This document shows positions 1 through 64,000 of a stretch of DNA of 64,000 bases, piece after piece; within the stretch, counting starts at the first letter, position 1, and each line of letters starts with the position of its first letter. Both the position numbers and the translations under genes were made by a program. The DNA is from Dictyostelium discoideum (taxonomy: Eukaryota). The stretch covers positions 8,096,001 to 8,160,000 of the forward strand of contig CM000151.3 in NCBI GenBank assembly GCA_000004695.1, written 5' to 3'. The notes beneath the pieces were generated by a model. The model searched no databases. It had not been told where the DNA came from and was given only the letters and a program-made list of their open reading frames with translations.

Positions 1-118
1 TTACACATAATGGTGTTGGGTGCCAGATAGGGCACTTTTTAAAATAATTTAATTTTAAAAAAAAAAATAAAATAAAAAAATAAAAAAAATATATTATATT
101 CGACTTCAAAAAATTTCA

Positions 119-161
<43 letters not shown>

Positions 162-396
162 CATTATATTTCATAACCCTCATAAATAATATTTATTAAT
201 ACAAATCTTCTTTTTTTATTTTAATTAATTATTTAATAACTTGTAAAATATTATATATATTTTTTTATTTTAAATTTATTTATTTTTTAATTTTTTATTA
301 ATTTTAATAACCCACTCCACAAAAACCCGTTTAATAATTTCACAAAAAAAAAAAAAAAAAAAAAAAAAATATTTTATTGTGTTTGCATATAAACAA

Positions 397-427
<31 letters not shown>

Positions 428-570
428 AAAAAAAAACAATAATATTTAAGATATTTATAAAAAAAAAAAGAAAAAAAAAAACCTTCCGAATTTTATATAA
501 AGAAAAAAAAAACAATAATATTTAGATATTTATAAAAAAAAAAAAAAAAAAAACAAATAAATTAAAGAAA

Positions 571-1513
571 ATGTATAATCCACCACCACCATCCGGTTCA
601 CAAGGTAACAATAATTATTATAGACAACCATCATCCACACCCGGTGTTTCTAACCCAAATCCACAAGCTAATCAATTTTTACCACCTCCACCTTCTAATA
701 CACAAGCTCCAAGACCAGGATTTCCACCAAGTGCTCCACCACCAAGTGCCCCAGCAGGACAATACAGTATGCCACCACCACCACAACAACAGCAACAAGC
801 AGGACAATATGGTATGCCACCACCACCATCAGGTTCAGGTATAGGTACAGGTGTTTCATTAGTAAAAGATCAACAAATTTCATTAAGTAAAGAGGATCCA
901 TATCTTAGAAAATTAACAGTAGGTTTAGGTTGGGATGTAAATACAACACCAAGTGCACCATTTGATTTGGATGCAGTAGTTTTTATGTTGGGTGCAAATG
1001 GTATGGTTCGTCAACCAGCAGATTTTATTTTTTATAATAACAAACAATCTAGGGATGGTTCAATCTTTCATCATGGTGATAATTTAACAGGTGCAGGTGA
1101 TGGAGACGATGAAGTCGTATCTGTAAACTTACAAGCAGTTTCACCTGACGTTACTCGTTTGGTTTTCGCCGTCACCATTCATCAACCTGAATTAAGAAGA
1201 CAAAATTTCGGTATGGTTCCAAGAGCTTTCATTCGTATTGCAAACCAAGAAACAACTAGAAATATATGTAGATACGATCTAACCAATGAAGGTGGTACAA
1301 ATACTGCTATGATTGTTGGTGAAGTTTATCGTGATCCTCAAAATCCTCAAAATTGGTCATTTATTGCTGTTGGTAAATCTTTCCCTGGTGGTTTACAATT
1401 CCTTTGTCAAATCTTTGGTGTAAGTTATATTTATTAATTAATTTTTTTTTTTTTTTTTAATTTTATTAACAATTATTTTTTTTTTATTTATTATATAGGT
1501 AAATGCGTCATAA
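571..1513 (+). CDS. TerD-domain protein, CABP1-like (cAMP-binding protein / tellurium-resistance TerD family); exons 571..1419 and 1499..1513
   Basis: 288-aa ORF with a Pro/Gln/Gly-rich N-terminus ([18 protein letters not shown] repeats) followed by a TerD-like core ([13 protein letters not shown]...[19 protein letters not shown]...[12 protein letters not shown]). In-frame GTAAGT donor at 1420 and tatatag acceptor ending at 1498 give a C-terminus ...QIFG-VNAS*. The Dictyostelium CABP1 family is known to be TerD-related. Confidence 0.8.
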
Positions 1514-2023
1514 ATTTTTTAATTTTAATTTTTTCTTAGGCATTTTTGGCAAATTAGTTGGTTGGAATTTTCACTCATAATTTTGTATACAGATATTTTT
1601 TTTTATTCCACATAACACAATAAACAATCACTTTTTTTGTTCTAAAATTACACTTTTATTTTTTATTTTTTTATTTTTGTTTAACCCAATTTTTAACCTA
1701 CTCGTTAACGTGGGAAGATTTTTTTTTTCCCAAGTTTCCAATTGTTTTTAAAATTTTATTTTTTTATTTTTTATTTTTTTATTGATGCCCTTTCAACTCT
1801 AAACGATTTTTTTTAAAAATTCAAACAAATTTTAAATTGCCGAATCGTTTTTTCAAGATCTGATTAGGCAAGTTTTTTCCACCAAAAGAATAAAAAAAAT
1901 TTTTAAAAAGTTGGGCTAAAGATATTTTAAAATATTTTTTTTTTTTTTTTTTGCAGTTTTAATTTTTTATTATAATTTTATTTTATTATATATATTTTTC
2001 AAAGAGTATACCACTAAATTAAA

Positions 2024-2948
2024 ATGTTAAAATTTATTCAAAAAATTTCAAAATCAAGGTGTAATTTTTTATATATATTTTTAATTTTAATTTTAATTAA
2101 TTTTTCAAATCCAAAAGTAAATTCTCAAACATTAAATAAAAATGAATATGATTGTTTAAAGAGTTTGTTAACCAATTTGGGATCAATCAATAAAGTTAAA
2201 ATTAATGCAACATCTTTAGAATATTTATTTTGTGGTACAATGGAATTTTCATCACCAAATGTTCAAATATTTTGTAATGAAGGTTCAATTTCAAAACTAA
2301 ATGTAGGACAAGCTAATTTCACATATACAGTAACTGATGATTTTTCATGTTTTAAAAATATGACTGAATTATCAGTGGATGATATTGTTTATGATAAAGA
2401 TAAATTTTATAATTAATATCCTCCAAATGCAAAAGAATTTTCATTTGATGGCACTGATTTAGTTTATGGAACTATTTCACCAATTATTAAAAAATATAAC
2501 TCAATGTCAATACAAAAAATACCAACAATAATTAAATTTTCTTGGTATTTAAATACAACTAAAATGTAGGTATAAAATAAATTATTATTATAATTAAAAT
2601 TATTTTTTTTTTAATCATTTTTATTTTCCTATTTAAAAAAAAAAAAAAAGTCATATAGAACTCTTTAGTACCTTTTAAAGGATATTTTTTAGTTTCATTT
2701 GATAATGATCTTGATGGTTCAAAAATTTGGGATTGTTCTATTTTAATTCATTCTCTAAATGTTCCATCATTAAATTTTATTACAGGCGATATTTCTTTAA
2801 ATCTAATGTTAGATTACGATCAATCATCATGGGGAAATATTACAACTTTTGGAGGAATGAGATATATGTCTCTAAGAGCTTCAGATTTATCATCTTTTCC
2901 ATTAGAGTTTTCAAATTTAAGATCTGAAGTTTTAAAATCTATGTATGT

Positions 2949-2992
<44 letters not shown>

Positions 2993-5621
2993 GACAAAAA
3001 AAAAAAAAAAAAAAGATATATTGAAATACCATTTTTAGCAGTATCTTCAAAGATTGATTTATCATTAATAGGAAAATCATTAGAATCATTATCTTTTTTT
3101 CATCCAAATAATTTTACATTTGGCGGCTTATTTCCAATAATTTTACCATCCAATGAAGCATTTAAAAAATTGGAATTTGTTAATGGAAATATTGAAACAT
3201 TTGATTTTTCATTATTTACAAATGTTGAAACATTATCATTAGAAAGTAATTTAATGTCAAATGATTTTCCTTCAAGTTTCAATAGAACAATTCATAGAAA
3301 ATTAAAACACCTTGATATAAGTAATAATAAAATGACAGGTACAATTGATGATTCATTTTGTCAATTAGAAATCATTGTTACAAATAATTCAATGACAGGT
3401 TTAATTCCAACTTGTTTTACATGTTTCTTTGGATTACCAGAAATAAATTTAGAAAGATATTTTATTGGAAATAATTTTATAAATTTAAATACACCTTCTT
3501 CACCATGTAAGTGTTTTATTTTTTATTTTTTATTTTTTATTTTTTATTTTTTATTTTTTTTTTTTAATTTGTTTTTTTTTACTAATTCCATTTATGATAT
3601 ATATATATATTTGTATTTAAGCAATTATCATTCCAAATATAGTTTTTAATAATACTTCAATTATTGAGGGTATTCCAATAGTTTTTTATGAATATTTAAT
3701 ATTTGGTGAAAATTTAGGTGGTAGTTGGGTTCCATTTACAGCTGTCTCTGATTCTGTAGGAACACCAATGATTTTTTCAATGATTGAGTCAAATAGTTTA
3801 TTTAAAGTATTTTGCTATGGAGAGCCCAAGTTTCCTTTAAACTTATCATACAGTAAGTCTAACCCAAACTATACATTTACTTTATCATTGGGAATACCAC
3901 CAATATTAAATTTAGTAGATTGGCAATCAAGTACAACTGATTTAGTAATAGATGGTTCATTCTTTACATATAATGGTTCTATAATTAATATTACAATTGG
4001 TAATGAAAATTGTTTCGTTACAAATACAAATTTTTATCAAATTAAATGTAAACTTTCAAATGTTATAGATCAATCATTAGAGGATATTATATCATATATT
4101 ACAATTGGTAATTTTAAAACTCAATTCACTTTAAATCCAGGTGTAATAAATACAATTTTAAATTGTACTGAAAATTATAATGATTGTAATGGTAATGGTA
4201 ATTGTTTATCTGATATTGGTAAATGTAAATGTGATTCAACTCATCAAGGTGATGATTGCTCAATCCCATATATAGAATGTTTAAATGATTGTAATAATGT
4301 TGGTCAATGTAATAATCAAACTGGTATTTGTTCATGCCCAATCACTCCTTACGAATGGATTGGTATTGATTGTTCAATTCCATTACATACAATATCAGCA
4401 GTTTCACCAAGTGATACCAATGGTGGTAGTGCTTCGATTTATGGTTGGTTTAGTAATAATCATACTGATCCACAAGTTTTCATTGGTAATAAACAATGTA
4501 TACCAATTTTTAGTATATCTGAAAGTGAAATTATTTGTAAAGCACCACCAGGTACAGGTTTAAAATCAGTAAGTGTAATTCAAAATTCAATCAATGTAAC
4601 ATCAAAAGATATTTATCAATATTATTCAAATGATAAACAATGTCCAAATCATTGTACATCGACATCAAATGGTATTTGTAATACAACAACTGGATATTGT
4701 AATTGTATCGGGAGATGGAGCGGTTATGATTGTAGTTTATATTCAAATCCAAGTGGTGGCGATAATAATAGTGGAATACCAGGATCAAATACAACAATAG
4801 ATGGTAATACTGGTAATACAAACATTACAAATCAACAAACAAATTATCAAATTTTAATTACAAAATTAATAGAGATAGATTTCAATGGTAATCAAATCAA
4901 TGAATATCTTTTATTAAATAAATGGTCAATAATTTCAAATATTAGTAAAACAGTTTACACATTCATTCAATCAATTCAAAATGATATATGTAATATTACA
5001 TATACAATTGAAGAAGTTAATAAAGATAGAGATGTATCATTTGCAGGTATTAATTTTAAATTAACAAGTGGATCAGTTAAAATGACAGTATCAATTGAAA
5101 ATTATCAATATTCAAGTAATTTAAATACATTACAATTACAAATGAAATCAAGTGTAAATGAAATTCAAACAAATAATGAAATGAATGATTGTAACGATGA
5201 TCAAATTGAAATTGATAGTACACCGAACCAAGATAATTCATTAAATTATATAACAATTAAAAAAGATGCAAAAGTTTTAAATGGTAGATTTATAGACAGA
5301 ATCGAAAGTGATGGTATATCAACATTTATGCAAACTGTGTTAGTATCAAAATCAAATGATTCAATTACAGTTGGTATGAATTTACCTCATTGTACAAAGA
5401 AATGTTTATTAGATCCTGACTTCTCTGTATTGATTAGTCCTGAATTCATTGATGAATGTGATGATAATAATCGTGAGTCATGGTTTTTACCAGTTGTGAT
5501 CGCTGTTCCAGTTGGAGGTCTAGCTGCAATTATTGCTATTGTTTTCATAATTTACAAAAAAAGATTTGTTGAAGCCCCATTAAAAAGAAAATTAAAATCA
5601 CTTAGAAATTATAAAAATTAA
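2024..5621 (+). pseudogene. Paralog A of an LRR / EGF-like / IPT-TIG single-pass membrane protein family; apparently disrupted; exons approx 2024..2565, ~2659/2693..2942, 3016..3506, 3622..5621
   Basis: Same four-exon architecture as the intact paralog C at 10401..13993, with near-identical nucleotide sequence in exons 1-4. TCA->TAA in exon 1 (2414..2416; C has aattCatatcc, A has aattAatatcc). A 1-nt insertion just after the predicted exon-2 acceptor creates an in-frame TAG (2656..2658). Exons 3-4 are fully open: signal peptide, LRR-like NxL repeats, CxCDSTHQGDDCS EGF-like, ISAVSPSDTNGGSASIYGWF IPT/TIG, TM LPVVIAVPVGGLAAIIAIVFIIY. Confidence 0.5.
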
Positions 5622-5941
5622 AATTGAAAATAAAAAAAGAAATAAAAAATAAAAATATCTAACCCAGGCATCTATAAAGTATAAAAAAAAAAAAAATAGT
5701 GGAAATAAAAAAAAAAAAAAAAAAAAGGTTTATATTAGAACAGATCCGAGCTGTGTTTAAAAAAAAAAAACTTTTTAATATTCAAAAGGTTTTAAAAAAA
5801 AAAAAATGGAAAAAATCAAAAAAAAAAAGAAAAAACAATGATGATTTTTTGTTTAAAAAAAAAAAACGTCTTTCCCAAACATAGATTTGTTTTCCAATAA
5901 ATTTCAAAACTAAAAAACAAAAACCCGAAAAGACACTCTTA

Positions 5942-6019
5942 TTTTTTTTATTTAATATCTTTTAAATTTTTATTCATTACGTAATGAATAAAAATTTAAA
6001 AGATATTAAATAAAAAAAA
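5942..6019. repeat. Perfect 78-bp palindrome (two 39-bp inverted arms, centre tac|gta at 5980/5981)
   Basis: Left arm 5942..5980 is the exact reverse complement of 5981..6019 (...ttaatatcttttaaatttttattcattacgtaatgaataaaaatttaaaagatattaa...). Flanked by a second imperfect inverted pair (aaacgtctttc at 5866 / gaaaagacgttt at 6046). Confidence 0.9.
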
Positions 6020-6197
6020 ATACGTAATTCAAATAAAATTTTGAAAAGACGTTTTTTTTTTTTTATTTTTGATCAATTAAATATATCATAATAATAATAA
6101 TAATAATAATATTAAATAATATTAAAAATAAATAAATAAAAATATAAAATAAAAAAAAAATAATTTTAAAAATAGTTAATTATTAAAAAAAAAGTAA

Positions 6198-7156
6198 ATG
6201 AAAAAATCTAAATCATTGATTTTTTATTTTTTTTTTATTTTTTTTTTATCTATTCAAGTAAATTCAAATGAATTAAATAAAAAAGAATATGATTGTTTGG
6301 TAAACTTTTTAACAAATTTGGGAAAAATATCAAATGTTGGTAAAAATGAAAAAACATTTGAATATGAATTTTGTAATCCCTTTTTTGTTTCATTACCAAC
6401 CGAAATAAAATGTAATCAAGGTTCAATCACTTATTTAGATACTGTTCAGTCAAATATTAGCTATATAATTAAAGATGAATTATTATGTTTTGATAATATT
6501 AATTATTTTTTACTTTCAAATATTAATTATGATAGTGCCATATTTTTCAATTCTTTCCCAAAGAGTTTAAATAAAGTTATTTTGACTGGAACGAATTTAC
6601 AATTTTCCAAAGTTACAAAAGATCTTCAAACGTTATCGATATCAATTATTTCTCAAAAAATTCCAACTACATTAAAATTTTCTTGGTTTTATAAAACTAC
6701 TCAATTGTATGTATTTATTAAATTTTTAAAAAGTTAAAAATTTGTATTAATTAAATATTAAATTGTTTTTTTGAAAAAAAAAAAAAATAAAAATAAAAAA
6801 AAAAAATAAAAAAAAAAAAAAAAATAAAAAAAAAAAAAAAAAAAAAAAATTAGTATTTTATCATCTACAAGTTTTTCAAGCAATAAAACACATTCAATAG
6901 CATTTGAAAATGATCTTAAAGATTCTGAAATTTGGGAAACTAATTACTTTAATATTATTTCATTAAATTTGCCAAAATTTAATAATGTTAAAGGATTTGT
7001 TCAAATCGAGTTAATAGAAGGATATAATCAAACTTCGTGGTCTAATATTAAAGAGATTGGGAATGTAACAAATATCTATATTAGAACAAATGATTTAACA
7101 GAATTTCCAAATGATCATCTATCAAATATCAGGTCTGATTCGATAGAGAAAATGTA

Positions 7157-7195
<39 letters not shown>

Positions 7196-9854
7196 ATATT
7201 AAATTAAACATTTAATTTTTTTTATTACTTAGAAATTTTGAAGTTCCGTTTAAATCTGTTAAAAAAATGTGCGATTTATCATCAATAGGTAAATCAATTC
7301 AAATTATTTCCTTTTCAAAATGTGGTAGAGATTTTTCATTTAATGGTTTAATGCCAATAATTTTACCAAATAACCAAGATTTTCAATATTTTTTTTTAAT
7401 TGGTGGCTATATTAAGAATTTTGATATTTTGCAATATAAAAGTGCTGAATATATTACATTAAGCAATAATTTGATGTCTGGTACCTTACCTTCAATTAAT
7501 AGTTTTAAATTCGGTAAATTAAAATATATTGATATTGGTTTTAATTTAATAACAGGTGAATTGGATGACTCATATTGTGAATTTGATATTATTGTAAACA
7601 ATAACTCAATGACTGGATTAATTCCAACCTGTTTTACATGTTTCTTTGGACTAACTGAATTAAATTTAAAATCGAGATTCATTGGTAATAATTTTACAAA
7701 TTTAGATCAACCTTCATCTCCATGTAAGTTGAAGTAGTATTTTTTAACTTTTTTTTAAAATTAAAAAGATTGAATAAATTTGAAAAAAAATTACTGACTA
7801 TATTTTATTTATAATAATAAAGCAATTATTTCACCAAATTTGATTTTCTCAAATATTGAAATATTTCAAGGTCAACCTCATTATAAATATTATATCTTTG
7901 GTGAAAATTTAGGTGGGGCTTGGATTGATGAATCAAATGCAGAGATTATTGGCTTTGATGTGAAATTTAGGGTAATAAAACCAAATAAACTAATATCACT
8001 TTACTCTCTTTCATCATTTTCTAGTATTGTAACATTTTCATATAGTAGAATAAATTCAAATTATAGATTTACTTTATCAGCAGATTTAATAACACCAAAA
8101 TTAATAAAGGTTGAATGGGTTAGTAATTCTCAAGATTTAGCTTTTGAAGGTTTTTATTTTTCCTATAATAAATCAATAATTAACATTTCAATTGGTGATG
8201 TTAATTGTCAAGTTACAAGTAGTACTTTTTATAATATTAACTGTACTCTTTTGGCACCAATAGATCTTACTTTAATTGATATTGTATCATTTATAACAGT
8301 TGGTAATTTAACAACTCAGTTCACTTTAAATCCAGGTGTTACAAATAATTTACTATATTGTATTAATGGATGTGGTGGAAATGGAATTTGTTTTTCCGAT
8401 ATTGGTAAATGTAAATGTGATTCGACTCATCAAGGTGATGATTGTTCATTACCATATATTGAATGTCCAATTAATTGTACCAATTTAAGTGTATGTAATA
8501 ATGTAACTGGTGAATGTTCATGTCCATCATTCTTAATTTGGAGCGGTATTGATTGCTCATTTCCATTACATACAATATCTGCAGTTTCACCAAGTGATAT
8601 CAATGGTGGTAGTGCTTCAATTTATGGTTGGTTTGGTAATATTCATAATGACCCACAAGTTTTCATTGGTACTAAACAATGTATACCAATTTATAATATA
8701 TCTGAAAGTGAAATTATTTGTAAAGCACCACCAGGTACAGGTTTAAAATCAGTAAGTGTAATTCAAAATTCAATCAATGTGACATCAAAAGATATTTATC
8801 AATATTATTCAAATGATAAACAATGTCCAAATCATTGTACATCGACATCAAATGGCATTTGTAATACAACAACTGGATATTGTAATTGTATTGGAAGATG
8901 GAGCGGTTATGATTGTAGTTTATATTCTAATCCAAGTGGCGGTGGCGATAATAGTGGTGGATTACCAGGATCTAATACAACAATAGATGGTAATACTGGT
9001 AATACAAATATTACACTGGTAATACAAATATTACAAATCAACACACAAATTATCAAATTTTAATTACAAAATTAATAGAGATAGATTTCAATGGTAATCA
9101 AATCAATGAATATCTATTATTAAATAAATGGTCAATAATTTCGAATATTAGTAAAACAGTTTACACATTCAATCAATCAATTCAAAATGATAAATGTAAT
9201 ATCACATATACAATTGAAGAAGTTAATAAAGATAGAGATGTATCATTTGCGGGTATTAATTTTAAATTAACAAGTGGATCAGTTAAAATGACAGTATCAA
9301 TTGAAAATTATCAATATTCAAGTAATTTAAATACATTACAATTACAAATGAAATCAAGTGTAAATGAAATTCAAATAAATCATGAAATGAATGATTGTAA
9401 CAATGATCAAATTGAAATCAATAATACACCAAATCAATATAATTCATTAAATTATATAACAATTAAAAAAGATGCAAAAGTTTTAAATGGTAGATTTATA
9501 GACAGAATCGAAAGTGATGGTATATCAACATTTATGCAAACTGTATTAGTATCAAAATCAAATGACTCAATTACAGTTGGTATGAATTTACCTCATTGTA
9601 CAAAGAAATGTTTATTAGATCCTGATTTCTCTGTATTGGTTAGTCCTGAATTCGTTGATGAATGTGATAATGATCGAAAATCCTTTTTTTTACCAGTTGT
9701 TATAGTGGTTCCTATTGTTTTTTTAATTTTAATAATTATTTTTGTAGTTATTACTATAAAAAAAAGATATGTTGAGATGTATTTATTTAAATCAAAAATA
9801 AAACAATTGGCAAACTTAAAAAATATTAAAATAAATAAAAAAACAGAATTATAA
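6198..9854 (+). pseudogene. Paralog B of the LRR/EGF/IPT-TIG membrane protein family; frameshifted in exon 4; exons approx 6198..6706, 6854..7153, 7233..7723, 7823..9854
   Basis: Exon junctions are phase-consistent (TT|GTATGT...ag|T; AT|GTAAGT...ag|A; T|GTAAGT...ag|CA). A 20-bp tandem duplication (ACTGGTAATACAAATATTAC x2 at 8995..9034), absent from paralogs A and C, shifts the frame so translation terminates at 9061..9063. The downstream 9064..9854 (IPT/TIG, TM, tail) remains open only in the +2 frame. The N-terminal exons are much more diverged from A/C than A and C are from each other. Confidence 0.55.
8995..9034 (+). repeat. 20-bp x2 tandem duplication causing the frameshift in paralog B
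   Basis: ACTGGTAATACAAATATTAC occurs twice consecutively here, but once at the homologous positions in paralogs A (~4803) and C (~13177). Confidence 0.85.
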
Positions 9855-10400
9855 TAAATAAAAATTTGATTAACAGGATTCATTTTAAAAAATTTTTAAA
9901 TATCTTCCAAACAAATCCAAATATCCATTTTCTTTTTTTTAAAAACAAATCAACACTGAAAATTCTTAAGTTTGTACGGCCGTACACAAAGTAATTTTAT
10001 GCACACCTATTTTACCTTTATTTTCCCTTTATTTTTACATTTTTTTTTTTTTGGTGAATTTTTTAGAAAAAAAAAAAAAAGAAATAAAAAAAACGAAAAA
10101 AAAAAATCAAACACCGCAATTACCTTCCGGCAAAACATTAAAATAAAAAAATAAAAATAAGATATTTTTTTTTAATATTTTCATTTTTGTGTCTGTTCGG
10201 TGTTTCAACCAAAATTTTAATCTATTAATCGTTTTGTTTAAAAAAAAAAAAAATGTTAAAATGTTGGGAAAAAGTTTTTTTTTTTTTTTTTTTAATTTTA
10301 ATTTATTTTATTTTATAATAATTTTATTTATTTTATTTATTTTATTTAATTTTAATTAATTTTATTTTATTTATTTTTCAAAATATATCTCCAAATTAAA

Positions 10401-11337
10401 ATGTTGAATTTTATTCAAAAAATTTCAAAATCTGGGTGTAATTTTTTTTATTTATTTTTAATTTTAATTTTAATTAATTTTTCAAATCCAAAAGTAAATT
10501 CTCAAACATTAAATAAAAATGAATATGATTGTTTAAAGAGTTTGTTAACAAATTTGGGATCAATCAATAAAGTTAAAATTAATACAACATCTTTAGAATA
10601 TTTATTTTGTGGTACATTGGAATTTCTATCACCAAATGTTAAAATATTTTGTAATGAAGGTTCAATTTCAAAATTAAGTGTAGGACAAGCTAATTTCACA
10701 TATACAGTAACTGATGATTTTTCATGTTTTAAAAATATGACTAATTTATCTGTTGATAATATTGTTTATGATAAAGATAAATTTTATAATTCATATCCTC
10801 CAAATGCAAAAGAATTTTCATTTGATGGCACTGATTTAGTTTATGGAACTATTTCACCAATTATTAAAATTTTTGACTCAATGTCAATACAAAATATACC
10901 AACAATAATTAAATTTTCTTGGTATTTAAATACAACTAAAATGTAAGTTTAAAATTAATTATTATTATTATTATTTTAATGAATACTAATAAAATTTTTT
11001 TTTTTATCATTTTTATTTTTCCTATTTAAAAAAAAAAAAGTGTAATAGCCTCTTTCGTACCTTTTAAAGGATATTTTTTAGTTTCATTTGATAATGATCT
11101 TGATGGTTCAAAAATTTGGGATTGTTCTATTTTAATTCATTCTCTAAATGTTCCATCATTAAATTTTATTACAGGTGAAATTACTTTAAATCTAATGTTA
11201 GATTACGATCAATCATCATGGGGAAATATTACAACTTTTGGAGGAATGAGATATATGTCTCTAATATCTTCAAATTTATCATATTTTCCATTAGAATTTT
11301 CAAATTTAAGATCTGAAGTTTTAAAATCTATGTATGT

Positions 11338-11380
<43 letters not shown>

Positions 11381-13993
11381 CAAAAAAAAAAAAAAAAGAT
11401 TTATTGAAATACCATTTTTAGCAGTATCTTCAAAAATTGATTTATCATTAATAGGAAAATCATTAGAATCATTATATTTTTTTCATCCAAATAATTTTAC
11501 ATTTGGTGGTTTATTTCCAATAATTTTACCATCAAATGAAGCATTTAAAAAATTGGAATTTGTTTATGGAAATATTGAAATATTAGATCTTTCATTATTT
11601 ACAAATGTTGAAACATTATCATTAAAATGTAATTTAATGTCCAATGGTTTTCCTTCAAGTTTCAATAGAACAATTCATAGAAAATTAAAACACATTGATA
11701 TAAGCAATAATAGTATTACAGGTACAATTGATGATTCATTTTGTCAATTGGAAATCATTGTTACAAATAATTCAATGACAGGTTTAATTCCAACTTGTTT
11801 TACATGTTTCTTTGGATTACCAGAAATAAATTTAGAAAGATATTTTATTGGAAATAATTTTATAAATTTAAATACACCTTCTTCACCATGTAAGTGTTTT
11901 ATTTTTTATTTTTTATTTTTTATTTTTTTATTTTAATTTGTTTTTTTTTACTAATTCCATTTATGATATATATATATATTTGTATTTAAGCAATTATCAT
12001 TCCAAATATAGTTTTTAATAATACTTCAATTATTGAGGGTTCAATAGTTTTTTATGAATATTTAATATTTGGTGAAAATTTAGGTGGTAGTTGGGTTCCA
12101 TTTACAGCTGTCTCTGATTCTGTAGGAACACCAATGATTATTTCAATGATTGAGCCAAATAGTTTATTTAAATTATTTTGCAATGGAGAGCCCAAGTTTC
12201 CTTTAAACTTATCATACAGTAAGTCTAACCCAAACTATACATTTACTTTATCATTGGGAATACCACCAATATTAAATTTAGTAGATTGGCAATCAAGTAC
12301 AACTGATTTAGTAATAGATGGTTCATTCTTTACATATAATAGTTCTATAATTAATATTACAATTGGTAATGAAAATTGTTTGGTTACAAATACAAATTTT
12401 TATCAAATTAAATGTACACTTTCAAATGTTATAGATCAATCATTAGAGGATATTATATCATATATTACAAATGGTAATTTAATAACTCAATTCACTTTAA
12501 ATCCAGGTGTAATAAATACAATTTTAAATTGTACTGAAAATTATAATGATTGTAATGGTAATGGATATTGTTTATCTGATATTGGTAAATGTAAATGTGA
12601 TCCAACCCATCAAGGTGGTGATTGCTCTTTGCCATATATAGAATGTTTAAATGATTGTAATAATGTTGGTCAATGTAATAATCAAACTGGTATTTGCTCG
12701 TGTCCAATCTCTCCTTATGAATGGAGTGGTATTGATTGTTCAATTCCATTACATACAATATCTGCAGTTTCACCAAGTGATACCAATGGTGGTAGCGCTT
12801 CAATTTATGGTTGGTTTAGTAATAATCATACTTATCTACAAGTTTTCATTGGTAATAAACAATGTATACCAATTTATAATATATCTAAAAGTGAAATTAT
12901 TTGTAAAGCACCACCAAGTACAGGTTTAAAATCAGTTAGTGTAATTCAAAATTCAATCAATGTAACATCAAAAGATATTTATCAATATTATTCAAATGAT
13001 AAACAATGTCCAAATCATTGTACATCGACATCAAATGGCATTTGTAATACAACAACTGGATATTGTAATTGTATTGGAAGATGGAGCGGTTATGATTGTA
13101 GTTTATATTCAAATCCAAGTGGTGGTGGCGATAATAGTGGTGGATTACCAGGATCAAATACAACAATAGATGGTAATACTGGTAATACAAATATTACAAA
13201 TCAACAAACAAATTATCAAATTTTAATTACAAAATTAATAGAGATAGATTTCAATGGTAATCAAATCAATGAATATCTATTATTAAATAAATGGTCAATA
13301 ATTTCAAATATTAGTAAAACAGTTTACACATTCATTCAATCAATTCAAAATGATAAATGTAATATCACATATACAATTGATGAAATTAATAAAGATAGAG
13401 ACACAACTTTCGCAGGTATTAATTTTAAATTAACAAGTGGATCAGTTAAAATGACAGTATCAATTGAAAACTATCAATATTCAAGTAATTTAAATACATT
13501 ACAATTACAAATGAAATCAAGTGTAAATGAAATTCAAACAAATAATGAAAATGATTGTAACAATGATCAAATTGAAATCAATAATACACCAAATCAAGAT
13601 AATTCATTAAATTATATGACAATTAAAAAAGATGCAAAAGTTTTAAATGGTAGATTTATAGACAGAATCGAAAGTGATGGTATATCAACATTTATGCAAA
13701 CTGTGTTAGTATCAAAATCAAATGATTCAATTACAGTTGGTATGAATTTACCTCATTGTACAAAGAAATGTTTATTAGATCCTGATTTCTCTGTATTGGT
13801 TAGTCCTGAATTCGTTGATGAATGTGGTGGTGATAATGATCGAAAATCCTGGTTTTTACCAGTTGTTATAGTGGTTCCTATTGTTTTTTTAACCTTAATA
13901 ATTATTTTTGTAGTTATTACTATAAAAAAAAGATTTGTTGAGATGTATTTATTTAAATCAAAAATAAAACAATTGGCAAACTTAAATAAATAA
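10401..13993 (+). CDS. Paralog C (intact) of the LRR / EGF-like / IPT-TIG type-I membrane protein family; exons 10401..10942, 11041..11331, 11399..11889, 11991..13993
   Basis: Signal peptide (MLNFIQKISKSGCNFFYLFLILILINFSNPKVNSQ). Cys-containing N-terminal domain. LRR-like repeats (LSLKCNLMSNGFPSSFNRTIHRKLKHIDISNNSITGTIDDSFCQLEIIVTNNSMTGLIPTCF). Two EGF-like modules (CNGNGYCLSDIGKCKCDPTHQGGDCSLPYIECLNDCNNVGQCNNQTGICSCP). IPT/TIG-like module (ISAVSPSDTNGGSASIYGWF...ICKAPPSTGLKSVSV). C-terminal TM (LPVVIVVPIVFLTLIIIFVVITI) and short basic tail. Donors ATG|GTAAGT, AT|GTATGT, T|GTAAGT with phase-consistent acceptors. Confidence 0.7.
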
Positions 13994-14956
13994 AAACAAA
14001 AAACAGAATTACAAATAAAAGTAAAAAAAAAAAAAAAAAAAATTTTTAATTAAATTGTTTATTTTATTGACATAAAAGGTTAAATCACATAAATATTTAT
14101 TCTCTTTTTATTTGTGTTGATTTTGTAAAGCAATCTTCAAAAAATGCATTGAAAATAGGTAAAAAATGATGTTTTCGAAATGATGTTGTGTCCAATTGGG
14201 TTGGGTGATAATTTAAATTTGCATACAAAAAAAAAAAAAAAAAAAAAAAAGAAAAAAAAAATTGCAACACCTGATTTGTAATTTACCAACAAAATAAGTA
14301 GTCAAAAACCTGGAAAATAGAAAAGAAGGAGGAAATAAAATAAAAAAATAAATAAAAAAAAAAAATAAAAAAATAAAAAAATAAAAAGGCATGAAACAGT
14401 GCAGTGGTTTGAAAATAATTTCTTTTTTTTTAATTTTATTTTTTCAAAACAGTAAAATTTTTATTTTTTTTTTTATTTTTTTTTAATAAAACGCTTAACA
14501 AAAAAAAAAAAAAAATCAAGCATTGTTTTTTTTTTATCCCCACCAACACATCATCAAAAAAACACATAAAACTGATATAAAAAATTTTAAAAAAAAAAAA
14601 ATTATTTTTAATATTTACACCGCACAACTATTTATAGTTCACATTAAACAAAAATAAAAAAATAAATAAAAATAAAAATAAAAAAATAAAAATAAAAAAA
14701 ATAAAAAACAAAAAAAAATAAAAAAATAAATTAAAAAAAAAAAAAAAGAAAAAAAAAACACACAGATAACCCGGGGTCTTTTATTTTTTCTTTTTTTCTG
14801 TTGTCAATCATAATTTGTAAAAAATAAAAAATAAAAATAAACACACACACACAACGAATTTTATTAATCATATAAATTATTTATAACAAAAAAAAAGCTT
14901 TTTTTTTTTTTTTTTTTTTATCAAACAATAATAAATTAATAAAACAATAATAAAAA

Positions 14957-15113
14957 ATGGATCCATTGTCAATATCAATGGAGAGTAAAGTTGTATTATT
15001 AGGTAGTTCAGATGTTGGGAAAACTGCTCTATCACTTCGTTATGTTGATGGAATATTTCCTAAACGTTTAACTTCAACAATAGGAGCATCCTTTTTAACG
15101 CGGACAATGTATG

Positions 15114-15172
<59 letters not shown>

Positions 15173-16037
15173 ATATTCTCAACACTGTTTTGAAAATAAA
15201 AATAAAAAATAAAAAATAAAAAATAAAAAATCTCATTACTTACAATTGTCACACACAATAATTTTTAAAAAAAAAATAATAATAATCATAATAATGTGAA
15301 AATACTTTTAGAAATATAGAAGGAAATAAAATTAAATATCTAATATGGGATAGTGCTGGACAAGATAGATTTCGAAGTTTAGCTACACTTTATTATCGTG
15401 GTGCATGTGTTGCAATTTTAGTATTTGATATAACTCAACAAAAAACATTTGATATAGTTAAAGGATGGGTTGAAGAATTAAAAGCAAATATTCAAGAAGA
15501 AATTAGTAAGTATATATAATGTATATATATTAATGTATATATATATATTAATTATTTATACTTTATAATTTTTTTTTTTTTTTTTTTTCAAAAATTAATT
15601 AATTAATAATAGTAATGGTATTATGTGGAAATAAAATTGATTTAGAACAAAATAGACAAGTTAAAAGTGAGACAGCAAAATTATATGCAGATGAAATTAA
15701 TGCAATGTATGTTGAAACCTCTGCAAAAGAGAATGAAGGTGTTGAAGGAATGTTTTTAGAGATTGGAAAGAAATTAATATTAAATAAACATAATGAATAC
15801 TTTAAACAATTTCAACAACAACAAAAACTTCATAAACAATTCCAACAACAAAATCAAAGCTTATATCAATATCATATACAACAACAAAAACATCAACAAC
15901 AACAACAACAACAACAACAACAAATTTTTAAAAATCAACAATTTTATAATAATGGTCATCTTCAAGGCAGTATAAATGGTCATAATAATCAAAATTCAAC
16001 AAATTATAGTGATAATAGTGATCAATGTTGTGGTTAA
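14957..16037 (+). CDS. Rab-family small GTPase with a poly-Gln C-terminal extension; exons 14957..15108, 15312..15505, 15613..16037
   Basis: G1 GSSDVGKT, switch II WDSAGQDRF, YYRGA, G4 GNKIDL, G5 ETSAK. C-terminus ...DQCCG* (double-Cys prenylation-type tail). Introns AT|GTATGT...tttag|A and A|GTAAGT...aatag|TA. Q-rich insert ([10 protein letters not shown]) before the tail. Confidence 0.85.
15113..15175. repeat. (AAAT)n microsatellite (about 15 units) inside Rab intron 1
   Basis: aaataaataaataaat... run directly visible in the sequence. Confidence 0.9.
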
Positions 16038-16402
16038 CTTTTAGATATATTAAAAAACAAAAAAAACAAAAAAACTAAAACAAAAAACAAAAAACAAAAA
16101 CAAAAACAAAAACAAAAAACAAAAAGGGTGATATTAAAATAAACATGTATAAAAAAAGAAAAAACTTGTAAAAAAAAAGAAATAATATTATATTTTAATT
16201 TATTATTTATATGGAAATGCGTATTAAAACTACTAATTTAGATTTAATTTTAATTTCAAACACTTTTACAAATACGGAAGGAAATAAAATATTTAAGATT
16301 TGGAAAAGAAAATTTCCAAGTTTTCAAAAACTTTCTTTTTTTTTTTTTTAAAAAATTTTTTCTTTATTTTTTTTTATTTTTTTTTTATTATTATAATTTA
16401 AT

Positions 16403-16426
<24 letters not shown>

Positions 16427-16434
<8 letters not shown>

Positions 16435-17998
16435 AAAAATCATGACTATTAATAACAGATGAATAATGATTTTCATTACCTTGAAGTGAGATATTATGAT
16501 AAGCGAATTCACCATGTTCGACGAGATCGAGACCTAATTCTTCTTCAGATTCATCGATTTTAACACCGATAGTGGCATCGATAATCTTTAAGAGGACCCA
16601 AGTCCAAGCGGCAGCCCAAACAGCGACAGAAACGACACCGAGTAATTGAGTACCAATTAATTTTGGATTACCATAGAAAGCACCATTTGCACCATTTGGA
16701 TTAACAGAGAGTTCAGCACAGAAACCAATTGCCAATGAACCAATAATACCAGTTAAACCATGTACAGAGCTAACGTCTAAAGCATCATCGATGTGAAGTT
16801 TATGTTTTAATAATACAACGGAATAGTAAGAAGCTAAACCTAAACAAATACCCAACCCAATTGAATATTGACTATTGATATAACCAGATGCTGGTGTGAT
16901 ACCTGCTAAACCTGCAATAACACCATTGATAACCGATACAGTATTTGGTTTTCCTTTGGCGGCAGAAAGGATGATCCAAACAATAGCTGAAAAACTACCA
17001 CCAATTTGTGTGCTTGCTACTGCTGATGTTGCAATATTACCTGCTGCTAATGCACTACCTGCATTAAAACCAAACCAACCCATCCATAATAATGCTGCTC
17101 CAATTGTTGCTAATGGTAAATTTGATGGTGGGAATTCACCACCATATTTTTCAAAATCTTTTCTTCTACCAACATCTAAAATAATTAATAATAATAAATA
17201 ATATATTAATATTTATTTATTTTATTTATTTATTTATTTATTTATTATAAAATAATAATAACTTACATAATGCAATAACTAAAGCACTAACACCAGCACT
17301 TGTATGAATAACAATACCACCAGCAAAATCTAAAACACCAAAATATTTATGTAACCAACCACCACCCCAAATCCAATGAGCAACTGGATAGAAAACAATA
17401 ATTTCCCAAGCAACGGTGAGTGCGATGAATGCTTTGAATTTAACTCTTTCTGCGAATGCACCAGTCATCAATAATGGTGTAATATTTGCAAACATCATCA
17501 TAAAGAATGCATAAGCTGCTGCTGGAATATTTGGTGCATTTGGTGAACAATCGTCATATGAAACATTAATTAAAAATGCATGATCTAAATTACCAATAAT
17601 ACCTTTCTATAAATTTTAAAATAAAATAAAATATAAAAAGTTAATAAAATTAGATAAAATAATATAAAAACAATTATATATATATAAATACATACTTGAT
17701 CTGGGCCAAAAGTTAATGAATAACCAAATGCTTGCCACATGACAGTTAAAACTACAATACCAGACATAATTTGTGTGATAATTGAAAGTGTATTTTTACT
17801 TCTTAAGAGACCTGCTTCAAAGAATGCGAGTGCAGGCATCATACCTAATACTAAAATAGTTGAAAGTAAAACCCATGTTGTATTACCTGGATCTGGTGCT
17901 ACTTGATTTGCACAATCAAGATATTTTTGAACAACTGATGATGATGAACCGTTTGTTATTTCGGCTGCAACACCTTTTATTATTTCTCCTGCTACCAT
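16427..17998 (-). CDS. Ammonium transporter (Amt/MEP/Rh family); exons (minus strand) 17998..17696, 17606..17267, 17175..16427
   Basis: Amt signatures DFAGGIVIHTSAGVSALV and LLWMGWFGFNAGSALAA, with about 11 predicted TM helices. Donors Q|GTATGT (phase 0) and TTAT|GTAAGT (phase 1), with acceptors tttatag|AAAGGT and ttattttag|AT, restore ...IALYVGRRKDFEKYGGEFPPSN. About 463 aa in total. Confidence 0.85.
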
Positions 17999-18404
17999 TA
18001 TTATATTACTTATTACTTATTATTATTGGTCTTTTTTTTTTTTTTTTGTTTTTTTTCTAAAATTTTTTATTTTATTTTTTTTATTTTATTTTTTTATTTT
18101 ATTTTTTTATTTTATTTTTTATTTATATATTTATATATACACCCTAAGTTCTATTTTAAAAATAAAAAAAATAAAAAAAATAAAAAAATAAAAATAAATA
18201 GATTTAAATCTTTTTAGGCCTAAAAAAGTATAATTAAATTTTTATTTTTTATTTTTTTTTTTTTGTTTGGGGTGTCGAAAAAAAAAAAAACAAAACAAAA
18301 AAAAAAAAAAAAATTAAAAAAATTAAAATTGTTATCCCTGGGTGTTTTTTTTTTAAACAGGGTAAGGAGGGGGATATTTTGAAAACAACAATTTTTTTTT
18401 TTGT

Positions 18405-18560
18405 TTTTTTTTTTAATTTATTTTTATTTTTGTTTTTTTTTTTTTTGAATTGGTACCAAATTATTCCGTCAAAAATGATATCGCCCACCATACTGCCGAA
18501 TTTTGAATGAAAAAAAAAAAATATCTTCATTTTAATTACAACAAAAAAATACACACCAAA
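18405..18560. repeat. About 155-bp non-coding element, copy 1 (homologous to 24325..24480)
   Basis: tttttaatttatttttatttttgtttttttttttttgaattggtaccaaattattcc... is about 75-80% identical to 24331.. tttaattttatttttatttttgttttttttcgaattggtgccaaattattttt..., continuing through a shared ...aaaaatgata/aaaattgatg ... atcttc/atcttt segment. Confidence 0.6.
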
Positions 18561-18748
18561 ACAAAAAAAAAATGTTATAACTAATAGTTAATTTATTATT
18601 ATAATAATTATTATAAATTTTTTATTTTTTTTTAATTTTATTAATAAAATCAAAAATTTCTTGGGGAAATGAACCAAAAAAAAAAAAAAAAAAAAAAAAT
18701 ATAAAAATAAATTAATAAATAAAAAAAAGAGACTCTTTTCGCATCTTT

Positions 18749-19443
18749 TTGATAAACAAAATGAAATTTTTTTTTTTTTTATTCATCAAAATTTCATTTC
18801 ACAAATCTCAAAACATGAAAGATATAAGTTTACCAAAATATTTACACATTGATATTTTAAAACCAATAATTGATTATTTATTAACAAATAATAATAAAAT
18901 AAATTATGATAATAATAATAATAATAACAATAAATACATAATTAAAAACTATTATTTATATATAAATGAAATAATTAAATTATCATTAGTATCAAATCAT
19001 TGGTATCAAATAATATCAAATTTAATAATATCAAATTTAATATCAAATAATATTTTAGAGGAATGGTTCGATTTATATAGTGATTATTTACCAGAGGAGG
19101 AGAATGTTAATAAAGGAATTAATTTTATAGCATATGATTTTAATAAAATTTATGATGTTTATTTAACTCAATCAAATTTTAAAATGAAAGTTAATCAACA
19201 ATATTCAATTATCAAAATTAATCAATCAGTTATTGAAGATTATTTCAGAAATCAAGTACTATGTATTTATGATTTAACATATGAAAAATTATTACAACTC
19301 AGTAAATTAGAAACAGAAGGTAATTTAAAGTATAGAAAGATTATATCAAAAAATCCCTACTCTAAAGATGGTTTTAAAAATTTATTTTTAGAGGGTGGAA
19401 TTGCAAAAGGTATTGAAAAGAATGGTTTACTTGATATATCATC

Positions 19444-19540
<97 letters not shown>

Positions 19541-20806
19541 AATAATAATAATAATATTGTAGAATTAAATGTTTATGATTTTCTATTGGAAAATAATGCA
19601 GAAGAAGGTTTTTATAATTTATTACCAAAGGAAGAAGATGAATATGACATTTATAAAGATCCCCAACCAATACTCTATTTAAACACTATTGATTATGAAG
19701 GATCTCAAGATGATTATAATGAAAAAACATTTAGAATTTTGAAATACTTAAAATCAAAAAATATAATATTTAGATCAAATTATAATGAGAATGTTCATGC
19801 AGATTTTTCATTAATGTTTAACAATAAAATCAACAATCAAGTCGAGTCAATTAGAATAGATTCAGATTTTGTAGAACCAATCGATTTGCAAAATGTATAT
19901 GAACTTACAAATTTACATACACTTTCAATTCCATTACATTTTCATCAAATGATTCTATTACAATTGGGTATTGGAAAATTACATTGTAGGGGTGGTGATT
20001 TACTTGAACATAAAGATAATGTAATGCAAGATTGGGATAAAATGATTCGATCATTATTAGCAAGTAAATCAATTAAAAATTTTAAAATTTCTAATAAATG
20101 TTATACATATGAATGTATTAATAAAAGCATCAACTCTTATAATAATGAAAATTACAGTGCGGCCAGTAGACATGTTAAAAAAATATTCTCAAATGGTATC
20201 AAACAACTTTTATCATCATCAACATTTAAATATTTTAAATTTTCAAATATGTACGATATCATTAGTATTGATACATTTTCAGAATTAAAAAATAATAAAA
20301 CTCTTAAAAAATTGGTATATAAAGAAAAGTTTCATTATGGTTATAGGCTCTTCTTTACTACATCTGAAGAGGTTGCAGAATATCAATTTAATATTATAAA
20401 TTATTTAATTGAAAATATTTTTTCAAATGGCACCAGTGGTGGCAGTATGCTTAGTAATAATATCAAACATTTTAAATTTTCATTAGAATTTCCATATAAA
20501 TTAAAATTAATATTTGAATCATTATTTAAGCATTATAATTATTTTCAACTATATTCTATTACTATTGTAATATATGACACACTTTATGAAGAACTTTTAA
20601 ATGAAATTATTAATTTATCAAATAAAATTTCAAAAGTTCAACAACAGCAACAACAACAACAACAATCAATTAAAGAATTTAAAATTGTTATTGAGAAAAA
20701 CTTTAGTGACAATAAACATTTTCAATCAATATTAAATGATAGAAATATTAATGGTGATAATGGTTTATTTGTAATTACAGTTTCAAATAAAAAAAGACTC
20801 TGCTAA
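18749..20806 (+). CDS. Hypothetical protein, paralog 1 of a tandem pair; F-box-like N-terminus; contains a long poly-Asn tract. The conserved start may be the ATG at 18815 (MKDISLPKY...)
   Basis: 685-aa ORF. The N-terminal [19 protein letters not shown]...[13 protein letters not shown] resembles an F-box (LPxEIL...L..VSKxW) with an Asn-rich insertion. About 80% identical at the protein level to the ORF at 21341..23332. (AAC)n encodes about 37 consecutive Asn. Confidence 0.65.
19445..19555 (+). repeat. (AAC)n then (AAT)n coding trinucleotide repeat (about 37 Asn) in paralog 1; only about 9 Asn at the homologous site of paralog 2
   Basis: caacaacaac... run of about 95 bp followed by aataataat. 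Confidence 0.9.
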
Positions 20807-20925
20807 AATATTAATTTCTTACCCCTTTTCAAAATAAATAAATAAATTAATAAACAAATAAAAATTAATAGTATTTAAATGTAAAAATGTTTATTTAAAA
20901 GATATTAAAATCAAAAACTTTAGAG

Positions 20926-21049
<124 letters not shown>

Positions 21050-21340
21050 TGGTTGTAGATTGTGTTGATGCATCCCTTGATTCAAATTAATGTTATAGTT
21101 ATTGTTATTATTATTGGTAGTTGGTGTAAAGTTGACATAATTATTACTATTACTTGATGTTGGAATCGAGTATTTCCCCACAAAGGTTGTTTGGGTGTGG
21201 AAAAAAAAAAAAAATAAAAATGAAATATAAAAAAAAAAAAAAAAAATTTTTCAATTTTTTATATTTGTTGGACCTTTTTTATTCGATTACAAACAAATTA
21301 AAAATATAATAGTCATAATAATAAAAAAAAAAGAGTATTT

Positions 21341-23332
21341 TTGTCAAATGGTTTCATGAAAGACAAGACGAAATTTTTTTTTTTAATTTATCAAAATTTT
21401 ATTTCACAACCTCAAAACATGAAAGATATAAGTTTACCAAAATATTTACACATTGATATTTTAAAACCAATAATTGATTATTTATTAACAAATAATAATA
21501 AAATAAATTATGATAATAATAATAATAATAACAATAAATACATAATTAAAAACTATTATTTATATATAAATGAAATAATTAAATTATCATTAGTATCAAA
21601 TCATTGGTATCAAATAATATCAAATTTAATAATATCAAATTTAATATCAAATAATATTTTAGAGGAATGGTTCAATTTATTTGAAGAGGATTTACAGGAG
21701 GAGGAGGAGGAGGATTTTAATAAAAGAATTAATTTTATATTATATAGGTTTAATAAAATTTATGATGTTTGTTTAACTCATTCATATTTTAAAATGAAAG
21801 TTAATCAAAAATATTCAATTATCAAAATTAATCAATCAATTATTAAAGATTATTTTAGAAATCAAGTACTATGTATTTATGATTTAACATATGAAAAATT
21901 ATTACAACTCAGTAAATTAGAAACAGAAGGTAATTTAAAGTATAGAAAGATTATATCAAAAATTTTCTACACTAAAGATGTTTTTAAAAATTTATTTTTA
22001 GAAGGTGGAATTGCAAAAGGTATTGAAAAGAATGGTTTACTTGATATATCATCAAATAAAAACAACAACAACAACAATAATAATAATATTGTAGAATTAA
22101 TTGTTTATGATTTTCTATTGGAAAATGATGCTGAAGAAGGTTTTTATAATTTATTACCAAAGGAAGATGATGAATATGGTATTTATAAAGATCTCCAACC
22201 AATACTCTATTTAAACACTATTGATTATGAAGGATCTCAAGATGATTATAATGAAAAAACATTTAGAATTTTGGAATACTTAAAATCAAAAAATATAAAA
22301 TTTAGAACAACTAGTGTTAAAAATGTTCATGCAGATTTTTCATTAATGTTTAACAATAAAATCAACAATCAAGTCGAGTCAATTAGAATAGATTCAGATT
22401 TTGTAGAACCAATCGATTTGCAAAATGTATATGAACTTACAAATTTACATACACTTTCAATTCCATTACATTTTCATCAAATGATTCTATTACAATTGGG
22501 TATTGAGGAATTACATTGTAGGGGTGGTGATTTACTTGAACATACAGATAATGTAATGCAAGATTGGGATAAAATGATTCAATCATTATTGGCAAGTAAA
22601 TCAATTAAAAATTTTAAAATTTTTAATAAATGTTATTTAGGTGAATGTATCAATCAAAGCATCAAATCTTATAATAATGAAAATTACAGTGCAGCCAGTA
22701 GACAAGTTAAAAAATTATTTTCAGATGGTATCAAACAACTTTTATCATCATCAACATTTAAATATTTTAAAATTTATAATATGCACGATATCATTAGTAT
22801 TGATACATTTTCAGAATTAAAAAATAATAAAACTCTTAAAAAATTGGTATATAAAGAAAGGTTTCTATATAATTATTGCCTACGTAATAAAGAAGAGGTT
22901 GCAGAACATCAATTTAATATTATAAATTATTTAATTGAAAATGTTTTTTCAAATGGTGCTAGTGGTAGTGGTATGCTTAGTAATAATATCAAACATTTTA
23001 AATTTTCATTGGAATTTCCAAATAAATTAAAATTAATATTTGAATCATTATTTAAGCATTATAATTATTTTCAACTATATTCTATTACTATTGTAATATA
23101 TGAAACACTTTATGAAGAACTTTTAAATGAAATTATTAATCTATCAAATAAAATTTCAAAAGTTCAACAACAGCAGCAACAACAACAACAACAATCAATT
23201 AAAGAATTTAAAATTGTTATCAATAAAAAAATTAACAATAAACATTTTCAAACAATATTAAATGATAGAAATATTAATGGTGATAATGGTTTATTTGTAA
23301 TTACAGTTTCAAATAAAAAAAGACTCTGCTAA
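21341..23332 (+). CDS. Hypothetical protein, paralog 2 of the tandem pair (F-box-like N-terminus). The conserved start may be the ATG at 21419
   Basis: 663-aa ORF collinear with 18749..20806. Shares [30 protein letters not shown], the C-terminal poly-Gln and ...[14 protein letters not shown]. Acidic insert [10 protein letters not shown] in place of paralog 1's PEEENVNK. Confidence 0.65.
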   Translation: [663 protein letters not shown]

Positions 23333-23361
23333 AATATTAATTTGTTACCCCCTTTTCAAAA

Positions 23362-23392
<31 letters not shown>

Positions 23393-23455
23393 AATTAATA
23401 CTATTTTAAATGTAAAAGTGTTTATTTAAAAGATATTAAAATCAAAAACTTTGGA

Positions 23456-23457
<2 letters not shown>

Positions 23458-23518
<61 letters not shown>

Positions 23519-23531
23519 ATTATTATTATTG
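23458..23531. repeat. (ATT)n microsatellite downstream of paralog 2 (homologous position to 20928..21049)
   Basis: attattatt... run. Confidence 0.9.
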
Positions 23532-24324
23532 TTAATACTGTTGGTTGTAGATTGCGTTGATGTACACCTTGATTTAAATTAATGTTATGGTTTGCTTTTG
23601 AGACTATTGAGTGGATGGTGAACAAATGAACAAAATTCACTATTATTATTACTATTTGGTTGCTGGTTGTTTGTTTGTTTGTTGGTGTTAGTGTTACATT
23701 CCGAGGTTTATCGATGGTATTATTACAACTTGAAAAAGAGGAAGAGTTATTTGACTTTTTCAAGTTGTAATAATAATAATACCATCGAACAATAAGAAGA
23801 GGAAGTTGATATATTTAAGTTGTTAAATGATGATGCTAAATTGCTCCCCTTATTATTTATATGGCTATTATATGATGATGTTTGTTGTGGATTTGAATTA
23901 AAATAGCCACCACTATTATTCATACAGCTTCTATTGTTATTATTTACCAAATGAGTACTACTATTCACTGATGCTCATAAATTTTGATTAGATGTTGATA
24001 CAAAACTTTCAAATTCAGAACATCATTACAAAATGTGAAAGAATTTTCGCTATTATTATTATTATTTCTTTTTTTTTTCACACCCAAACAACCAATACCA
24101 CTGCCACTATTATTCATAGCATTTTTATTACTTTTAAAATTAAATTATCATGAAGAATTTAATGAATCACCACTTATATTTGTATTGAATGCTCCAAAAT
24201 TTTGATTAGATGTTGTTGGTGATACAAAACTTTCAAGTTCAAAATCATTATCAATGTAAAAGAACCACCTCCTATCCTGGTTTAAAAAACAACCAGTGAT
24301 AACACAATAATTTTTTTTTTTTTT

Positions 24325-24480
24325 TTTTTTTTTAATTTTATTTTTATTTTTGTTTTTTTTCGAATTGGTGCCAAATTATTTTTCACCAAAATTGATGGGA
24401 TTACTAAATTTTCAACAAAAAAAAAAAATAAAACATCTTTTTTATTATTATGATAACAAAAAAAAAAAAATACCTTTATT
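24325..24480. repeat. About 155-bp non-coding element, copy 2 (homologous to 18405..18560)
   Basis: See copy 1. It lies downstream of the duplicated gene pair, whereas copy 1 lies upstream of it. Confidence 0.6.
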
Positions 24481-25119
24481 ATTAATAAAGAAAAAAAAAA
24501 ATTAAATAAATAAATAATAGTTAATTAATTATTATTATTTTATTTTATTTTTTTTTTTTTTATTTATCCATTTTATTTTTTTTTTTTTTTTTTTTTTGTT
24601 GAAAAAGTTCCAAACAAAAAAATTAAAAAATAAAAAAATCATGCGAAAAAAAAAAAAAACAGGTGAAAAATTTTGATTAGTTGAAACGGGTTTTAAATTT
24701 CTAACCCACCAAGTTATCACAAAAAAAAAAAAAAAAAAAAAAAACGATTTTTTTTATATTTTAAACTTTTTTTTTAAAAATATTTTACAATATTAAAATT
24801 TTTTTGTTTTTTTTTTATTTATTATTAAATAAAATACATACACACACACACACACACAATACACATAAATAATATTTTATTACAATAAAATAAAATAATA
24901 ATTTTACATTCAAATTTTGTTTAATAAACTAAAAAAAAAAAAAAAAAAAACAACAACAAACCCTCATAGCTTTTCGTTGTATCAACAAAAACACTTTGAT
25001 ACAACTGTATATATATTAGAAACAATTCCGTTAATTACCAATTTTTCAAACAATCGGAGTAACTACACACTCCAACAATTATCACCAGCAAAACAAAAAA
25101 AAAAAAGAAACAAAATTAA

Positions 25120-25152
<33 letters not shown>

Positions 25153-25318
25153 AAAAATCTTTTATATATATAAAAATAAATATTTATTTATATATATAAA
25201 AAAAAAAAAAAAAAAAAAAAAACACAAATATCAATATTTTATAATTTATACTCTCTTCTTTTATTATCAAATCCAATTTTTTAAAAAAATAAAAAAAAAA
25301 AAAAAAAAATAAAAAAAA

Positions 25319-26789
25319 ATGACAACAACAATTTCAAGTAATTTACCAAGTCAATTAGAAATTTCACCAACCAAATTATTAATTACTAAACAACCAATTA
25401 AATTAAGAGAATCCACAGAATCACCATTTAAATCAATGATGGATACTTTTAAGAATACAATAATTTCAACATCACCAACAGAATGTGAAGAATCATCATC
25501 ATCGACTATTACAACACCAAGTGAAGAATCCTTATCATCAGGTGAAGAGTCATCATCAATTTCAGATAGTGAATCAAAAATAATAACAATAGCAACTTTA
25601 TTGAAACCATCAAATAGTGTACAAGATTTTACACCATTATGTAACGGTGCACAAGAGACTGAAATCGTTAAAATTTCAAACTCAATCAATTTATCGAATT
25701 TCATAATTAAACATTTAGTTGGTAAAGGTGGATTTGGTAAAGTTTTTCAAGTGGTTCATGTCGATACTCAAAAGGTGTATGCACTAAAAGTCATTAAAAA
25801 GAATCATATCATCGCCAAGAAAAGTGTAGTAAATACATTAGCTGAAAAAGATATTCTAAAGAAGATTTCACATCCATTCATTGTCAATCTTCATTATGCA
25901 TTCCAAAATGAAAAGAAACTTTATTTAGTAATGGATTTCGTTAATGGCGGTCAATTATTTTATCATCTTCAAAAAGAAGCAATCTTCTCCGAAGATCAAG
26001 TTAGATTCTACATGGCTGAATTAATTTTAGCATTGGAACATCTTCATGACTCAAATATAGTTCATCGTGATTTAAAACCTGAAAATATCCTATTAGATTC
26101 TCAAGGTCATTGCATTCTAACTGATTTCGGTCTTGCAAAATTAGAAGTTAAAACAAATAATGAAACATTTAGTTTTGCTGGTACTTTAGAGTAAGTAAAT
26201 TTAAATATATAAAAAAAAAAAAAAAAAAGAAACACAAACATATTAACTTTTTTTTCTTTTTTTTTTTATTTTTTTTTTTTTTTTTATTAGATATATGGCA
26301 CCAGAAATGATTCAACATGCAACATGTGGTAAAGCAGTTGATTGGTGGAGTATTGGTATTTTAATGTATGATATGATGATTGGTAAACCACCATTTGAAC
26401 ATAAGAATCGTGCATTAATGCAAGAGAAAATCATTAGTGAGAAAGCAAAATTTCCAAAATTCGTTTCATCATCTGCTCGTTCATTAATTAATGGTTTACT
26501 CACTAAAGATCCAACTAAAAGATTAGGTGCAAATGGTGCAATTGAAATTAAAAGACATCCATTCTTTAAATCAATTCAATGGAGAAAGATTGAAAATAAA
26601 GAAATTACACCACCATTCGTCCCATCAACTAAAGGTATCGATGATATTAGTAATTTCGATCACGCATCTTTAAAAGCTCATCAAAGAGATTCTTTTTCAA
26701 CTTCCCCAACTTTATCATCTTCTCAACAAGCTTATTTTGATGGTTTTAGTTTTGTAAGAACTCCAGTTTTATTAGAATCTCAAAAATAA
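25319..26789 (+). CDS. AGC-family Ser/Thr protein kinase (PKB/SGK/S6K-like, no PH domain) with AGC C-terminal hydrophobic motif; exons 25319..26190, 26291..26789
   Basis: GKGGFGKV, VYALKVIKK, HRDLKPENILLD, DFGLAK, FAGTLE|YMAPE (intron GA|GTAAGT...ttattag|A splits the APE motif). AGC tail with FDGFSFV hydrophobic motif. Ser-rich, non-catalytic N-terminal 130 aa. Confidence 0.85.
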
Positions 26790-27071
26790 TTTCATATTTA
26801 ATAATAATTATAATTAATTATTTAATAAATTATTATTAATATCATTCCAATTTAAATTAATTAAAAATGTGTTATTATTATTTTTTTTTTTTTTTTTTTT
26901 TAATTAAATTATTATTGATATCATTCCAACTAAAATTAATTAAAAAATGTGTTGTTATTATTATTATTTTTTTTTTTTTTTTTTAATCATTTTTTATTTT
27001 TTAATTTTTTTTTATTATTATATTATTATTATTATTATTTATTAATTAATCTCTTTTTTTTTTTTTTTATT

Positions 27072-27762
27072 TTAAACAATTGGTTGATTTTTTAAACGAA
27101 TTAAAATTTCTCTCATTCTTGAAGTATCTTTATTGGCTGGATTTGGTTTTGCTTGTAAATCGATCATTGAGACAACAGATTCCCAAGTGTGAGTAGTGTT
27201 ACCACTGGTTGAATCAGTTTCTAATGATTTATTATGATCCCTATTGTTTTTTAATGCTGTCTTTTTCTTTGCTTCACGTTCACTATAAAAATTATCTAAT
27301 GATTGTTTAGCTTCTGCAATCTTTTTTTGACGTTTTTCTTCAGATTTCTTTTTCTTTTCTTGCATTTCTTTTTCATGTTTTTCCAAATATTCTCTGTATG
27401 TTTTTACAAAATTGAGAAAAAAAAAAAAAAAAAAATTAATAAAAGAACAAATATTTTTTTTTTTTTTTTTCCTCTTTTTCTAAGTTTTAAAAAACATACC
27501 TCATTGCTGGTGCAGTTTCTTTTGGTTTCATGTCACCATCAACTGAGGATAAATCACCATCGAATCCACTATTATAGCTATTATTGTTATGGTTATTATT
27601 GTTATTGTTGTTGTTTGAGTTGTCAAATGTTGTGGTTTCAAATGAAATACCATTACCATCAACATATTCTACATTTCCATCGATTAAATCATTTTCATTG
27701 ATATCTCCTTCAACAAATTCTTCTGTGATTTCAACATTTTCTTCACCAAATGGATCTGACAT
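27072..27762 (-). CDS. clc: Clathrin light chain; exons (minus) 27762..27500, 27393..27072
   Basis: Acidic N-terminus, then heavy-chain-binding/C-terminal consensus. KDTSRMREILIRLKNQPIV* matches the clathrin light chain C-terminal signature (KDVSRMRSVLISLKQ in metazoan CLCs). EKKKKSEEKRQKKIAEAKQSLDNFY coiled-coil region. Intron ATGAG|GTATGT...catacag|A. Confidence 0.75.
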
Positions 27763-28192
27763 TTTTTAAGTGTATATTATATAATTTATAAAAATTTAAA
27801 GTTGAAAAAAAAAAAAAAAAAAAAAAAAACTAAATAATATAAAAAAAAAAATTTAAAAAAAAAAAAATTAAAAAAAAAATATAAAAAAAAATAAAATTTT
27901 TTATTTTGAAAAAAAAATAATAAAAAAAAAAATAAAATTGAACTGCCACCTAAAAAACTTCTTTTTTAAACAAAAATATTTAATTTGTTTGAAGAGTTGA
28001 TATTTATTTGGTATATATAGACATTGTTTTTTTTTTTTATCTTAAATCTTTTTTTTTTTTTTTTTTACTTTTTAATTTTACTTTTTCTTATAAACATTTT
28101 ATTTAATTTTTTAAATCAAATTAATTTTTATTTTATTTTTTTTTTTTTTTTTATTTTTTTTTATTTTTATTTTTTTTTTTTTTTAATTTAAT

Positions 28193-28236
<44 letters not shown>

Positions 28237-28261
28237 CAAAATTTTTTATTTCCAAATTACA

Positions 28262-29395
28262 ATGAAAAGATTTATTTCAACAACAAGTTTACGTGTTTTA
28301 TCAAATTTAAATAAAAACAATAACAATAACAACAAGTTTAACAAATCAATTGTTGGAGTATTCAATAGAGAATTCTCAAGTTCAAATGAAGGATTAAATA
28401 AAGTTAATTTTGGTGAAAATAATAACTCATCCACCACTGAACCAACTAAAGTATTATTTAACGATTCACAATTTTATCAAGAGGATAAATATCAAGGTAT
28501 TTCAAAAGAACCATTTAGTAAAGAGATTGTTGATACTTTATTAGCAGATTTAAATCCAGACGATATTGAAATCAAACCAGATGGTTTAATTTATTTACCA
28601 GAGATCAAATATAGACGTATTTTAAATCAAGCATTCGGACCAGGAGGTTGGGCATTAAAACCATTCGGACCACCAGTTGTCGAGGGTAAAACATTGATTA
28701 GACCTTATGCACTCTATTGTTTAGGTAGATATGTAGCCGAATCCATTGGTGAGCAACAATACGTTCCAAATTCATTCATTTCATTTGCCACCGCCACTGA
28801 ATCTGCTAAATCCAATGCATTGGTTCGTTGTTGTAAAGATTTAGGTATTGGCTCAAGTCTTTGGGATCCAATTTTCATTCGTCAATGGAAATCTGAATAT
28901 GCCACAGAGAGATGGTGTGAAAATTCAAAAACAAAAGAAAGACGTTTGTTTTGGTTCCTTTCAAATCGTTCAGAAAATCAACTTCCATATCCATGGAAAG
29001 AATCTGATTTTAATCAAGTACCATCAAATTCATCATATTCATCATCATCATCATCAATAAATAACAATAGTAATAGTAGTAATAATAATAATAATAATAG
29101 TGATTCATCATCTTCAATAAATCAACCACAACAAGAAACAATTTCATATCATCAAGATGATTCATCTTCACCATCATCAAAAATTACAGAACAACAAGAT
29201 GATTCAGAAGATATTGATATCGATGATGTAGTACCACCACAATTAAAGAAATATGCAGGTAAAACATGGAGACAACTTGTTGCTGATCCAAAAGGTCTTA
29301 GTTATTTACAATGGGCTTCTTCATCATTCGATAATGCCCCCAAAATTAAAAGTCAAGCAACTGCAATTTTAGAATTTATCAATAAAAGTCAATAA
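28262..29395 (+). CDS. mgm101: Mitochondrial genome maintenance protein Mgm101 homologue (Rad52-like ssDNA annealing protein)
   Basis: [33 protein letters not shown] and [21 protein letters not shown] are near-identical to the yeast Mgm101 core ([54 protein letters not shown]). N-terminal [11 protein letters not shown] is presequence-like. Ser/Asn-rich C-terminal extension. Confidence 0.9.
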   Translation: [377 protein letters not shown]

Positions 29396-29464
29396 ATTAT
29401 TAAAATTTTAAAAAAAATAAAATTACTTTTTTATTTTTATTTTATTTTTCTCCATTATCGATTT

Positions 29465-31574
<2,110 letters not shown>

Positions 31575-31822
31575 TATTATTTTTATGAATTAATATTCGG
31601 AATTTCATAAAATTAAAAATTACTAATAAATTAAAAATTAAAAAATTAAATTCTAAAATTATTTATCTAAAATTATAATTATTTTATTTTTGAAATAATT
31701 ATAATTATATTTATAAATATTTATAAATAAATTTATTATATATATATATATATAAATTATATAAAGATCTTTAATTGGAGGGTGTGAAAATAAATAATTA
31801 GGTTGTTAAAGAAGAAAAGTAA

Positions 31823-31860
<38 letters not shown>

Positions 31861-32316
31861 TTTAAAAACATATATTAATAAAATAAATATTTAAAATTGA
31901 CAAATAAATAAAAATAATTTAATAAATTAAAATAGTTATGTTTATTAATTTTTTTTTTGTAGTTTACCAGTTGAGTATGTGTTGTTTGTGTGTGTGTGTC
32001 ATAAGTGTGGTTAAGCTTGTATTTATATTTTTTATTTTTATTTTTATTTTTTTTTATTTTTTTTTTTTAGATCGAAAAGATAATTTTCATAATTGTTTTT
32101 TTTTTATTTTTTTTTTATTTTTTTTTTTTATTTTTATTTTATTAACTGTTTCATTTCAATGGTAATTTGTTGAATATTTAATTAATTTATCTAAATAGAT
32201 ATACAGAGAAACGATCCTTTCTTCATGGTAACTTGAAAAATTGTTTAACACTGTGTGTTTTTTTTTTTTTTTTTTTTTTTTTACCTAAAACCCCATTAAA
32301 TTATAATTTTTTCCAT

Positions 32317-34866
<2,550 letters not shown>

Positions 34867-35040
34867 TGACCCTTTTTTATGGAAAAAAAAAAAAATAATA
34901 TTTTTTTATTTTTTTTTTTATTTTTTTTTTTATTTTTTTTTTTTTTGAAAATTTTCATCAGAATCAGAGACCTTTTTTTTTTTTTTTTTTTTTTTTTTTC
35001 GATAGTAATATAAATTGTAAATTAAAATTAATAAATAAAA

Positions 35041-35208
35041 ATGAATCGTTTAACCTTTTATGGATTATGTTTATCAGGCGCAGTTGGTATGGGTTTATTA
35101 GTAGGTTCACCAATGTATGTGTTATTATTTTAAAATAATAAATTATTATTATATTTTTTACTATTGACGCCACCACCCATCAATATTATAATATTAACCA
35201 ACAACAAA

Positions 35209-35253
<45 letters not shown>

Positions 35254-35430
35254 AACAGTTGTAGACCAGTTTTTGGTGAATTATTAGGTGCAAATAGGGA
35301 TCAAGAAAAACGTGAAAAAGAAATTAAAATTTTAATGGCTGGTGGTACAATTGACCCACACCACAACCACCACGATGATCACCATGATAGTCATGGACAT
35401 GGTCACGGTAAAATAAAAGGACACCATTAA
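35041..35430 (+). CDS. Small single-pass membrane protein with a His-rich C-terminus (hypothetical); exons 35041..35114, 35259 (or 35265)..35430
   Basis: MNRLTFYGLCLSGAVGMGLLVGSP-AT|GTATGT donor, intron containing (AAAT)n, acceptor ...aaaacag|T. Second exon CRPVFGELLGANRDQEKREKEIKILMAGGTIDPHHNHHDDHHDSHGHGHGKIKGHH*. Confidence 0.4.
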
Positions 35431-35743
35431 TACAAAATTTTAAATATCAATATATATAAAGAAATAAAAAAAAAAAAAAAATGAAAAAAAAAAAATGAAA
35501 AATATCAATAATATGTATGTCGAACATATATAAAGAAGAAATAAAATAAAACTAAAAAATGGAAAAAAAAGAAGAAATAAAGATAGTATAATATTATAAA
35601 AAATATTTAAGTATTGTTAGCAATAGCTATAATATGTGTGTGAGTGTAAAATCTTTTTGTTTTTTTTTTTTTATTATTATGAAGATAAGATATAGATAGA
35701 ATGTACAATTTTATTATTTATTATTTATTATTTATTATTATTT

Positions 35744-36149
35744 TTATAAATCTTTTGATTTTGATTCTAAATCAGTTATTATACTATCCCAATATGCGAA
35801 TCTATTTGAAATTTCTTGAATGATGTCATTGTATGATTGTACTTTTTCTTCTAATTTCTTATTCAATTGAATTGCAATCACTTCTTGTTCAAAGTGAATA
35901 TTTTCTAATGGTTTTAAAGCTTCATTTAATTTTGGAATTGATTGAGTTGAACTTGAATTTATAAATTTCTCCAATTCTCCCAACTTTTGTAAATTCCTAG
36001 CTGTACTATAAATTTCATCCTCTGCTGATAATATAATCGCTAATTTTTCAACACTATTCAATAATGATTCATTATCAACTATTTTATTAAATAATGTTTC
36101 ATTTGATTTATCTTTATATTTTTAAAATTTAAAATTAAAATTAAAATTT

Positions 36150-36193
<44 letters not shown>

Positions 36194-36569
36194 TATATAT
36201 AAAAAGTTTAAAAAACAACATACATATTAACATGAAATTATTAATTGATTCATTTTCAGATTTAATTTTATTTAAAACAGTTTTAAATTTTTCTAAAGAG
36301 TCTGTAATTGGTTCTTGTTGTTGTTGTTGTTGTAATTGTGATGTTGATATACTTGATGCTCTTGTTCTACCACCTGATGATTGAATTTGGTTTTGTTGTG
36401 ATTGTTTTTGAGCAGATGTAATTTGATTGAATGTTGGTAATGGTATTCTTAATAATGAATCTGTTGATGTTGATTGACAACCTAATAATAAAAATTCTAA
36501 TTTATTAACTCTATCTTCTAATTCATCAATTGATATATTAATTGATTCTTCACCACTGCTACTACTCAT
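35744..36569 (-). CDS. Coiled-coil protein, dynactin subunit 3 (p24)-like; exons (minus) 36569..36224, 36111..35744
   Basis: N-terminal LEDRVNKLEFLLLG resembles DCTN3 LQARVEELERWVYG. C-terminal NDIIQEISNRFAYWDSIITDLES resembles DCTN3 ...SKQFVQWDELLCQLEA. Intron ATAT|GTATGT...tataaag|AT is phase-consistent. Confidence 0.55.
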
Positions 36570-36654
36570 TATTATTATTATTATTATTCGTTATATTTGA
36601 AAATAAATAAAGATATTATTTAAAAATGGAGTTGTTGTGTTTGTTCAAAATGAA

Positions 36655-36685
<31 letters not shown>

Positions 36686-36945
36686 TTTTGACCAAACCCC
36701 AAAAAGTTTTCCTTTTCACTTTTTTTTTTTTTTTTTTTTTCATTTTGACAAACACTAAACTATTTTTAACTTTAAAAAAAATAAATAAATAAATATTTAT
36801 TTATTTATTTTGGAATTTAATTTTAAATAGATAAAAAAAAAAAAAAAGTAATTTAAATTGATAATATTATCAAAGACTGAGTAGATAGATAATTTTGAAA
36901 TTATAAATGATTTCTTTTTTATTTTTATTTTTATTTTTATTTTTA

Positions 36946-38724
36946 TTAAATATTAATTGATATCCAAGTAAAATTATAAATTTGTGGCATATATTGATGA
37001 GAGATTAAACTCCAATCATTCCAATTAAATGGTGGACAATCAGAAGTTACAGTTGGACCATTACGAGCAACAGCAGTAAAAGAATTTACCATATCATAAT
37101 TAATTGCTTTTCCATCGATACCACCATGAGTACCATGATAAAACCAAGAGTAAATTGGATTACCACTTGGTAAAGAACCACCTTTGATATCGAATCTAGC
37201 ATTGATTGAATTACCAGGATAACCCATACTAAATGGGTCAGTTTTATATTGATTATAATCGATGATATTCATCATATCTTGTAAAGTTTCAAGTTTTGAA
37301 TGATCTCTACGGAAAATATTAGCACGTGGATTATATTCATAGGTGAAGAGGTCACCAAATTTCTCGACATAGTATGGGTAACCAAGGATATCAAACACCT
37401 CTTCAAAGTAAGGTCTATTATAACTTGGCCAATAACCTTGCTCCCAAAGTGTGAGTGTTACATCGGCAGCTTGATAACCACCTGGATATTGTTCAACGAT
37501 CCAAAGTAAATCCGATTGTAATTCAGTTGAATAAGGTGTAAACAATTTATAATCCAATACTACAAATTGAATATTATTTGTACCACTATTATTCTCAACA
37601 AATATTGATACCCATTGGAAACCATTGTTTGCCAATCTATTAGCCACTAAGTTTCTAACCCAATACATAAATGATTGTGCATTAATTTGTTGATATAAAG
37701 TTTGATTTAAAATTGTATTTAATGTTTCAGTTAAATGTAATTTCGATGGTCTAATTTGATAGAAATCATCAATTGATACCAATAAACCTGGATATGATGA
37801 GAATAAAGTTTCACTACCATAGGGTGTTGATGCAACTGGTATATTGATTCTCTTGTAAATTCTAATCATTACACTAAAATCTGCCCAACTTGTATGAGCT
37901 GACATTAAATCACTACAATTGTTTGTTAATTTAATAATTGATGTACAATGTCCAGTTGTTGCCATTAACTGTTCAACTTCTTTTCTATCCATTGGTATAA
38001 ATTCATTGTTTGGTGTGGTTGTTAATGTAACAATATCACCCATATCACCATAAAGATTAATCATATATATTTCAATAAAAGTTTTTTGATAATCTTCACC
38101 TGCTGCTGCATTGTAACCTTCATATAAACCAATTTGTTGACTCATTGCATTTCTAATTTGAATCCAATATGGATCTGTAGTTGATGATGAATTCACTCTC
38201 TCCATCATATATTCCCAATTATCAGATACAAATGTTAATGTCTCGGTTGGTATCTCCTTAATATTAGAGGTATTGAAAAAACTATTAAAATAATTTCCAG
38301 AGAATTTATAAATATATTCCCATGTTAAATAACCTTCAAGATATCCTGCTGCTTTAAATGCAATATTATCTGAAACTGTTGAAACTGTTTCAATTGATAA
38401 TTTACCCCAACCATCTTTATTCATTTCATCTTTAAAATATCCCTTTTTTTTTAATTAAAAAAAAAAAAAAAAATTAAAAATAAAAAAAATTAATATAAAT
38501 TATTTATTAATATTATTTTTTAAATTGGTCAAAAAAAAAAAAAAAAAAAGACATACCCATGCAATTGAACCTGGTATTTGTTTACCTTGGACAACTTGGA
38601 ATTGTGATGTAAGTGAATAATATTGAACATCTGAACCACTATCACTACTACTATCACTACTCGATAAAGAGTAGGAATTTGAAATTAAAAATACAATTAC
38701 AATTAATAAAATAAATAATTTCAT
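36946..38724 (-). CDS. Phospholipase B-like protein (LAMA/PLB family), secreted; exons (minus) 38724..38557 (signal peptide), 38442..36946
   Basis: Signal peptide MKLFILLIVIVFLISNSYS. Mature region GYFKDEMNKDGWGKL...HTSWADF...WxxY has a typical PLB-like (PLBD) fold signature and length (about 555 aa). Intron TGG|GTATGT...aaaaag|GG, phase 0. Confidence 0.75.
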
Positions 38725-38739
38725 TTTACATGTATGTTG

Positions 38740-38783
<44 letters not shown>

Positions 38784-39122
38784 CAGTAATATTTTATAAT
38801 ATTACTGCTCGGGTTTATGTGGTGCCCATGGGAAAATAAAAAAAAATTTTTTAAAAACAATTGAAAATATCTTGGTATGCCAATCAACCAGGCAAAAAAA
38901 AAAATAATGAAAAAAATAAAAAAATAAAAATTATAAAATCTAAAATAAAATAAAAATTATAAATTTTAAGATAAAATAAAAATAAAATAAAATAAAATAA
39001 AAAAAAATAATGAATTACAATTCCATATTATTAGATTATATTATTTTTAGTTTAATTATTTACAATTTTATTGATATATTTATTTTTTTTTAAATTATGA
39101 ATTATTATTTTTATTATTGATT

Positions 39123-39753
39123 TTATCTTTTTCCACCTCTACCACCACTTCTACCACCTCTACCACCACCTCTGCTACCACCTCTACCACCACCACCACC
39201 ACCTCTACTACTGCTTCCACCTCTATTATAACCTTTACTTTTACTTGAATATACGGTTTTAATATCATGTTTATTAATGTGTAATGTGCCATTTGAAAAT
39301 CTACCAATTTTGAGACCTGGTTCATCATCTTTATTATTATTACTATTTGATTTAATTGATTTCTTTATTGGTTTTTCACCTCTTAAAATACTCTTTTTTT
39401 TTTTTTTATAATAAAATAATAAATATTAGTAGGCTTTTAAAAATTGTTTAGAAAAAAAAAAGTTTTTATATGAAATTTACTTCTGTAATTAAATTTTCTT
39501 GTTTTTCTTTTTCAATTTTATTATTTATGATGGCTTTTTTAAAAGGTAAAAAAGTTTTTTTAACTTTTCTACCACTTTTTATTAAATCATCTTCAGCTGC
39601 ACTTCTTTTAACTCTTCTTGCTACAACTTTTAAACCTAAATTTCTAATCTCTTTTGATGCATCTTTAAAATATTGTCTTTGTTCATCACCAACTTGACCA
39701 CCGACTTTAAATGGTGTACTTTTATTACCACCTCTACCACTTTTGCTACTCAT
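39123..39753 (-). CDS. RGG-box (Gly/Arg-rich) probable RNA-binding protein, hypothetical; exons (minus) 39753..39481, 39392..39123
   Basis: N-terminal MSSKSGRGGNKSTPFKVGG and C-terminal GYNRGGSSSRGGGGGGRGGSRGGGRGGRSGGRGGKR* RGG repeats. Intron GAA|GTAAAT...aaaaag|AGT, phase 0. The 39095..39328 ORF in the track is an antisense-frame artefact of the RGG repeat. Confidence 0.5.
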
Positions 39754-39872
39754 ATTCCTAAATATATAAATTTGTGTGTTTTGTTTTTTTAAATGAAAAT
39801 TTCCATCGTTTTTTTTTTTTTTTTGATTTCCAAATTATTTTTATTTTTTTTTTTTTATTTTTTTTTTTTGTC

Positions 39873-39905
<33 letters not shown>

Positions 39906-40498
39906 CCAACTTTCTTTTTAATAAATTATTTAATTTATTAATTACTTAATGTTAATAAAAAAAATATTAATTAATTCTTACTTTTATGGTAATATCGAAT
40001 CTCTAAAATTAAATGGTGAGATTATTTTTTTTTTTTATTTTTATATATATTATTTTTTATTATTTTTATTTTTTTTATTTTTTTTTATTATTTTTTTATT
40101 TTTTTTATTTTTTTTGGAATGAAAAATAAAATTATTAAATTTGAAATTTATAGTTTTTTTTTAGGTTTTTTTTTTATTTATATTAAACTATATAAATTAT
40201 ATTATATTTTTAATAATTTTCTTATTTTATTTTTTAAGATCTCATTTTTTTGAAAAAAAAATACAAAACAAGATTGTGTTTGAAAAAAAAAAAAAAGGCA
40301 CATCTTCCAATTTTTATTCTTAGTAAAAAATAGGTCCAAAAAAAAAAAAAAAAAAAAAAACAAATTAAATAAAACAACACACAAATTAAAAAAAAAATTT
40401 TTATTTTATTTATTTATTTTTTAATTTGTATTTTTTTAATTCATTTTTTTTTTTAATTTATTTTTTATTTATTTAATAACATATAATTTTAAATAAAA

Positions 40499-40957
40499 AT
40501 GACAAGTAAATATTGTTGCCAACATGATGAATTTTCTTTAAGAAAGCTTAAAAAAAGTGAAGATTTCACTCTTTACCTTGATGAATTACTAGATCAAGAT
40601 GAGTTTCTAAAGATTCAGCCTGGTTACTGCACAGAGGAATGTAAACAAAAAATGAAGGAGATTTATAGAATTACATTCGAACGTTATATTGAGACTATAA
40701 ACAAATATTACAGTGACAGCAGAATTTTTGAATATAACTTGGGAAAAAATCCTCGAGGATGTGATATTTGGATGTATCGAGAATTTTTCAGTACTCCACC
40801 CCCTATCTCTCCCCAAGATGAATATGCTAGAATGGTCATAAAAGCAATGAAAGTTGGTATTAAAGATGGAAAGCCTGTTAGATTATGTGAATTGCCACCT
40901 GGTGTACAATGTGATTTTGATGCAAAAAACCTACCTGATTCTGAAGAAGATGAATAG
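40499..40957 (+). CDS. Hypothetical 152-aa protein with atypical codon usage (Cys-pair rich: CCQHDE...CTEEC...C..PPGVQC)
   Basis: Intact ATG..TAG ORF. Codons such as CAG CCT GGT TAC TGC ACA GAG and CGA GGA TGT are unusual for this genome. No family recognised by eye. Confidence 0.45.
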   Translation: MTSKYCCQHDEFSLRKLKKSEDFTLYLDELLDQDEFLKIQPGYCTEECKQKMKEIYRITFERYIETINKYYSDSRIFEYNLGKNPRGCDIWMYREFFSTPPPISPQDEYARMVIKAMKVGIKDGKPVRLCELPPGVQCDFDAKNLPDSEEDE

Positions 40958-41149
40958 AAAAATAAGTGTTAATTAAATAAAAAGAACTGTTTTAAATTTT
41001 TTTATTTTATTTTACTTTTATTTTTTTTTATAACTCTTATATAAGAGAAGTAGTTTATTTTTTTTTTAATTTTTAATATTTTTTTTTTATTTCTTTTAAT
41101 TATTTTTTTTTTTCTTTTTTTATTTCTTGCACCTCTTTTAGGTGCAAAG

Positions 41150-41365
41150 TTACCATATATATCGTTGAGCTTCTTGTGCAGTTGCAAAGGTTCTAATTAG
41201 CTCTTGTTTTTCTCTAAGTCTTTGCAATCGTCTTCTTTCACTTTCTTCTTGCATCAACCTTCTTCTTTCTTCTTGTTCAGCCAATCTTTGTTGTGTTTTT
41301 TTAATTTTTATTAATTTTACCGTTTCAGGGTCTGCTTCAATTTCTTTTTTTTGATGGGCACCCAT
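41150..41365 (-). CDS. Hypothetical 71-aa charged coiled-coil ORF (QRLAEQEERRRLMQEESERRRLQRLREKQELIR)
   Basis: GC-richer ORF within the island. No homology assignable. Confidence 0.25.
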   Translation of the reverse strand: MGAHQKKEIEADPETVKLIKIKKTQQRLAEQEERRRLMQEESERRRLQRLREKQELIRTFATAQEAQRYIW

Positions 41366-41399
41366 CGTTTTTTTTTAAAAAGTAAACCTAATGATTTAT

Positions 41400-41880
41400 A
41401 CATGTTTATATTTAATAATTGAGAATTTTTATTTTATGACATTGGTTTTGAATTATTTTTAAAAAAATCATTTTAAATTTTCTTTGATTCGTTACATTTT
41501 TGTTTCTATCTAATGATCATTTTCCAATGATTTTATATTAATGGTCATTGGAAAATCCTTTAGCTAGGAATTCTATAGAGAATCATTGAGTAAATAATGG
41601 TTTCTATAGGAAATCTTTAAACAACCATTAAAAATCGTTGATTTTTCTTTGGCTCAATTTTTAATAGTTTTCTATGTAATGGTCACATCTATACCGTTAT
41701 CAATCTAAAACCATTGGAAATAACAATATCTAATGATTTTCAATAAAGTTCAATAAAATTATAAAAAAATGAAAATAATGGATTTCATTAAAAGAATTTT
41801 TTTAAAATAAGATTAAAAATTTTATTTAAAGAATTTTTTTATTGATTTCCATAAGGAAACCATTATATGATTTTTTTTTT
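41400..41880. repeat. Array of degenerate about 20-bp repeats containing CCATTGG / AATGGTC cores
   Basis: tccaatgattttatattaatggtcattggaaaatcc; aatggtttctataggaaatc; aaccattaaaaatcgttgat; taatggtcacatctataccg; aaaccattggaaataac; ggaaaccattatatgat. Followed at 42037..42072 by (GAAATTAATAAC)3 flanked by gatttgatttct direct repeats. Confidence 0.5.
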
Positions 41881-43056
41881 TTGTTTTTTTTTTTTTTATA
41901 AAAATGAGAAAACTATTGGTACTTTATTATAATTAAAATAAAATAAATATTAATAAATGTAAAACTTTATAAAATAAATATTATTATAATAAAAGTAATA
42001 ATAAGGATAGATTGATTTGATTTCTTGAAATTAATAACGAAATTAATAACGAAATTAATAACGAAATTAATTTGATTTCTAAAAAATGTTTATTTTTTTT
42101 TCTATTTTTAGTGTAAAAAAGGGGGAAATAATTTAATTCATCAGTGAGCTGTCATTTTTAGTTTTGAACGTTTTGCATCATCAGATTCCAATGTTTGACT
42201 ATAAATATTTTCTTTACTTTTAATCTCTTGTTTAATTATTCTCTATCACGTTTTGGTTTCATTAGACCCTTGTTATATTCCAATGCCGATGATTCATTAA
42301 TACGGTCAAACTCTTTTTGAAAAGGTGTAGGTGGTACTTTCTTTAATTTTTCGGTGAACAAAACCGATGATGATTTATCACCAGTTATAGTTTTTGAAAG
42401 TTTTTTCCTATCGATTGGCATCTCCAATGTTGAACCTTTTTTTTATAATTTTCTTTTAAATCCATTCAAATTCATTTTTTTAAAAAAAATTATTCAATCA
42501 TTTTTTTAAAAAAAAAAAAATTTAAACATTAATTAAAATTATATTTTAGAAATAAAAAAGAAAAAAATGGAGCTTTTAATTCCATTAAGTTTATTGGGAT
42601 TATATTTATTTTCAGGGACAAGAGATTCAGTTCATAAGGGAGAAGTTAAAGATGACTTGAAAGAGAAACCTATAAAAGTTAATTTTAATTTAACTGACTC
42701 TACAAAAGTTGACCATAAAACTCATCTCAAACAGTACAGTTCATTAAAACCAGGTGACACATTGGAAATATTATAACAAAAACATTTAGATCACTCTACG
42801 AAAGATTTAAAACACCCAGTATCCATTATCAATGATAAGTCTGACAGTAAAATTCATCTTAAACGAACATACCGGAAAAGTTAAAGTTAAATTTATTGAT
42901 CATACAATTCGTAGTGATGTTAGACCAATCTCATTTGGAATTAATAAAAAATAATTTATTTTCTAAAAAAAAAAAAAAAATTCTCTTTATTATTTATTAT
43001 TTATTTTTAAAATTAGTTTTGTTTTTTTAAAAAAAAAAAAAAAAGAAAGAAAAAAA

Positions 43057-44300
43057 ATGGGTATCAGTGATCAAATCAATAGTAATTTATCAAGTCAATC
43101 TCCATTTACTGTAAGTACAAACCCAAGTGATTCAATGTTTCTTCCAACAAACAGAATTGCAAAAACAGCAGATTGGAAAGAGGAGAAAAAATATTACTAT
43201 CCAAAAGAATCGATTCAAAGTATTTATGAAGGTACAACAGTTCGTATCGTAATCGATAAACAAAATGGTAGACTTTATGGTTTGGAAATGGTAGTTGAAA
43301 TTGGACCATTGACTGCAAATGGTGCTACATTTACACGTCTCTGTAGGGATGTTGCTCATTCGATGGCCTATAGTGTTTCAATATGGAATGGTAATAATGA
43401 AATTCATAGACTTCATATGGATCATGAAAGAATTGAGATGGTTTTAACTAAATTAAAACATGAAAGGGACATGGAAGATAAGATGGCCGGTTACTATGAT
43501 GATGCGACACGTACTGCATTGGGTGCAACAAAACAAAAATTAATTTTTGATTTGAATTTCTTTCATACTGTCCACACTTCTGATGCACTCTATTTAAATG
43601 CCTGGCATTGAAATACACTTATCAAATTAAGATCAATCCTTTAAGAAGATGGGTAGAAACCGATGGTACTGATCCAAAAGCTAATGATTTCAAAGTTTAT
43701 CTTCGTGCTGATATTATTCATACACCACAGGATGAATATCGTATAGTTCATAATACTATCAACACTGGTACTGGTATTTTTTCACCAATTGAACATACAG
43801 AGATGAAAGAGCGTGTAGTACTCAACGTTGGTGAATCAAAACATTATGTTCAATTAACAAACATTATTGGTAATGGTCGTTCTTATTTTGTTGTTTTAAG
43901 AAGATTGGCAGACACTGAAAATCCAAAAGCACCAAGATATGATGATTTCATGCCATGGGAAAATATGCGTTTATTACATGCCGGTAATAAGGAAGTTCAT
44001 TTACCACATAATAATATGATGGATTGTTTTAAACATTTAAAGCATCGTTTTCATTTTGATGCATCCTACAATGATGATAAATCTCCAAACAGTATGAATA
44101 TTTATGGCTTCAGTTTTTCAGCTAATCCTATCGATGTCAAAAATCGAACAGGTTGTTTTTCATTCTCACAAGCAAACAATCTTCAATTGGAAGTAACAAC
44201 AAAAACTCTAACTGAACCATGGGTACTCGATTTTTATACAGCATCCACTCAAATCATTCAACAATCTGGTAACACAGCAAAAACAATTCTCCATTATTAA
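43057..44300 (+). pseudogene. NCLDV-type (double jelly-roll) major capsid protein homologue, split by a frameshift at about 43600..43611 (ORFs 43057..43611 and 43608..44300)
   Basis: ORF1 QNGRLYGLEMVVEIGPL..VSIWNGNNEIHRLHMDH..KLIFDLNFFHTVHTSDALYLNAWH* resembles PBCV-1/FV3 MCP R(N/S)GD(L/Y)I..(V/L)V..L / IGGQRIDKHYNDW / PLIFFF..GLALPLIALQYHEVK. ORF2 continues the motif (EIK)YTYQIKIN after a frame change. C-terminal IYGFSFSANPIDVKNRTGCFSFSQANNLQLEV resembles HLYAYAFSL..PSGSCNFSRIDNA.L.L of NCLDV capsids. Combined length about 414 aa. Confidence 0.7.
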
Positions 44301-44440
44301 AAAAAAAAATAAAAAAGTATAAAAATAAAATTTTTTTTTTTTTTTATTTAAAATTGATAAAGAATTTTTTTATTAAAAATTAAGTCTATCGTTTCGTCGT
44401 TATCTTCTTTATCTTCGTTATCGTTGTCGATGGCATTGGT

Positions 44441-45443
44441 CTATAGATTATCTACTGATTTTTTAAAGATTTTTTTCTTTAGTTTTTTCATTTCTTTCTT
44501 TTTAGTTTTTTCCTCCTGAATTAACCACCACCCAGGGCATACTGAATCAGTGGGTAATGAACCCCTCTTTATATCAAAACGAGGCAAATCTTTAAATTGA
44601 TGGTATAGATTCGTATACTCATAAGGAGTGTATCTAAAGATTTCAAATTCTTTAAAAGAACTACCGATAGTAGACTTGTGTTTGGATGATAAAAACAAAT
44701 TTTTAAATTCAAACCATTATCACCTGGCGATAAAACTTCATGAAGTAATAATGTTTCTTTAAATTCCCATAGAAATATGTGATGATTCCTATCATTTTCA
44801 TTACAAACTCTACAATTCATTAGCTCCCGTTTCCTTAGAAGATCGATTAAAACCTTCCAATGTTCATCAATTTTCTCAAGTTTATGATTAAGAAAAAAAG
44901 ATTCCAGAGCAATTTTTATATGATGTAGCCGATTATCAAATCTATAAAGATGTTCTCAAACTTAATACAGTAAAAATTGGAAAGGATTTGGATGGAAAAC
45001 AATGTTTTATTCATGAGTTTGGTTCTTATGGTGACCGTATGGTTGGAGCATTGGTTGGTAGTGATCTCTTGGGTGGTTATAGTACTTTCTTTGGAATAAT
45101 TGTTTCGGTTTTCATAAAGAATAAGGACATTTCATTAAAATAATTCCTTCCATTGGTTAAAATCGATAGAGATTATACTGTTCCTGAAATGTTTGTTCTT
45201 TACAAAGAACTTAGATCAACTGGTCAATTTGCAAAATCACCAAATCTTTACAAATTTTATTGTTCATTACTTTGGCTCTTGGTAAATATTCATGAACAAC
45301 TTAGTGACGATGGTAAAAATGGTTTCGAATCTCAAGCGATCAACTTACCTCTTTGCAATTATATATTGGTGAATCTAAACACAGCGATTCCTTCGAAATT
45401 CTTTATTTTTTTTTTTTTTTTAATAACATCGCTCAATTTATAA
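44441..45443. other. Decayed GC-richer ORF fragments on both strands between the MCP relic and the tRNA (44441..44820 minus, 44905..45140 plus, 45153..45443 plus)
   Basis: Overlapping frameshifted minus-strand ORFs (CRVCNENDRNHHIFLWEF... / ...YTPYEYTNLYHQFKDLPRFDIKRGSLPTDSVCPGWWLIQEE). Plus-strand fragment ...GKQCFIHEFGSYGDRMVGALVGSDLLGG, reminiscent of a minimal nucleotidyltransferase hG[GS]..G....SD motif but with the second Asp missing. Followed by KIDRDYTVPEMFVLYKELRSTGQFAKSPNLYKFYCSLLWLLVNIHEQL. Confidence 0.3.
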
Positions 45444-45486
45444 AATTCTTTATTATGTTTGGTTAAAATTGAAAAAAATTATCAAA

Positions 45487-45559
45487 GGGGATGTAGCTCA
45501 GATGGTAGAGCGCTCGCTTAGCATGCGAGAGGTAAAGGGATCGATACCCTTCTTCTCCA
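45487..45559 (+). tRNA. tRNA-Ala (anticodon AGC), 73 nt, with a non-canonical T-loop
   Basis: GGGGATG acceptor with G3:U70. A box TAGCTCAGATGG. Anticodon arm CTCGC-TTAGCAT-GCGAG. T-arm AAGGG-ATCGATA-CCCTT (A54; B box GGGATCGATACC deviates from GGTTCGANTCC). 3' acceptor CTTCTCC (T6.T67 mismatch) plus discriminator A. T6 terminator follows immediately at 45560..45565. Confidence 0.8.
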
Positions 45560-45587
45560 TTTTTTGGGCCGACGATATGAGATCGCA

Positions 45588-45598
45588 GGTTCGATTCC
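45588..45598 (+). promoter_or_regulatory. Extragenic B box (ex-B) downstream of the tRNA gene
   Basis: Perfect GGTTCGATTCC about 29 bp downstream of the tRNA 3' end. Dictyostelium tRNA genes frequently carry such an external B box, which is also used for TRE3 targeting. Confidence 0.55.
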
Positions 45599-45831
45599 TA
45601 ATTTTATTATCAACAAATTTGAAATGTTTATAAATTTAACTTTACTCGAAAAGAGTTCAATTCAAACTTTAATAATATATGATTTGTAATAATAGTATAT
45701 TTAAATTATCTACTAAAAATTTCAATTTTTATTCATTAAAGACTATTTTAGTACCAATTAATAATATTACTTTTATTAGTTCATTAGATCAAGCATTTTA
45801 TAAATTTCAAAAATAAATAAAAAATAATAAT

Positions 45832-45873
<42 letters not shown>

Positions 45874-46775
45874 ATTTCAATTAAGATCTTTAGATGTGAT
45901 TCAAATACTTTGATATCAAAAAATTTACTACAATCAATTAAAATAAATTAATAATTAAATAAATAAAAAAAAGAGGTAAAAAAAAAAACTTAATATAGTT
46001 TATTTGTTTGAGTTTATTTTTTTTTTTTTTTTGTTTATGTATTTTTTACCGATATTTTTTTTTTTTCTGTCTCTCACTCTCTTACTTGAACATGTTGTTT
46101 TCAAGTATAAAAAAAAAATAAAAAAAAAAAACAAAAATAAAAATTGGTGGGTTGATTTTATTTATTTATCATTTTTAATTCCAAATCGGGTGTGATATTT
46201 GCTGGAAAAAAAAAATTATTTTTGTTTTTTTTTTTTTTTATTTTTTTTTTTTTAATTTTATTTTTCTAATAATATTAAAACTCATTAAAAAAAAAATAAT
46301 AATAATATTTCAATTCATTGTTCATTAAGCTTTATATATGTGATTAAAAAAAAATTAAAAAAAAAAAAAAAAAAAAATATAAAAAAAATAATTTATAACA
46401 CACACTCACAAATTTATACACTCACACAACACACCCTCACAAGTATAATATTTAAAATTCATATCAAATTTCAATTTTTTTTAACAACACACATATATAT
46501 AAATTCATAAAAATTATAATAAACAACCTCATTCATCAAATATTTGTAATTATTATTTTTTTTTTTTTTAATTTTATTTTTTTTTTATTTTTTTTATTTT
46601 TTTTTTTTTTTCTTTTAAAAGAAATAAAAAAAATAAAAAAAAGCTGTTTCTGTATAAAAAAAAAACAAAAAAAAAAAAAATTTATCTTCTTTTTATTAAT
46701 TTAAAACAATTTCAAATACCAAAAAATTTTTTTTTTTTTTAATTAAATAGTATACATACAATTAAAAATATTAAA

Positions 46776-47417
46776 ATGGATAATATCATTACAAATAGTA
46801 ATACCAGTGAAGTTGAAAATAATAGCAAACTCGATCTTTTGCAATCAACATTCCAATCAGCACCACAACAACAAATTCAACATAATCAAAAAAATCAACA
46901 ACAACAACAACAACAAAATTTAAAAAATATAAATAATTATCAAAATCATAATAATAAATTCAAAAGATGGAATGGATATTCCCCATCATTAAATAATTTC
47001 AATAATAATAATATCAATAATAATAATAATAATAGTTTTAATAATAATATTAGAAATTATAGTGATCAAGATTTAAAAAAAGAATTAGAATTAAGATCAT
47101 TAGAATTAATGAAAAAAGAAGAAGAGATAATGAAACTTCGTTCAAAATTAACAACACTTAGTGAACAATATACTCAAGAACTTGCAATATGTTGTCATTA
47201 TTCTAATAGCCTTTCCAATTTAAGAAAAGAAGTATATCAAATGAAAAATCAATTTTTGTCTAAAGAAGAACAAGTAAGTAAACTATTTTTTTTTTTTTTT
47301 TTTTTTTTTTATTCCATATATTAATATTATTTTAATTATTAGTATAAAAAACAAATCCAAGATCTTCAATATAAATTATACTGCGAATATCAACCAATTG
47401 GAAAGCTTAGAATTTAA
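46776..47417 (+). CDS. Poly-Gln/Asn-rich coiled-coil protein (hypothetical); exons 46776..47273, 47343..47417
   Basis: ORF MDNIITNSNTSEVENNSK...LKKELELRSLELMKKEEEIMKLRSKLTTLSEQYTQELAICCHYSNSLSNLRKEVYQMKNQFLSKEEQ|GTAAGT. Intron with T24. Acceptor ttattag|TATAAAAAACAAATCCAAGATCTTCAATATAAATTATACTGCGAATATCAACCAATTGGAAAGCTTAGAATTTAA. Confidence 0.5.
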
Positions 47418-47566
47418 TTTTAAAATATAAAGAATAAAATAATTAAAAAAAAAAAAGATAAATTAAAATTGTTTTATTTTTTATTTTTAAAAAAAAATTG
47501 GAATAATTAATAAACCACCTTTCCAGTCTTTATTTTTATTTTTATTTTTATTTTTATTTTTATTTT

Positions 47567-48624
47567 TTAAATATTTAATAAATTATTATAACATCTAATG
47601 ATTGAATCTCTGGAAGTTAAATAAGCTTGATTTCCAACGATATTAAAAGAAGTTACAACATCAGTATCAATACCAGATAAAGAGGTTATGATTTGATTTT
47701 TATCTAAATCCAACAAGAAACAACAACCATCACCAGAGGTAACCCAAATTGAATTTGCAATCTTTGAATTGGATGAATTTGCCTTTATATGATGAATTGG
47801 TGAGTTTGTAAATTGTAATCTACAAAAAGGTGAATTTAAATTTCTCTTATCCCAAAAGTAAATGGAACCATTATGGTCACCACCAATTATATAATTCTTA
47901 TGTACATGACAAGCATTGAATGCAACTGATCTTGTACTCTTTTCACCAGATTGTACAACATTCATTTGTGATATCATATTCTTTGATCTCAAATCAATTG
48001 CTTGTAAAAACCCTTCTTCTGCCGCTATAATCAATGTTTTACCATCTGTACCCACTTCTCTTTCATCAACTTTATTATTATCATTACTATTTGTAGTGGT
48101 GGTAGTTGGAATTGAGTCAAGTAATGATGATGCTATAAAACTATCATTAATTGGTCTTGATAATTTTGTTAAATTTGAAATGATCGATGATGTTGGTATA
48201 TCCCATAATTTACTTGTACCATCACGTGAACATGATACTAAATTTCTACCACGATCAACCAATGATGCCGATGTTATACCACCGATGTGTCCGACCAATG
48301 TAGAGGCGCATGTGCCTTCTATAGCATCCCAAATCTTTAATCTACTATCAGAGGAACCACTTAGTATAACCCTACCACTTGGGAAAAACATTGCCAAATC
48401 AACATCACCAACATGACCATCTAATTTTCTTCTAATTTGACCATCACCAGTTTCAAATACTTCCAATGTACCATCAGTACTACCATATACACCCAACTCT
48501 CCTAAATGACTAACACCCATTGATGTTATTCTTTTCTTTCCACCTGAAACTTTTAACTGTTTCTCTGGTGCATATATTTCAATACTATATTTATCATTTT
48601 CAACTCTAATATTATTTTTATTTT

Positions 48625-48664
<40 letters not shown>

Positions 48665-49072
48665 AAAATAAATAAATTAATAAATGTTTTTTAAATTAAT
48701 AAATAAATAAATAAATAAATAATATTTTTTTTTTTTTTTTTTTTCCTAAATTACAAAATAAATATTTATATAATTACTTTATTTGGTGTTAATTTAAATC
48801 CATAATCAGATTCAAATTTAAAATTATTTTCATCAATTTTGGTAGAATGAACTGATCCATGAATTGTATTTTTTAAATCTATAGTATTATAATAAAAAGT
48901 TTTTTGAATTTAGTAAATTAAAGAAAATATATATTGAAATATATATTAAATTACCTTTTTGATATGCAACCCAACAATTATCTGAATCTTGTTTATATGC
49001 CAATTGCCAATCATATTGAATTCTTACATATGGTAAAAAATGATAGGGTATTTCAGTTGTATTGCTTGTCAT
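47567..49072 (-). CDS. WD40-repeat protein; exons (minus) 49072..48955, 48878..48778, 48625..47567
   Basis: Multiple WD repeats (GHVGDVDLAMFFPSGRVILSGSSDSRLKIWD; VSCSRDGTSKLWD; GGDHNGSIYFWD). Exon junctions AAAG|GTAATT...ctatag|AT and AAA|GTAATT...aaag|GAA are phase-consistent and extend the 317-aa ORF to about 425 aa. Confidence 0.7.
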
Positions 49073-49871
49073 CTTTGTTATTATTGTAAATTAATAATTT
49101 GAAATTAAAAAAATGAATTTTTTTTTATTTTTTTTATTTTTTTTTTTTTTAATTTTTATTTTTTTTTTTTTTTTTTTTATTTGTGAAGTGAATAGAAAAA
49201 TTATGGAAAAAATAAAAAACTACTAATAAAAACAAAATTTGAAATAGAACAATTTTTATTTTTTACTTTTACTTTTATTTTCATTTTTTTTTTATTATTT
49301 TATTTCTCTTTTCACCAGTTCATTTAAAGAATATTTATTTTTTTTTTTTTTTACTAATACCAAAATCATTTATTTTTTTTTTTTTTTGATTTCCACATTT
49401 CTTTAAAATTATTCTTTTTAATAATCATCGGAATAGTTTGGGTGGGAAATTATTGATTTTTTTTTTTTTAAAAAATAATTATGATGTAATTATTTTTTTT
49501 TTTTTTTTAAATAATTATGATGTAACAATTACAAATTAATAAATTTAATTAAATTTAATAATAAATAAAATCTAAAAAACCTTTTTTTTTTTTTTCAATG
49601 AAAAAAATATTGAAAATAAAATGGAAAGAAAATTCGATAATGTCCTAAACTAAAATAAAAAAAAAATCTATAAAAAGATATTTTTAAAAATAAGTTTTTA
49701 TTTTTTTTTATTTTTTTTTTTATTTTTTTTTATTTTTTTTTTTTTTTAACCAGGGTATTTTTTTCTGATCAAAAACTGATTTTTTTTTTTTTTTTTTTTC
49801 ATTCCATTTTCTTTTAAAACAATTACTATTTTTTTTATTTTTTTTTTAAAAAAAAATAAATAATAAAAAAA

Positions 49872-50735
49872 ATGATGAAAAAATATTTAAATATTTATTT
49901 CTTTATTATTTTAAATTTAATATTATCAATTAAAATTGTAAAATCATCATATTCAAATTCACCACCAGATTTTTCATTTTTAGAAACTACTGCAAAAACA
50001 TTTTTAAGTTATTCATATGTTACATATTGTGATATAGATGATATTAGTAATTGGACATGTACTACATGTAAACATTCAGATGTTGAAGCATTCACAATTG
50101 TAAATACAATTTATAATGATACAACCGATACTCAAGCATATGTTGGCTATATTGGAAATGAGGTAATTGTTGCATTTAGAGGTTCAATGGATATTCAAAG
50201 TTGGATTACAAATTTACAATTTTTACAAATTGTTTACCCATTATACCCATCAGCAAAAGTACATAGTGGTTTTTATGACAGTTGGTCAAGTGTTAGAGAA
50301 CAAGTGAAGAGTTCAATTGATTTAGCATTAAAGCAATGTGGTAAGCAATGCAATGAAATCAAAGTAACCGGTCATAGTTTAGGTGCTGCATTGGCAACAT
50401 TGGCAATTGCCGAAATTCAAGGTTGGTACTCAATTCCTTCAACAATGTATAATTTTGGGTCACCTCGTGTTGGTGATTCTGTATTTGCTGAATACTTTAA
50501 TTCAATTCAACCAAATGTAATAAGAGTAACTTATGAACAAGATTTAGTACCACATGTACCACCTGAAAATGTTTTAAATTATCATCATATCCCAACTGAA
50601 GTTTACTTTAATACAAATTCAACTTTTAAAACTTGTGATGATAGTGGTGAAGACCAAACATGCGCCGATTCAACTATTGGTTATAGTATTTATGACCATC
50701 TTACTTATTTTGGTATGCATTGTTGTTGTCGTTAA
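49872..50735 (+). CDS. Secreted class-3 lipase (fungal-type triacylglycerol lipase fold)
   Basis: Signal peptide. VAFRGSMDIQSWITNLQF. Nucleophile elbow VTGHSLGAALATLA. YNFGSPRVG. Catalytic Asp/His context DLVPHVPP...DHL. 287 aa, single exon. Confidence 0.85.
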   Translation: MMKKYLNIYFFIILNLILSIKIVKSSYSNSPPDFSFLETTAKTFLSYSYVTYCDIDDISNWTCTTCKHSDVEAFTIVNTIYNDTTDTQAYVGYIGNEVIVAFRGSMDIQSWITNLQFLQIVYPLYPSAKVHSGFYDSWSSVREQVKSSIDLALKQCGKQCNEIKVTGHSLGAALATLAIAEIQGWYSIPSTMYNFGSPRVGDSVFAEYFNSIQPNVIRVTYEQDLVPHVPPENVLNYHHIPTEVYFNTNSTFKTCDDSGEDQTCADSTIGYSIYDHLTYFGMHCCCR

Positions 50736-51735
50736 ATAAATTAATTTTAATATTAAAAAAAAAAAAAAAAAAAAAAAAAGTTTATTTGTTTATTTATTTC
50801 ATTTTTTTTTTTTTTTTTTTTTTTTGATAGTCAAAATCAGAGTTTAGGAAAAGAGTTGGTTAAAAATAATGAGAAACTACACGAAAATAGTCAAAAATTA
50901 AAAATAAATATAAAAATAAAAAAATAATAAATAAACTGAAACAAATCAAATCAAAATTAAAATTGGATTCCAAAAATTGTAAAGAAAAAAAAAAAAAAAA
51001 ACATTTTTATAATAATCAATTTTTAAAATAAAATAAAAATTTAGACCATCATTTTATCAGTTGGATTTAAAAAAAACTCGAGTTTTCAATTCAACTGATT
51101 AAATTACCACCTTTGTATTGTTTTGAGTAGAGGCGAATGATTTATTTGAAACTGTAAAAAATAATTTTCAAGATTTTTTTTATTTTCCAACTTCTTTTTT
51201 TTTTTTTTTCCACAAAATTATTTTTTTTTTTTTTTTTTTTTTTTTCACCAAACTTTTATTTTACTAACTAACTTTTTCTTAAAATTATTTTTAAAAAAAA
51301 AAAATATGATTAGGCCTAACTACCTCTTTTTTATAAAAAATCCCAATCAGATCAAATAACTTTATTTTTTATTTATTTTTATTTTATTTTTTTTATTTTG
51401 CACGGATTTTTTTTTTTTTTTTTTTTGTTTTTAAACAAAATAATAGTTTATTTTATTTTTTATTTTTTTTAATCATCCAATCTACCCTTCATCAACCAAT
51501 AATTTTATTTATTATTTATTTATTTACTATTTAATTTTTATTTATTTTAATAATTTTTTTTAGTTTTTTCAATTTTATTTATTTATTTATTAATTAATTT
51601 ATTTATTTATTTATTTATTTATTTATTCCATGTTTATTACTTTTTAGTATCATTACATTTGTAAAATTAATTATTGTATCATTACTTTAAAAAAAAAATT
51701 AAAAAATTAAAAAATAATAATAAAAATTTAATAAA

Positions 51736-53203
51736 ATGAATTTATATAAAAAATCTTTTTTACCAATAATATTATTATGCAACTTAATAATAAATGTTCA
51801 TTCATATGGTGAAGGTGATGGTAATGGTAAGTAATATTTTTTAAAAAAAGAAAATAATAATTTTAGATTATTAATTTTTTTTTTTTTTTTTTTTTTTAGG
51901 ATTACCAATTTGGCAAGAAAGAGAAAGTTTAAATTTATTGAATGCTGTACGTTTTGATCCAGTTGGATATAAAAATTATTTTATGTCAACTGGTTATAAT
52001 AATATGGGAAATGTATTTGCTAATAATATTTATCCAGCTACAAATCCAGTTTATTATAACTCTGTTTTAAATTCTCAAGCACGTTACCATTCAACTGATA
52101 TGGGTGTAAATAATTGTTTCTCACATTCAAATTGTGATGGTACTTCAATCACTGCAAGATTTAATGCATTCAATGCAAACTGTATGACTGGTTGGGGTGA
52201 AAATTTATCAGCTGGTTTTTCAAATGGTGTCCTAACTCAAAATTCTTTAATTTGTGAAACCCCACCATATTGTGTAAACGATGGTAATAATGATGGACAT
52301 AGATCAAATATGATGGTTTCAAGATGGGTCGCTGCAGGCGTTGGTTTTTATTATGCACCATCATCAACTTATAAATATTATTGGAGTCAAGATTACAAAG
52401 ATGCAACATGTGAACCACAAACCTCACCAATCTATTCAGGATCTCATAGTTTTTGGCCATCAGCATCAGTACCAATGTTCCATGCTTCATATTATAATAA
52501 AAAAGGTGAAAGTTTATCTTCAGCAAGAGTAGTATTTAGTTCTGGAGCATATGGTGATTTAAATTTAGCAATTGGTTCAACTAATAAAGGTTTTTATACC
52601 TTTTTTTTAAATGGTTATGTTATGTGTGATTCTTATATTTTTGAATTTGCTACAACCAATGGTAATGTTTACAGATATCCAGATAGTGGTTCATTATCAA
52701 TTGTAACTTCATCAGGTTCATGTTCAGCATGGTCATCAAATTATATTCAAGGTACAGTATCTCAAACAACAACTCAACCACCAGTTACTCAAACTCCAAC
52801 CCCTACCCCAACCCCAACTCAAACTCAAGCCCCAACTCAAACTCCTACTCAAACTCCTAGCCCAACTCAAACTCCTAGCCCAACTCAAACTCAAACTCAA
52901 ACTTCTACCCCAACACCAACTGAAACACCAACTGAAACACCAAATTCTAATGAAAACTCAAGTAGTTCATCTACTTTAATTGGTAATAGTTCAACCAATT
53001 CAGAATTACAAAGTAGTGAAAGTAATGATTCATCAACATCTGATAAATCTACTTCCTCAAACAACAATAATAACTCTGAACCAAATCTACCAGGTGGTAT
53101 TAATAAAAATTCCCAAAGTGAAGATTCAAATTCAAATCAAATATTACCAAATTTAATTGTACCATTCCTTCTTGGTCTTTTAATTAAAATATTATTATAC
53201 TAA
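51736..53203 (+). CDS. Secreted CAP (CRISP/PR-1-like) domain protein with Thr/Pro/Gln-rich mucin-like stalk and hydrophobic (GPI-anchor-like) C-terminus; exons 51736..51826, 51900..53203
   Basis: Signal peptide exon MNLYKKSFLPIILLCNLIINVHS...G|GTAAGT. Acceptor tttag|GA. CAP-like core (...NCMTGWGENLSAG...GHRSNMMVSRWVAAGVG...). (TQTPTPTPTPTQTQAPTQTPTQTPSPTQTPSPTQTQTQTSTPTPTETPTETP) repeat. C-terminal LPNLIVPFLLGLLIKILLY*. Confidence 0.55.
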
Positions 53204-53299
53204 TAATACATTTTAAAAATTAATAAATATAAAAAAAAAAAAAAAAAGTGTTTTTATAATATATATATTTAAATTGTTTATTTTATTTTATTTTATTTT

Positions 53300-54768
53300 T
53301 TAAAATTTATTTCTTGAAATCCAATCACCAGCAATTGGACCTAATCTTTGATGATCAAAACCTAAAGCATCAGTTAAAGATATTGAATAAGGAACAATTT
53401 CTTTACAAAGTTCTAAGATTTGAATTGAAATTGATTCAGATTGTTGAGGTGAGATGAATTGATATTTTAAGAACCAATTATCACGATCTATAATATTTAA
53501 TACATAGAGTGAAACTAAAAGTTTGAGAGCATTTCTAGTGTTTTCATCAGGATAATTGTTAACAGCGGCAATGAATTTATCGAGGATAGTTTTTTCAGTA
53601 TAAGCAACACCTAAACGAACGATATAGGTACCATTATCATTCCAAGCGTCCATAATTGCAGAACCTTCAGAGACGGAATCACTTAATTTCTCAGTTACAT
53701 ATTGAATGGTTTGATTTAATCTTGAATTTAAAGCTTCCAATAAGAAATCGAAAGATCTAATGTAATTTCTATCAGTTCTTTGTTTTTGTTCATTTGAAGG
53801 TTGTTGATAATCTGTTGGTGGATTCTTTCTAGATTCGGATAACATGAATTTGGCAACTTGTTGATATAATAGTATATTATCACCTTCGAAAGTTGTATAG
53901 ATTTCAGTCTCTGATTTGAAATTACCAATTAAATTCTCACTCAAGAACCCTTGACCACCACAAGCCTCTCTACACTCTTGAAGACAATCACGAGTTGACC
54001 AAGAACTATAAGCCTTTAAAGCCGATGCTAAAATATGAATTTCCTTCTCCTTTTTCTCTTTTTCAGACAATAAATCCAATAGATAATTATTTGAGAAATG
54101 GGTGGCGTAGGTGTTTGCCAAATGTGGAATTAAACGTTTTCTATGCGAGGAATAGGATATTAATTGTTTCTCGAATTTTGGATCTGAACCTTGGAATTGT
54201 TTTCTAGAGAATGAATATCTAATTGCCGTGGTCAAGCCAACTGAATTAAATGCAACTGACCCAATTGAAACAATGTAACGACCAAGTACCAATGCACCAA
54301 TGGTATTGGCAAAACGTTTATTTGCAGGATTAATTGGTGATGTGTAAATGCCTGCTTTGTTAACTCCACCAAATCTATTCAATAATTGGTCTCTTGGTAT
54401 ATGTAAATCTTTAAACATGATTCTACCATTATCAACACCATTCAAAGCCATCTTTACACCACAATCTCTAATATCAACACCCTTCACTAGACTACCATCA
54501 TCATTTCTAATTCTTGCAACAAATGCATGAACTCCTTCCATCTTACCACTAACTTTTAATTGTGCCATAATAATTGTATGTGTTGCATTCTTTGCTGATC
54601 CACCGATAAAATATTTTTGACTTGTAATAGTTGGTGAATTTATAATAAATTCTTCTTTATCATGATCATATTCTGCAATAGTTTCAATTGATTGTACATT
54701 TGATCCATGTCCTAATTCTGTTAATGAAAAACATCCAATAATTTCTAATTTTTCTACCTCTATATATA

Positions 54769-54823
<55 letters not shown>

Positions 54824-55585
54824 CAATAAATAAATAAATAAATAAATAATAATTGAAAAAATTACTTACTTTCAGTATATTTCTTTCTTTGTTCTTCTGA
54901 TCCTAAAAATACAATTGATGCACCAAATAATGAAAAGTGCACGCCCATTAAAGTTGTAACACTTGGGTTTTGGAATCTATAACCTTGTGTGAAAACTGCA
55001 ATTTTTTTGGGATTTCTGCAAATATTGATTGGGAAAAAAAAAAAAAAAATTTAAAAAAAAAAAAAAAAGATATTTTATTTTATTTTGAAAATCAGTAAAC
55101 TGCAAATTTTTTGGAAAAAAAAATGATAACTGGGAGAATTGGTGTTGATACCATCAAAAAAAAAAAAATGAAAAAAATAAAAAAAAAAAGGTGGTGTTTG
55201 GTGAAGGTGTTGAGAGGTTTGTTTTTTTTACTCTCTCTTTTAAAAAAAAAAAAAATTAATATTAAAAAATTTACCTTTCTAAATCAATTAAACCAAAATG
55301 TTTTGTTGCTAATTCCATTAATTTTTTAAATTGGTTAAATGTTAATTCTCTATCTTGTTCAAGTGAAAGACCAAAAGATGGTTGTAATAAAAAATTTTCA
55401 TTATTCCAAAAAGTTGATAAAGATTCTTTTAATTCTAGTTCATATGGAAATAAATATTTATTTAATAAATTGGCATCGAATGATTGTTTAATTTCCATAT
55501 ATTGTGGATCAATCTCTGATAAACAATCATTATTTGATAATAAATGTAGTGTATTAATTTGAATTCTTCTAATTGTTGATTCCAT
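53300..55585 (-). CDS. Acyl-CoA oxidase (peroxisomal ACOX family); exons (minus) 55585..55275, 55015..54870, 54759..53300
   Basis: ACOX motifs CFSLTELGHGSNVQSIET, VHFSLFGASIVFLGSEEQRKKY, and a C-terminal ACOX domain (...LYQQVAKFMLSE...). Junctions GAAAG|GTAAAT...atttgcag|A and GAAA|GTAAGT...tatatag|AG are phase-consistent. 638 aa. Confidence 0.85.
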
Positions 55586-56463
55586 TTTTTTTTTTTTTTT
55601 TTTTTTTTTTAACTATAATTTATTTATTTGTTTTTGTTTATTTTTAATTATTATTATTTTTAATTATTATTATTATTTAAATTATAAAAATTAGAAAATA
55701 TAAAAAAAAAAATAAAAAAACACACTTTAATTTATAGATGGGATTTATATTTAGAAGTTTTTATTTATATATATAAAAGGGGTGTCCAAGTAAGAAGTTT
55801 TTTAATGTAATGAAAAATAAAAAAAAAAAAAATTTTAAATAAAAAAATGTAACCAAAAAAAAAAAAAAAAAAATAGATGTGTGGGGATTAGAAAGAAATA
55901 AAAAAAAAAAAATAAAAAAAAATTAATTTTTATTTTTTTTTTGAAAATATCAATTTTTAATTTTTTTAATTTTTTTTTTGGATTTGAAATTAAAATTAAA
56001 ATTTTCAGATATATATAACAACATAATTTACCAAAAAAAAAAAAAAAAAAAATTATAATTTGGTTTTGGGGTGGATTTATAATAATGAATTTTCTTTTAC
56101 ATTATCTCGTGTTTTTGGAAATTAAATAAAAAAATTATAATTATAAAAAAAAAAAAAAAGAGAAAAAAAATAGAAAAAAAATAAATAAGATGACGAATAT
56201 TAATTTTTCGAAAAGTGTTTAAAAATAAAAAAATAAAAAATAAAAATAAAAAAAAACAAACTCATTCAATTTTAATCATTTTTAGAAATGAAACAAATAA
56301 ATAAACAAAAAAATAAAAAAAATTGGTTGAGCTTTTTAGCTTTTTACAAAAATAAATTAAAATAATAATTTAAAAAAAAAAAAAAAAAACCGAATAGTTT
56401 TTTTTTTTTTTTTTTTCAAAAAATATTTCATTTTAATTTTATTTTTTAAATAAGTAAATTACA

Positions 56464-58059
56464 ATGATTTCAATTTTTAAAATCCTATCATCACCAAAAC
56501 CAGCAACAACAACAACAAATATTATTAACCCAATAAATATAATAAATGGAATAAGATATTTTTCGAGTAATCAAGAAGATTATCCATTATTTAAAAAACC
56601 AGTATTTAATGGTAAAGTTTTGAGAGGTGGTAGAAAAGTTTTTAAAAATGATTTAATTTATTCAAAAAAAGAATCTCATTATAATAATAATAATAATAGT
56701 AATAATAATAGTAATAATAATAATAATAATAATAATAGTAATAATAGAAATAATAATAATTTCAGCAATAATAGAAATAATAATAATAATAGAAATAATA
56801 ATAATAATAATAGTAATAGAAATAATAATAATAGTAATGATAATAATTTTAGAAATAATAATAATAATAATAGAAGAACTGAATATTATAAAAATGATTT
56901 TGATAGTTCAAAATATATTTCAAATAAACCAGAGATTAGAATTTTTGATTTACATGAACAAGCAGTTTATGGTATAAATCCAGTTTGGGTTGCATTGTCA
57001 TCTGGAAATAGAACATTTAATGCATTATATGTTTGTGGTACATTATTACCAAAATTAAAAGAATTGGGTATTGATATTAAAAATATTGAAAATTCAAAAA
57101 GAGAATATATTTCTGATTTTGATCATAACTATGGTAGAGAAACAAACCAAATAGAGGATGAAAATCAAGATGAACAATATTCAAATCAACATGATGAACA
57201 AGAACAAAATGAATATGAGGAAGAACAAGAAGAAGAAAAAGTACAAGAAGAAGAAGAGGATAATAATAATAATAATAATATTAAAAAAACAACATTTAAT
57301 AGATACAATGATAGAAAGAATTTAGTAGCATTAAAAGAAATTGTTAAAAATTCATTTAAACTTAAAATACCAGTTAGATCAGTTAATAAGGGTACTTTGG
57401 ATTCATTTTCGAAGGGTAGACCACATCAAGGTATAATTTTAGATGCATCACCATTGACTTTATTAAATATCGACTTTTTAGAGAAATTCGATATAAATGA
57501 AAGAGTGAATAAAAGAATGAATGGTGGTGGTGGTGGTGGTGGTGGTGGTGGTGGTAATAAGATTAACAATGATAAATATCCATTATGGTTAGTATTGGAC
57601 GAATTATGGGATCCACAAAATGTAGGTGCAATAATTAGAAATTGTAGTTTCTTTAATATCGATGGTGTGGTAATTTCAAATAAGAATTCAAGTCCTATAA
57701 CACCGGCAGCTTCAAAATCAAGTTCTGGGGCATGTGAAAGTTTTGTAATTAATCGTACAGAGTCAATTGAAGGTTTCTTAAAATCAAGTCAAAGAAATGG
57801 TTGGAATGTAGTTGGTACATCTTTAGATGACTTGAATGAAAACCAACCATGTCTTGATATTAATCAAATTAAATTAGATCAACCAACAATCCTCATACTT
57901 GGTAATGAAGGTTTTGGTTTAAAACCTTCAGTTTTAGAAATTTGTAATAAAACTATAAAAATCGTTGGTGGTAATTATAAAATTGATTCTTTAAATGTTT
58001 CTGTAACTTCTGGTATTTTAATTCATACATTATTATCATCTGGAACATTACCAAAATAA
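56464..58059 (+). CDS. SpoU/TrmH-family 2'-O-ribose RNA methyltransferase, MRM1-like (mitochondrial rRNA methyltransferase)
   Basis: C-terminal SPOUT motifs [71 protein letters not shown]. Presequence-like N-terminus. Long Asn-rich linker and a Gly11 run. Confidence 0.75.
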   Translation: [531 protein letters not shown]

Positions 58060-58193
58060 ATAATAAAAATAAAAATAAAAAAATAGAAATATTAAATGAA
58101 TAAACTTTTCTTTATTTTTTTTATTTTTTTTTTTATTTTTTTTTTTTTGTAAAACTTATTATTTATTATTTTTTTTAAATTAATTTTTTTTTT

Positions 58194-59379
58194 TTAAGCA
58201 AAGAAAACAACAAATATTACAATAAATACAATTAAAACTAAAAATATTTTTAAAATTAAACTTCTATTTGAAGATACATTTAAAAGTGTTTGAATTAAAG
58301 AATCGTGACCTCTTGAAATGTTTGCTAAAGAATCATCCATATTTGAATCAATTCTTTCAATGACTTCACCTTGCATCGATACCAAATTTGCTAATTGTGT
58401 GAAAATACCTTCTAATTGATTAATGGTCGATGATATATTCTCTGCTGCTCTTAAACGACTTGATGAATAATCTGTTGTATGCATCATTAATTCTTGTGGC
58501 ATTAAAATTGAATGTTCATTTGAATTATCATCATCCTCCATTTCATATTTATATAATGCTGAATCTAAAATAAATAAAAATAAATAAAAATAATAAAAAA
58601 AAGTTAGTTTTAAAATTGTAAAGTTAAAAAAAAAAAAAAAAAAAAAAAAAGAAGCACAATAACACAACAAACACAAGATGGTTATATGAACGAATTTGAT
58701 ATATTGATATTGATATATTGATATTTTGATATTTTGATAATTGGATAGACAGAGAGGGAAGGGGATGTAGAGGTACACAACAACAATAATAATAAACAAA
58801 AATAACAAAAACAATAATTAATAATTATTAATAAACTCTCTCACTAACCATCTCTGTTTGTTGTGTTACGGTGCCTAATATCACTTTTAGAAGAAGAAGA
58901 AGAAACATTACTATTATTTCCTGATGGATGTTCGTGTGATGAACCTGGTGGTGATGAAAATGTATTTGAATAACCTGAAAAACTATCTTTTTTCTCTTGT
59001 TGTTGTTTTAAACTCTATAAATAATAATATTTATATAGATTAATATATATAACTAAATCTAAATCTAAATCTATATCTAATATATACCTCTGTTCTAACT
59101 TCTAAAATATCTTTAAAATCTTTTGTCGCATTTGATAATTTTAAATTTAAAAATCCAACTATAGTCTCTGAATGATCACCAGTTTGTTTGTTTGGTTGTC
59201 TTGATGATTTTACATATTGATCAAGTGATGATAAATCTTTATTTAATTTTTGAATATCTTGTTTTATAATAAATGTTAATTCTTCAATTTGTGCTGATGA
59301 ATCCATAAATAATTTTGTATTTTTTGCCACTACATTTCAATATATTAGATAGATAGATGTTAGTTCCTTAAATTATGAA

Positions 59380-59416
<37 letters not shown>

Positions 59417-59649
59417 GTATGTATTTAAATATTTAGGTATTTATTTAATTATTTACTATTTGTTAATTTTATTAATTTCTCAGAGGTTTCAAAAACACCT
59501 TTACTTATTTCCGCTGCTGCATATGAGAATTGTGATTTTTGAGAATGTTGTTTTTTCCCTTTATGTGATATTGTTCCATTTTGTTCTTGTTTCCTTCTTA
59601 AAGTTTCTGCTAAATTACCAAATTCTGATGTTCTATCTTTAAACACCAT
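58194..59649 (-). CDS. syn5: Syntaxin 5 (Sed5-type Golgi t-SNARE); exons (minus) 59649..59457, 59329..59088, 59014..58849, 58564..58194
   Basis: N-terminal MVFKDRTSEF (DRTxEF Sly1-binding motif). AKNTKLFMDSSAQIEELTFIIKQDIQKLNKDL matches the syntaxin-5 Habc region. Qa-SNARE motif RLRAAENISSTINQLEGIFTQLANLVSMQGEVIERIDSNMDDSLANISRG. C-terminal TM. Four phase-consistent exons, 323 aa. Confidence 0.8.
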
Positions 59650-59877
59650 TTTCTTTTTACTGTTTTTATATAAATATGTATATTATTATTATTCGTTGGT
59701 TTTTTTATTTTATTTTTTTATTTTATTTTTTTATTGTTATTTAATTATTATTATTATTATTATTATTGTTATAATTATTAAATTTTTAAAAGCTATATTA
59801 TACAAATATTTAAATTACACCAATATGTGTATTAAATAAAAACAAATTAAAAAAAAAAAAAAAAAATTTGAACCAAT

Positions 59878-59913
<36 letters not shown>

Positions 59914-61811
59914 AAAAATTAAAAACACCTCAAATTTTTATTTTTTTATTTTTAATTTTATTTTTTATTTTTATTTATTTATTTTTTTTTTTTTTTGGGA
60001 ATGAATATTCTGTTGATGTTCCATTTTCGTCAAAAATAATAATTTTATTTTAATCAAGATTGGTAATCGAGAATTTATAATATTTACAAATGAAGAGTAG
60101 GATTTACTAAAACAAATAAATATGAAACATTTTTTTATTAATTTAATAATCAAATTTAGGTTGATAAAGCTATCATTATATTCATAATTGAACTCTATAT
60201 ATGTTTTTAATATTATTTGGAATTTTAAAAGTTATTTTTTTTTTAAAAAAAAATAAAATAAAATAACAAAATAATCATACTTTAATAAAAACAATAAAAA
60301 CACATAAATCATGGAGAATTCAATAAAGAATATATAATAATGGTGTTTTCAATTTAAATATATCTTTTTTTTTAAATAATATATACTAATAATGATAATA
60401 GTAGTAATAATTTTAATAGTCCAAATAGTATTAAAAGTCATAAATCATTTTTAGAATGGAATAGAGAACGATACTTGGGGAGAATAAAACATAGAGAAGC
60501 AAGTGATGTTAAAATTTTATGCTTGGATGTTGATTTTATTTTGTTTATCTTTATTTTATTTTATTTTATTTTTTTTAAGTGGTAAAAAAAAAAGTTTTTC
60601 AAACAAATGCAATCAAATAAAAAAAAAAAAAAAATATAAAAATAAAAAAAAAAAAAAAAAAAATTATTTTCAAGATTTAAAGAATTGTTGCCACATCAAA
60701 AAAATATGTTTATAAAATAAAATCAATAAAATAATAAAATTAAAGAGTTAAATAAAAATAATACTATTTCAATGATTTGAAAAAAAAAAAATATTATTAC
60801 TGTTTTTTTATTTTTTTATTTTTTTTTTTTATTTTTAATTTTTTTAATTTTTATTTATTTATTATTTATAAATGTATTTAAAGAATAATACGTAGAAAGG
60901 GATACAGAAAGAGTTAAATATGTTGGAAGTTTTTTTTTTTTTTTAATGCCTTTCCCATTATTTTTTTTTTTTTTAAAAAAAAATAATAAATCTATTAATT
61001 GATTGGTCGACAGCAAAAAATATAAAAAAAAACAAAAGTGTTCCTGTATATGTTAATACCATTAAAATTTGGAATTTTATTTTAATTGCAAGGGTGTGGT
61101 GTTTATTATTTGTTTGTGTATATTAGATTTAAAAAAAAAAAAAAAAAAATAAAATAAAATAAAAAAAAAAAAAATAAATAAAAAATTTTATTTATTTGTA
61201 TCTTTTTATATATATTTAACACCCTAATATTGTATTAGCATACATACTTTTGTACTTTTATGTGATAAAAAAAATCATTCTTTTTTGATTTTTTTTTTTT
61301 TTTTTTCTTTTTTAATCATAATATTTACACTAAAAAATAAAAATTAATTTTATATTCTTTTATATATATAACTGTGTGATTGTTTTAATTTTTTTTTATT
61401 CTTATATTTTATTTTTATAAAAAAAACAAAACAAATGAAAATATATATACAAATATATACAAAATTATACATAAACACACACACTCTCTAATTTAAATTA
61501 ATTAAATTTTAAAATTGATTATTTTTTTTTTTATATATAAAAAAATTTTTTTATTTAATTTTTGATTTGACAAATAGATTTTTCTTTTTTTTTTTAAAAA
61601 AAATACACAATTATTTTATATTATATTGTTTTAGCACACTATAAATATATACTATTTATTTTTTATAATAATAAAAATAATAATAATAAAAATAAAAATA
61701 TTAATCATCAATAATCACATTAAAGAGTAATTTTAATAAACACAATCACACTAAATGTAACAGACCTAAATTAAAAAAAAAAAAAAAAAAAATTCAATCA
61801 CAATACAGTTA

Positions 61812-61851
<40 letters not shown>

Positions 61852-62068
61852 TATTACCAATAAATTTAAACCTATAAACTAAAAAAAAAGTTTAGGGTTT
61901 CCTTTTTTTTTTTCTTTTTTTTTTTCAAATTATTTAATTATTTATTTATTTTATTTTATTTTATTATATATATTTTTTTTTTTCCAAATAAAAAAAAAAA
62001 AAAAAAAAAAAAAAAATAATCGATTATATATATATATAAAATAAAAATCTAAAACAAAAAACAATAAA

Positions 62069-62371
62069 ATGATAATAAAAATAATAAAAAAAATATTTTT
62101 GTTGGTAATTTTATCTTTATTTTTTGGTAACAACAACAATAATAATAACATATATAATATAAATGGTATTGTTTTCGCACAATTACCAGGACTTCAAGGT
62201 GGAGGTGGAGTAACAAGTGGATTAATGGGATCATCATTATCAATGGGGGGGCCACGATCAAAATCATCAAGTATTACAAGTCCAGCAATAGATAGTTCAC
62301 TATTATCAACACCAATTGGTGGAAATTTATTCCCAATAAATAATAATAATAATAATAATAATAAAAATAAA

Positions 62372-62439
<68 letters not shown>

Positions 62440-64000
62440 TAATAATAATAATAAAGCAACAAATGGCTTATTAAATAATGATCTAACAACAGGTGGTTTA
62501 ATTTCTTCACCAATTCTAGCAACACCATCAAGTCAAAAATCAGATTTGACAACATCTTCAACATCTTCAACATCTTCAACATCTTCAACATCTTCAACAT
62601 CTTCAACATCTTCATCAACATCTTCAACATCATCATCCACAATATCAAATAGTATTATTCCATCTTTTACAACTACAACTACAACAACAACAACATCAAT
62701 ATCGACAATACCATTAAAAACAGCATCACCAACATTTTCCCCTGAACCAATTAATGAAATTGTAAATGATAAAAGTGATTCAAGTAATAGTATAGCACCA
62801 CCACAAAATACATTATTATCAAGAATACCAAAAACAACAATTTTAAAAAAGAAACCAGACCCAACTCCAAAACCAACAATAAATAATTTAAACTTAATAA
62901 ATGAAGATGAGGAGGAGGATGAGGGGGGAGAACAATTTTCAGAATCAGAATCAGATTATAATACATTACCAACTCAAATTATGGTTTGTGTTGGTAGTAT
63001 TTGTCCAAATGGTGCATGTATGGATGATTCACCAAATTGTGTTGGTCAATTAAATGATATTACTACAAGATGTCCATACGATACACCAGTTAGATGTCCA
63101 GATGGATCATGTAGTCAATCATTAGGTTTATGTCAATCATTAACTTTAAATTGTACACTTGGTATTTGCCCAAATGGTCAATGTGCACCATGTAATCAAT
63201 ATGATGGTTGTCCAATTGATATTCCATTTCAATGTCCAACTGGTGTTTGTTCAAAATTTGCATCACAATGTCAAAAATGTTTAAATGGTCATATGAAATG
63301 TTTTGATGGATCTTGTCAATCACCTTGTCCATATGTAAGTATATATTCACACAGTATAATAATTTATATATAAACTAAACTAATTTTAATTTTTTATTAA
63401 TTTTATATTTTAGCCACCATTTTATTATAAACCAATTACATTATCTAGAAATTTAATTAATGGTAAAAAAGATACAAAAGTAACAGTTAATAGTTATGAA
63501 CAACCATTGGATTATAATTCAAAACATATTAAAATATTGGATATTTATATTGAATCTGAAACAATACCAAGTAATACATTATTGAAAATTCAACCTGTAG
63601 CCGACTCTTCAGTTGAATTAATTAAAGGTGAGGAAAGTTGGCCTGATAATTATAATTACCAATTAGCATTATTATCACCAATCATTAATATAACTGCTTC
63701 TTATAATGGTACTTTATTAAAAAATTTTAAAAAAAAAATTAGATTTGAATTTAATTTAATTAATAATCCTGCATTTGTAAGTTTATTTTTTAATTATATA
63801 ATATTATTTTTATTAAAACAATTTAATATTAATATTAATAATAATTATTATATAATAAAAAAAAAATAAAGGATATTAATTTTATGTGTTTTGGATTTAT
63901 AAATGAAACAAGTGGTAAATGGGAAAAAGTTTCAAATGTTACAATTGAAAATTCAATGATGGTTGGTTATACTGATCATTTTACATCATTTGCAATGTTG
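62069..64000 (+). CDS. 5' part of a large secreted/membrane protein with Cys-rich repeats and a GPS (GPCR proteolysis site) motif, i.e. adhesion-GPCR/latrophilin-receptor-like; exons 62069..63334, 63414..63776, 63872..>64000 (continues beyond the window)
   Basis: Signal peptide MIIKIIKKIFLLVILSLFFG. Poly-N and (STS)n low complexity. Cys-rich modules CPNGACMDDSPNC...CPDGSCSQSLGLC...CPNGQCAPC...CPTGVCSKFASQC. Third exon ...MCFGFINETSGKWEKVSNVTIENSMMVGYTDHFTSFAML matches the GPS consensus C.C.HLTxFAVL. Donors TAT|GTAAGT and TTT|GTAAGT, phase 0. Confidence 0.55.

Follow-up and report, generated by a model that had tools for sequence, protein, structure and literature searches.

Two of three neighbouring surface-protein genes in Dictyostelium discoideum carry small lesions in their reading frames, and the question raised by this locus is which of these lesions are real, how many intact copies the array holds and by which processes the three genes have been shaped. 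The stretch of DNA analysed here, referred to as the window, is 64,000 nucleotides long and belongs to chromosome 2 of strain AX4, with exact AX4 protein matches for two of its ORFs, mgm101 and DDB_G0277473. In a preliminary description made from the letters of the window it was proposed that three surface-protein paralogs form a tandem array here, with small and recent-looking lesions, and that only one copy is intact. The array and all of its lesions were found again (Table 1). That only one copy is intact was seen to be true for the window version of the sequence only, as the first gene is complete in a second assembly.

The array and its family

The array is a tandem trio of genes coding for ComC-type cell-surface proteins and had already been annotated. 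All three genes, here named A, B and C, are read in the same direction (+) and are bordered by a TerD-domain gene on one side and by an Arf-like and ammonium-transporter pair on the other. In the AX2 annotation the three were merged into a single protein of 3150 aa.

Table 1. Features of the ComC-type array, in positions of the window
Feature	Position	Strand	Details
Gene A, ComC-family paralog	2024..5621	+	exons 2024-2565, 2651-2942, 3016-3506, 3622-5621; homologous to C exons
In-frame TAA, exon 1 of A, codon 131	2414..2416	+	frame of the ATG at 2024
One surplus A, exon 2 of A	2659..2660	+	GAACTC vs GACTC
Gene B, DDB_G0277555	6198..9854	+	exons 6198-6706, 6854-7153, 7233-7723, 7823-9854; AX4 record P0046/XP_642642 maps here; Pfam ComC architecture
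Perfect 20-bp tandem duplication, exon 4 of B	8995..9034	+	unit ACTGGTAATACAAATATTAC at 8995..9014 and 9015..9034
62-nt "intron" of the AX4 model of B, skipping the frameshift	9019..9080	+	P0046 reads GNTNITL/IDFNG
TT in the window, GG elsewhere	9685..9686	+	KSFF vs conserved KSWF, directly ahead of the TM segment of B
Gene C, DDB_G0277557, intact	10401..13993	+	exons 10401-10942, 11041-11331, 11399-11889, 11991-13993
Homogenised EGF-TIG-EGF-supersandwich tract	12554..13874	+	C coordinates; similar blastn blocks: A, about 3956-5656; B, about 8153-9865
Switch point of the C chimera	13866..14027	+	blastn block ends, sliding window, tail identity

The paralogs encode type I membrane proteins built of a signal peptide, a ComC-type LRR, beta-sandwiches, EGF, one TIG, EGF, a ComC supersandwich, a TM segment and a short tail. 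In Pfam searches the ComC_SSD profile (PF22933) was matched over its whole length (1-222 of 222) with 330.9 bits in C, 340.5 in A and 353.3 in the repaired B (cut-off 24), the LRR_ComC profile (PF24141) over 1-288 of 288 with 51.5, 62.1 and 79.5 bits (cut-off 27), and Beta-sand_ComC_2nd (PF24143) with 33.7, 31.2 and 39.0 bits (cut-off 27). Matches to TIG (31.3 bits, cut-off 20.9, residues 697-771) and EGF_2 (26.9 bits, cut-off 22.1) were obtained in C, and each protein has a single TIG with EGF modules on either side. When the translations were inspected by eye, a hydrophobic N-terminus was seen, as was the TM segment FLPVVIVVPIVFLTLIIIFVVITIKKR followed by about 20 residues. LRR, EGF and IPT/TIG membrane proteins had been expected at this locus and were found, together with ComC-specific domains that had not been named; A, B and C are ComC-family proteins.

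The comC gene, which is restricted to group 4, codes for a protein with EGF domains, a signal peptide and a TM segment, and its mutants aggregate aberrantly (PMC4931340, PMC2873529). The order of domains in A, B and C is the same as in ComC and in the ComC-like "EGF-like domain-containing proteins" of group 4 Dictyostelia. The three are nevertheless paralogs and not comC itself; their match to LRR_ComC is modest (51-80 bits), and they differ from comC in lying in a multi-copy cluster with conversion and one frameshifted member. By analogy with comC, the proteins may have a role in developmental cell-cell signalling or adhesion. In a literature search by gene ID, DDB_G0277555 was mentioned only in passing and without functional data, and expression or functional data for A, B and C were not found.

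At least five ComC-family genes lie within about 45 kb of chromosome 2. One of them, DDB_G0277431, is located 24 kb upstream of the array on the opposite strand and has the same architecture with an A-type tail. Compared with A and C, it has 92-98% amino-acid identity in the EGF/TIG and supersandwich parts, while its LRR and beta-sandwich head is just 46-54% identical. The genes next to it are retroelement genes and a permease gene, and not members of the family.

Gene conversion and chimera formation

Gene C was said to be fully open with consistent splice sites, and this was confirmed: its four exons are all open, its introns (98, 67 and 101 nt; 90-92% A+T) are of the GT..AG type, and its product of 1108 aa is identical to XP_642643.1 / Q54ZJ9. 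Genes A and C share 94.2% nucleotide identity across 3.6 kb, introns included. Among A, B, C and DDB_G0277431 the tract coding for EGF-TIG-EGF and the supersandwich is 85-99% identical, as against 45-65% upstream of it, and dS is 0.07-0.22 within the tract as against 0.64-0.76 upstream. Through gene conversion, the paralogs have been made uniform in their 3' halves.

Gene C is also a chimera of A and B. It resembles A from a point some 100 bp upstream of its ATG to about position 13866, whereas its TM segment, its tail and the first 30 nt of its 3' flank are B-like, and the tail of C is 91% identical to that of B and 59% to that of A. The same arrangement of an A-like body and a B-like tail was found in the gene at the position of C in CR116C, a lineage that has all three genes in the order A-B-C. 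Neither the conversion of the 3' half nor the chimeric nature of C had been noticed in the preliminary description.

A comparison among lineages had been proposed there, along with birth-and-death turnover of the family. Turnover was borne out by differences in copy number and by gene fragments across sister lineages, as in the locus of M4B/S6B type, which holds a 448-aa fragment, an A-like gene and a B-like gene and no C. The values of dN/dS are 0.4-0.6 and not above 1. Between C and its CR116C ortholog, in a comparison that covered one or two lineages, dN/dS is 0.41 and the amino-acid identity of the head is about 85-90%. In the beta-sandwich, positive selection was also considered, with 11 non-synonymous and 0 synonymous differences between A and C; against an expected share of about 22% synonymous sites this gives P ~0.065, and no claim is made.

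Nature of the lesions in genes A and B

The lesions were compared with a second assembly (GCA_054883475.1, here L004), an independent de novo assembly from Nanopore and Illumina data, which over positions 1-20000 of the window is colinear with it at 99.78% identity, has no structural change and differs in points and homopolymers only. By elimination we infer that L004 is the sister laboratory strain AX2-214, as it is near-identical to AX4 and the other assemblies labelled D. discoideum are about 92% identical here. The assembly set includes AX2-214, and AX2 and AX4 were stated by the authors to be 99.5% identical at the tgrBC locus (PMC12745789).

Gene A is interrupted twice in the window. At the site of codon 131 paralog C, the AX2-type assembly and outgroup lineages all read TCA, and base 2415, which is an A in the window, is a C in L004, L002 and L003. 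Exon 2 of A (2651..2942) has 292 nt and that of C has 291 nt; the frame coming from exon 1, shifted by the extra base, ends at a TAA (2676..2678), and the downstream frame, traced backwards, is blocked by a TAG (2656..2658). Both the nonsense codon and the 1-nt insertion had thus been described correctly, but the TAG is not created by the insertion, since it is present in the intact allele also and is merely brought into frame. No combination of nearby GT..AG sites in the window gave an open model of gene A. In L004 the gene has TCA at 2414..2416, lacks the extra A at 2659 and is open, with 1107 aa; reverting both lesions in the window gave a protein identical to this copy and, in Pfam, the full ComC architecture. 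The intact state in L004 was not borrowed from paralog C, because A-specific flanking bases are kept there, and mis-polishing of the AX2-type assembly by reads of paralog C was ruled out, as 2651-2670 has the A-specific bases and not the C sequence. An exact-ORF look-up in the Logan assemblies, using the 130-aa truncated ORF of exon 1 and the 617-aa ORF of exon 4, gave no match, and a search with full-length C yielded no fragment derived from Logan. A lesion repeated in an independent sequence of the same lineage, by which a unitary pseudogene is recognised, was not seen for A. Between A and C dN/dS is 0.45 overall, and in the whole family it is 0.4-0.6, which leaves no contrast by which relaxed constraint could be measured.

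The distribution of the differences between the two assemblies bears on the origin of these lesions. Across 60 kb, 17 of the 23 non-homopolymer differences have a neighbour within 250 bp (simulation p < 5e-5); three fall inside gene A in a stretch of 245 bp (2415, 2579 and 2659), and tight window-specific clusters occur in intergenic DNA as well (18238-18357, 25120-25129 and 34968-34972). Where non-homopolymer differences could be polarised the derived state lay in the window at eight out of nine sites, and no transition was found among these. The nuclear mutation rate was determined to be 2.9e-11 per site per generation (PMC3466296), a rate so low that two derivatives of NC4 could not plausibly differ by about ten real substitutions in 20 kb. 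Given the clustering, the derived state in the window at eight of nine sites without transitions and a number of changes too high for the mutation rate, the lesions of A are most likely errors of the reference and less likely private mutations of AX4. It counts against random error that both changes are disabling, which is somewhat surprising, as a random substitution leads to a stop a few percent of the time.

A less probable reading, which still deserves serious weight, is that all three lesions are real in AX4, gene A having been hit in the AX3/AX4 lineage after the split from AX2, and that AX4 has one intact copy. The lesions do stand in the reference sequence, and A, unlike B and C, has no protein record in AX4, which may perhaps reflect a pseudogene call by a curator. 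Coding differences between the assemblies are concentrated in the ComC array, with none in the remaining genes between 18 and 39 kb and a further cluster in a coding ORF at 56474-56608, and this concentration could represent real events in a recombination-prone locus. AX3 was, in addition, obtained after chemical mutagenesis. With nitrosoguanidine G:C to A:T transitions are expected, and this agent was ruled out as the source of the AX4-specific changes, as such transitions number 0 among the window-derived changes. Three changes in 245 bp of A would also be very unlikely at a rate of 2.9e-11, and with like clusters in intergenic DNA, low-quality read stretches fit better than mutation. As the lesions of A are probably errors, the trio in its real form probably has A and C intact and B frameshifted.

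The 20-bp duplication in B, which was proposed to frameshift exon 4, was found in two independent assemblies, the window and L004, and is absent from all other copies in the window, L001, L003 and L004; in other lineages the B orthologs (P0049, P0048 and P0012) are open through the region. For this gene the lesion is repeated in an independent sequence of the same lineage, as in a unitary pseudogene, and the frameshift of B is the only inactivation in the trio verified by a second assembly. It leads to 14 out-of-frame residues and a stop at 9061..9063, leaving a truncated product of 846 residues that has no TM segment and has lost the greater part of the supersandwich domain, and the deletion of one copy of the 20-mer restored a frame of 1103 aa. 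A separate change in B, the tandem double transversion at 9685..9686, is specific to the reference; the AX2-type assembly and every paralog and ortholog have GG at this site.

It seems improbable that B is functional through removal of the interval 9019..9080 by splicing, giving an in-frame protein minus 15 residues. The interval does end in GT..AG, the duplication itself providing a GTAATA donor right after CTG, and the shortened protein keeps its match to ComC_SSD at 323 bits. However, its A+T content of 82% is closer to that of exons (74-80%) than to that of the six real introns of B and C (87-95%), and the skip lowers the ComC_SSD score from 353 bits by dropping, from inside the match, 15 residues (NQHTNYQILITKLIE) that are conserved in all paralogs and orthologs. 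The frameshift is bypassed differently in the AX2 annotation (TIDGNT/EIDFNG), and two bypasses by two pipelines are typical of predictors that force an open frame; in the same AX4 model the conserved tail is swapped for flank-derived sequence. The "intron" is thus probably a prediction artefact.

A collapse or mis-assembly of repeats as the source of the array or its lesions, which the preliminary description had also considered, is hardly credible: paralogs 87-94% identical over kilobases are risky for shotgun assembly and some base differences inside the array are reference-specific, but the long-read assembly L004 refutes it by reproducing the three genes, spacers and flanks colinearly, CR116C shares the A-B-C order, and no paralog has the bases that the reference shows at 2415 and 2659, so that these are not from mixed paralog reads.

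The explanation that we favour, with a probability of roughly two in three, is that of a ComC cluster with conversion and a chimera, in which B alone is truly frameshifted and the lesions of A are errors of the reference. According to it, duplication and unequal exchange would have given rise to a gene C with an A-type body and a B-type TM segment and tail, gene conversion keeps the membrane-proximal EGF-TIG-EGF-supersandwich half near-identical while the LRR/beta-sandwich head diverges, and genes within the cluster are occasionally inactivated. In the NC4-derived laboratory lineage the one verified inactivation is a slippage-type 20-bp tandem duplication in B, and the nonsense codon and +1 frameshift of A, peculiar to the AX4 reference, would most likely be consensus errors of the Sanger era, made where the sequence was of low quality over a short distance.

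Related systems and meaning of the locus

A role in allorecognition was also suggested for the array. Like A, B and C, the Tgr proteins (TgrB1/TgrC1) are developmentally relevant type I surface proteins with IPT/TIG domains, and their clusters are rich in duplicates, fragments and pseudogenes, with recombination among the copies (PMC12745789). Tgr proteins are, however, defined by TIG repeats, whereas A-C have one TIG and no Tgr-type architecture; with LRR, beta-sandwich, EGF and supersandwich making up the rest, Tgr membership was ruled out by domain content, and the suggestion was not upheld for what is a ComC-type family. The tgrBC locus lies on chromosome 3 and consists of divergent tgrB/tgrC pairs (PMC12745789), while A-C lie on chromosome 2 in tandem and on the same strand. 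The orthologs of A-C diverge by 5-10%, with dN/dS of about 0.4.

In the tandem clusters of LRR receptor-like genes in plants, such as tomato Cf/Hcr9, the N-terminal LRR is variable and the membrane-proximal part is conserved via sequence exchange, and the arrays hold chimeric genes and pseudogenes. Tomato Cf/Hcr9 and the ComC array are alike in evolutionary mode only; lineage and domain set are unrelated, and pathogen recognition is not known here.

Conversion and turnover were observed in the ComC cluster. A wider reading, which we regard as doubtful, is that the cluster might be a modular receptor repertoire, with a membrane-proximal stalk (EGF-TIG-EGF-supersandwich) held uniform by conversion, an LRR/beta-sandwich head that diversifies among paralogs as well as strains and a strain-variable number of functional copies, and might act in social amoebae as a second, non-Tgr system of partner or kin discrimination or of adhesion specificity; the role in recognition is pure conjecture. 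The strain variation cited for such a repertoire consists of the strain-specific frameshift of B, the lack of a gene C in the lineage of M4B/S6B type and the occurrence of gene fragments.

For the reference of this model organism the locus is a point of curation. Gene A appears to be a real ComC-family gene of 1107 aa, which the AX4 protein set lacks on account of two bases that are probably wrong, and DDB_G0277555 (B) owes its intact state in the annotation solely to an intron introduced ad hoc and a C-terminus that is an artefact, so that the present models would mislead knockouts, proteomics and family phylogenies. Such half-homogenised genes are familiar from other tandem receptor families and are an ordinary finding, which opens no long-standing question; the locus provides a clean and small case in which one half of a receptor gene is in concerted evolution and the other half is diverging.

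Three tandem genes of the ComC family

The three same-strand genes of the array (A, B and C) belong to the ComC family. C matched the Pfam models ComC_SSD (331 bits), LRR_ComC (51.5), Beta-sand_ComC_2nd (33.7), TIG (31.3) and EGF_2 (26.9), all above the curated cut-offs, and the same models were matched by A and B. The four-exon model of C, whose GT..AG introns measure 98, 67 and 101 nt with an A+T content of 90-92% (G+C across the window is 19-31%), encodes 1108 aa and is exactly DDB_G0277557 (XP_642643.1, Q54ZJ9). B is DDB_G0277555 (XP_642642.1, 1113 aa), the neighbouring record, and no AX4 protein record was found for A. Neither the genes nor the family is new. These are the only three members in the window; the AX2-type contig shows a further one, oppositely oriented, some 2 kb ahead of the window start, and DDB_G0277431, likewise on the opposite strand, is 24 kb upstream of A.

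The comC product, which carries EGF domains, a signal peptide and a transmembrane (TM) segment, is found in group 4 dictyostelids only (PMC4931340), and comC mutants aggregate aberrantly (PMC2873529). A role in allorecognition, raised as a possibility in the preliminary description, found no support, the ComC-family proteins A, B and C having one TIG domain only and not being members of the Tgr family. The dN/dS was 0.4-0.6 throughout, which is elevated and not a sign of positive selection. In the beta-sandwich, the most similar part of A and C, codons 446-620 held 0 synonymous and 11 non-synonymous differences, a pattern that is suggestive and not significant against neutrality (P ~0.065 by our own arithmetic).

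Two single-exon ORFs elsewhere in the window were letter-for-letter identical to the AX4 chromosome 2 proteins mgm101 (XP_642651.1) and DDB_G0277473 (XP_642667.1). Two adjoining long ORFs, mutual paralogs, form a second tandem pair; they are annotated as 663 and 637 aa in the AX2-type assembly, gave no Pfam hit and have orthologs in CR116C that are likewise paired.

Features of the window and their positions
Feature	Position	Strand	Detail
Gene A	2024..5621		ATG at 2024
In-frame TAA of A	2414..2416
Exon 2 of A	2651..2942
TAG in A	2656..2658		downstream frame
Extra A in exon 2 of A	2659/2660
Stop in A after insertion	2676..2678		exon 1 frame
A/C segment of codons 446-620	~3640-4160 / 12000-12530
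A stretch identical to DDB_G0277431	~5350-5500		C coordinates 13725-13874
Palindrome in A-B spacer	5942-6019		78 nt, 39 + 39 nt
Outer arms of inverted repeat	5855-5879 / 6039-6063
Gene B	6198..9854		stop 9852-9854
Tandem 20-mer of B	8995..9014, 9015..9034
AX4 bypass of B	9019..9080		62 nt, GT..AG
TT in B	9685-9686		GG in AX2-type
3' flank in AX4 model of B	~9780-10000
Gene C	10401..13993
Exons of C	10401-10942, 11041-11331, 11399-11889, 11991-13993
A-like to B-like switch in C	near 13866
Paralogous ORF pair	18749-20806, 21341-23332
Indel against AX2-type	28170-28199		30 nt
tRNA-Ala (AGC), single gene	45487-45559	+
531-aa ORF	56464..58059
Clusters of non-homopolymer differences	2415/2579/2659, 18238/18337/18357, 25120/25129, 34968/34972, 55613/55617, 56474-56608

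Lesions of gene A and the reference sequence

The lesions described earlier for A and B are all present in the window sequence, and C is open. The TAA of A is in frame with its ATG and stands where C has TCA. Exon 2 of A exceeds that of C by one base, after which the exon 1 frame runs into a stop, and the correct downstream frame, followed backwards, hits a TAG. Since this TAG is also found in the intact A allele, the insertion, which is real in the window, exposes the TAG and does not create it as had been thought. None of the splice-site combinations tried near the lesions opens A.

The second assembly, GCA_054883475.1, is one of those built de novo from Nanopore and Illumina data by Holland et al. 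for one laboratory strain, AX2-214, and nine wild isolates (PMC12745789); in that work AX2 and AX4 were 99.5% identical at the tgrBC locus (PMC12745789). Its array region (L004) aligned over window 1-20000 with 99.78% identity and without rearrangement, which refutes a collapsed or mis-assembled repeat. Identity to the window in this region was no more than 88-94% for the CR116C-type (labelled D. discoideum) and M4B/S6B-type (labelled cf. discoideum) loci, and because of this L004 is by elimination taken to be AX2-214. Base by base, L004 has C at 2415, lacks the extra A at 2659 and has T at 2579 in intron 1 of A. In L004 A is open, with 1107 aa and homologous splice sites, and with no more than 2415 and 2659 changed back, the window encodes an identical protein. 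The A part of KAM9946533.1 (3150 aa), annotated in this assembly, reads NSY and IHIDSLVPF, with neither stop nor frameshift. This record merges A, B and C by splicing over both intergenic spacers (L004 6001-17945, window 2024-13993), a three-gene fusion that is an annotation artefact. The other differences over 1-20000 were a few intergenic substitutions, differences in homopolymer length, and a TT in B in place of the GG that L004 shares with every paralog and ortholog, so that Phe replaces the conserved Trp immediately ahead of the TM segment. This tandem double transversion, which lengthens a T run, is probably a reference error.

AX2 and AX4 are both descendants of NC4. With this shared descent and a measured nuclear mutation rate of 2.9e-11 per site per generation (PMC3466296), some ten substitutions in 20 kb cannot be spontaneous divergence. 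When polarised with the M4B/S6B-type and CR116C-type loci, the window held the derived state at eight of the nine informative non-homopolymer differences from L004; as assembly errors would show as derived states, the errors, if errors, lie in the reference. There were no transitions among the window-derived changes, one of which was a tandem GG to TT extending a T run. The comparison was widened to 18-39 kb and 40-61 kb, and 17 of 23 non-homopolymer differences had a neighbour at most 250 bp away (simulation p < 5e-5), a tight clustering that is the mark of short low-quality stretches and not of mutation. We therefore favour reference errors as the source of the lesions of A, with a probability of roughly 0.7. 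That they are real changes private to AX4 seems unlikely. Nitrosoguanidine causes mainly G:C to A:T changes, and window-derived changes without transitions do not fit such an origin. Mis-polishing of AX2 at A by paralog C is excluded, since the AX2 sequence near 2659 retains A-specific bases. Under either reading of its lesions A is not an old pseudogene.

The densest cluster in 60 kb holds five substitutions in 135 bp, AX4 reference against AX2-type, at the start of a 531-aa ORF. A 30-nt indel and many homopolymer-length differences in intergenic A/T runs also separate the two.

The frameshift of gene B and its annotated bypass

A perfect tandem 20-mer in B cuts the product after 846 residues, and once one copy is removed the gene is open over 1103 aa and its splice sites are homologous. 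The duplication is identical in the window and in L004 and occurs in no other copy; it is thus corroborated by a second assembly and lineage-specific, and one copy of the array is truly broken. The B orthologs of CR116C (P0049), of a genome with the ACTFIW locus-tag prefix, presumably OT3A (P0048), and of the M4B/S6B type (P0012) read straight through GNTGNTNITNQ.TNYQIL. As the duplicated unit adjoins the native near-repeat GGTAATAC-TGGTAATAC, it likely arose by replication slippage.

The AX4 model of B stays open by excising a segment that is 82% A+T, against 87-95% in six genuine introns, and the AX2 annotation chose a different bypass. The AX4 excision removes NQHTNYQILITKLIE, which is conserved in all copies, and in the same model the conserved tail MYLFKSKIKQLANL is replaced by translated 3' flank sequence. 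The AX4 bypass is regarded as a prediction artefact, and on that view B is a pseudogene or else, should its transcript be stable, gives rise to a truncated ectodomain that is secreted. The DDB_G0277555 model ends IIIINKNLINRIHFKKF...RPYTK, from the 3' flank past a predicted intron; the genomic frame of B runs on into the conserved tail MYLFKSKIKQLANLKNI.

The A-B spacer carries a perfect palindrome without a spacer, identical in the AX2-type assembly and nested in an inverted repeat that is longer and imperfect. Its left arm is conserved in the loci of CR116C type and M4B/S6B type, but the right arm there is only partly complementary, so that the perfect form is peculiar to the NC4 lineage.

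Homogenised 3' halves and turnover of the family

A and C share 94.2% nucleotide identity over 3.6 kb, introns and about 100 bp upstream included. B and DDB_G0277431 share with A/C only 43-54% amino-acid identity over the LRR and beta-sandwich head, against 85-98% over the EGF to supersandwich part. In the head, the dS of C against B and DDB_G0277431 was 0.64-0.76; over EGF, TIG and supersandwich it was 0.07-0.22, much as between C and its CR116C ortholog (0.10-0.13). Since purifying selection on the protein leaves dS unlowered, these values indicate that gene conversion, or partial replacement in repeated rounds, has homogenised the 3' half. A-type TM segments and tails are found in A and DDB_G0277431 and B-type ones in B and C; within C, A-like sequence gives way to B-like, and as the same chimera is found at position C in CR116C, it is older than that split.

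Just before the TM segment, a 150-bp alignment window showed no difference between A and DDB_G0277431, and in the kilobase ahead of it their identity was 95-98%; as the two genes are on opposite strands and 24 kb separates them, a recent conversion between inverted copies is implied.

The M4B/S6B-type locus holds a 448-aa fragment, one A-like and one B-like gene, and no C, and many family members and fragments occur on consecutive locus tags in other genomes. Given the conversion, the C chimera, the copy differences and the fragments, the family as a whole does turn over, through duplication, unequal exchange, conversion and decay. The picture of a dynamic tandem family with one broken copy therefore holds, and that of an array with only one intact copy probably stems from two wrong bases in a reference of the 2002 era. 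Of use here are corrections to the annotation and a neat example of concerted evolution in one half of a gene.

Follow-up and report, generated by a model that had tools for sequence, protein, structure and literature searches.

The three tandem ComC-family receptor genes on chromosome 2 of Dictyostelium discoideum AX4 very probably record two layers of sequence exchange, in which the third gene (C) is an old hybrid of the first two (A and B) and recurrent conversion has homogenised the centre of the genes. In the first layer, the promoter-proximal region of C, its exons 1–3, its introns and the first ~700 nt of its exon 4 come from the A (alpha) lineage, and the B (beta) lineage contributed the transmembrane/tail cassette and the 3′ flank. 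In the second layer, the central ~1.1 kb, where these parental parts meet, is kept near-identical throughout the family by recurrent short-tract gene conversion that also includes the paralogue DDB_G0277431.

The window, by which we mean the whole 64,000-nucleotide stretch analysed, carries the genes on the forward strand with four exons each. The original prediction had placed the start of the array at 3622, but this is only the start of the last exon of A; the three genes span 2024–13993 and the homology extends over 1945–14030. Gene A, an alpha-type paralogue, occupies 2024–5621 (exons 2024–2565, 2651–2942, 3016–3506 and 3622–5621, mapped from C). Gene B, the beta-type paralogue DDB_G0277555, occupies 6198–9854 (exons 6198–6706, 6854–7153, 7233–7723 and 7823–9854), and its splice sites yield a product that agrees with the AX4 protein P0025 over the first 520 residues. 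Gene C, the hybrid DDB_G0277557, which is alpha-type in its 5′ part and beta-type in its 3′ part, occupies 10401–13993 (exons 10401–10942, 11041–11331, 11399–11889 and 11991–13993, by splice enumeration) and encodes 1,108 amino acids, a translation identical to P0029. Each paralogue encodes a signal peptide, a leucine-rich repeat (LRR) head, beta-sandwiches, EGF-TIG-EGF repeats, a ComC supersandwich, one transmembrane helix and a short tail. In gene C, Pfam matches were obtained for LRR_ComC (51.5 bits, cut-off 27), Beta-sand_ComC_2nd (33.7, cut-off 27), TIG (31.3, cut-off 20.9), EGF_2 (26.9, cut-off 22.1) and ComC_SSD (PF22933), the last covering the full-length profile at residues 829–1044 with 330.9 bits against a gathering cut-off of 24. 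Gene B has the same architecture, and the precomputed domain set of homologues is also the same. By domain content, A, B and C belong to the ComC protein family.

A three-way MAFFT alignment of A, B and C, scored in 100-nt windows, falls into blocks of pairwise identity. Between A~1983 and A~4370, also across the introns, A and C are 0.92–1.00 identical per window, whereas A–B and B–C range from 0.45 to 0.86. An A–C identity of ~95–97% runs from ~80 nt upstream of the ATG to A4330. The alpha-type 5′ block comprises 1945–4330 in A (the promoter-proximal 80 nt, exons 1–3, introns 1–3 and the 5′ 709 nt of exon 4) and its copy comprises 10331–12696 in C. Over this block, the DNA of the two genes is 94.6% identical in exons 1–3 with introns and 97.3% identical in the 5′ part of exon 4, compared with 62–68% to B. 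The expectation that exons 1–3 of A and C are nearly identical and those of B divergent was thus borne out, provided that 'nearly identical' is read as 94.6% at the DNA level and 90–93% at the protein level. As also anticipated, the central region is similar in all three genes, every pair reaching 0.90–1.00 over A4369–A5446. From A~5446 to the stop codons, B and C remain 0.95–0.96 identical, in contrast to 0.62–0.73 for A–B and A–C (over the tail as a whole, ~94% for B–C versus 64–67% to A); this agrees with the near-identical B and C tails described earlier. The quoted peptides are present in the open reading frame translations.

This mosaic is confirmed to be real and is far beyond chance. 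Of 963 informative sites, 787 group A with C, 115 group B with C and 61 group A with B. In the best three-segment model, the respective counts of BC|A, AC|B and AB|C sites are 36, 752 and 41 over A1946–4328 (the alpha-type block), 17, 23 and 18 over A4331–5175, and 62, 12 and 2 over A5196–5643. The gain of this two-breakpoint model (2dLL=313.6) compares with a mean of 15.7 and a maximum of 30.9 in 200 permutations. The comparative data described below exclude uniform divergence, the outcome against which a sliding-window comparison and a GENECONV-type test had been suggested. The deep break between A-type and B-type sequence lies directly after SWFLPVV (A5498, B9701 and C13867), where the original prediction had put it, although B reads SFFLPVV in the window (TT at 9685–9686; GG in the sister assembly) and sites at which B and C agree against A already start ~300 nt upstream, at A5196. 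These upstream sites come from separate recent events, namely exchange between B and C and the overwriting of A by DDB_G0277431. Downstream of the break, the beta-type transmembrane/tail cassette extends over 9701–9869 in B, including ~15 nt of 3′ flank, with a derived read-through end (…LKNIKINKKTEL), and over 13867–14030 in C, including ~37 nt of 3′ flank, with the stop at the position that it has in the L001 orthologue of B. The neighbour-joining (NJ) clade of beta tails that includes C has 100% bootstrap support.

The homogenised central block lies at 4331–5456 in A, 8517–9662 in B and 12697–13822 in C. It encodes the end of one EGF repeat, the TIG domain, one EGF repeat and the ComC supersandwich (about residues 676–1050 of A), and is 94–98% identical among A, B, C and DDB_G0277431 (for the last of which the sister assembly, and not the window, supplied the DNA). 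Between alpha-type and beta-type paralogues, synonymous divergence (dS) is 0.67–0.75 in the 5′ part of exon 4, 0.04–0.14 in the centre and 0.65–0.9 in the tail. We compared the genes with those of five related genomes, among which L002 and L008 are other D. discoideum isolates, by scoring sites in quartets of a paralogue pair and its orthologues as supporting either orthology or grouping by genome. In the 5′ region (2024–4330), each A/B quartet with one of three other genomes gave ~530–680 orthology sites and no more than 5 that grouped by genome, and in the tail the counts were 29–39 and none. Over A4701–5195, the relation reverses: four A/B quartets gave 0–2 orthology sites and 3–14 by-genome sites, which are small counts per bin, and the A/DDB_G0277431 quartet gave 0 and 7. 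Inside the tract, copies from the same genome have derived states in common that differ from those of their orthologues elsewhere, and the flanks show the opposite, as expected of interlocus conversion. In the NJ tree of the centre, copies cluster by genome, with bootstrap values of 80% for L004, 74% for L001 and only 54% for the four copies of the AX4 genome. On these patterns, the TIG-EGF-supersandwich block is shown to be evolving in concert in every paralogue. The dS profile and the quartets support the earlier suggestion of segmental conversion or unequal crossover between tandem copies. No GC enrichment of the converted tract was found: GC3 is 0.10 in the converted centre and equally in the stretch at the 5′ end of exon 4 that was not converted, so no trace of GC-biased conversion is seen.

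Conversion since the genomes split has affected A and C from exon 3 to A~4700, B and C in the equivalent of A5196–5456, and the transmembrane segment of A, with DDB_G0277431 as the source. Using our own implementation of a GENECONV-type run test with 2,000 permutations of site order, we detected significant fragments for A–DDB_G0277431 (5339–5587, P<0.0005), B–C (5573–5612, P<0.0005), A–C (3817–3970, P<0.0005) and A–B (5012–5042, P=0.026). In the last, a patch of 31 nt, A equals B (and DDB_G0277431) and C differs at 8 sites (DVSF versus DTTF); both versions are scattered among the paralogues of other genomes. For A and C compared with L002, 17 orthology and 8 by-genome sites were found at 2024–3015, and 1 and 16 at 3016–4150; in the 5′ part of exon 4, the window's A and C form a clade with 98% NJ bootstrap support and a dS of 0.021, compared with 0.10–0.17 for orthologues. 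The tract in A extends over 5339–5594, where 51 polymorphic sites in a row are concordant with DDB_G0277431. It takes in the juxtamembrane region, the transmembrane helix and the proximal tail, and is followed by a return to A type in the final 8 codons. Over A5440–5594, identity between A and DDB_G0277431, which lies 24 kb away on the opposite strand, is 100%; the two tails form an NJ clade with 97.5% support, and their dS is 0.10, as against 0.35–0.77 between A and its orthologues. Because the L001 orthologue of DDB_G0277431 has the same type of sequence in this tract and the A genes of L001 and L002 differ from it, DDB_G0277431 was the donor and A the recipient. Conversion reaches beyond the three tandem copies, with DDB_G0277431 taking part.

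These tracts bear on whether C could have formed once, as an A-5′/B-3′ hybrid, with no later exchange and with all present similarity being residual. The hybrid and its junction do occur in L002 and L008 as well, and exons 1–2 and the B/C tails retain an orthology signal. However, a single event accounts neither for the match of central B, DDB_G0277431 and other paralogue lineages to A and C, nor for the by-genome sites of A and C at 3016–4150 and the well-supported clade of the two, nor for the DDB_G0277431-derived tract in A, and we regard it as improbable. In the two-layer reading, the homogenised centre would serve as a recombination substrate, and conversion would halt where divergence prevents heteroduplex formation, that is, at the LRR/beta-sandwich head and at the two tail types; the block boundaries would therefore maintain themselves.

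Gene C joins a 5′ part from its tandem parent A to a 3′ part from its parent B, with the junction in shared sequence. The same order of A, B and C, the same hybrid and the same B–C spacer are found in L002 and L008, and the C clade has 97.5% NJ bootstrap support in exons 1–3. Because the hybrid and the B–C junction are common to three D. discoideum genomes, C probably arose once, before these genomes separated, and the identity of A and C in the 5′ block and of B and C in the tail mostly dates to this one old event. The B–C spacer (9855–10400), the putative junction formed when C arose, is homologous over its full length to the spacers of L002 and L008 (E=1e-100 to 1e-104). Its last ~200 nt (10196–10400, spacer positions 342–546) match the upstream regions of alpha-type genes, and no source was detectable by similarity for its first ~340 nt. 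The tandem-duplication junction expected from a two-step model is hypothetical. Genome L001 has only A and B, followed by the same downstream genes, and the downstream flank of C is collinear with the flank 3′ of B in L001. In genome L004, an alpha-type 5′ fragment lies downstream of B; an A-B-alpha arrangement could therefore predate the split from L001 and have been lost there.

One unequal crossover, with A misaligned to B, might have led directly from two genes to three, the homogenised centre being an ideal substrate for the exchange and a two-gene A–B array existing in L001. Such an event predicts A, a B-5′/A-3′ hybrid in the middle, and B, with a lone A-5′/B-3′ gene as the reciprocal product. 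The observed order is instead A, B and an A-5′/B-3′ hybrid, which makes this route very unlikely and requires a second step or a different path to C. We tentatively propose that the A–B pair was duplicated in tandem and that an unequal crossover (a deletion) between the central blocks of the duplicates A′ and B′ then produced C; alternatively, a duplicated A may have had its 3′ end converted by B.

Selection without recombination would explain the mosaic by uniform divergence, with strong purifying selection on the central domains and a head and tail under relaxed or diversifying selection. The centre indeed encodes the conserved folded domains TIG, EGF and ComC_SSD, and its dN is low (0.01–0.04). 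However, central synonymous divergence collapses as well, from ~0.7 to 0.04–0.14, each genome has derived states of its own that its paralogues share, and the A–C identity runs through introns and upstream DNA, which is not expected of protein-level constraint. Selection at the protein level explains none of these observations, and this account is highly improbable.

In the present sequence, only C is intact. Gene A carries an in-frame TAA at codon 131 (2413–2415; TCA, serine, in copy C and in the sister assembly L006, owing to A instead of C at 2415) and an extra A near the start of exon 2 (2659, absent from L006) that shifts the frame. No in-frame splice model of the window sequence with at most one stop was found for A, and no AX4 protein for it was present among the database matches or cluster members; with both L006 variants, A has an intact open reading frame of 1,107 amino acids. 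Gene B contains a 20-bp perfect tandem duplication in exon 4 (8995–9034, ACTGGTAATACAAATATTAC twice), which causes a frameshift and a stop after residue 846, and which the AX4 protein model bypasses with an artificial intron; removal of one unit restores an open reading frame of 1,103 amino acids. L006, an independent assembly, has the duplication too, as no difference is listed for it at this site. That repeat collapse or mis-joining created the apparent hybrids is scarcely credible, even though AX4 is represented by an old Sanger assembly and the two single-base lesions of A differ from a newer one. An independent assembly of the same lineage (GCA_054883475.1) also contains the three genes and the 20-bp duplication, and is collinear with the AX4 reference at 99.78% identity over 16,995 nt; two further genomes have the A-B-C order.

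It is possible, although rather doubtful, that these genes form a 'variable head, constant stalk' receptor family in the D. discoideum species complex, in which the re-pairing of heads and tails is selected and is not a neutral by-product of tandem repetition. If so, conversion would hold the TIG-EGF-supersandwich stalk identical across four or more paralogue lineages, inverted copies separated by tens of kilobases among them, and would leave the LRR/beta-sandwich heads free to diverge (~60% identity); dN/dS in the alpha lineage reaches ~0.8–1.4, on few sites. Genes would also exchange their transmembrane/tail cassettes, C having received that of B and A that of DDB_G0277431, and such modular exchange would re-pair recognition heads with signalling tails, as in systems for the recognition of self, kin or prey.

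In our literature search, no paper was found on the evolution of the three genes, and DDB_G0277555 is named once, among genes near methylated cytosines. The Dictyostelium ComC receptor family, in which the comC mutant is listed with aberrant aggregation (PMC2873529), has the same LRR_ComC, Beta-sand_ComC_2nd, EGF, TIG and ComC_SSD domains; A, B and C are uncharacterised paralogues. The array is a new, clean but ordinary case of a known process, conversion among tandemly arranged genes. Interlocus conversion that leads to concerted evolution is known from the globin, opsin and MHC/KIR clusters, and the array shares with it paralogues that are closer than orthologues within the tract, low dS, sharp boundaries and permutation-significant fragments. 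No mechanistic difference was found, but here the process affects one domain block within a single large exon and involves an inverted copy 24 kb away. Region-restricted conversion is also known in the clustered protocadherin genes, which likewise encode single-pass adhesion or receptor-like proteins with a homogenised coding part and a diverse membrane-distal ectodomain; in contrast, the ComC genes belong to an unrelated protein family, are complete with their own tails and without shared constant exons, and number only 3–5 copies, and their link to recognition is putative. Chimeric genes produced by unequal crossover include the Lepore-type globin fusions and the red/green opsin hybrids, which, like C, take their 5′ part from one tandem paralogue and their 3′ part from the adjacent one and switch within a high-identity stretch. 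A single crossover, however, puts the hybrid between its parents or in their place, whereas C sits after both of them, and therefore two steps, or a duplication plus conversion, would be needed to place it there.

The similarity among the three tandem four-exon ComC-family receptor genes A, B and C is mosaic, as the original prediction held, and a three-way alignment resolves it into three segments. From about 1983 to about 4370 (A coordinates), introns included, A and C are 92-100% identical and the A-B and B-C pairs 45-86%, which defines an alpha-type (A-type) 5' block. From 4369 to 5446 the three pairs are alike (A-C, A-B and B-C all 90-100%), and from about 5446 to about 15-37 nt beyond the stops B and C share a beta-type (B-type) tail at 95-96% identity, with A-B and A-C at 62-73%. 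The 963 informative sites are strongly clustered (787/963 AC|B, 115/963 BC|A and 61/963 AB|C), and the best two-breakpoint model, with breakpoints at A4328/4331 and A5175/5196, gains 313.6 in 2lnL compared with a permutation mean of 15.7 and maximum of 30.9. A-type and B-type tails become deeply divergent directly after SWFLPVV (A5498, B9701 and C13867), the position that had been proposed for the break. The proposed span of 3622-13993 starts too late, as 3622 marks A's last exon and the array begins at 2024. In the protein, the homogenised part is bounded at about residue 676, inside the EGF repeat just before TIG, and at about residue 1052, just after the supersandwich (Pfam coordinates, by conversion of C12697 and C13823). 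Exon shuffling is ruled out because every breakpoint lies inside exon 4.

The window is very A+T-rich (19-31% G+C), with ORFs interrupted by short GT...AG introns. A tblastn search with the C protein found exactly three ComC-like copies in the window, all on the + strand, and no further family copies: gene A at 2024-5621, gene B at 6198-9854 and gene C at 10401-13993, spaced about 4.2 kb apart by direct-repeat search. By cluster look-up, B matches AX4 DDB_G0277555, which also has the SFF variant specific to the window, and our model of C is identical to AX4 DDB_G0277557. Splice enumeration gave C exons at 10401-10942, 11041-11331, 11399-11889 and 11991-13993, encoding an intact 1108-aa ORF. 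Its Pfam matches (LRR_ComC, Beta-sand_ComC_2nd, EGF, TIG and ComC_SSD, the last at 330.9 bits) place it in the Dictyostelium ComC family, and a C-terminal hydrophobic stretch followed by KKR is read as a putative single transmembrane helix. Along this part of D. discoideum AX4 chromosome 2, A, B and C are preceded by the TerD gene and followed by the Arf-like GTPase and then the ammonium transporter. An exact look-up of the TerD ORF gave no match, probably owing to splicing of the real gene. Contig JBTAPE010000033.1 (GCA_054883475.1) has an Mgm101 ORF identical to that of the window and also carries the fourth paralogue, DDB_G0277431; from the record coordinates, this gene is on the opposite strand, about 24 kb upstream of A.

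Orthologous loci were taken from five other genomes, whose flanking housekeeping exons differ from the window by about 1.4-3%. A-B-C is found in D. discoideum L002 and L007, in D. discoideum L008, where A is truncated and was used for exons 1-3 only, and in L006 (GCA_054883475.1), of the same lineage as the window. D. cf. discoideum L001 and L009 hold A-B only, together with the positional orthologue of DDB_G0277431, and D. cf. discoideum L004 holds G1-A-A'-B plus an alpha 5' fragment. Extra ComC-like copies occur between the TerD gene and A in L001 (a 448-aa fragment, 8026-9418) and L004 (the full gene G1, 1559-5236) but not in the window, so the copy number of the cluster varies among close relatives.

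Selective constraint alone could in principle keep the central domains alike, and it is ruled out by synonymous divergence and by the grouping of sites by genome. Calculated by the Nei-Gojobori method, the dS separating alpha from beta paralogues starts at 0.67-0.75 over the 5' part of exon 4, falls to 0.09-0.14 in the centre (0.04 in L004) and returns to 0.65-0.9 in the tail; in the centre, paralogue dS equals orthologue dS. In quartets made up of two paralogues with the orthologue of each, we counted the sites that group by gene (orthology) or unite the paralogues of one genome (by-genome). For A/B, each comparison yielded roughly 530-680 orthology sites and no more than 5 by-genome sites in the 5' region (2024-4330), 0-2 versus 3-14 at A4701-5195, and 29-39 versus 0 in the tail. 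The same pattern was obtained for A or B versus DDB_G0277431 when its true orthologue was used, namely the positional orthologue from L009; G1 of L004 is not its orthologue. In neighbour-joining trees of the centre, copies cluster by genome (L004 80%, L001 74%, window 54%), and the flanks cluster by gene. Derived synonymous states shared among the paralogues of one genome are beyond protein-level selection and within reach of gene conversion. As the A-C identity also covers three introns and extends about 80 nt upstream, the non-coding identity, the dS profile and the patterns at orthologous loci together indicate recombination. No signature of GC-biased conversion was detected, GC3 being 0.10 both inside and outside the converted tract. 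A side observation concerns 3622-4330, the beta-sandwich portion at the 5' part of exon 4, where dN/dS in the alpha lineage is high (0.029/0.021 for A-C, 0.068/0.083 for A versus the A copy of L001), whereas B orthologues and the centre have about 0.25-0.3; over these few sites, this suggests relaxed or diversifying selection.

Exchange continued after the genomes had separated. Between A and C, the stretch from exon 3 to about A4150 has 1 orthology versus 16 by-genome sites; the window copies of A and C join with 98% bootstrap support, and their dS is 0.021 versus 0.10-0.17 for orthologues. B and C have window-specific states in common at A5196-5456 (1 orthology and 4 by-genome sites, 98.5% identity). 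The clearest of these exchanges is between A and DDB_G0277431, which are base-for-base identical over A5440-A5594, spanning the juxtamembrane region, transmembrane helix and proximal tail; the final eight codons of A are again of A type. Over this tract the A copies of L001 and L002 differ, and the L001 orthologue of DDB_G0277431 is of the DDB_G0277431 type, identifying DDB_G0277431 as the donor. In a patch at 5012-5042, A equals B and C differs at 8 sites; both versions are scattered among paralogues elsewhere, as expected of short conversion tracts. These comparisons establish the pattern of exchange. For the mechanism, we infer homologous recombination repair between copies, for which the about 95%-identical central block would be the substrate; the tracts stop where identity falls to about 60-70%. 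That the 'variable head, constant stalk, swappable tail' organisation of ComC-like genes was itself selected is unlikely.

C originated in a separate and older event. In the tree of exons 1-3, the C copies of three genomes form a clade (97.5%), as do the A copies (70%), and the two clades jointly exclude the A copy of L001 (85%). All B and C tails fall in a single beta-tail clade (100%), and the differences between B and C tails are mostly common across genomes (5 orthology, 2 by-genome sites). Over its whole length, the B-C spacer of the window is homologous to those of L002 and L008 (E about 1e-100). With low-complexity filtering, its last approximately 200 nt match alpha upstream DNA and no source was found for its first approximately 340 nt; with filtering off, the search returned only A/T-rich noise. 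The flank downstream of C is collinear with that after B in L001, and C keeps the stop position of the L001 B copy, B in the window and L002 having a derived read-through end. Together, the two clades, the common spacer, the collinear flank and the stop position show that C arose once, as an A-5'/B-3' hybrid, before the genomes of the window, L002 and L008 separated, and that it sits at B's original 3' end.

The original prediction offered gene conversion or unequal crossover between tandem copies. Conversion is upheld by the dS values, by-genome sites and trees, but a single unequal crossover between A and B predicts a B-5'/A-3' hybrid between the parents, which the observed order contradicts. 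Because that gene order is not observed, two routes to the hybrid C are left: the A-B pair may have been duplicated, with a subsequent deletion running from the central block of A' to that of B', or A may have been duplicated and its 3' end then converted by B. The data do not separate duplication plus deletion from duplication plus tail conversion. In L004 (GCA_054859235.1), an alpha upstream region with exons 1-2 lies at 18036-19227, directly downstream of B in C's position; beyond it synteny breaks, with neither the Arf nor the ammonium transporter gene. This fragment may represent C in truncated form or a partial duplication that happened independently, and it leaves open an older A-B-alpha arrangement that was later lost in L001.

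Several gene models in the array are affected by lesions. A in the window is interrupted by a TAA at codon 131 (2413-2415) and carries one additional A at 2659, and no in-frame splice model for it exists. L006 is 99.78% identical, lacks both lesions and reads through A. Only 13 differences separate the window from GCA_054883475.1 in 17 kb, three of them coding changes in ComC genes: the nonsense codon and +1 frameshift in A, both inactivating, and TT for GG at 9685-9686 in B, changing SWF to SFF. Given their absence from L006, the A lesions are either reference errors or AX4-specific mutations, and the same two readings apply to the TT in B. A perfect 20-bp tandem duplication at 8995-9034 in B, present in both the window and L006, truncates the protein after residue 846; removal of one unit restores 1103 aa, and the B orthologues in L001, L002 and L008 were called as full-length genes. 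The AX4 model of B (DDB_G0277555, protein P0025) bypasses this frameshift with an artificial intron, dropping NQQTNYQILITKLIE, and ends in an implausible C-terminus (…VEIIIINKNLINRIHF…) in place of the beta tail. B has the look of a recently formed pseudogene to which an intact model was given. In L006 (3001-14945), the annotation merges A, B and C into a single protein of 3150 aa, P0026, by splicing out of each transmembrane region to a point just past the signal peptide of the following gene; this fusion is almost certainly a prediction artefact of the repeats.

The surroundings of the array yielded further observations. Beside DDB_G0277431 in D. discoideum, L003 (1-8711) is packed with retroelement genes (rve, RVT_1), and the D. 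cf. discoideum counterpart of this gene in L009 is separated from the cluster by just a few kb. It may therefore be that insertion of transposons carried DDB_G0277431 off the array without ending conversion. Downstream of the ammonium transporter is a second tandem pair of paralogous ORFs on the + strand (18749-20806 and 21341-23332; 685 and 663 aa) that closely resemble each other and contain Asn/Gln runs. They lack Pfam matches, and L002 and L008 likewise have two copies. A 589-aa ORF on the - strand (29465-31234) combines EGF-like motifs rich in cysteine with a long Asn run and a hydrophobic segment close to its C-terminus, and has no Pfam match at E<=0.001; it may encode another single-pass surface protein, unrelated to the ComC mosaic.

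In practical terms, our results matter most for annotation, as they account for the unreliable AX4 gene models at the A/B/C array; in addition, orthology calls and trees of the ComC family need per-segment treatment. A literature search on ComC-family evolution, gene conversion in Dictyostelium and these gene identifiers found nothing relevant. As a natural case of domain-restricted concerted evolution in a social amoeba, the array is well resolved and its layers are dated: an old hybrid, post-split tracts and a base-perfect tract donated by an inverted copy that lies 24 kb off. It leaves the current understanding of gene conversion unchanged: interlocus gene conversion in a tandem family that includes an old hybrid gene is a textbook process, of which this array is a new and well-documented instance.

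Follow-up and report, generated by a model that had tools for sequence, protein, structure and literature searches.

The perfect palindrome of 78 bp found between two tandem ComC-family genes of Dictyostelium discoideum AX4 is most probably a mutational scar, left by a template switch in the AX4-type laboratory-strain lineage, and not a built element. The palindrome is single-copy, is not conserved and is already catalogued. It is probably neutral, with no selected function, and its likely present-day effect is just a local tendency toward the formation of hairpins or cruciforms.

Genomic context

The window, i.e. the whole 64-kb stretch of DNA that was analysed, has a G+C content of ∼22%. The open reading frames around the palindrome are those of the Dictyostelium ComC family and display LRR_ComC, EGF, TIG and ComC_SSD domains. 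A search of AX4 protein models with paralog A gave none at high identity. The following genes are referred to below.

2024–5621, + strand: ComC-family paralog A; its stop codon, at 5619–5621, is 320 bp to the left of the palindrome
6198–9854, + strand: ComC-family paralog B; its ATG, at 6198, is 179 bp to the right of the palindrome
10401–13993, + strand: ComC-like paralog C, the third tandem copy
28262–29392: mgm101 gene; its protein is identical to the mgm101 protein of D. discoideum AX4

Paralog B has a 20-bp tandem duplication (ACTGGTAATACAAATATTAC, present twice, at 8995–9014 and 9015–9034). Paralogs A and C, and all orthologues examined in three other genomes (L001, L004 and L005, described below), have a single copy of this sequence. 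The extra 20 bp put the reading frame out of register, so that in this strain B has probably become a pseudogene.

Structure of the palindrome

Window positions 5942–5980 (TTTTTTTTATTTAATATCTTTTAAATTTTTATTCATTAC) are the exact reverse complement of positions 5981–6019. The result is a flawless palindrome with 39-nt arms and a spacer of zero, as the first-pass annotation had described it. The centre of symmetry is between C5980 and G5981 (TTAC/GTAA), and the A+T content is 92%. The component parts, none of which has a strand assignment, are as follows.

5942–5980: left arm of the palindrome; resident DNA, with the orthologous site occupied in all five genomes compared
5981–6019: right arm, identical to the left arm when read on the opposite strand; 5986–6019 is missing in L001, L005 and L004
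5976–5985: 10-bp mini-palindrome ATTACGTAAT, at the centre; in strains without a right arm, this site reads ATTATGTAAT or ATTATGTGAT
5978–5985: copy 1 of the 8-bp direct repeat TACGTAAT, from sequence and alignment
6021–6028: copy 2 of TACGTAAT, from sequence, alignment and the template-switch reconstruction
5940–6022: extended quasi-palindrome (TA+T8...A9+TA), which adds 2 nt per side when one bulged A is allowed

The palindrome is a strong outlier, far beyond chance. The runner-up among perfect palindromes in the 64 kb has arms of only 17 nt and is of low complexity, (AAAT)n/(ATTT)n, at 36778–36811. In Markov simulations (100 per order), the longest arm is 14 nt at order 1, 15 nt at order 3 and 26 nt at order 5; arms of at least 39 nt would be expected at ∼8e-15 centres. 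The first-pass annotation had considered that this might be a common low-complexity AT palindrome, present by chance; it is not.

No second copy of the arm or of the centre is found in the 64-kb window when up to three mismatches are allowed, and the spacer, when compared by BLAST with the window, gives low-complexity AT noise only. There are also no further copies in ∼135 kb of related loci, and the published table of AX4 palindromes has one entry only with the core of this palindrome. The first-pass annotation had proposed a search for other copies; in these three sources, the palindrome is single-copy.

For either strand, the DNA hairpin is predicted at −32 kcal/mol, and its z-score against shuffled sequences is −12 to −13. 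The L005 and L004 sequences, which have no right arm, fold like shuffles (z = 0.09 and −0.05, respectively). These predictions support the palindrome as a strong candidate for hairpin and cruciform formation. The same suggestion had been made from the sequence initially, and it gains from the published snap-back protection of three stem cytosines described in the next section.

Published record of the palindrome

Drewell et al. (2023; PMC10111430) list 1770 AX4 palindromes, and their Table S1 has the same sequence verbatim at chr2:8101942–8102019, with a width of 78. The chr2 coordinate is the window coordinate plus 8,096,000, and a second palindrome of Table S1 falls exactly where this conversion predicts. 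The window is therefore AX4 chr2:8,096,001–8,160,000. In the paper, chr2:8101942–8102019 is among seven palindromic regions that hold 11 'robust' sites. Non-converted cytosines are reported at 8101959(+), 8101986(−) and 8102002(−), which are window positions 5959, 5986 and 6002, all within the palindrome's stem; the three are non-converted in four of four methylomes. The authors regard the sites as false positives, with snap-back hairpins of single strands shielding the cytosines from bisulfite. From the published listing and the bisulfite protection, it follows that the palindrome and its ability to form a single-strand hairpin are already known. The passages searched contain no discussion of the origin, polymorphism or gene context of the palindrome.

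Most entries of the published list, in the part examined, are poly(A)/poly(T) or microsatellite-like, but complex palindromes of 60–87 nt recur. Another complex example from this list is a perfect 70-bp palindrome at chr2:8244147. Because such complex palindromes recur in AX4, the palindrome described here belongs to a class and is not unique.

Comparison between strains

Syntenic regions were fetched from other assemblies via homologous proteins. The five genomes compared represent four independent haplotypes. The assemblies are probably from Holland et al. 2025 (PMC12745789), a study that used Nanopore and Illumina de novo assembly and that includes the laboratory strain AX2-214 in its set. 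L002 (D. discoideum GCA_054883475.1) is an independent de novo assembly and is probably AX2-214. The D. discoideum isolates L001 and L005 diverge locally from the window by 4–5%, and L004, labelled D. cf. discoideum, by 7.5%. Two further assemblies, L003 and L006, are without the B-type spacer. Exact-protein look-ups for more haplotypes, with the TerD open reading frame, B exon 1 and DDB_G0270704, returned no records. A homology search with B exon 1 gave no matches, though orthologues exist, and a scan of metagenomes for the conserved left flank gave zero matches.

Over window positions 1–7975, L002 has four substitutions, a few homopolymer indels and an identical palindrome. In L001, L005 and L004, the left flank and the left arm are present, the arm with a few differences, followed by ATTATGT(A/G)AT and then directly by T(C/A)AAATAAAATT...TTTTGAAAAGAC. 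In L005, GTAAT runs straight into TCAAATAAAATT, the very bases that come after the second GTAAT in AX4, at window position 6029. This matching junction means that the AX4-type sequence differs by one block:

5986–6028 (equivalently 5978–6020), no strand: AX4-type-only block of 43 bp, from the alignment

The block consists of the reverse complement of 5942–5975, one extra A and the second TACGTAAT. Accordingly, among the genomes compared, the palindrome is present only in the AX4-type sequences, i.e. the window and L002.

Apart from the four substitutions, AX4 and L002 differ almost entirely in poly(A) length, at 2954, 6817 and other homopolymer runs, with differences of 9–10 bp at two sites. 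These may reflect real homopolymer instability or an error of the sequencing platform. L002 also has a fourth ComC-like paralog (10001–13009), which is inverted, lies beyond the TerD gene and adjoins retroelements. The corresponding AX4 DNA falls immediately to the left of the window. An 84-bp palindrome, with 36-nt arms, a 12-nt loop and AATTTTAAAGGT repeats, is found four times in L002 (17057, 19246, 21057 and 22401). These copies sit among reverse-transcriptase and integrase genes and are of a repeat-family type, unlike the single-copy 78-bp palindrome.

The strains differ in structure elsewhere in the spacer and the array. L001 has ∼3.5 kb of extra DNA between its A and B orthologues, flanked by inverted repeats of ∼100 bp (1614–1717 and 5065–5168, 96–97% identical); parts of this extra DNA are also found in L005. 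The ∼3.5-kb segment looks like a DNA-transposon insertion. The gene models of paralog A are shorter in L004 and L005. All of these differences are in genomes without the palindrome, and in this small sample no structural variation is centred on the palindrome, the signature that the first-pass annotation had proposed to look for.

Flanking repeats and motifs

Three further features, none with a strand assignment, are found near the palindrome.

5855–5873: left arm of an outer 19-nt inverted repeat, A12CGTCTTT; older and separate, present in all strains
6045–6063: its right-hand partner, AAAGACGT12; a single mismatch (GACA versus GACG) is found here in the other strains
6029–6040: 12-bp unit TCAAATAAAATT, single in the window, from the alignment

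The palindrome had been described as nested in a larger imperfect inverted repeat. A perfect 19-nt repeat does exist on its two sides, but it is separate and the two are not concentric: the outer repeat is off-centre relative to the palindrome, with gaps of 68 nt (left) and 25 nt (right). The intervening DNA displays no obvious complementarity between the two. There are two G/C-containing inverted repeats of the outer-repeat type in the window.

The motif GAAA(A)GAC is found three times within 190 bp (5867–5875, 5927–5934 and 6042–6049), as one inverted and two direct copies. These copies and the outer inverted repeat may belong to the promoter of paralog B, or may be left over from an earlier event. 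The unit of 12 bp, T(C/A)AAATAAAATT, is present once in AX4, twice in L004 (∼15945–15975) and three times in both L001 and L005 (12758–12793 in L005). This variation in copy number is independent of the palindrome.

AX4 has CpG at 5980/5981 (TACGTA) and at 6049/6050 (GACGTT), and L001, L005 and L004 show TpG or CpA at these positions (TATGTA, GACATT). At both sites, the AX4 state completes a local inverted repeat.

A proposed template-switch origin

The ancestral sequence was taken to be the window minus the 43-bp block and was tested with a single four-point template switch. One such switch regenerates the observed sequence exactly, given one 1-nt change in the T8/A9 run; when no extra change is allowed, exact reconstruction fails by one A or T in this homopolymer run. 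The 33 equivalent solutions arise from microhomologies of 10 nt at the first switch and 2 nt (TA) at the return. Switch points 1 and 2 have 11 equivalent placements across ATTACGTAAT.

The proposed series of steps is as follows. In the AX4-type lineage, DNA synthesis proceeding from left to right would arrive at the self-complementary ATTACGTAAT (5976–5985). The growing 3′ end would re-pair with ATTACGTAAT on the same-sense strand, via a fold-back or on the sister template. The ∼35 nt just passed would then be copied in reverse, back to 5940–5942, and this copy would become the right arm. Synthesis would return to the original template at 5978–5980 via the 2-nt TA microhomology. The TACGTAAT sequence is duplicated because the return point is upstream of the point of departure, i.e. 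point 4 is before point 1. In the description of Walker et al. (2021; PMC7954356), this order of points results in one large insertion and a direct repeat. The net product would be a templated inverted insertion of 43 bp, which turns a 10-bp mini-palindrome into a perfect palindrome of 78 bp. The event would be an expansion from a 10-bp seed. To judge from the sequence, synthesis at a replication fork and snap-back or break-repair synthesis would both fit.

A second event that resembles a template switch is found at 23755–23793, where 39 bp replace 10 bp (TGATATTGAA/T) of L001 and L003. Thirty-four of the 39 bp are the reverse complement of 23712–23739, ∼20 bp upstream, and the copy keeps a longer (ATT)n count that is still present in L001. 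This leaves, at 23711–23793, a ∼27-nt inverted repeat whose arms are 15–18 nt apart. That two events are found on the AX4 branch within ∼24 kb of comparable sequence suggests that the process is not rare.

Direction and age of the change

Branch lengths derived from site patterns in ∼1.8 kb of flanking sequence are 86 for L004, 39 for the AX4 type, 16 for the clade of L001 and L005, 10 for L001 and 34 for L005. These lengths place the midpoint root on the L004 branch, in line with the view that such D. cf. discoideum isolates are possible cryptic sister species (PMC12745789). A tree rooted there requires only a single gain, compared with two losses.

The left arm reads TTTAAT in AX4, against TTAAAT in L001, L005 and L004, and the AX4-specific form is mirrored in the right arm. 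An AX4-specific C, which perfects the 10-bp ATTACGTAAT, occurs in both copies of TACGTAAT. Thus, both substitutions predate the duplication.

The converse history is that the palindrome is ancestral and that its right arm disappeared from the other lineages, either when slippage joined the TACGTAAT copies or in a palindrome-stimulated deletion. The 8-bp repeat flanks the missing block exactly, as a slippage deletion would need, and perfect palindromes are unstable (reviewed in PMC7999016). However, with the root on the L004 branch, such losses would have to comprise two identical deletions, and the retained arm would have to have undergone C-to-T and T-to-A changes in parallel; moreover, the arms would have to stay perfect along the entire AX4 branch. 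In addition, L001, L005 and L004 display no visible remnants of a right arm and no local excess of folding. An ancestral palindrome therefore appears improbable. The data point to a gain of the palindrome, as drawn from five genomes (four haplotypes) with midpoint and species-label rooting in a fast-evolving array; a root on the AX4 branch instead would make gain and loss equally parsimonious.

The AX4 branch is ∼2% long, and the probability that an old palindrome would come through such a branch unaltered by chance is ∼0.2. For this reason, the perfection of the arms is weak evidence of youth. The palindrome nevertheless appears to be much younger than the three-paralog array, since the branch is only ∼2% long and strains without the palindrome share the array. 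The first-pass annotation had linked the palindrome to rearrangement and gene conversion in the array. This link is not supported: among the genomes compared, the palindrome is limited to the AX4 type, it appears to be younger than the array, and the structural differences are found elsewhere.

Other readings of the palindrome

A cis-acting function has been considered, in which the palindrome would bind a dimeric factor as part of the B promoter, terminate A or give rise to a hairpin RNA. Its position, 179 bp before the B ATG and 320 bp past the A stop codon, speaks for such a function, and expansion of inverted repeats at yeast promoters can alter expression (PMC13100816). The shape of the hairpin is like that of a miRNA precursor. 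But the right arm is missing upstream of B orthologues that are annotated as full-length in three genomes, and in this strain B itself is frameshifted. Matches to Rfam are weak and miRNA-shaped, with 22–25 bits compared with gathering thresholds of 63–74 (the best has 24.7 against 74). Matches of this type are expected for any perfect hairpin. The palindrome sequence was not found in the supplements of a study of Amoebozoa miRNA. A functional cis-element is decidedly improbable, and the regulatory or terminator role that had been raised at first is not borne out by the B orthologues or by the frameshift in B.

An origin as a mobile element (a MITE or foldback element), or as what a hairpin-type excision with an 8-bp target-site duplication leaves behind, is very improbable. 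The insert of 35 bp is bordered by an 8-bp direct repeat, and other strains have transposon-like DNA in the same spacer. Against this, the insert is an exact inverted copy of adjacent resident DNA and is not foreign, the left arm is orthologous in all genomes compared, and dispersed copies are absent from the 64-kb window and the ∼135 kb of related loci, with one entry in the published table. The centre of symmetry is inside the repeated 8-mer and not at its end. A MITE, foldback transposon or footprint is rejected on these grounds: the palindrome is single-copy in the sequences searched, the insert copies its neighbour, and the centre falls within the repeated 8-mer.

Foldback chimeras can make perfect palindromes, and the centre is TACGTA, but an artefact of assembly, cloning or sequencing is effectively refuted by the identical sequence in the independent de novo assembly L002 and by the three cytosines called in four of four methylomes in PMC10111430.

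Significance

A template switch would explain the origin of one published 'methylation artefact' palindrome of the reference strain. The strain comparison shows it to be a polymorphism of the laboratory-strain lineage, not a conserved feature. Together with the event at 23755–23793, it would be one of two clear-cut cases of template-switch mutation, with the direction assigned, in an amoebozoan. As a single locus, the palindrome is ordinary. Should such switches turn out to be frequent across the genome, they would contribute notably to new structures and to local fragility in this very AT-rich DNA. Perhaps template switching continually makes long, perfect, strain-specific palindromes, some of which serve as fragile sites, promoter modifiers or seeds of hairpin RNAs in fast-evolving arrays of surface-protein genes such as the ComC-like cluster, but this is a speculative and somewhat doubtful extension.

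Relation to known systems

The palindrome is the same object as one of the AX4 bisulfite false-positive palindromes of Drewell et al. (PMC10111430), with identical sequence and coordinates. It resembles the fragile human PATRRs and the long palindromes of yeast and E. coli in that it is AT-rich, perfect and spacer-free and has a strong predicted potential to form hairpins or cruciforms. It differs in length, with 78 bp compared with ∼200–600 bp (PMC7999016), and in that no breakpoints or rearrangements are centred on it in the small sample of genomes compared.

The expansion of inverted repeats at yeast promoters (PMC13100816) is also recent, lineage-specific, located upstream of genes and ascribed to template switching. 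Here, however, the downstream gene is frameshifted, and the palindrome is not known to have a transcription-factor site or an effect on expression. Ripley-type quasipalindrome correction in bacteria and yeast (PMC3820800) similarly has switching within a self-complementary sequence and an increase in arm identity. The present case differs in that there was no substantial prior imperfect palindrome, and the outcome would be an expansion and not a correction of mismatches. Quasipalindrome correction was rejected as an explanation; sequences without the right arm show no excess folding and have just the 10-bp seed.

The four-point model of short-range template switching is found in Loytynoja and Goldman (2017) and in Walker et al. 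(PMC7954356). The case described here shares with the model a descendant-specific segment that is the reverse complement of nearby ancestral DNA. Also shared are the fragments L→1, 2→3 (the reverse complement) and 4→R, the creation of a perfect inverted repeat and the position of point 4 before point 1, with a large insertion and a direct repeat. It differs from the model cases in that the first-switch microhomology, 10 nt long and self-complementary, is unusually long, and in that the host is an AT-rich amoeba and not an ape or yeast. Unlike the usual four-point case, the copied stretch directly abuts its template, and for this reason the product is spacer-free.

Follow-up and report, generated by a model that had tools for sequence, protein, structure and literature searches.

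A probable decayed viral element upstream of a tRNA-Ala gene in Dictyostelium discoideum AX4

A lineage-specific block beside tRNA-Ala(AGC)

A block of roughly 5 kb that ends close to a tRNA-Ala(AGC) gene of Dictyostelium discoideum raises the questions of where this DNA came from and whether the tRNA gene had a part in its arrival. The window analysed here, a stretch of 64,000 nucleotides, belongs to chromosome 2 of strain AX4, and its ORFs are matched by the AX4 proteins DDB_G0277465, DDB_G0277467, DDB_G0277457 and plbE. We compared the orthologous plbE-tRNA-Ala locus of D. citrinum, D. dimigraforme, D. cf. discoideum and a second ‘D. discoideum’ strain, and in all four of these related genomes the block is absent and the tRNA is kept. 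The match to the orthologous loci breaks off at approximately 40107-40112 and picks up again at 45472-45476, which defines an AX4-specific stretch at 40113-45471. Thus, the discrete island that the initial annotation had proposed is confirmed by synteny as a lineage-specific insertion.

The host tRNA gene itself (45487-45559, plus strand) occupies the orthologous site in each comparison genome and forms a boundary outside the element. The right edge of the block had been placed about 7 bp upstream of this gene; the adjacency stands, but the AX4-specific DNA ends 12-15 bp before the tRNA. At the left edge, an AX4-specific, AT-rich spacer (40113-40397) yields only low-complexity matches elsewhere. 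As detailed below, we judge that the block is very probably a decayed endogenous viral element, namely a mosaic and internally deleted fragment of a small Nucleocytoviricota-type dsDNA virus that entered after the AX4 lineage split from its closest sequenced relatives.

The block was originally noticed for its composition, and here the earlier claims hold in part. With a GC content of 0.271, the region 40499-45480 is indeed the GC-richest 5-kb stretch of the window, for which the mean of all 5-kb windows is 0.222 (sd 0.018, maximum 0.275). The island genes, however, have GC contents (0.28-0.34) within the range of host exons, as judged from the neighbouring plbE (0.306) and WD40 (0.326) exons and from the host ORFs in the window (0.19 to 0.385). 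The block therefore stands out because it is gene-dense, and not because its genes are GC-richer. Codons said to be avoided by the host prove to be only mildly atypical: GC3 is 0.20-0.22 in island genes versus 0.07-0.21 in host ORFs, and the synonymous-codon log-likelihoods are -0.82 and -0.84 for the two halves of the capsid protein (MCP) gene and -0.99 for a 152-aa ORF, compared with -0.685 +/- 0.10 (minimum -0.908) for host ORFs. The flanks are very AT-rich as described (GC of 0.099 at 39760-40498 and 0.134 at 45600-46775), but this is ordinary Dictyostelium intergenic DNA rather than a sign of foreignness. The compositional foreignness of the block is weak.

Disabled viral genes in the right segment

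The whole block aligns colinearly with element sequence at ten further loci of wild D. discoideum-complex genomes, and its right segment is 96% identical to eight copies over 42130-44879 and 97% identical over 44874-45381. Five genes can be recognized in this segment. The leftmost (42131-42475, minus strand) is a relic, interrupted by in-frame stops, that covers the first 118 codons of a conserved element gene of approximately 800 aa, and beside it lies a pseudogene for a 129-aa protein (42567-42957, plus strand) with one in-frame stop, one frameshift and, as read by eye, a hydrophobic N-terminus. The capsid relic noted earlier is present in the centre as an MCP pseudogene of 414 codons (43057-44300, plus strand), which comprises DDB_G0277465 and part of DDB_G0277467 and is frameshifted at approximately 43600-43605. 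A VLTF3-like gene (44351-44883, minus strand) has lost its N-terminal 292 codons and survives as a C-terminal relic (residues 293-470) with one frameshift and one stop. Finally, an element gene that encodes 365 aa in its full form is truncated at both ends to residues 84-258 (44874-45397, plus strand) and includes two stops and one frameshift.

All five genes within 42130-45397 are therefore disabled by frameshifts, stops or truncations, such that the AX4 copy is unable to make capsids. We take the MCP frameshift to be real rather than a sequencing error because an independent AX4-like assembly has an ‘intron’ annotated across it. Viral homology ends mid-gene at 45381-45397, approximately 90-106 bp before the tRNA, and AX4-specific filler (45398-45471) extends from there to the conserved 12-15 bp or so that precede the tRNA gene.

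The central gene encodes an NCLDV-type (NCVOG0022) double-jelly-roll MCP, of which the window holds a frameshifted copy. A profile of the MCP family matches solved NCLDV capsid proteins with E-values from 1e-25 to 1e-10, including that of EhV-201 (8rbs, E=1e-25), PBCV-1 chains (8h2i), Vp54, and the faustovirus and ASFV p72 proteins. The AF2 model of the MCP (pLDDT 87.8, pTM 0.86) likewise retrieves only Nucleocytoviricota capsid or scaffold proteins among its top 50 fold matches in the PDB (query-normalised TM 0.54-0.76). Its top matches in BFVD are NCLDV MCPs (TM 0.75-0.81, E about 1e-24), and the first named virophage MCP appears there at rank 47 (E=4e-13, TM 0.51).

A left segment with a different history

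The left segment of the island (40398-41917, plus strand) is homologous to element DNA at five of the wild loci (L001, L002, L005, L010 and L014; 75-86% identity) and is 93.7% identical to a relic locus on an AX4-like chromosome 1 (L015). It contains the sole intact ORF of the island, the 152-aa DDB_G0277457 (40499-40957, plus strand), which belongs to a family that has expanded within the elements. This ORF differs from its chromosome-1 paralogue DDB_G0268734 by a dS of only 0.012, and comparison with the L001 copy gives a dN/dS of 0.165. Cluster members from several lineages share 86-99% protein identity. The 152-aa protein has no Pfam or PHROG match, and its AF2 model (pLDDT 39) is unusable. 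A 71-aa ORF (41150-41365, minus strand) matches the first 70 residues of an element protein of 101 aa (91% identity), and the right part of the segment is conserved non-coding element DNA (41380-41917) with a cluster of AATGRTY motifs. Twelve matches to this motif fall within 41390-41864, compared with approximately 1.3 per kb across the window, and this cluster is possibly a regulatory region or origin.

Between the two segments lies an AX4-specific junction (41918-42129), which stands in place of some 5.6 kb that the full element has here (L001 3479-9066). Within the junction, GAAATTAATAAC is repeated perfectly in tandem (x3.8; 42027-42071). The left segment differs from the L001 copy by a dS of 0.58, whereas the value for the right segment is approximately 0.05. 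The two segments thus differ in history, and the island may owe its structure to recombination within the genome and not to a single integration.

Fuller copies and their probable spread between hosts

The MCP is intact, at 414 aa, in seven of the ten other element loci, and the fuller copies encode further proteins that inform the identity of the parent virus. These include an A32 packaging ATPase (Pox_A32, E=1.5e-6, 28.4 bits against a cutoff of 22.8, in the frame-corrected ORF L016 11808-12700), whose gene is absent from the window. A full VLTF3, the 470-aa protein of L002, matches Pfam Pox_VLTF3 in a borderline manner (E=1.7e-5, 25 bits, exactly at the curated cutoff), and this match recurs in eight copies. 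The elements also carry a deoxynucleoside kinase (E=9e-10), a YqaJ/PDDEXK nuclease (a precomputed Pfam YqaJ match in L005) and one weak match to an AEP-primase (AEP_C962R, E=0.03). A RuvC-like protein is tentatively suggested by the N-terminus MIIIGIDPG, read by eye, and by its sole PDB match, a weak one to the resolvase Ydc2 (E=0.17). HUH-like proteins of 178-187 aa share the motifs FHLTINT, HSHT(L/V)I and YI(K/R)K, also read by eye, between two element lineages. Neither the RuvC-like nor the HUH-like proteins have a Pfam match, and the latter also lack a PDB sequence match.

Gene order was reconstructed over approximately 26 kb from L014 and L016, a reconstruction that stops inside the element termini. 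MCP copies in the same orientation are spaced by 31.3, 38.4 and 55.4 kb, and Skipper-like elements have inserted in L001 and L011.

Between two host lineages, copies of the element share 98.8-99.5% identity and have an MCP dS of 0.006-0.010, whereas the dS of plbE between the same two host genomes is 0.13. The divergence of the element is thus about 15-fold below that of the host, as measured with this single host gene, and we infer that the element moved recently between host lineages.

This pattern leads us to raise, tentatively and at somewhat less than even likelihood, the prospect of a living, chromosomally integrating mriyavirus-like virus in the D. discoideum species complex, with same-orientation proviruses of approximately 30-40 kb, a very recent jump between host lineages and perhaps continuing inducibility in wild isolates. 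We know of no earlier virus of D. discoideum, and our search of the literature found none described. If the proposal is true, this would be the first virus of D. discoideum as a model organism, to which the intact multi-copy versions in close wild relatives point. AX4 would keep only two fossils of it, on chromosomes 2 and 1, and as a naturally ‘cured’ host the laboratory strain would lend itself to studies of infection, integration (perhaps via the HUH nickase) and antiviral defence.

Origin of the block

The parent virus was probably mriyavirus-like, to judge from its gene content, and its genome would have measured roughly 30-40 kb, a size derived indirectly from the spacing of copies. In such a virus, the MCP would build an icosahedral capsid, the A32 ATPase would package the DNA, VLTF3 would drive late genes and the RuvC-like enzyme would resolve replication intermediates. 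Replication would be started by the HUH-type nickase and would use host polymerases in the nucleus, as in the mriyavirus lifestyle. The virus would integrate into chromosomes, often as same-orientation copies, and would recently have moved between host lineages; its position beside a tRNA gene would be secondary.

A different source, which we consider unlikely, is an endogenous giant virus (GEVE) of more than 100 kb from the Megaviricetes or Pokkesviricetes, within which the 31-55 kb spacing would reflect segmental duplication. Paralogous gene families are common in giant viruses, and the elements contain several (152-aa, GIY-YIG-like and fibre-like proteins), along with the deoxynucleoside kinase and the weak AEP-primase match. 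Moreover, the MCP is nearest to those of EhV-201, chloroviruses and iridoviruses by sequence and fold, and the element sequence analysed covers part of the full extent. However, the approximately 45 kb of distinct element sequence, which is short of the full element, revealed neither a DNA or RNA polymerase nor a capping enzyme or any other large core gene. The genes are short, and as a set, with the candidate HUH-like and the PDDEXK proteins counted in, they fit the mriyavirus core. In L012, an alpha-actinin gene of the host is found approximately 6 kb to the left of the MCP, and a related MCP resides on a metagenome contig of 35,344 bp whose name ends in ‘_c’.

Domestication, in which host genes of viral origin in the block now serve the amoeba, would account for the intact and well-conserved 152-aa ORF, whose dN/dS indicates purifying selection. 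Against this stand the lesions in every gene of the MCP block, the absence of the block from four close relatives, and an MCP dN/dS of up to 0.37-0.48 in the AX4 comparison versus 0-0.26 among intact copies, and we give this idea very little credence for the block, although the 152-aa ORF alone may have been domesticated. Least probable of all is a relic of a polinton (Maverick), polinton-like virus or virophage, even though the element is small and integrated, its MCP is short, and other dictyostelids (Polysphondylium, Acytostelium and D. fasciculatum) are reported to have polinton polymerases (PMC4642659). NCLDV MCPs match far better than the first named virophage MCP, VLTF3 reportedly occurs only in Nucleocytoviricota (PMC11253617), and no copy yielded a protein-primed polymerase, retroviral-type integrase or cysteine protease. 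The decayed fragment of a small Nucleocytoviricota-type virus remains our preferred reading.

The tRNA gene as a neighbour

The initial annotation had also presented the tRNA gene as an integration target, and a new mobile or viral element that reaches tRNA genes through association with Pol III or by means of an integrase would explain why the AX4-specific DNA extends to within 12-15 bp of the upstream side of tRNA-Ala. This distance is within the range that DGLT-A uses, and random insertion so near a tRNA has an estimated probability of roughly 2.5e-4 (about 400 tRNA genes in 34 Mb). Nevertheless, no tRNA gene occurs in the eleven other loci that carry element sequence (approximately 230 kb), the island lacks an integrase, and a search of the block edges found neither a target-site duplication nor a terminal repeat. 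Viral homology also stops well short of the tRNA, and the DNA upstream of this gene differs, up to approximately 12 bp from it, in all five lineages compared, so that the site turns over regardless of the virus. The region thus looks like a general turnover hotspot rather than a viral attachment site, and we regard tRNA targeting by the virus as highly improbable, if marginally less so than domestication. Some link of the insertion to tRNA-associated processes is still likely, as an insertion would rarely come to lie this close (15 bp) to a tRNA by chance.

The retroelements TRE5, TRE3 and DGLT-A share the position directly upstream of a tRNA gene, but the block has no reverse transcriptase, endonuclease, LTR or poly(A) tail and carries viral structural and transcription genes instead. 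A domain scan of the ten largest island ORFs found no RT or APE domain, in agreement with the earlier reading, and other copies lack tRNA neighbours; identity with these retroelements was rejected accordingly. The suggestion of a different kind of mobile or viral insertion was correct as to its viral nature, but the block is a decayed element from a recognisable virus phylum rather than something of a different kind.

Relation to known viruses

Polintons, polinton-like viruses and virophages resemble the element as small DNA viruses with double-jelly-roll capsids that integrate in protists, often in many copies, and differ from it by the NCLDV-type MCP and VLTF3 found here. Endogenous Nucleocytoviricota (EVEs and GEVEs) of Acanthamoeba, Euglena, Rhizophagus and Ectocarpus likewise have integrated NCLDV-type genes including MCP, a composition near that of the host, and erosion by deletions, frameshifts and retrotransposon invasion. 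In contrast to typical GEVEs, the Dictyostelium element appears far smaller, and its copies are nearly identical across host lineages. Our literature search found no report of endogenous Nucleocytoviricota elements in Dictyostelia.

The closest likeness, drawn from gene content and not from trees, is to the Mriyaviricetes (Yaravirus brasiliensis and the Pleurochrysis endemic viruses), whose core gene set is described together with the restriction of VLTF3 noted above (Yutin et al. 2024, PMC11253617). Their genomes of 35-45 kb compare with the 30-40 kb inferred here, and the apparently shared set consists of an NCLDV-type MCP, A32, VLTF3 and, as candidates, RuvC-like, PDDEXK/YqaJ and HUH-like proteins (the last of approximately 160-190 aa), with no DNA or RNA polymerase in the element parts seen here. 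Yaravirus also has an amoebozoan host. However, its MCP has 596 aa rather than 414, and no SF3/SF2 helicase or VLTF2 was identified in the sequenced parts of the Dictyostelium copies. These copies are chromosomal and multi-copy with same-orientation pairs, whereas the main text of the mriyavirus paper contains neither ‘integrat’ nor ‘endogen’ (PMC11253617). Table S1 of that paper lists Acytostelium XP_012747655.1 as the best GenBank match of the Yaravirus HUH endonuclease (PMC11253617), and this protein is 11 accession numbers from the Acytostelium member of the MCP family described here.

Boundaries and composition of the AX4-specific block

The DNA located between plbE and a tRNA-Ala(AGC) gene (45487-45559) on the 8.48-Mb chromosome 2 of Dictyostelium discoideum AX4 is very probably a decayed endogenous viral element of the Nucleocytoviricota (NCLDV) type. 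Its ORFs are identical to the AX4 proteins DDB_G0277465, DDB_G0277467 and DDB_G0277457. An Rfam search yielded the tRNA as its sole match, and a PHROGs scan of ten island ORFs yielded none.

The limits of the block were set by comparison with four orthologous plbE loci, from D. citrinum (L006), a second strain labelled 'D. discoideum' (L007), D. cf. discoideum (L008) and D. dimigraforme (L009). Each of these is colinear with the window to the left and to the right, retains the tRNA-Ala gene and lacks the block. Homology on the left ends at 40107-40112 (L007, L008) or at approximately 39883-39902 (L006, L009), and restarts on the right at 45472-45476 with no match in between; the AX4-specific DNA is therefore 40113-45471. 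No clean empty site is available, because the DNA upstream of the tRNA gene differs in all five lineages to within ~12 bp of the gene, each carrying 0.3-2.4 kb of unrelated DNA. The target-site duplications or terminal repeats that might mark an insertion were not found at the island edges, where there is only poly-A/T low complexity. The L007 assembly (GCA_054859385.1) has a plbE dS of 0.10 to AX4 and a DNA identity of 86-93%, and given that it is as far from AX4 as is 'D. cf. discoideum', this strain may be a cryptic species.

The initial annotation described a compositionally foreign block of 5 kb that returns abruptly to >85% AT on both sides. The block is indeed real and discrete, with flanking DNA of 10-13% GC, whereas its foreign composition was overstated. 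Positions 40499-45480 form the GC-richest 5-kb stretch in the window (GC 0.271; mean 0.222, sd 0.018; whole window 22.2%), which reflects gene density rather than foreign composition. The island genes have a GC content (0.28-0.34) equal to that of adjoining host exons (0.306, 0.326) and within the range of host ORFs (0.19-0.385), and with a GC3 of 0.20-0.22 they lie at the upper end of host values (0.07-0.21). Their choice of codons is only slightly unusual: the leave-one-out synonymous-codon likelihood is -0.99 for the 152-aa ORF DDB_G0277457 (40499-40957, plus strand) and -0.82 and -0.84 for the two halves of the capsid gene, compared with -0.685 +/- 0.10 for host ORFs (minimum -0.908).

A frameshifted capsid gene

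The capsid relic recognized earlier is borne out as an NCLDV-type major capsid protein (MCP) gene, in which the ORFs at 43057-43611 and 43608-44300 are separated by a single frameshift. The joined product has 95% identity to intact 414-aa proteins in wild Dictyostelium genomes. An independent AX4-like assembly implies the same frameshift, its gene model having an intron across this point. When 1.8 billion representative proteins were searched exhaustively, only 40 relatives emerged at E<=0.001, mostly of ~400-440 aa with a few shorter fragments; the nearest are from dictyostelids, including Acytostelium, and the remainder are from metagenomes. Compared with solved structures, the family profile matches the EhV-201 capsid (E=1e-25), and also PBCV-1 MCP variants, Vp54, faustovirus and ASFV p72. 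An AlphaFold model built from a 37-sequence alignment (pLDDT 87.8, pTM 0.86) exhibits two jelly rolls, and its best 50 matches in the PDB are all NCLDV capsid or scaffold proteins.

In AX4, the gene models DDB_G0277465 and DDB_G0277467 are therefore artefacts of a pseudogene and merit re-annotation. The published DDB_G0277467 model is a chimera of the MCP tail, antisense late transcription factor (VLTF3) sequence, the relic of a 365-aa gene and the tail of a deleted FNIP-repeat gene, and it splices across the tRNA.

Decay and mosaic structure of the block

The block is colinear with ten other loci carrying the element, from D. cf. discoideum (L001, L002, L005, L012-L014, L016), the 'D. discoideum' strain (L010, L011) and an AX4-like assembly (L015). 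Identity to these copies is 96.0-96.4% for 42130-44879 (eight copies), 97% for 44874-45381 and 75-86% for the left segment (40398-41917). Lesions were read by aligning intact element proteins to the window. A gene for ~800 aa is reduced to 118 codons with in-frame stops, a 129-aa gene carries one stop and one frameshift, and the MCP gene has its one frameshift. Only residues 293-470 remain of the VLTF3-like gene (one frameshift, one stop) and residues 84-258 of the 365-aa gene (two stops, one frameshift). The pieces are set apart by internal deletions of ~5.6 kb (at 41918-42129) and ~1.5 kb (at 44879), and the AX4 relic is inert. The AX4-specific junction replacing the 5.6 kb contains a perfect 12-nt tandem repeat, GAAATTAATAAC (x3.8, 42027-42071).

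The left segment has a different history from the rest of the island, and thus the island is a mosaic, possibly assembled through recombination between relics. The 152-aa ORF, for which an AF2 model was unusable (pLDDT 39), has a dS of 0.012 to its chromosome-1 paralogue DDB_G0268734 and of 0.58 to the L001 version (dN/dS 0.165). Chromosome 1 carries another patchwork relic of this element family (L015; GCA_054883475.1, contig JBTAPE010000039.1, 2959072-2979530), comprising DDB_G0268734, deoxynucleoside-kinase, AEP-primase-like and GIY-YIG-like fragments, retrotransposons and a duplicate, in inverted orientation, of the left segment in the window. Twelve AATGRTY motifs lie within 475 bp (41390-41864), compared with a window average of 1.3 per kb; this cluster, in non-coding DNA conserved in five other element loci, may be a candidate promoter array or replication origin.

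Gene content of the parent element

The VLTF3 match to Pfam (E=1.7e-5) is exactly at the cutoff and recurs in eight copies. Full copies also encode an A32-type packaging ATPase (E=1.5e-6, above the cutoff), a deoxynucleoside kinase (E=9e-10), a YqaJ/PDDEXK nuclease and fibre-like paralogues, together with weak GIY-YIG and AEP-primase matches. A RuvC-like protein has no match in Pfam, its sole PDB match being the resolvase Ydc2 (E=0.17), and a 178-187-aa protein (187 aa at L016 14384-14947), with no match in Pfam or PDB sequences, carries HUH-endonuclease-like motifs I-III that are conserved between two element lineages. No DNA or RNA polymerase, reverse transcriptase or retroviral-type integrase is attributable to the element in the copies seen. 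Within contigs, the spacing between MCP copies in the same orientation is 31.3, 38.4 and 55.4 kb, and L014 and L016 together provide ~26 kb of continuous gene order. Same-orientation copies are located in two long-read assemblies, at ~1.49-1.58 Mb of contig JBTAPH010000036.1 (GCA_054859205.1) and at ~2.48-2.54 Mb of contig JBTAPF010000019.1 (GCA_054859385.1). A scan of IMG/VR with the single protein P0043 gave no match, and eight of nine distinct sequences used in exact-sequence look-ups to extend along the elements were absent from the collection.

A second, divergent lineage is represented by L003 (58 kb; D. cf. discoideum contig JBTAPH010000006.1), whose MCP has 31% identity and, in the alignment, is nearest to an Acytostelium subglobosum protein. 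This locus keeps the orders 800-aa gene, 129-aa gene, MCP and RuvC-like, glycine-rich predicted membrane protein, HUH-like, and it carries four tandem fibre-like paralogues.

Proposed relationship to mriyaviruses, and previous reports

Mriyaviruses are 35-45 kb in length and encode an MCP, ATPase, VLTF3, RuvC, PDDEXK and HUH proteins with no polymerases (PMC11253617). The gene set and size of the element match this description, and on this likeness of content and size we judged it fairly probable that the parent virus was mriyavirus-like. The best GenBank match to the Yaravirus HUH endonuclease is the Acytostelium protein XP_012747655.1 (Table S1, PMC11253617), whose accession number differs by 11 from that of XP_012747666.1, the member of the MCP family in Acytostelium. 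This table entry and an unnamed 'hypothetical protein with homologs only in chloroviruses' (PMC5203793) are the only hints that came from our literature searches, in which there was no report of NCLDV-type or mriyavirus-type elements in Dictyostelia. Algae are reported to carry integrated regions related to Mriyaviricetes (bioRxiv 10.1101/2025.04.19.649669), and the integration of small giant-virus relatives is outside what the mriyavirus paper addresses (PMC11253617).

A metagenomic contig of 35,344 bp (L004; ENA ERZ25072490, ctg193411_8.78x_c), possibly circular as judged by its '_c' suffix, may be a free-living relative. The 14 kb seen includes an MCP of the family at 23% identity, a convergent zinc-ribbon gene, a putative SF3 helicase of the DUF5906 NTPase family and a primase large-subunit homologue.

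Endogenous elements from the Nucleocytoviricota are already well documented. D. discoideum serves as a major model in cell biology and in the study of host-pathogen interactions, and, to our knowledge, it has no described virus. The value of the AX4 relic is as a pointer to the intact elements in wild relatives, which offer a route towards isolating a Dictyostelium virus and allow one to test whether small giant-virus relatives integrate.

Age, possible spread and alternative origins

Over 5.2 kb, intact copies in two host lineages share 98.8-99.5% identity, and their MCP genes have a dS of 0.006-0.010. For the host gene plbE, dS is 0.13 between the genomes of these two hosts and 0.10 from AX4 to each of them. 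By this one host gene, the element is thus far younger than the split between the hosts, a disparity that suggests horizontal spread between host lineages. The intact, multi-copy elements of the wild relatives look like recently active proviruses. The MCP of the AX4 relic has a dS of 0.04-0.05 and a dN/dS of 0.37-0.48 to the intact copies, compared with a dN/dS of 0-0.26 among them, and on these sequence comparisons the relic is older, with relaxed constraint.

A double jelly-roll capsid might also derive from a polinton or virophage. When the MCP model was compared with a viral structure library, NCLDV MCPs led (TM 0.75-0.81) and the first named virophage MCP appeared only at rank 47, and we reject this origin; a tblastn search of a phage collection with the MCP also found no match. 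Domestication of the MCP block is likewise rejected, since five genes carry stops, frameshifts or truncations. The initial annotation had further noted that the island is no obvious TRE5/TRE3/DGLT element, which holds by content; the reverse transcriptase and integrase matches near other copies belong to Skipper-like insertions. It also pointed to tRNA genes as classic integration targets, and the adjacency in AX4 would suit a tRNA-targeted retroelement. However, no tRNA gene is present in eleven other loci carrying element sequence (~230 kb), and in L012 the MCP has a host alpha-actinin gene ~6 kb to its left; the family as a whole thus does not target tRNA genes, and a tRNA-targeted retroelement is rejected. 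The position of the viral relic in AX4 is better explained by instability upstream of tRNA-Ala. The last 74 bp before the conserved tRNA flank (45398-45471) could hold a retroelement remnant.

Other features of the loci

Skipper-like LTR retrotransposons encoding reverse transcriptase, RNase H and integrase reside inside several copies (L001 15408-20469; L011 1-4842 and 13427-18840; L016 1-1230), that of L001 with a chromodomain-like motif read by eye, and a PIF/Harbinger-type DDE_Tnp_4 transposase gene adjoins one copy. On the 3' side of tRNA-Ala, D. cf. discoideum (L008 2711-4573) and D. citrinum (L006 6166-8031) carry a 620-aa FNIP-repeat gene of which only the last ~60 codons are left in AX4 (45560-45816), so that the same tRNA gene is bordered by a further rearrangement, in which ~1.9 kb has been deleted. 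A B-box-like copy, GGTTCGATTCC, is located downstream of the tRNA at approximately 45589-45599. Elsewhere in the window are two pairs of long paralogous ORFs, at 3768-5618 and 12134-13990 (617 and 619 aa) and at 18761-20803 and 21356-23329 (681 and 658 aa), and the very similar N-termini within each pair suggest local gene duplications.

Follow-up and report, generated by a model that had tools for sequence, protein, structure and literature searches.

DDB_G0277457 of Dictyostelium discoideum, a probable accessory gene of a multi-copy virus-like element surviving in a decayed remnant

Introduction

Genes of endogenous elements of the large-DNA-virus type are an already known phenomenon in protists. 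D. discoideum, a major model organism, is usually described as being without known viruses; to our knowledge no virus is known for Dictyostelium, and none is described in the literature searched here. Among the proteins of large DNA viruses, poxvirus A2.5L and ASFV pA151R are cytosolic redox proteins of approximately 75–151 aa with a conserved, closely spaced cysteine pair, and A2.5L functions as a CxxxC protein in the poxvirus cytoplasmic disulfide pathway. The genome of ASFV, a large DNA virus, also contains the multigene families MGF110, MGF360 and MGF505.

In dictyostelids, Polintons/Mavericks and polinton-like viruses have been reported in D. fasciculatum, P. pallidum and A. subglobosum (PMC3671162, PMC4642659), and a BLAST-based screen of AX4 for virus-like genes identified mainly FNIP-repeat proteins (PMC5203793). 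The literature searched, outside which further papers are possible, contained nothing on the gene or UniProt identifiers discussed below, on the assemblies or on an element of the present kind in D. discoideum.

The present analysis concerns a 64,000-nt stretch of the D. discoideum genome (CM000151.3, positions 8,096,001 to 8,160,000; hereafter the window), which is 99.8% identical to D. discoideum assembly GCA_054883475.1. The gene under study occupies positions 40499–40957 of the window on the plus strand. It is a complete ORF of 459 nt, running from ATG to TAG and encoding 152 aa, exactly as described in an earlier note on this DNA. Its product is identical to that of D. discoideum AX4 DDB_G0277457 (XP_642658.1/EAL68691.1, UniProt Q8MN51), which is already known as a long-standing AX4 gene and is annotated as a "hypothetical protein".

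The parent element in wild Dictyostelium

Full-length copies of the element that includes relatives of the ORF were found in D. cf. discoideum (L003, L014 and L015), D. discoideum (L004) and D. dimigraforme (L016). Homologues of the ORF occupy gene-dense stretches of these wild genomes, and several identical copies are present per genome, often located beside retrotransposons. The full copies share one gene order, consisting of a partner gene on the minus strand, a member of the ORF's family on the plus strand, a minus-strand coiled-coil gene of 84–101 aa (next after the family gene in all full-length elements), several orphan genes, genes for proteins of 773 and then 129 aa, a plus-strand gene encoding a capsid-like protein of 414 aa and a minus-strand VLTF3-like gene. 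YqaJ, an AEP primase domain and a deoxynucleoside kinase (dNK) are located nearby, on the other side. Family members sit 3–11 genes from the capsid-like gene in three genomes, and in three species they keep a fixed order relative to the capsid-like and VLTF3-like genes.

These genes were compared with viral-type profiles. YqaJ matches at 1.6e-37 and dNK at 2.5e-11, and the AEP_C962R primase domain scores 23.8 bits (cutoff 23). The intact VLTF3-like protein reaches exactly the cutoff of Pox_VLTF3 (PF04947; 25.0 bits, cutoff 25, E 1.7e-5), over profile positions 95–164 only. The intact capsid-like protein scores 23.6 bits against Pfam Capsid_N, an N-terminal jelly-roll signature, below the cutoff of 24 (E 4.2e-5, residues 56–193), and its residues 342–401 match PBCV-1 MCPv3 weakly and below threshold (E 0.037); the two matches, both sub-threshold, stand in the right order. 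No relatives of the capsid-like protein were found in the IMG/VR viral contigs, and a collection of 5.8 billion proteins contained nothing similar to this protein or to the element outside Dictyostelium.

PolB, the D5 helicase and the A32 packaging ATPase were absent among approximately 65 ORFs in the sampled stretches of ±10 kb, in which no integrase of the element's own was found either, all nearby integrases being those of retrotransposons. Sequence comparison leads us to conclude that the element is probably a multi-copy, endogenous element of the large-DNA-virus type, be it NCLDV-derived, polinton-like or other. Since the viral sequences, contigs and structures searched contain no homologue of the ORF family, the viral origin rests on gene linkage and on hallmark matches at Pfam thresholds.

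A decayed remnant of approximately 5 kb

In the window the element is represented by a remnant spanning approximately 40350–45400, which is colinear with the full copies apart from internal deletions. Window positions 40398–41917 correspond to L014 1862–3479 (76–84% identity), 42130–44879 to L014 9066–11824 (96%) and 45143–45381 to L014 12970–13209 (99%), and approximately 5.6 kb of the element, containing five genes, is deleted after position 41917.

The placement of the ORF at the left edge of the island, as proposed in the earlier note, is correct. Similarity to L003 begins at position 40347 and similarity to L018, L004 and L014 at 40397–40398, so that the ORF retains approximately 100–150 nt of element sequence before its ATG. 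This segment (40347–40498, plus strand) comprises the retained promoter-proximal part of the bidirectional intergenic region, and the upstream alignment reveals within it the string AATTTGT...AATTCA-T11-AATTTATTT...ACATATAATTT, conserved ahead of the genes of this family. The ORF itself belongs to the dictyostelid-only C-x-H...C-x3-C family described below.

To the right of the ORF, a small coiled-coil ORF of 71 aa (41150–41365, minus strand) represents the first 70 aa of the 84–101-aa gene (tblastn, 90–91% to L003/L014), and the colinear left block ends with 41573–41917 (L014 3110–3479, 76% identity). Beyond the deletion lies an N-terminal fragment, interrupted by stops, of a large minus-strand element gene (42131–42475, approximately 117 of 470 aa; tblastn to L014 8008–9417 and L004 19459–20424). 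It is followed by the gene for the 129-aa protein (42567–42954, plus strand), identified from the ORF list and element comparison as the gene located ahead of the capsid-like gene in full elements and broken here by a stop and a frameshift. The capsid-like pseudogene (43057–44300, plus strand; Capsid_N 6e-4) is 95% identical to intact 414-aa copies and frameshifted near 43605, and its C-terminal part is AX4 DDB_G0277467. The VLTF3-like gene persists as a disrupted C-terminal fragment (44351–44883, minus strand; residues ~293–470, tblastn), and the island ends on the right with a fragment, also with stops, of a 366-aa element gene (44874–45397, plus strand; residues ~85–259). The 152-aa ORF is the only intact gene in the island, all others being deleted, truncated or broken. 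A repeat search for terminal repeats and target-site duplications returned A/T low complexity only, and a scan for bacterial promoters and terminators, of no relevance to a eukaryote, remained below shuffled expectation. The island lies in the interval between phospholipase B and WD40; a search for this locus in other strains by means of a lipase anchor recovered the same assembly and short Logan contigs only.

The codon usage of the ORF had been described as non-host, and this is confirmed. Its CAI of 0.483 lies below the minimum (0.591) of the 16 host ORFs in the same window (0.699±0.059), and its GC3 is 0.224 as compared with 0.135±0.040 in the host ORFs; both values are indistinguishable from those of the element genes (CAI 0.528±0.077, GC3 0.221), and codon usage differs between host and element genes (Mann-Whitney p ~1e-5). 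Of the codons originally singled out, CAG (once), GAG (four times) and CGA (twice) do occur in frame, but CTG does not. A RAI1/DXO gene in L003 was first counted as an element gene and then reassigned; it is probably a host gene, because its CAI of 0.742 is host-like.

The suggestion that the ORF is a co-transferred viral gene is supported by synteny in three species, and also by colinearity and shared codon usage, which place it in the same virus-like element as the capsid relic. The ORF is very probably an element-derived gene that was transferred together with the capsid-like gene.

Selection and decay of the window copy

Purifying selection acted over the deeper history of the family, in which deep pairs give a dN/dS of 0.16–0.35; the family therefore encodes a selected protein. 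As regards the recent history of the window copy, 12 non-synonymous and 2 synonymous changes separate it from its closest sequenced relative, L003. This ratio rejects omega=0.17 (p=0.0012), and neutrality is not rejected. The comparison with L018 gives 2 non-synonymous changes and 1 synonymous change. Two substitutions, E50Q and P37L (the latter affecting a near-invariant proline of an F-P motif), are unique to the window copy.

The comparison of AX4 paralogues yields a different picture. Of the 459 nt of the ORF, 3 (0.7%) distinguish DDB_G0277457 from DDB_G0268734, whereas the flanks have diverged by 4–11% (Poisson p=8e-8 when the ORF is compared with a flank divergence of 5.3%) and the neighbouring small ORF carries 16 differences in 216 nt (7.4%; Fisher p=3e-6 against the ORF). 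Such low divergence could mean that the ORF has been maintained. However, both synonymous and non-synonymous sites are quiet and the segments are mosaic, L014 having diverged by 14% over the ORF and by 7% over the one that follows, which indicates that segment histories differ; gene conversion or recombination explains the pattern as well as selection does.

These observations bear on the possibility that the copy has been domesticated, i.e. that selection in the host now preserves an element-derived gene, perhaps as a regulator or for interference with related elements. The contrast between the quiet ORF and its diverged surroundings would be expected under maintenance, as would the survival of the ORF as the sole complete gene of the island together with its conserved upstream sequence, and the full length of three of the four AX4 copies of its subfamily (DDB_G0277457, DDB_G0268734 and DDB_G0279121). 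Nevertheless, domestication appears unlikely. A 459-nt ORF would escape the lesion density of its neighbours by chance with P ~0.25–0.69, so that intactness alone is weak evidence, while most of the recent changes are non-synonymous, the conserved partner has been lost and the fourth AX4 copy, DDB_G0288733, has decayed. Against the idea that the gene is still functional stand the loss of the partner, P37L and the 12:2 ratio; the ORF is, on the other hand, far less diverged than its flanks. Current function of the window copy is doubtful; most probably it is a recent relic that has yet to be inactivated, rather than a gene working for the host.

A dictyostelid protein family and its head-to-head partner

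Word-indexed and exhaustive profile searches of 1.84 billion representatives recovered 27 relatives of the ORF product. All those that are named originate from dictyostelids, namely D. discoideum, D. cf. discoideum, D. firmibasis, D. citrinum, D. dimigraforme, D. purpureum, Polysphondylium violaceum and Tieghemostelium lacteum, and AX4 encodes at least eight members. The family is multi-copy and occupies differing loci in several genomes, with no conserved orthologous locus among the loci compared. The earlier note had held that clear homology to an amoebozoan housekeeping protein would speak against a viral gene; the relatives are instead multi-copy, variably located and confined to Dictyostelia, and single-copy orthologues at conserved loci across Amoebozoa were not found, AX4 alone having at least eight copies.

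The family profile detected no relatives in the viral contigs scanned, and the giant-virus orthologues for which the earlier note had recommended a search are absent from the giant-virus and other viral data searched. Searches of Pfam, PHROGs and PDB sequences with the ORF gave zero matches, a Pfam scan of the ORF and 21 family members was equally negative, with no match to any curated zinc-binding model, and the family profile found nothing below E 0.4 among PDB sequences. Matches of the ORF or family to MavC (E 0.42) and NEIL3 (E 0.048) were judged to be noise, and a 964-aa metagenomic match (P0037) proved spurious, being due to a repeated DKFPEIIALC motif alone, with CxxxC absent. Profile–profile comparison with eight other small gene families of the element gave probabilities below 1%, so none of them is a hidden paralogue.

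In full elements, the gene immediately upstream of the family member, on the opposite strand, encodes a protein of 260–465 aa with an N-terminal signal peptide and a conserved domain of approximately 280 aa, plus a hydrophobic segment and a tail of low complexity; its ectodomain has conserved cysteines. The head-to-head pair is kept in L003 (three times), L004, L011 (D. purpureum), L012 (D. firmibasis), L014, L016 and L017, and weakly in L013. The threefold repetition occurs within one element, where the family paralogues are 27–45% identical to one another. Upstream of the window ORF no partner sequence was detected. The partner has no relatives in Pfam or PDB, and its tentative identification as a GIY-YIG nuclease (from a GIY...YIGKS motif) was rejected, since none of seven homologues matches PF01541 even at E up to 10. 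Cooperation between the family protein and this partner is conceivable, if somewhat short of probable.

Head-to-head pairs also occur in D. purpureum and D. firmibasis and, weakly, in T. lacteum, but there they lie among ordinary host genes (kinase, WD40, PTEN-like, actin and P450 genes), an arrangement also compatible with an ancient host family that the element captured at a later stage. The gene pair could accordingly have been born in dictyostelid hosts, for example as a fast-evolving recognition or secretory module that was captured by, or came to adjoin, viral or mobile DNA. The restriction of the family to Dictyostelia, from T. lacteum and P. violaceum to D. discoideum, and its absence from all viral data searched are in keeping with such an origin, which we nonetheless consider quite improbable. 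The codon usage of the ORF groups with that of element genes and not with that of host genes, copy number is high at variable positions, often in retrotransposon-rich regions, and in three species the family's place relative to the capsid-like and VLTF3-like genes does not vary. No conserved orthologous locus was found, and the isolated pairs may just as well be old remnants of the same sort as the window copy.

Conserved residues and predicted fold

The ORF product contains cysteines at positions 6, 7, 44, 48, 88, 130 and 138 and a single histidine, at position 9. It has a GRAVY of -0.78, neither a signal peptide nor a transmembrane segment, and no CxxC motif. The conserved core of the family is C7-x-H9...C44-x3-C48, in which C44 and C48 (the CTEEC motif of the earlier note) are invariant family-wide and no aligned member that has the N-terminus lacks C7 or H9. 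The other two cysteine pairs highlighted in the earlier note need correction. In CCQHDE, it is C7 together with H9 that is conserved, whereas C6 is replaced by R, W or K in most paralogues; the C-terminal pair exists, but it is C130-x7-C138 rather than C-x6-C and is conserved in one subfamily only.

The structure of the ORF product was modelled with good scores (pLDDT 87.6, pTM 0.78), an earlier model from 14 sequences (pLDDT 58) having been set aside as too poor. The model is mainly helical with one beta-hairpin; C7 and H9, spaced i,i+2, lie in an extended segment, and the i,i+4 pair of C44 and C48 lies at the start of helix 46–73. No fold neighbours and no thioredoxin-like matches were found for it, and the best match among viral structures (BFVD, vaccinia included) had an E of 2.6. 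On the strength of conservation, C7, H9, C44 and C48 are put forward as a putative Cys3His metal site, probably for zinc, a proposal for which the balance of probability is even.

The redox protein that the earlier note had offered as an alternative to a zinc-binding protein finds no support. In its most specific form, C44-x3-C48 would act as a thiol-disulfide relay analogous to poxvirus A2.5L and oxidize virion or partner cysteines; the invariance of this motif at the start of a long helix, the large-DNA-virus type of the element and the conserved cysteines of the partner's ectodomain would all suit such a shuttle. It appears very unlikely, however, because it leaves the equally conserved C7 and H9 unexplained, the histidine favouring a metal site, and because a partner with a signal peptide would be oxidized in the ER. 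Moreover, no Erv1/ALR-type oxidase, thioredoxin or glutaredoxin gene is present in the 45+ ORFs of the sampled element parts, the protein has neither CxxC nor a thioredoxin fold, and no viral structure, vaccinia included, matches the model.

Although the gene is unmentioned in the literature searched, a chance ORF or annotation artefact without a protein product is effectively refuted by conservation (dozens of homologues, with the dN/dS given above), by the confident predicted fold and by the approximately 0.005 ORFs as long as 152 codons expected by chance per window at a GC content of ~22%.

Proposed origin and significance

Taken as a whole, the ORF probably belongs, as an accessory gene, to a multi-copy virus-like element endogenous to group-4 dictyostelids and survives in a heavily deleted remnant of approximately 5 kb, where it would have integrated together with the capsid-like gene. 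Its product would be a soluble, cytosolic alpha/beta protein of 18 kDa and pI 5.0, in which the Cys3His site would pin the N-terminal segment to the start of the long helix; a beta-hairpin module (VGI-x-DGK-x-VRLC) and an acidic tail (LPDSEEDE) may form further parts. In the parent element, the gene would be transcribed divergently from a shared intergenic region with its rapidly diverging signal-peptide/transmembrane partner, and the pair would have been tandemly amplified and diversified inside single elements. Because the pair is divergent, tandemly amplified and diversified, we infer that the protein and its partner may serve a role at the virus–host interface or in morphogenesis, by analogy with the multigene families of large DNA viruses. 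In the window, the gene has lost its partner and carries P37L in the near-invariant F-P motif.

A bolder version of this proposal, which we hold only tentatively and regard as rather less likely to be right than wrong, is that Dictyostelium carries a recently active capsid-encoding DNA element, of which wild strains contain many intact, near-identical copies, that the C-x-H...C-x3-C protein and its partner form a new, tandemly diversifying virus–host interface module with an unseen metal-stapled fold, and that AX4 copies such as DDB_G0277457 are kept because they still act, for example in the exclusion of, or interference with, related elements.

The assignment of the ORF family and its partner to a capsid-encoding Dictyostelium element appears to be new, as do the definition of the conserved tetrad and the absence of any fold neighbour. 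The ORF ties an orphan family to a capsid-encoding, multi-copy element that has remnants in AX4 (at least eight family members and DDB_G0277467), and "hypothetical" AX4 genes thereby gain an origin. The C-x-H...C-x3-C domain and the partner may be used as a marker for mapping such elements across dictyostelids, and a small, confidently modelled protein without fold neighbours is a target for structural work. As the window copy is probably a decaying relic, its direct consequence for the host may be nil.

Comparison with known systems

The element resembles endogenous NCLDV-type elements of protists in the linkage of capsid-like, VLTF3-like, C962R-type AEP, YqaJ and dNK genes, and also in its non-host codon usage, multiple copies, variable sites and the decay or internal deletion of some copies. 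It differs from them in that its hallmark scores lie at Pfam thresholds, that PolB, A32 ATPase and D5 helicase are absent in the sampled parts, and that the capsid-like protein and the ORF family lack relatives in viral databases. With the dictyostelid Polintons (PMC3671162, PMC4642659) it shares the character of an integrated, capsid-encoding DNA element; Polintons and polinton-like viruses are, however, defined by protein-primed PolB and rve integrase, or by TVpol-S3H, none of which was detected beside the ORF family.

The ORF family parallels the MGF families of ASFV in its tandem amplification, in its paralogues, which have diverged to 25–45% identity within a single element, and in its small proteins, for which the lineage alone provides homologues. 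No similarity to them was found in sequence or fold, the amplified unit here is a head-to-head gene pair, and a host-interaction role would be assigned to the ORF family by analogy only. Like A2.5L and pA151R, the ORF product is small, predicted to be cytosolic and equipped with a close cysteine pair, which in A2.5L is also CxxxC. The family nevertheless has no similarity in BFVD and no sulfhydryl oxidase in the sampled parts of the element, and a redox role would leave its conserved histidine and distal cysteine unexplained.

In contrast to redox proteins with a thioredoxin fold and CxxC, the ORF product has neither feature. In residue pattern it resembles zinc knuckles, ribbons and treble clefs, being a small soluble protein whose four potential ligands (Cys, His, Cys, Cys) are invariant or nearly so. 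In the model, the i,i+2 and i,i+4 spacings of these putative ligands would place their side chains on one face, as in small zinc domains.

The partner gene and its shared intergenic region

In full copies of the element, the family gene stands head-to-head with a signal-peptide gene (8272-9666, minus strand, in the D. discoideum locus L004), homologues of which are found in L003 and L014 (D. cf. discoideum), L011 (D. purpureum), L016 (D. dimigraforme) and a further locus, L017. The region separating the two genes contains tandem repeats of a unit of approximately 25 nt, composed of AATTTGTTAATTCA followed by a run of 11-13 T residues (L004, 9860-10000; L014, 1800-1950; window, 40420-40470). 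The unit is present in three to four copies in L004 and L014 but in only about 1.5 copies in the window, and these repeats could be a common bidirectional promoter element of the gene pair.

Besides conserved cysteines, the partner protein carries a signal peptide and a hydrophobic segment, and long 'NYARQGA..GYEAWKEGA' repeats are present in some of its paralogues. It also includes a block, 'GIY[VL]IF...[LV]YIGKS...IEQ.LL..F...NGF', that resembles GIY-YIG nucleases, although assignment to this nuclease class has no Pfam support.

Scrambled remnants of the element

Several gene models from other genomes (P0008, P0024, P0059 and P0062) are chimeras of element fragments, which indicates that many element remnants are heavily scrambled. 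P0008 joins a dNK N-terminus to a central portion of the family protein, P0024 joins a YqaJ-like N-terminus to the family N-domain, and in P0059 residues 1-52 of the capsid-like protein are combined with an unrelated coiled coil. The surroundings of DDB_G0268734, the AX4-type chromosome 1 paralogue, as seen in L018 (GCA_054883475.1, JBTAPE010000039.1), are a mosaic of rearranged element fragments, in which the coiled-coil gene region occurs as inverted duplicates and which is bounded by retrotransposon integrase and RT genes. Within the island itself, a perfect 12-nt tandem repeat, GAAATTAATAAC, occurs in three to four copies at 42027-42071 of the window, inside the 213-bp stretch that takes the place of the 5.6 kb deleted from the interior of the element.

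Neighbouring genes and the island boundaries

Approximately 8 kb beyond the right-hand boundary of the island lies an acyl-CoA oxidase gene (53303-55017, minus strand). A paralogue sharing 36% identity with it (L002, 11393-13351, plus strand) adjoins DDB_G0288733, the degraded copy of the family gene on a different chromosome; this shared proximity is probably coincidental. The RAI1/DXO-like nuclease gene (3.4e-43) beside the element in L003 (4544-5914, plus strand), which is adjoined by a DDE_Tnp_4 (Harbinger-type) transposase, has host-like codon usage (CAI 0.742, GC3 0.109) and is likely either to belong to the host or to have been captured recently. Directly to the left of the island, a two-exon gene (39095-39753, minus strand), apparently a normal gene of the host, encodes a basic protein of 180 aa whose FSAF1-like match is weak; 600 nt of poly-T/poly-A tracts separate it from the island.

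At the opposite boundary, the island ends at 45381-45397 and is followed after approximately 90-105 bp by tRNA-Ala(AGC) (45487-45559, plus strand), the sole tRNA gene of the window. The 591-aa gene model ACTFIT_004874 (GCA_054883475.1), which spans the region from the capsid relic through this tRNA gene, is probably an annotation artefact. The truncation point of the island may be related to tRNA-associated insertion or deletion events, since tRNA genes are targets of Dictyostelium retroelements.

Follow-up and report, generated by a model that had tools for sequence, protein, structure and literature searches.

The DNA analysed here, hereafter the window, is a stretch of 64,000 nucleotides of chromosome 2 of Dictyostelium discoideum AX4. 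At 43057-44300 it carries two ORFs in different frames that together make up the full length of a double-jelly-roll major capsid protein (MCP), interrupted by a frameshift, of the type found in the Nucleocytoviricota, or nucleocytoplasmic large DNA viruses (NCLDV). Further pieces recognisable from related elements lie on both sides of the capsid ORFs, and the whole viral remnant, about 5 kb long, is flanked by host genes, with a phospholipase-B-like gene on one side and a tRNA-Ala/WD40 gene on the other. The features are as follows (window coordinates).

40499..40957, plus strand: intact 152-aa ORF, one of a small family of multi-copy ORFs found alongside the elements (tblastn, 82% identity to L002_1951_2406, with paralogues in L003)
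41156..41365, minus strand: 71-aa ORF that matches the N-terminal part of a 101-aa element ORF (tblastn, 91% with both L002_2530_2835 and L003_2101_2355)
42131..42475, minus strand: what is left of the gene for a ~770-835-aa protein, namely its N-terminal ~117 codons, pointing away from the MCP (tblastn)
42567..42939, plus strand: relic of a conserved 127-150-aa gene that immediately precedes the MCP (tblastn, 98% for residues 1-98, beyond which the frame changes)
43057..43611, plus strand: N-terminal ORF of the MCP pseudogene (frame 1, 184 aa), with most of the first jelly roll
~43602-43604, plus strand: frameshift lesion, a 1-bp deletion within a small complex substitution (nucleotide alignments to L002 and L003)
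43608..44300, plus strand: C-terminal ORF of the MCP pseudogene (frame 3, 230 aa), spanning the last part of the first jelly roll and the second one
44351..44883, minus strand: relic of residues 293-470, the C-terminal part, of a putative VLTF3-like late transcription factor (tblastn, translations)
44874..45397, plus strand: remnant of a 366-408-aa element gene, covering residues 85-259 (tblastn, 95% with L003_13105_14205, 34% with the paralogue in L004)

The capsid pseudogene and its broken neighbours

The two capsid ORFs, of 184 and 230 aa, overlap by 4 nt and add up to the 414 aa reported in a first-pass annotation of this DNA, and the three peptide blocks quoted there are all present in them. 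The TGA that ends the N-terminal ORF arises from the frameshift; at the lesion AX4 has 'TG' where the intact copy has 'ACA', and there is no homopolymer run at this site. The intact orthologue P0001 (414 aa) is 95% identical to the AX4 MCP but has an uninterrupted ORF, and the N-terminal AX4 ORF taken by itself is 96% identical to residues 1-182 of the orthologue. Neither an intron nor a programmed frameshift is accepted as the origin of the frame change, given the 4-nt overlap of the ORFs, an intact orthologue that aligns colinearly with no gap, and broken frames in three neighbouring genes. In a second, independent assembly (L012) the lesion and the locus sequence are 100% identical. The AX4 MCP is a pseudogene.

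Frame-breaking lesions are present in four adjacent genes, the MCP and three neighbours. In the relic directly upstream, a premature stop falls at 42774-42776 and 2 bp are missing at ~42860. The one at 42131..42475 has suffered 8-bp and 1-bp deletions and the rest of its gene is lost, with ~5.4 kb absent relative to L002 as judged from blastn block boundaries. On the other side, the VLTF3-like relic carries a 1-bp deletion at ~44678 and an in-frame stop, its N-terminal 292 codons are deleted, and through a deletion it is fused to the relic at 44874..45397, whose Acytostelium homologue is L010_10818_12044. In all, the AX4 locus shows two multi-kb deletions when set beside L002 and L003. Further to the left, a blastn block at 40398-41603 corresponds to L002 1862-3077 at 84%, and the intact ORF at 40499..40957 is probably a marker of the fragment's left part. 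Around the relic, a search for repeats and inverted repeats yielded low-complexity A/T matches alone, with no terminal repeats, and a promoter and terminator scan with bacterial models, applied here to a eukaryotic host, gave nothing above shuffled sequence.

With a frameshift in the MCP and damage or truncation in the genes beside it, the locus is a non-functional relic. MCP substitutions number 9/10/15 at codon positions 1/2/3, with a dN/dS of 0.37, and are counted with the evidence for this status. That the capsid gene was domesticated and serves the amoeba is highly improbable. Some past constraint is suggested by the dN/dS of 0.37 between AX4 and D. cf. discoideum, an intact 414-aa ORF is retained in the sister species, and both dictyBase and NCBI annotate a gene at the locus (P0003). 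However, the D. discoideum ORF is frameshifted amid destroyed neighbours, identically in two assemblies, and the annotated gene model (DDB_G0277467) is a chimera of relic pieces that spans a tRNA gene. Moreover, the intact copies elsewhere are multi-copy and travel with other viral genes, as expected of a virus. The "captured viral gene" offered as one reading by the first-pass annotation is likewise opposed by the broken frames of the MCP and its three neighbours.

The same annotation described a sharp contrast in GC content and codon usage between the capsid ORFs and every neighbouring gene, which does not hold. The ORFs have a GC content of 0.32-0.34 and a GC3 of 0.19-0.22, compared with 0.21-0.33 and 0.08-0.21 for the neighbours, and host genes at 53300-54568 (0.328/0.21), 47567-48520 (0.325/0.18) and 36946-38424 (0.305/0.18) match them in GC/GC3. 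Other 1-kb segments of the window also reach 0.32-0.34 GC. The composition of the MCP ORFs is therefore at the top of the host range and not outside it.

Identity of the capsid protein

Standard Pfam profiles applied to the window sequence are marginal. Capsid_N (PF16903) matches the MCP with 19.4-19.9 bits (E 6-8e-4), below its gathering score of 24, and Capsid_NCLDV (PF04451) gives no match to it in a Pfam profile search, so that the check proposed with the original annotation succeeded only as a weak Capsid_N match. The intact orthologue P0001 reaches 23.6 bits with Capsid_N (gathering score 24), and across the capsid family Capsid_N matches 19 of 38 members (best 3.7e-11) and Capsid_NCLDV 5 of 38. 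The family itself was recovered by exhaustive HMMER search, whereas a word-indexed protein search had returned almost only Dictyostelium proteins.

The decisive evidence for a capsid comes from the family profile and from structure. An HMM built only from metagenomic sequences, that is, from 34 non-dictyostelid family members, matches the N-terminal ORF at profile positions 3-178 (E 6e-34) and the C-terminal ORF, colinearly, at positions 181-400 (E 5.5e-38); among 869 six-frame segments of the window, the two capsid ORFs are its sole matches. When the capsid family profile was compared with the PDB, the best values were obtained with the MCP of EhV-201 (1.8e-25) and with PBCV-1 MCPv1 (6.8e-22) and MCPv3 (1e-16), the PBCV-1 proteins MCPv1, v3 and v4 together spanning 7e-22 to 5e-14, followed by Vp54 (6.6e-12) and ASFV p72 (3e-4). 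The similarity to NCLDV MCPs is colinear over the whole length.

The structural evidence concerns a model of the intact orthologue P0001 and not the AX4 sequence. The AlphaFold (AF2) model has a pLDDT of 87.4 and a pTM of 0.87, and Foldseek places the EhV-201 MCP first among PDB structures (E 3.5e-23, TM 0.74), with further matches to PBCV-1, SGIV, Faustovirus, ASFV p72 and vaccinia D13. In a search of BFVD with the same model the best named matches are NCLDV MCPs, and virophage MCPs come far lower. The double-jelly-roll fold is thus shared with the NCLDV MCPs (PBCV-1 Vp54 and MCPv1-v5, EhV-201, iridovirus; NCVOG0022) at TM 0.70-0.78, and the C-terminal block 'Y.F...P....G..NFS...N..L' is common to them and the AX4 MCP. 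One of the blocks quoted in the first-pass annotation belongs here, as the C-terminal part of the AX4 protein (residues 342-401) aligns with the conserved 'Y.F.....G..NFSR..N..L' block of PBCV-1 MCPv3. In length the dictyostelid MCP resembles the short MCP paralogues of chloroviruses (400-437 aa). On the other hand, its identity to solved NCLDV MCPs is just 10-16%, and single sequences fall at or below Pfam gathering scores. It also differs from NCLDV MCP genes in that the AX4 copy is frameshifted and sits in a eukaryotic chromosome, and in that its nearest relatives are found on ~36-kb contigs and not in giant genomes. The proposal of an NCLDV-type MCP homologue is accordingly upheld by the family profile and by the structure of the orthologue.

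AT-rich genomes give many spurious ORFs, and with Pfam matches in the window below threshold a chance resemblance, contamination or an assembly artefact might be considered. This explanation is refuted for practical purposes, since the independent profile gives E values of 1e-34 to 1e-38, the locus lies between host genes in a chromosome-scale sequence, and it was found again in the second assembly and in three further species.

Related elements in other dictyostelids

A virus lineage associated with dictyostelids persists in intact or multi-copy form in D. cf. discoideum, D. dimigraforme and Acytostelium subglobosum. Across these related elements the gene set comprises an MCP, an A32-type ATPase, a VLTF3-like gene, a YqaJ gene and a dNK gene. 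Intact MCP ORFs are 414 aa long in D. cf. discoideum and 416 aa in Acytostelium, and the dictyostelid MCPs form one clade in 200 of 200 NJ bootstraps. The gene order, with the ~770-aa gene on the minus strand, then the ~130-aa gene and then the MCP, is kept in six dictyostelid loci, and the 127-150-aa gene stands directly upstream of the MCP in L002, L003, L004, L008, L009 and L010. Homologues of the ~770-835-aa protein occur in Acytostelium (E 1e-85) and in a 37-kb metagenomic virus (E 1.7e-20). The elements were read with 10-kb flanks, as 20-kb loci; in D. cf. discoideum, where two identical element copies lie 55 kb apart at a repeat-rich contig end, the copies reach beyond these loci.

The core genes A32 and VLTF3 co-occur with the MCP in the related elements, and the window holds no intact copy of either. 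In the Acytostelium element the Pfam matches are Pox_A32 at 7.9e-10 (39.1 bits; gathering score 22.8), YqaJ at 7.7e-24 and dNK at 9.5e-11. The VLTF3-like gene, which adjoins the MCP in the dictyostelid elements, is a candidate assignment that relies on matches at or below the Pfam threshold: in the intact orthologues P0053, P0054 and P0055, Pox_VLTF3 gives E values of 1.7e-5, 5.6e-4 and 1e-4, all at profile positions 95-164, with bit scores in the three of 25.0, which is the gathering score itself, 22.5 and 20.1. The AF2 model of this protein, made from a three-sequence alignment, has a pLDDT of 38, too low to be of use. PHROGs gave no match for ten element proteins, and neither the conserved 440/770-aa protein nor the VLTF3-like profile found a match by sequence in the PDB. 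No integrase of the element was identified in these loci; a tyrosine recombinase near one copy was considered for this role and rejected, as the nearby Phage_integrase/tyrosine-recombinase matches belong to DIRS-like retroelements.

Taken with the intact relatives, the stretch at 40.4-45.4 kb of the window is very probably the decayed remnant of an endogenous DNA virus on chromosome 2 of D. discoideum, with the two ORFs as its MCP gene and a parent in the dictyostelid-associated lineage. The frame-broken neighbours and the profile matches bear out the earlier proposal of a relic of integrated viral DNA and not a host gene family. The parent virus would have integrated between the phospholipase-B-like gene and the tRNA-Ala/WD40 gene, and its MCP would have built an icosahedral shell from trimeric capsomers. 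The frameshift has inactivated the MCP in AX4, and with the neighbours also broken or truncated the locus is dead; intact copies in sister species may still form virions.

A Polinton/Maverick, or a classical polinton-like virus (PLV) or virophage element, is an improbable source of the fragment. Dictyostelids are known to carry Polintons (PMC3671162), and one candidate is VC20, an MCP group that Bellas and Sommaruga (2021) described from four amoebae, Acytostelium among them (PMC7805220). PLV/Polinton MCPs have been reported in both Acytostelium subglobosum and Heterostelium album, with only distant similarity to iridovirus MCPs (PMC7805220), and the size of the elements falls within a continuum from PLVs to mriyaviruses (2026 preprint). 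Nevertheless, neither pPolB nor an RVE integrase is present within 10 kb of the MCP in L002, L003, L004, L008, L009 and L010, where the RT/integrase matches come only from LTR or DIRS retroelements. The VLTF3-like and Pox_A32 genes point instead to the Nucleocytoviricota, the profile similarity to NCLDV MCPs is strong (1.8e-25), and virophage MCPs appear only far down the list of structural matches.

Size of the donor virus and the question of its hosts

Outside the dictyostelids the nearest relatives are metagenomic, and their longest contigs measure 35.3, 35.7, 36.4, 37.2 and 38.8 kb, none being larger. These contigs and the dictyostelid elements have the MCP, the 440-aa protein and the A32 ATPase in common. 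A D5-like SF3 helicase (DUF5906) is found in the metagenomic relatives only and is absent from the dictyostelid loci examined, and no polymerase was seen in ~20 kb of each metagenomic contig. Since the relatives reside on contigs of 35-39 kb, which may be complete, the donor is more likely to have been a small (~35-40 kb) mriyavirus-like relative of giant viruses than a giant virus.

An integrated giant virus, meaning an NCLDV of at least 100 kb, almost wholly deleted afterwards so that only a few core genes were left, is unlikely. MCP, VLTF3 and A32 are all NCLDV core genes, the structural neighbours of the MCP model are all giant or large viruses, and the D. cf. discoideum copies run past the 20-kb loci that were read. 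Yet none of the nearest relatives outside the dictyostelids lies on a contig above 39 kb, the MCP is short (403-441 aa), the Acytostelium MCP, A32, YqaJ and dNK genes are packed within 11 kb of one contig, and the Pfam matches of seven loci include no PolB, RNAP or mRNA-capping gene. The "giant" origin named in the first-pass annotation is probably unsupported, given that the closest relatives outside the dictyostelids are on contigs of 35.3-38.8 kb and that seven loci show neither a polymerase nor any other core gene of large viruses within 10 kb of the MCP. Giant endogenous viral elements (GEVEs) are defined by 100 kb or more with dense NCLDV core genes, and the viral remnant in the window is ~5 kb long.

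A small donor would resemble the Mriyaviricetes (Yaravirus of Acanthamoeba and the Pleurochrysis endemic viruses), whose genomes of 35-45 kb are in the same size class as the metagenomic contigs and which include one cultured member with an amoebozoan host. According to Yutin et al. (2024), VLTF3 is diagnostic of Nucleocytoviricota, the 35-45 kb mriyaviruses included (PMC11253617). The combination of an NCLDV-type MCP, an A32 ATPase and VLTF3 is shared with the dictyostelid elements, as is a PDDEXK-type (YqaJ) nuclease, and the SF3 (D5-like) helicase is shared with the metagenomic relatives. Pfam scans of 60 ORFs found no HUH endonuclease, VLTF2, RuvC or Mriya_1/48/50/51, markers that were originally defined by custom profiles and structure comparison (PMC11253617). 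A difference is that Mriyaviricetes have been described without integration genes or endogenous copies, whereas those of dictyostelids occur integrated and in multiple copies. Also in this comparison class are the 'NCLDV-like PLV' groups of Bellas and Sommaruga (2026).

Endogenous NCLDV-like/PLV elements are also found in other amoebae, with MCP insertions in Acanthamoeba (PMC5203793, PMC11702301) and the VC20 group (PMC7805220), and as in D. discoideum these are DNA-virus capsid genes integrated in amoebozoan genomes. Many have been pseudogenised by stops and frameshifts, like the AX4 locus, and they point to undiscovered pairs of virus and host. The present elements differ from them in host, D. 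discoideum and sibling species, and in gene set, with no pPolB or RVE.

Dictyostelium is a major model for host-pathogen biology, and we know of no virus that infects it. Intact copies in sister species and in a distant slime mould make it probable that social amoebae harbour a DNA virus lineage of their own that has gone unrecognised. A relic of a capsid gene in the reference genome, together with intact, multi-copy kin in sibling species and Acytostelium, shows that a lineage of DNA viruses repeatedly entered dictyostelid germlines. A bolder and more tentative proposal is that dictyostelids are the natural hosts of previously unrecognised, integrating, small (~35-40 kb) Nucleocytoviricota-related viruses, and that the elements of D. 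cf. discoideum (near-identical and multi-copy, with intact MCP and VLTF3) and Acytostelium (intact MCP and A32) may still form virions. If so, these would be the first viruses for the Dictyostelium model and would provide a host for uncultured metagenomic 'mini-NCLDVs'. The relic and its kin also tie host-less contigs of ~36 kb, with capsid, packaging and transcription genes of the giant-virus type, to a tractable group of hosts, which bears on the debate over small relatives or ancestors of giant viruses.

A literature search found no paper on DDB_G0277467 or on an MCP in D. discoideum. Maumus and Blanc (2016) described a D. discoideum protein with homologues only in chloroviruses, which might be the product of this gene. 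The DDB_G0277467 annotation itself is a chimeric model laid over pseudogene fragments, and its re-annotation is warranted.

Capsid identity of the two reading frames

The frameshifted gene comprises two ORFs, at 43057-43611 (184 aa, frame 1) and 43608-44300 (230 aa, frame 3), which the first-pass annotation had placed correctly and which contain all the peptide blocks it cited. Its assignment of their product to the double-jelly-roll major capsid proteins (MCPs) of the NCLDV type was also right, as a family profile, an HMM built only from non-dictyostelid proteins, and Foldseek agree. Taken alone, the Pfam and PDB sequence searches are only suggestive: in the joined 414-aa product, Capsid_N stayed below its gathering score of 24 (19.4 bits, E 8e-4), the C-terminal half had no Pfam match, and PBCV-1 MCPv3 matched the C-terminal block weakly (E 0.036).

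An intact 414-aa orthologue, P0001, occurs in "Dictyostelium cf. discoideum" and is 95% identical to the MCP product of the reference strain AX4. An HMMER search with P0001, run exhaustively over 1.84 billion representative proteins, recovered 40 relatives, nearly all 400-440 aa long and alignable end to end; among 38 aligned family members, Pfam detects Capsid_N in 19 (best 3.7e-11) and Capsid_NCLDV in 5. Against solved capsid proteins, the family profile matches Emiliania huxleyi virus 201 (1.8e-25), PBCV-1 MCPv1, v3, v4 and Vp54 (7e-22 to 7e-12), and those of Faustovirus and ASFV (p72). To avoid circularity, an HMM restricted to the 34 members from outside the dictyostelids was run on all six-frame segments of the window, where it matched just the two flagged ORFs, in colinear fashion (HMM positions 3-178 in the N-terminal ORF, E 6e-34; positions 181-400 in the C-terminal ORF, E 5.5e-38). 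The AlphaFold2 model of P0001 is confident (pLDDT 87.4, pTM 0.87), and in Foldseek searches it falls with the double-jelly-roll capsid proteins of NCLDVs, both in the PDB (E 3.5e-23, TM 0.74) and in BFVD. The capsid identity of the AX4 gene is established, the modelled structure being that of P0001 and not of the broken AX4 sequence.

The sharp difference in GC content and codon usage claimed against every neighbouring host gene did not hold: the ORFs have a GC of 0.32-0.34 and a GC3 of 0.19-0.22, the host genes within the window 0.21-0.33 and 0.08-0.21, and three of the latter essentially equal the ORFs. The main visible contrast is the lack of Asn/Gln-rich low-complexity tracts, which are typical of host proteins.

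The viral relic in AX4

A tblastn search with genes of the viral elements integrated in other dictyostelids revealed that 40.4-45.4 kb of the window is a mosaic of their remains.

Remains of element genes in the window (tblastn)
40499-40957, + strand: small ORF, intact, 152 aa
41156-41365, - strand: 71-aa ORF
42131-42475, - strand: ~770-aa gene, N-terminal 117 codons
42567-42939, + strand: ~129-aa gene, broken
43057-44300, + strand: MCP
44351-44883, - strand: VLTF3-like gene, C-terminal 178 codons
44874-45397, + strand: 366-aa gene, residues 85-259

Compared with L002, a D. cf. discoideum element, the relic has lost ~5.4 kb and ~1 kb, and it is flanked by host genes, with a phospholipase-B-like gene to one side and tRNA-Ala, WD40 and lipase genes to the other. 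The AX4 MCP differs from the intact copy by 34 substitutions (9/10/15 over codon positions 1/2/3; dN/dS 0.37) and one 1-bp deletion, which sits within a small complex change at ~43602-43604 and causes the frame change between the ORFs. Further frame-breaking indels lie in the same 2.75-kb colinear block: the upstream divergent gene has 8-bp and 1-bp deletions, the small gene immediately 5' of the MCP a stop and a 2-bp deletion, and the downstream gene a 1-bp deletion. An independent assembly, GCA_054883475.1, is 99.8% identical across 20.5 kb and 100% identical across 40301-45700, and therefore the lesions are real, not reference errors. Thus, of the two readings first proposed, a relic of integrated viral DNA and a captured viral gene, the former is borne out: with the frames of the MCP and its neighbours broken, the AX4 locus is a non-functional remnant of an endogenous virus and not a captured functional gene.

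The annotated protein DDB_G0277467 (P0003, 314 aa, 43804-45816) matches the window, a part of D. discoideum AX4 chromosome 2, at 100%. Its model begins at an internal Met of the MCP C-terminal half, draws later "exons" from the VLTF3-like and 366-aa-gene relics, and places the last one past the tRNA-Ala gene; it is a chimera, an annotation artefact. No mention of DDB_G0277467 and no report of a capsid gene in D. discoideum were found in the literature. Maumus & Blanc 2016 noted one unnamed D. discoideum protein with homologues in chloroviruses only, which may or may not be this gene, and Bellas et al. 2023 mentioned MCPs in Evosea without detail.

The tRNA-Ala(AGC) gene, at 45487-45559, lies ~90 bp past the right end of the relic. 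No tRNA gene was found beside the D. cf. discoideum copies L002, L003 and L004, so this adjacency is probably coincidental rather than the result of tRNA-targeted integration. The small-ORF family (126-161 aa) is repeated several times within elements (L002 1951-2406; L003 260-745 and 4491-4871; several 126-129-aa genes in the D. dimigraforme locus L008), and its intact AX4 member (40499-40957) is the same in the second assembly.

Elements in other dictyostelids

Relics of endogenous DNA viruses are well known in protists; what lends this one moderate interest is its host, the existence of intact, multi-copy relatives in sibling species, and the link to host-less ~36 kb metagenomic viruses. 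D. cf. discoideum has at least two MCP copies (L002 and L003; 99.6% identical, 55 kb apart). It further has a truncated one at another site (L009), and a lineage that has diverged (L004), with an MCP 31% identical. D. dimigraforme also carries a copy (L008). Throughout these loci the gene order is constant: the ~770-aa gene on the opposite strand, the ~129-aa gene, and the MCP. The next gene in the L002/L003 lineage, directly adjacent, encodes 470 aa and just reaches the Pox_VLTF3 gathering score in Pfam (25.0 bits, E 1.7e-5); two orthologues (43-45% identical) hit that part of the profile too (E 1e-4 and 5.6e-4). The VLTF3-like, 366-aa and 456-aa genes are also kept in L004.

Retroelements of the LTR type and DIRS-like ones (RVT_1, RNase H, integrase, tyrosine recombinase) have inserted into or beside the viral elements (L002 16861-19235; L008 17438-21116; L004 873-1489), which therefore occupy repeat-rich regions, one at a contig end. 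On the contig of L002, the 390-aa predicted protein P0004 (ACTFIY_000802) corresponds to the MCP only in its first 52 residues, the remainder being charged, coiled-coil-like and unrelated. Either a 5' end was duplicated here or the gene model is a chimera.

In the distant dictyostelid Acytostelium subglobosum, a 25.8-kb contig (L010) encodes an MCP that is intact (416 aa) and has its usual upstream neighbours (150 and 835 aa). The contig also encodes a packaging ATPase of the Pox_A32 family (39 bits, E 7.9e-10), a YqaJ nuclease (7.7e-24) and a deoxynucleoside kinase (9.5e-11). D. purpureum has a fragment. The dictyostelid MCPs form one clade (200/200 neighbour-joining bootstraps), inside which the second D. 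cf. discoideum lineage clusters with Acytostelium, a grouping that suggests two old lineages. A 12.6-kb Logan contig (L011, ERR13950607) has a VLTF3-like gene with 43% identity to its Dictyostelium counterpart, as well as dNK, a 446-aa gene and YqaJ, arranged as in the Acytostelium element; it probably represents another host of this virus group or another of its lineages.

Affiliation of the virus

The non-dictyostelid MCP relatives are metagenomic proteins, and their longest contigs are uniform in size (35.3, 35.7, 36.4, 37.2 and 38.8 kb). Common to these contigs and the dictyostelid elements are the MCP, the A32 ATPase (8e-37) and a 440-aa protein homologous to the ~770-aa one (1.7e-20); a D5-like SF3 helicase (DUF5906), YqaJ and the large subunit of a primase are encoded on the contigs as well. 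The surroundings of the MCP copies showed no protein-primed polymerase, RVE integrase, PolB or RNA polymerase. As described by Yutin et al. 2024 (PMC11253617), who take VLTF3 to be diagnostic of the phylum, mriyaviruses are 35-45 kb giant-virus relatives that include the amoeba virus Yaravirus. They have the same combination of NCLDV-type MCP, A32 and VLTF3 in genomes of ~36 kb, which makes the dictyostelid virus a putative member of this class, and the gene combination fits the NCLDV-like PLVs of Bellas & Sommaruga 2026 too. The giant-virus origin first proposed stands for the capsid type and probably not for the donor: given the contig sizes and the lack of PolB and RNA polymerase genes near the copies, a small virus related to the giant viruses is a likelier source than a giant virus itself. 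The PLV MCP group VC20, reported in four amoeba species including Acytostelium (Bellas & Sommaruga 2021, PMC7805220), is described in a Polinton configuration, which the loci analysed here lack.

The ~770-835-aa protein, whose gene points away from the MCP, is conserved between Acytostelium and Dictyostelium (E 1e-85), and a 440-aa protein encoded by a metagenomic virus of 37 kb resembles it (E 1.7e-20). Pfam, PHROGs and PDB gave no match, so its gene is a conserved viral one with no assigned function.

Gene for the ~770-835-aa protein and its homologues
Window 42131-42475
L003 (D. cf. discoideum) 7017-9423
L010 (A. subglobosum) 4469-6976
L005 (metagenomic contig) 12228-13550

Directly 3' of the MCP on the 35-kb metagenomic contig L001, a gene on the opposite, minus strand (4389-5459) encodes a TFIIB-like zinc ribbon protein with weak similarity to the Dictyostelium VLTF3-like protein (pairwise E 2e-4), and on this sequence similarity the MCP/VLTF3 adjacency may be conserved beyond dictyostelids.
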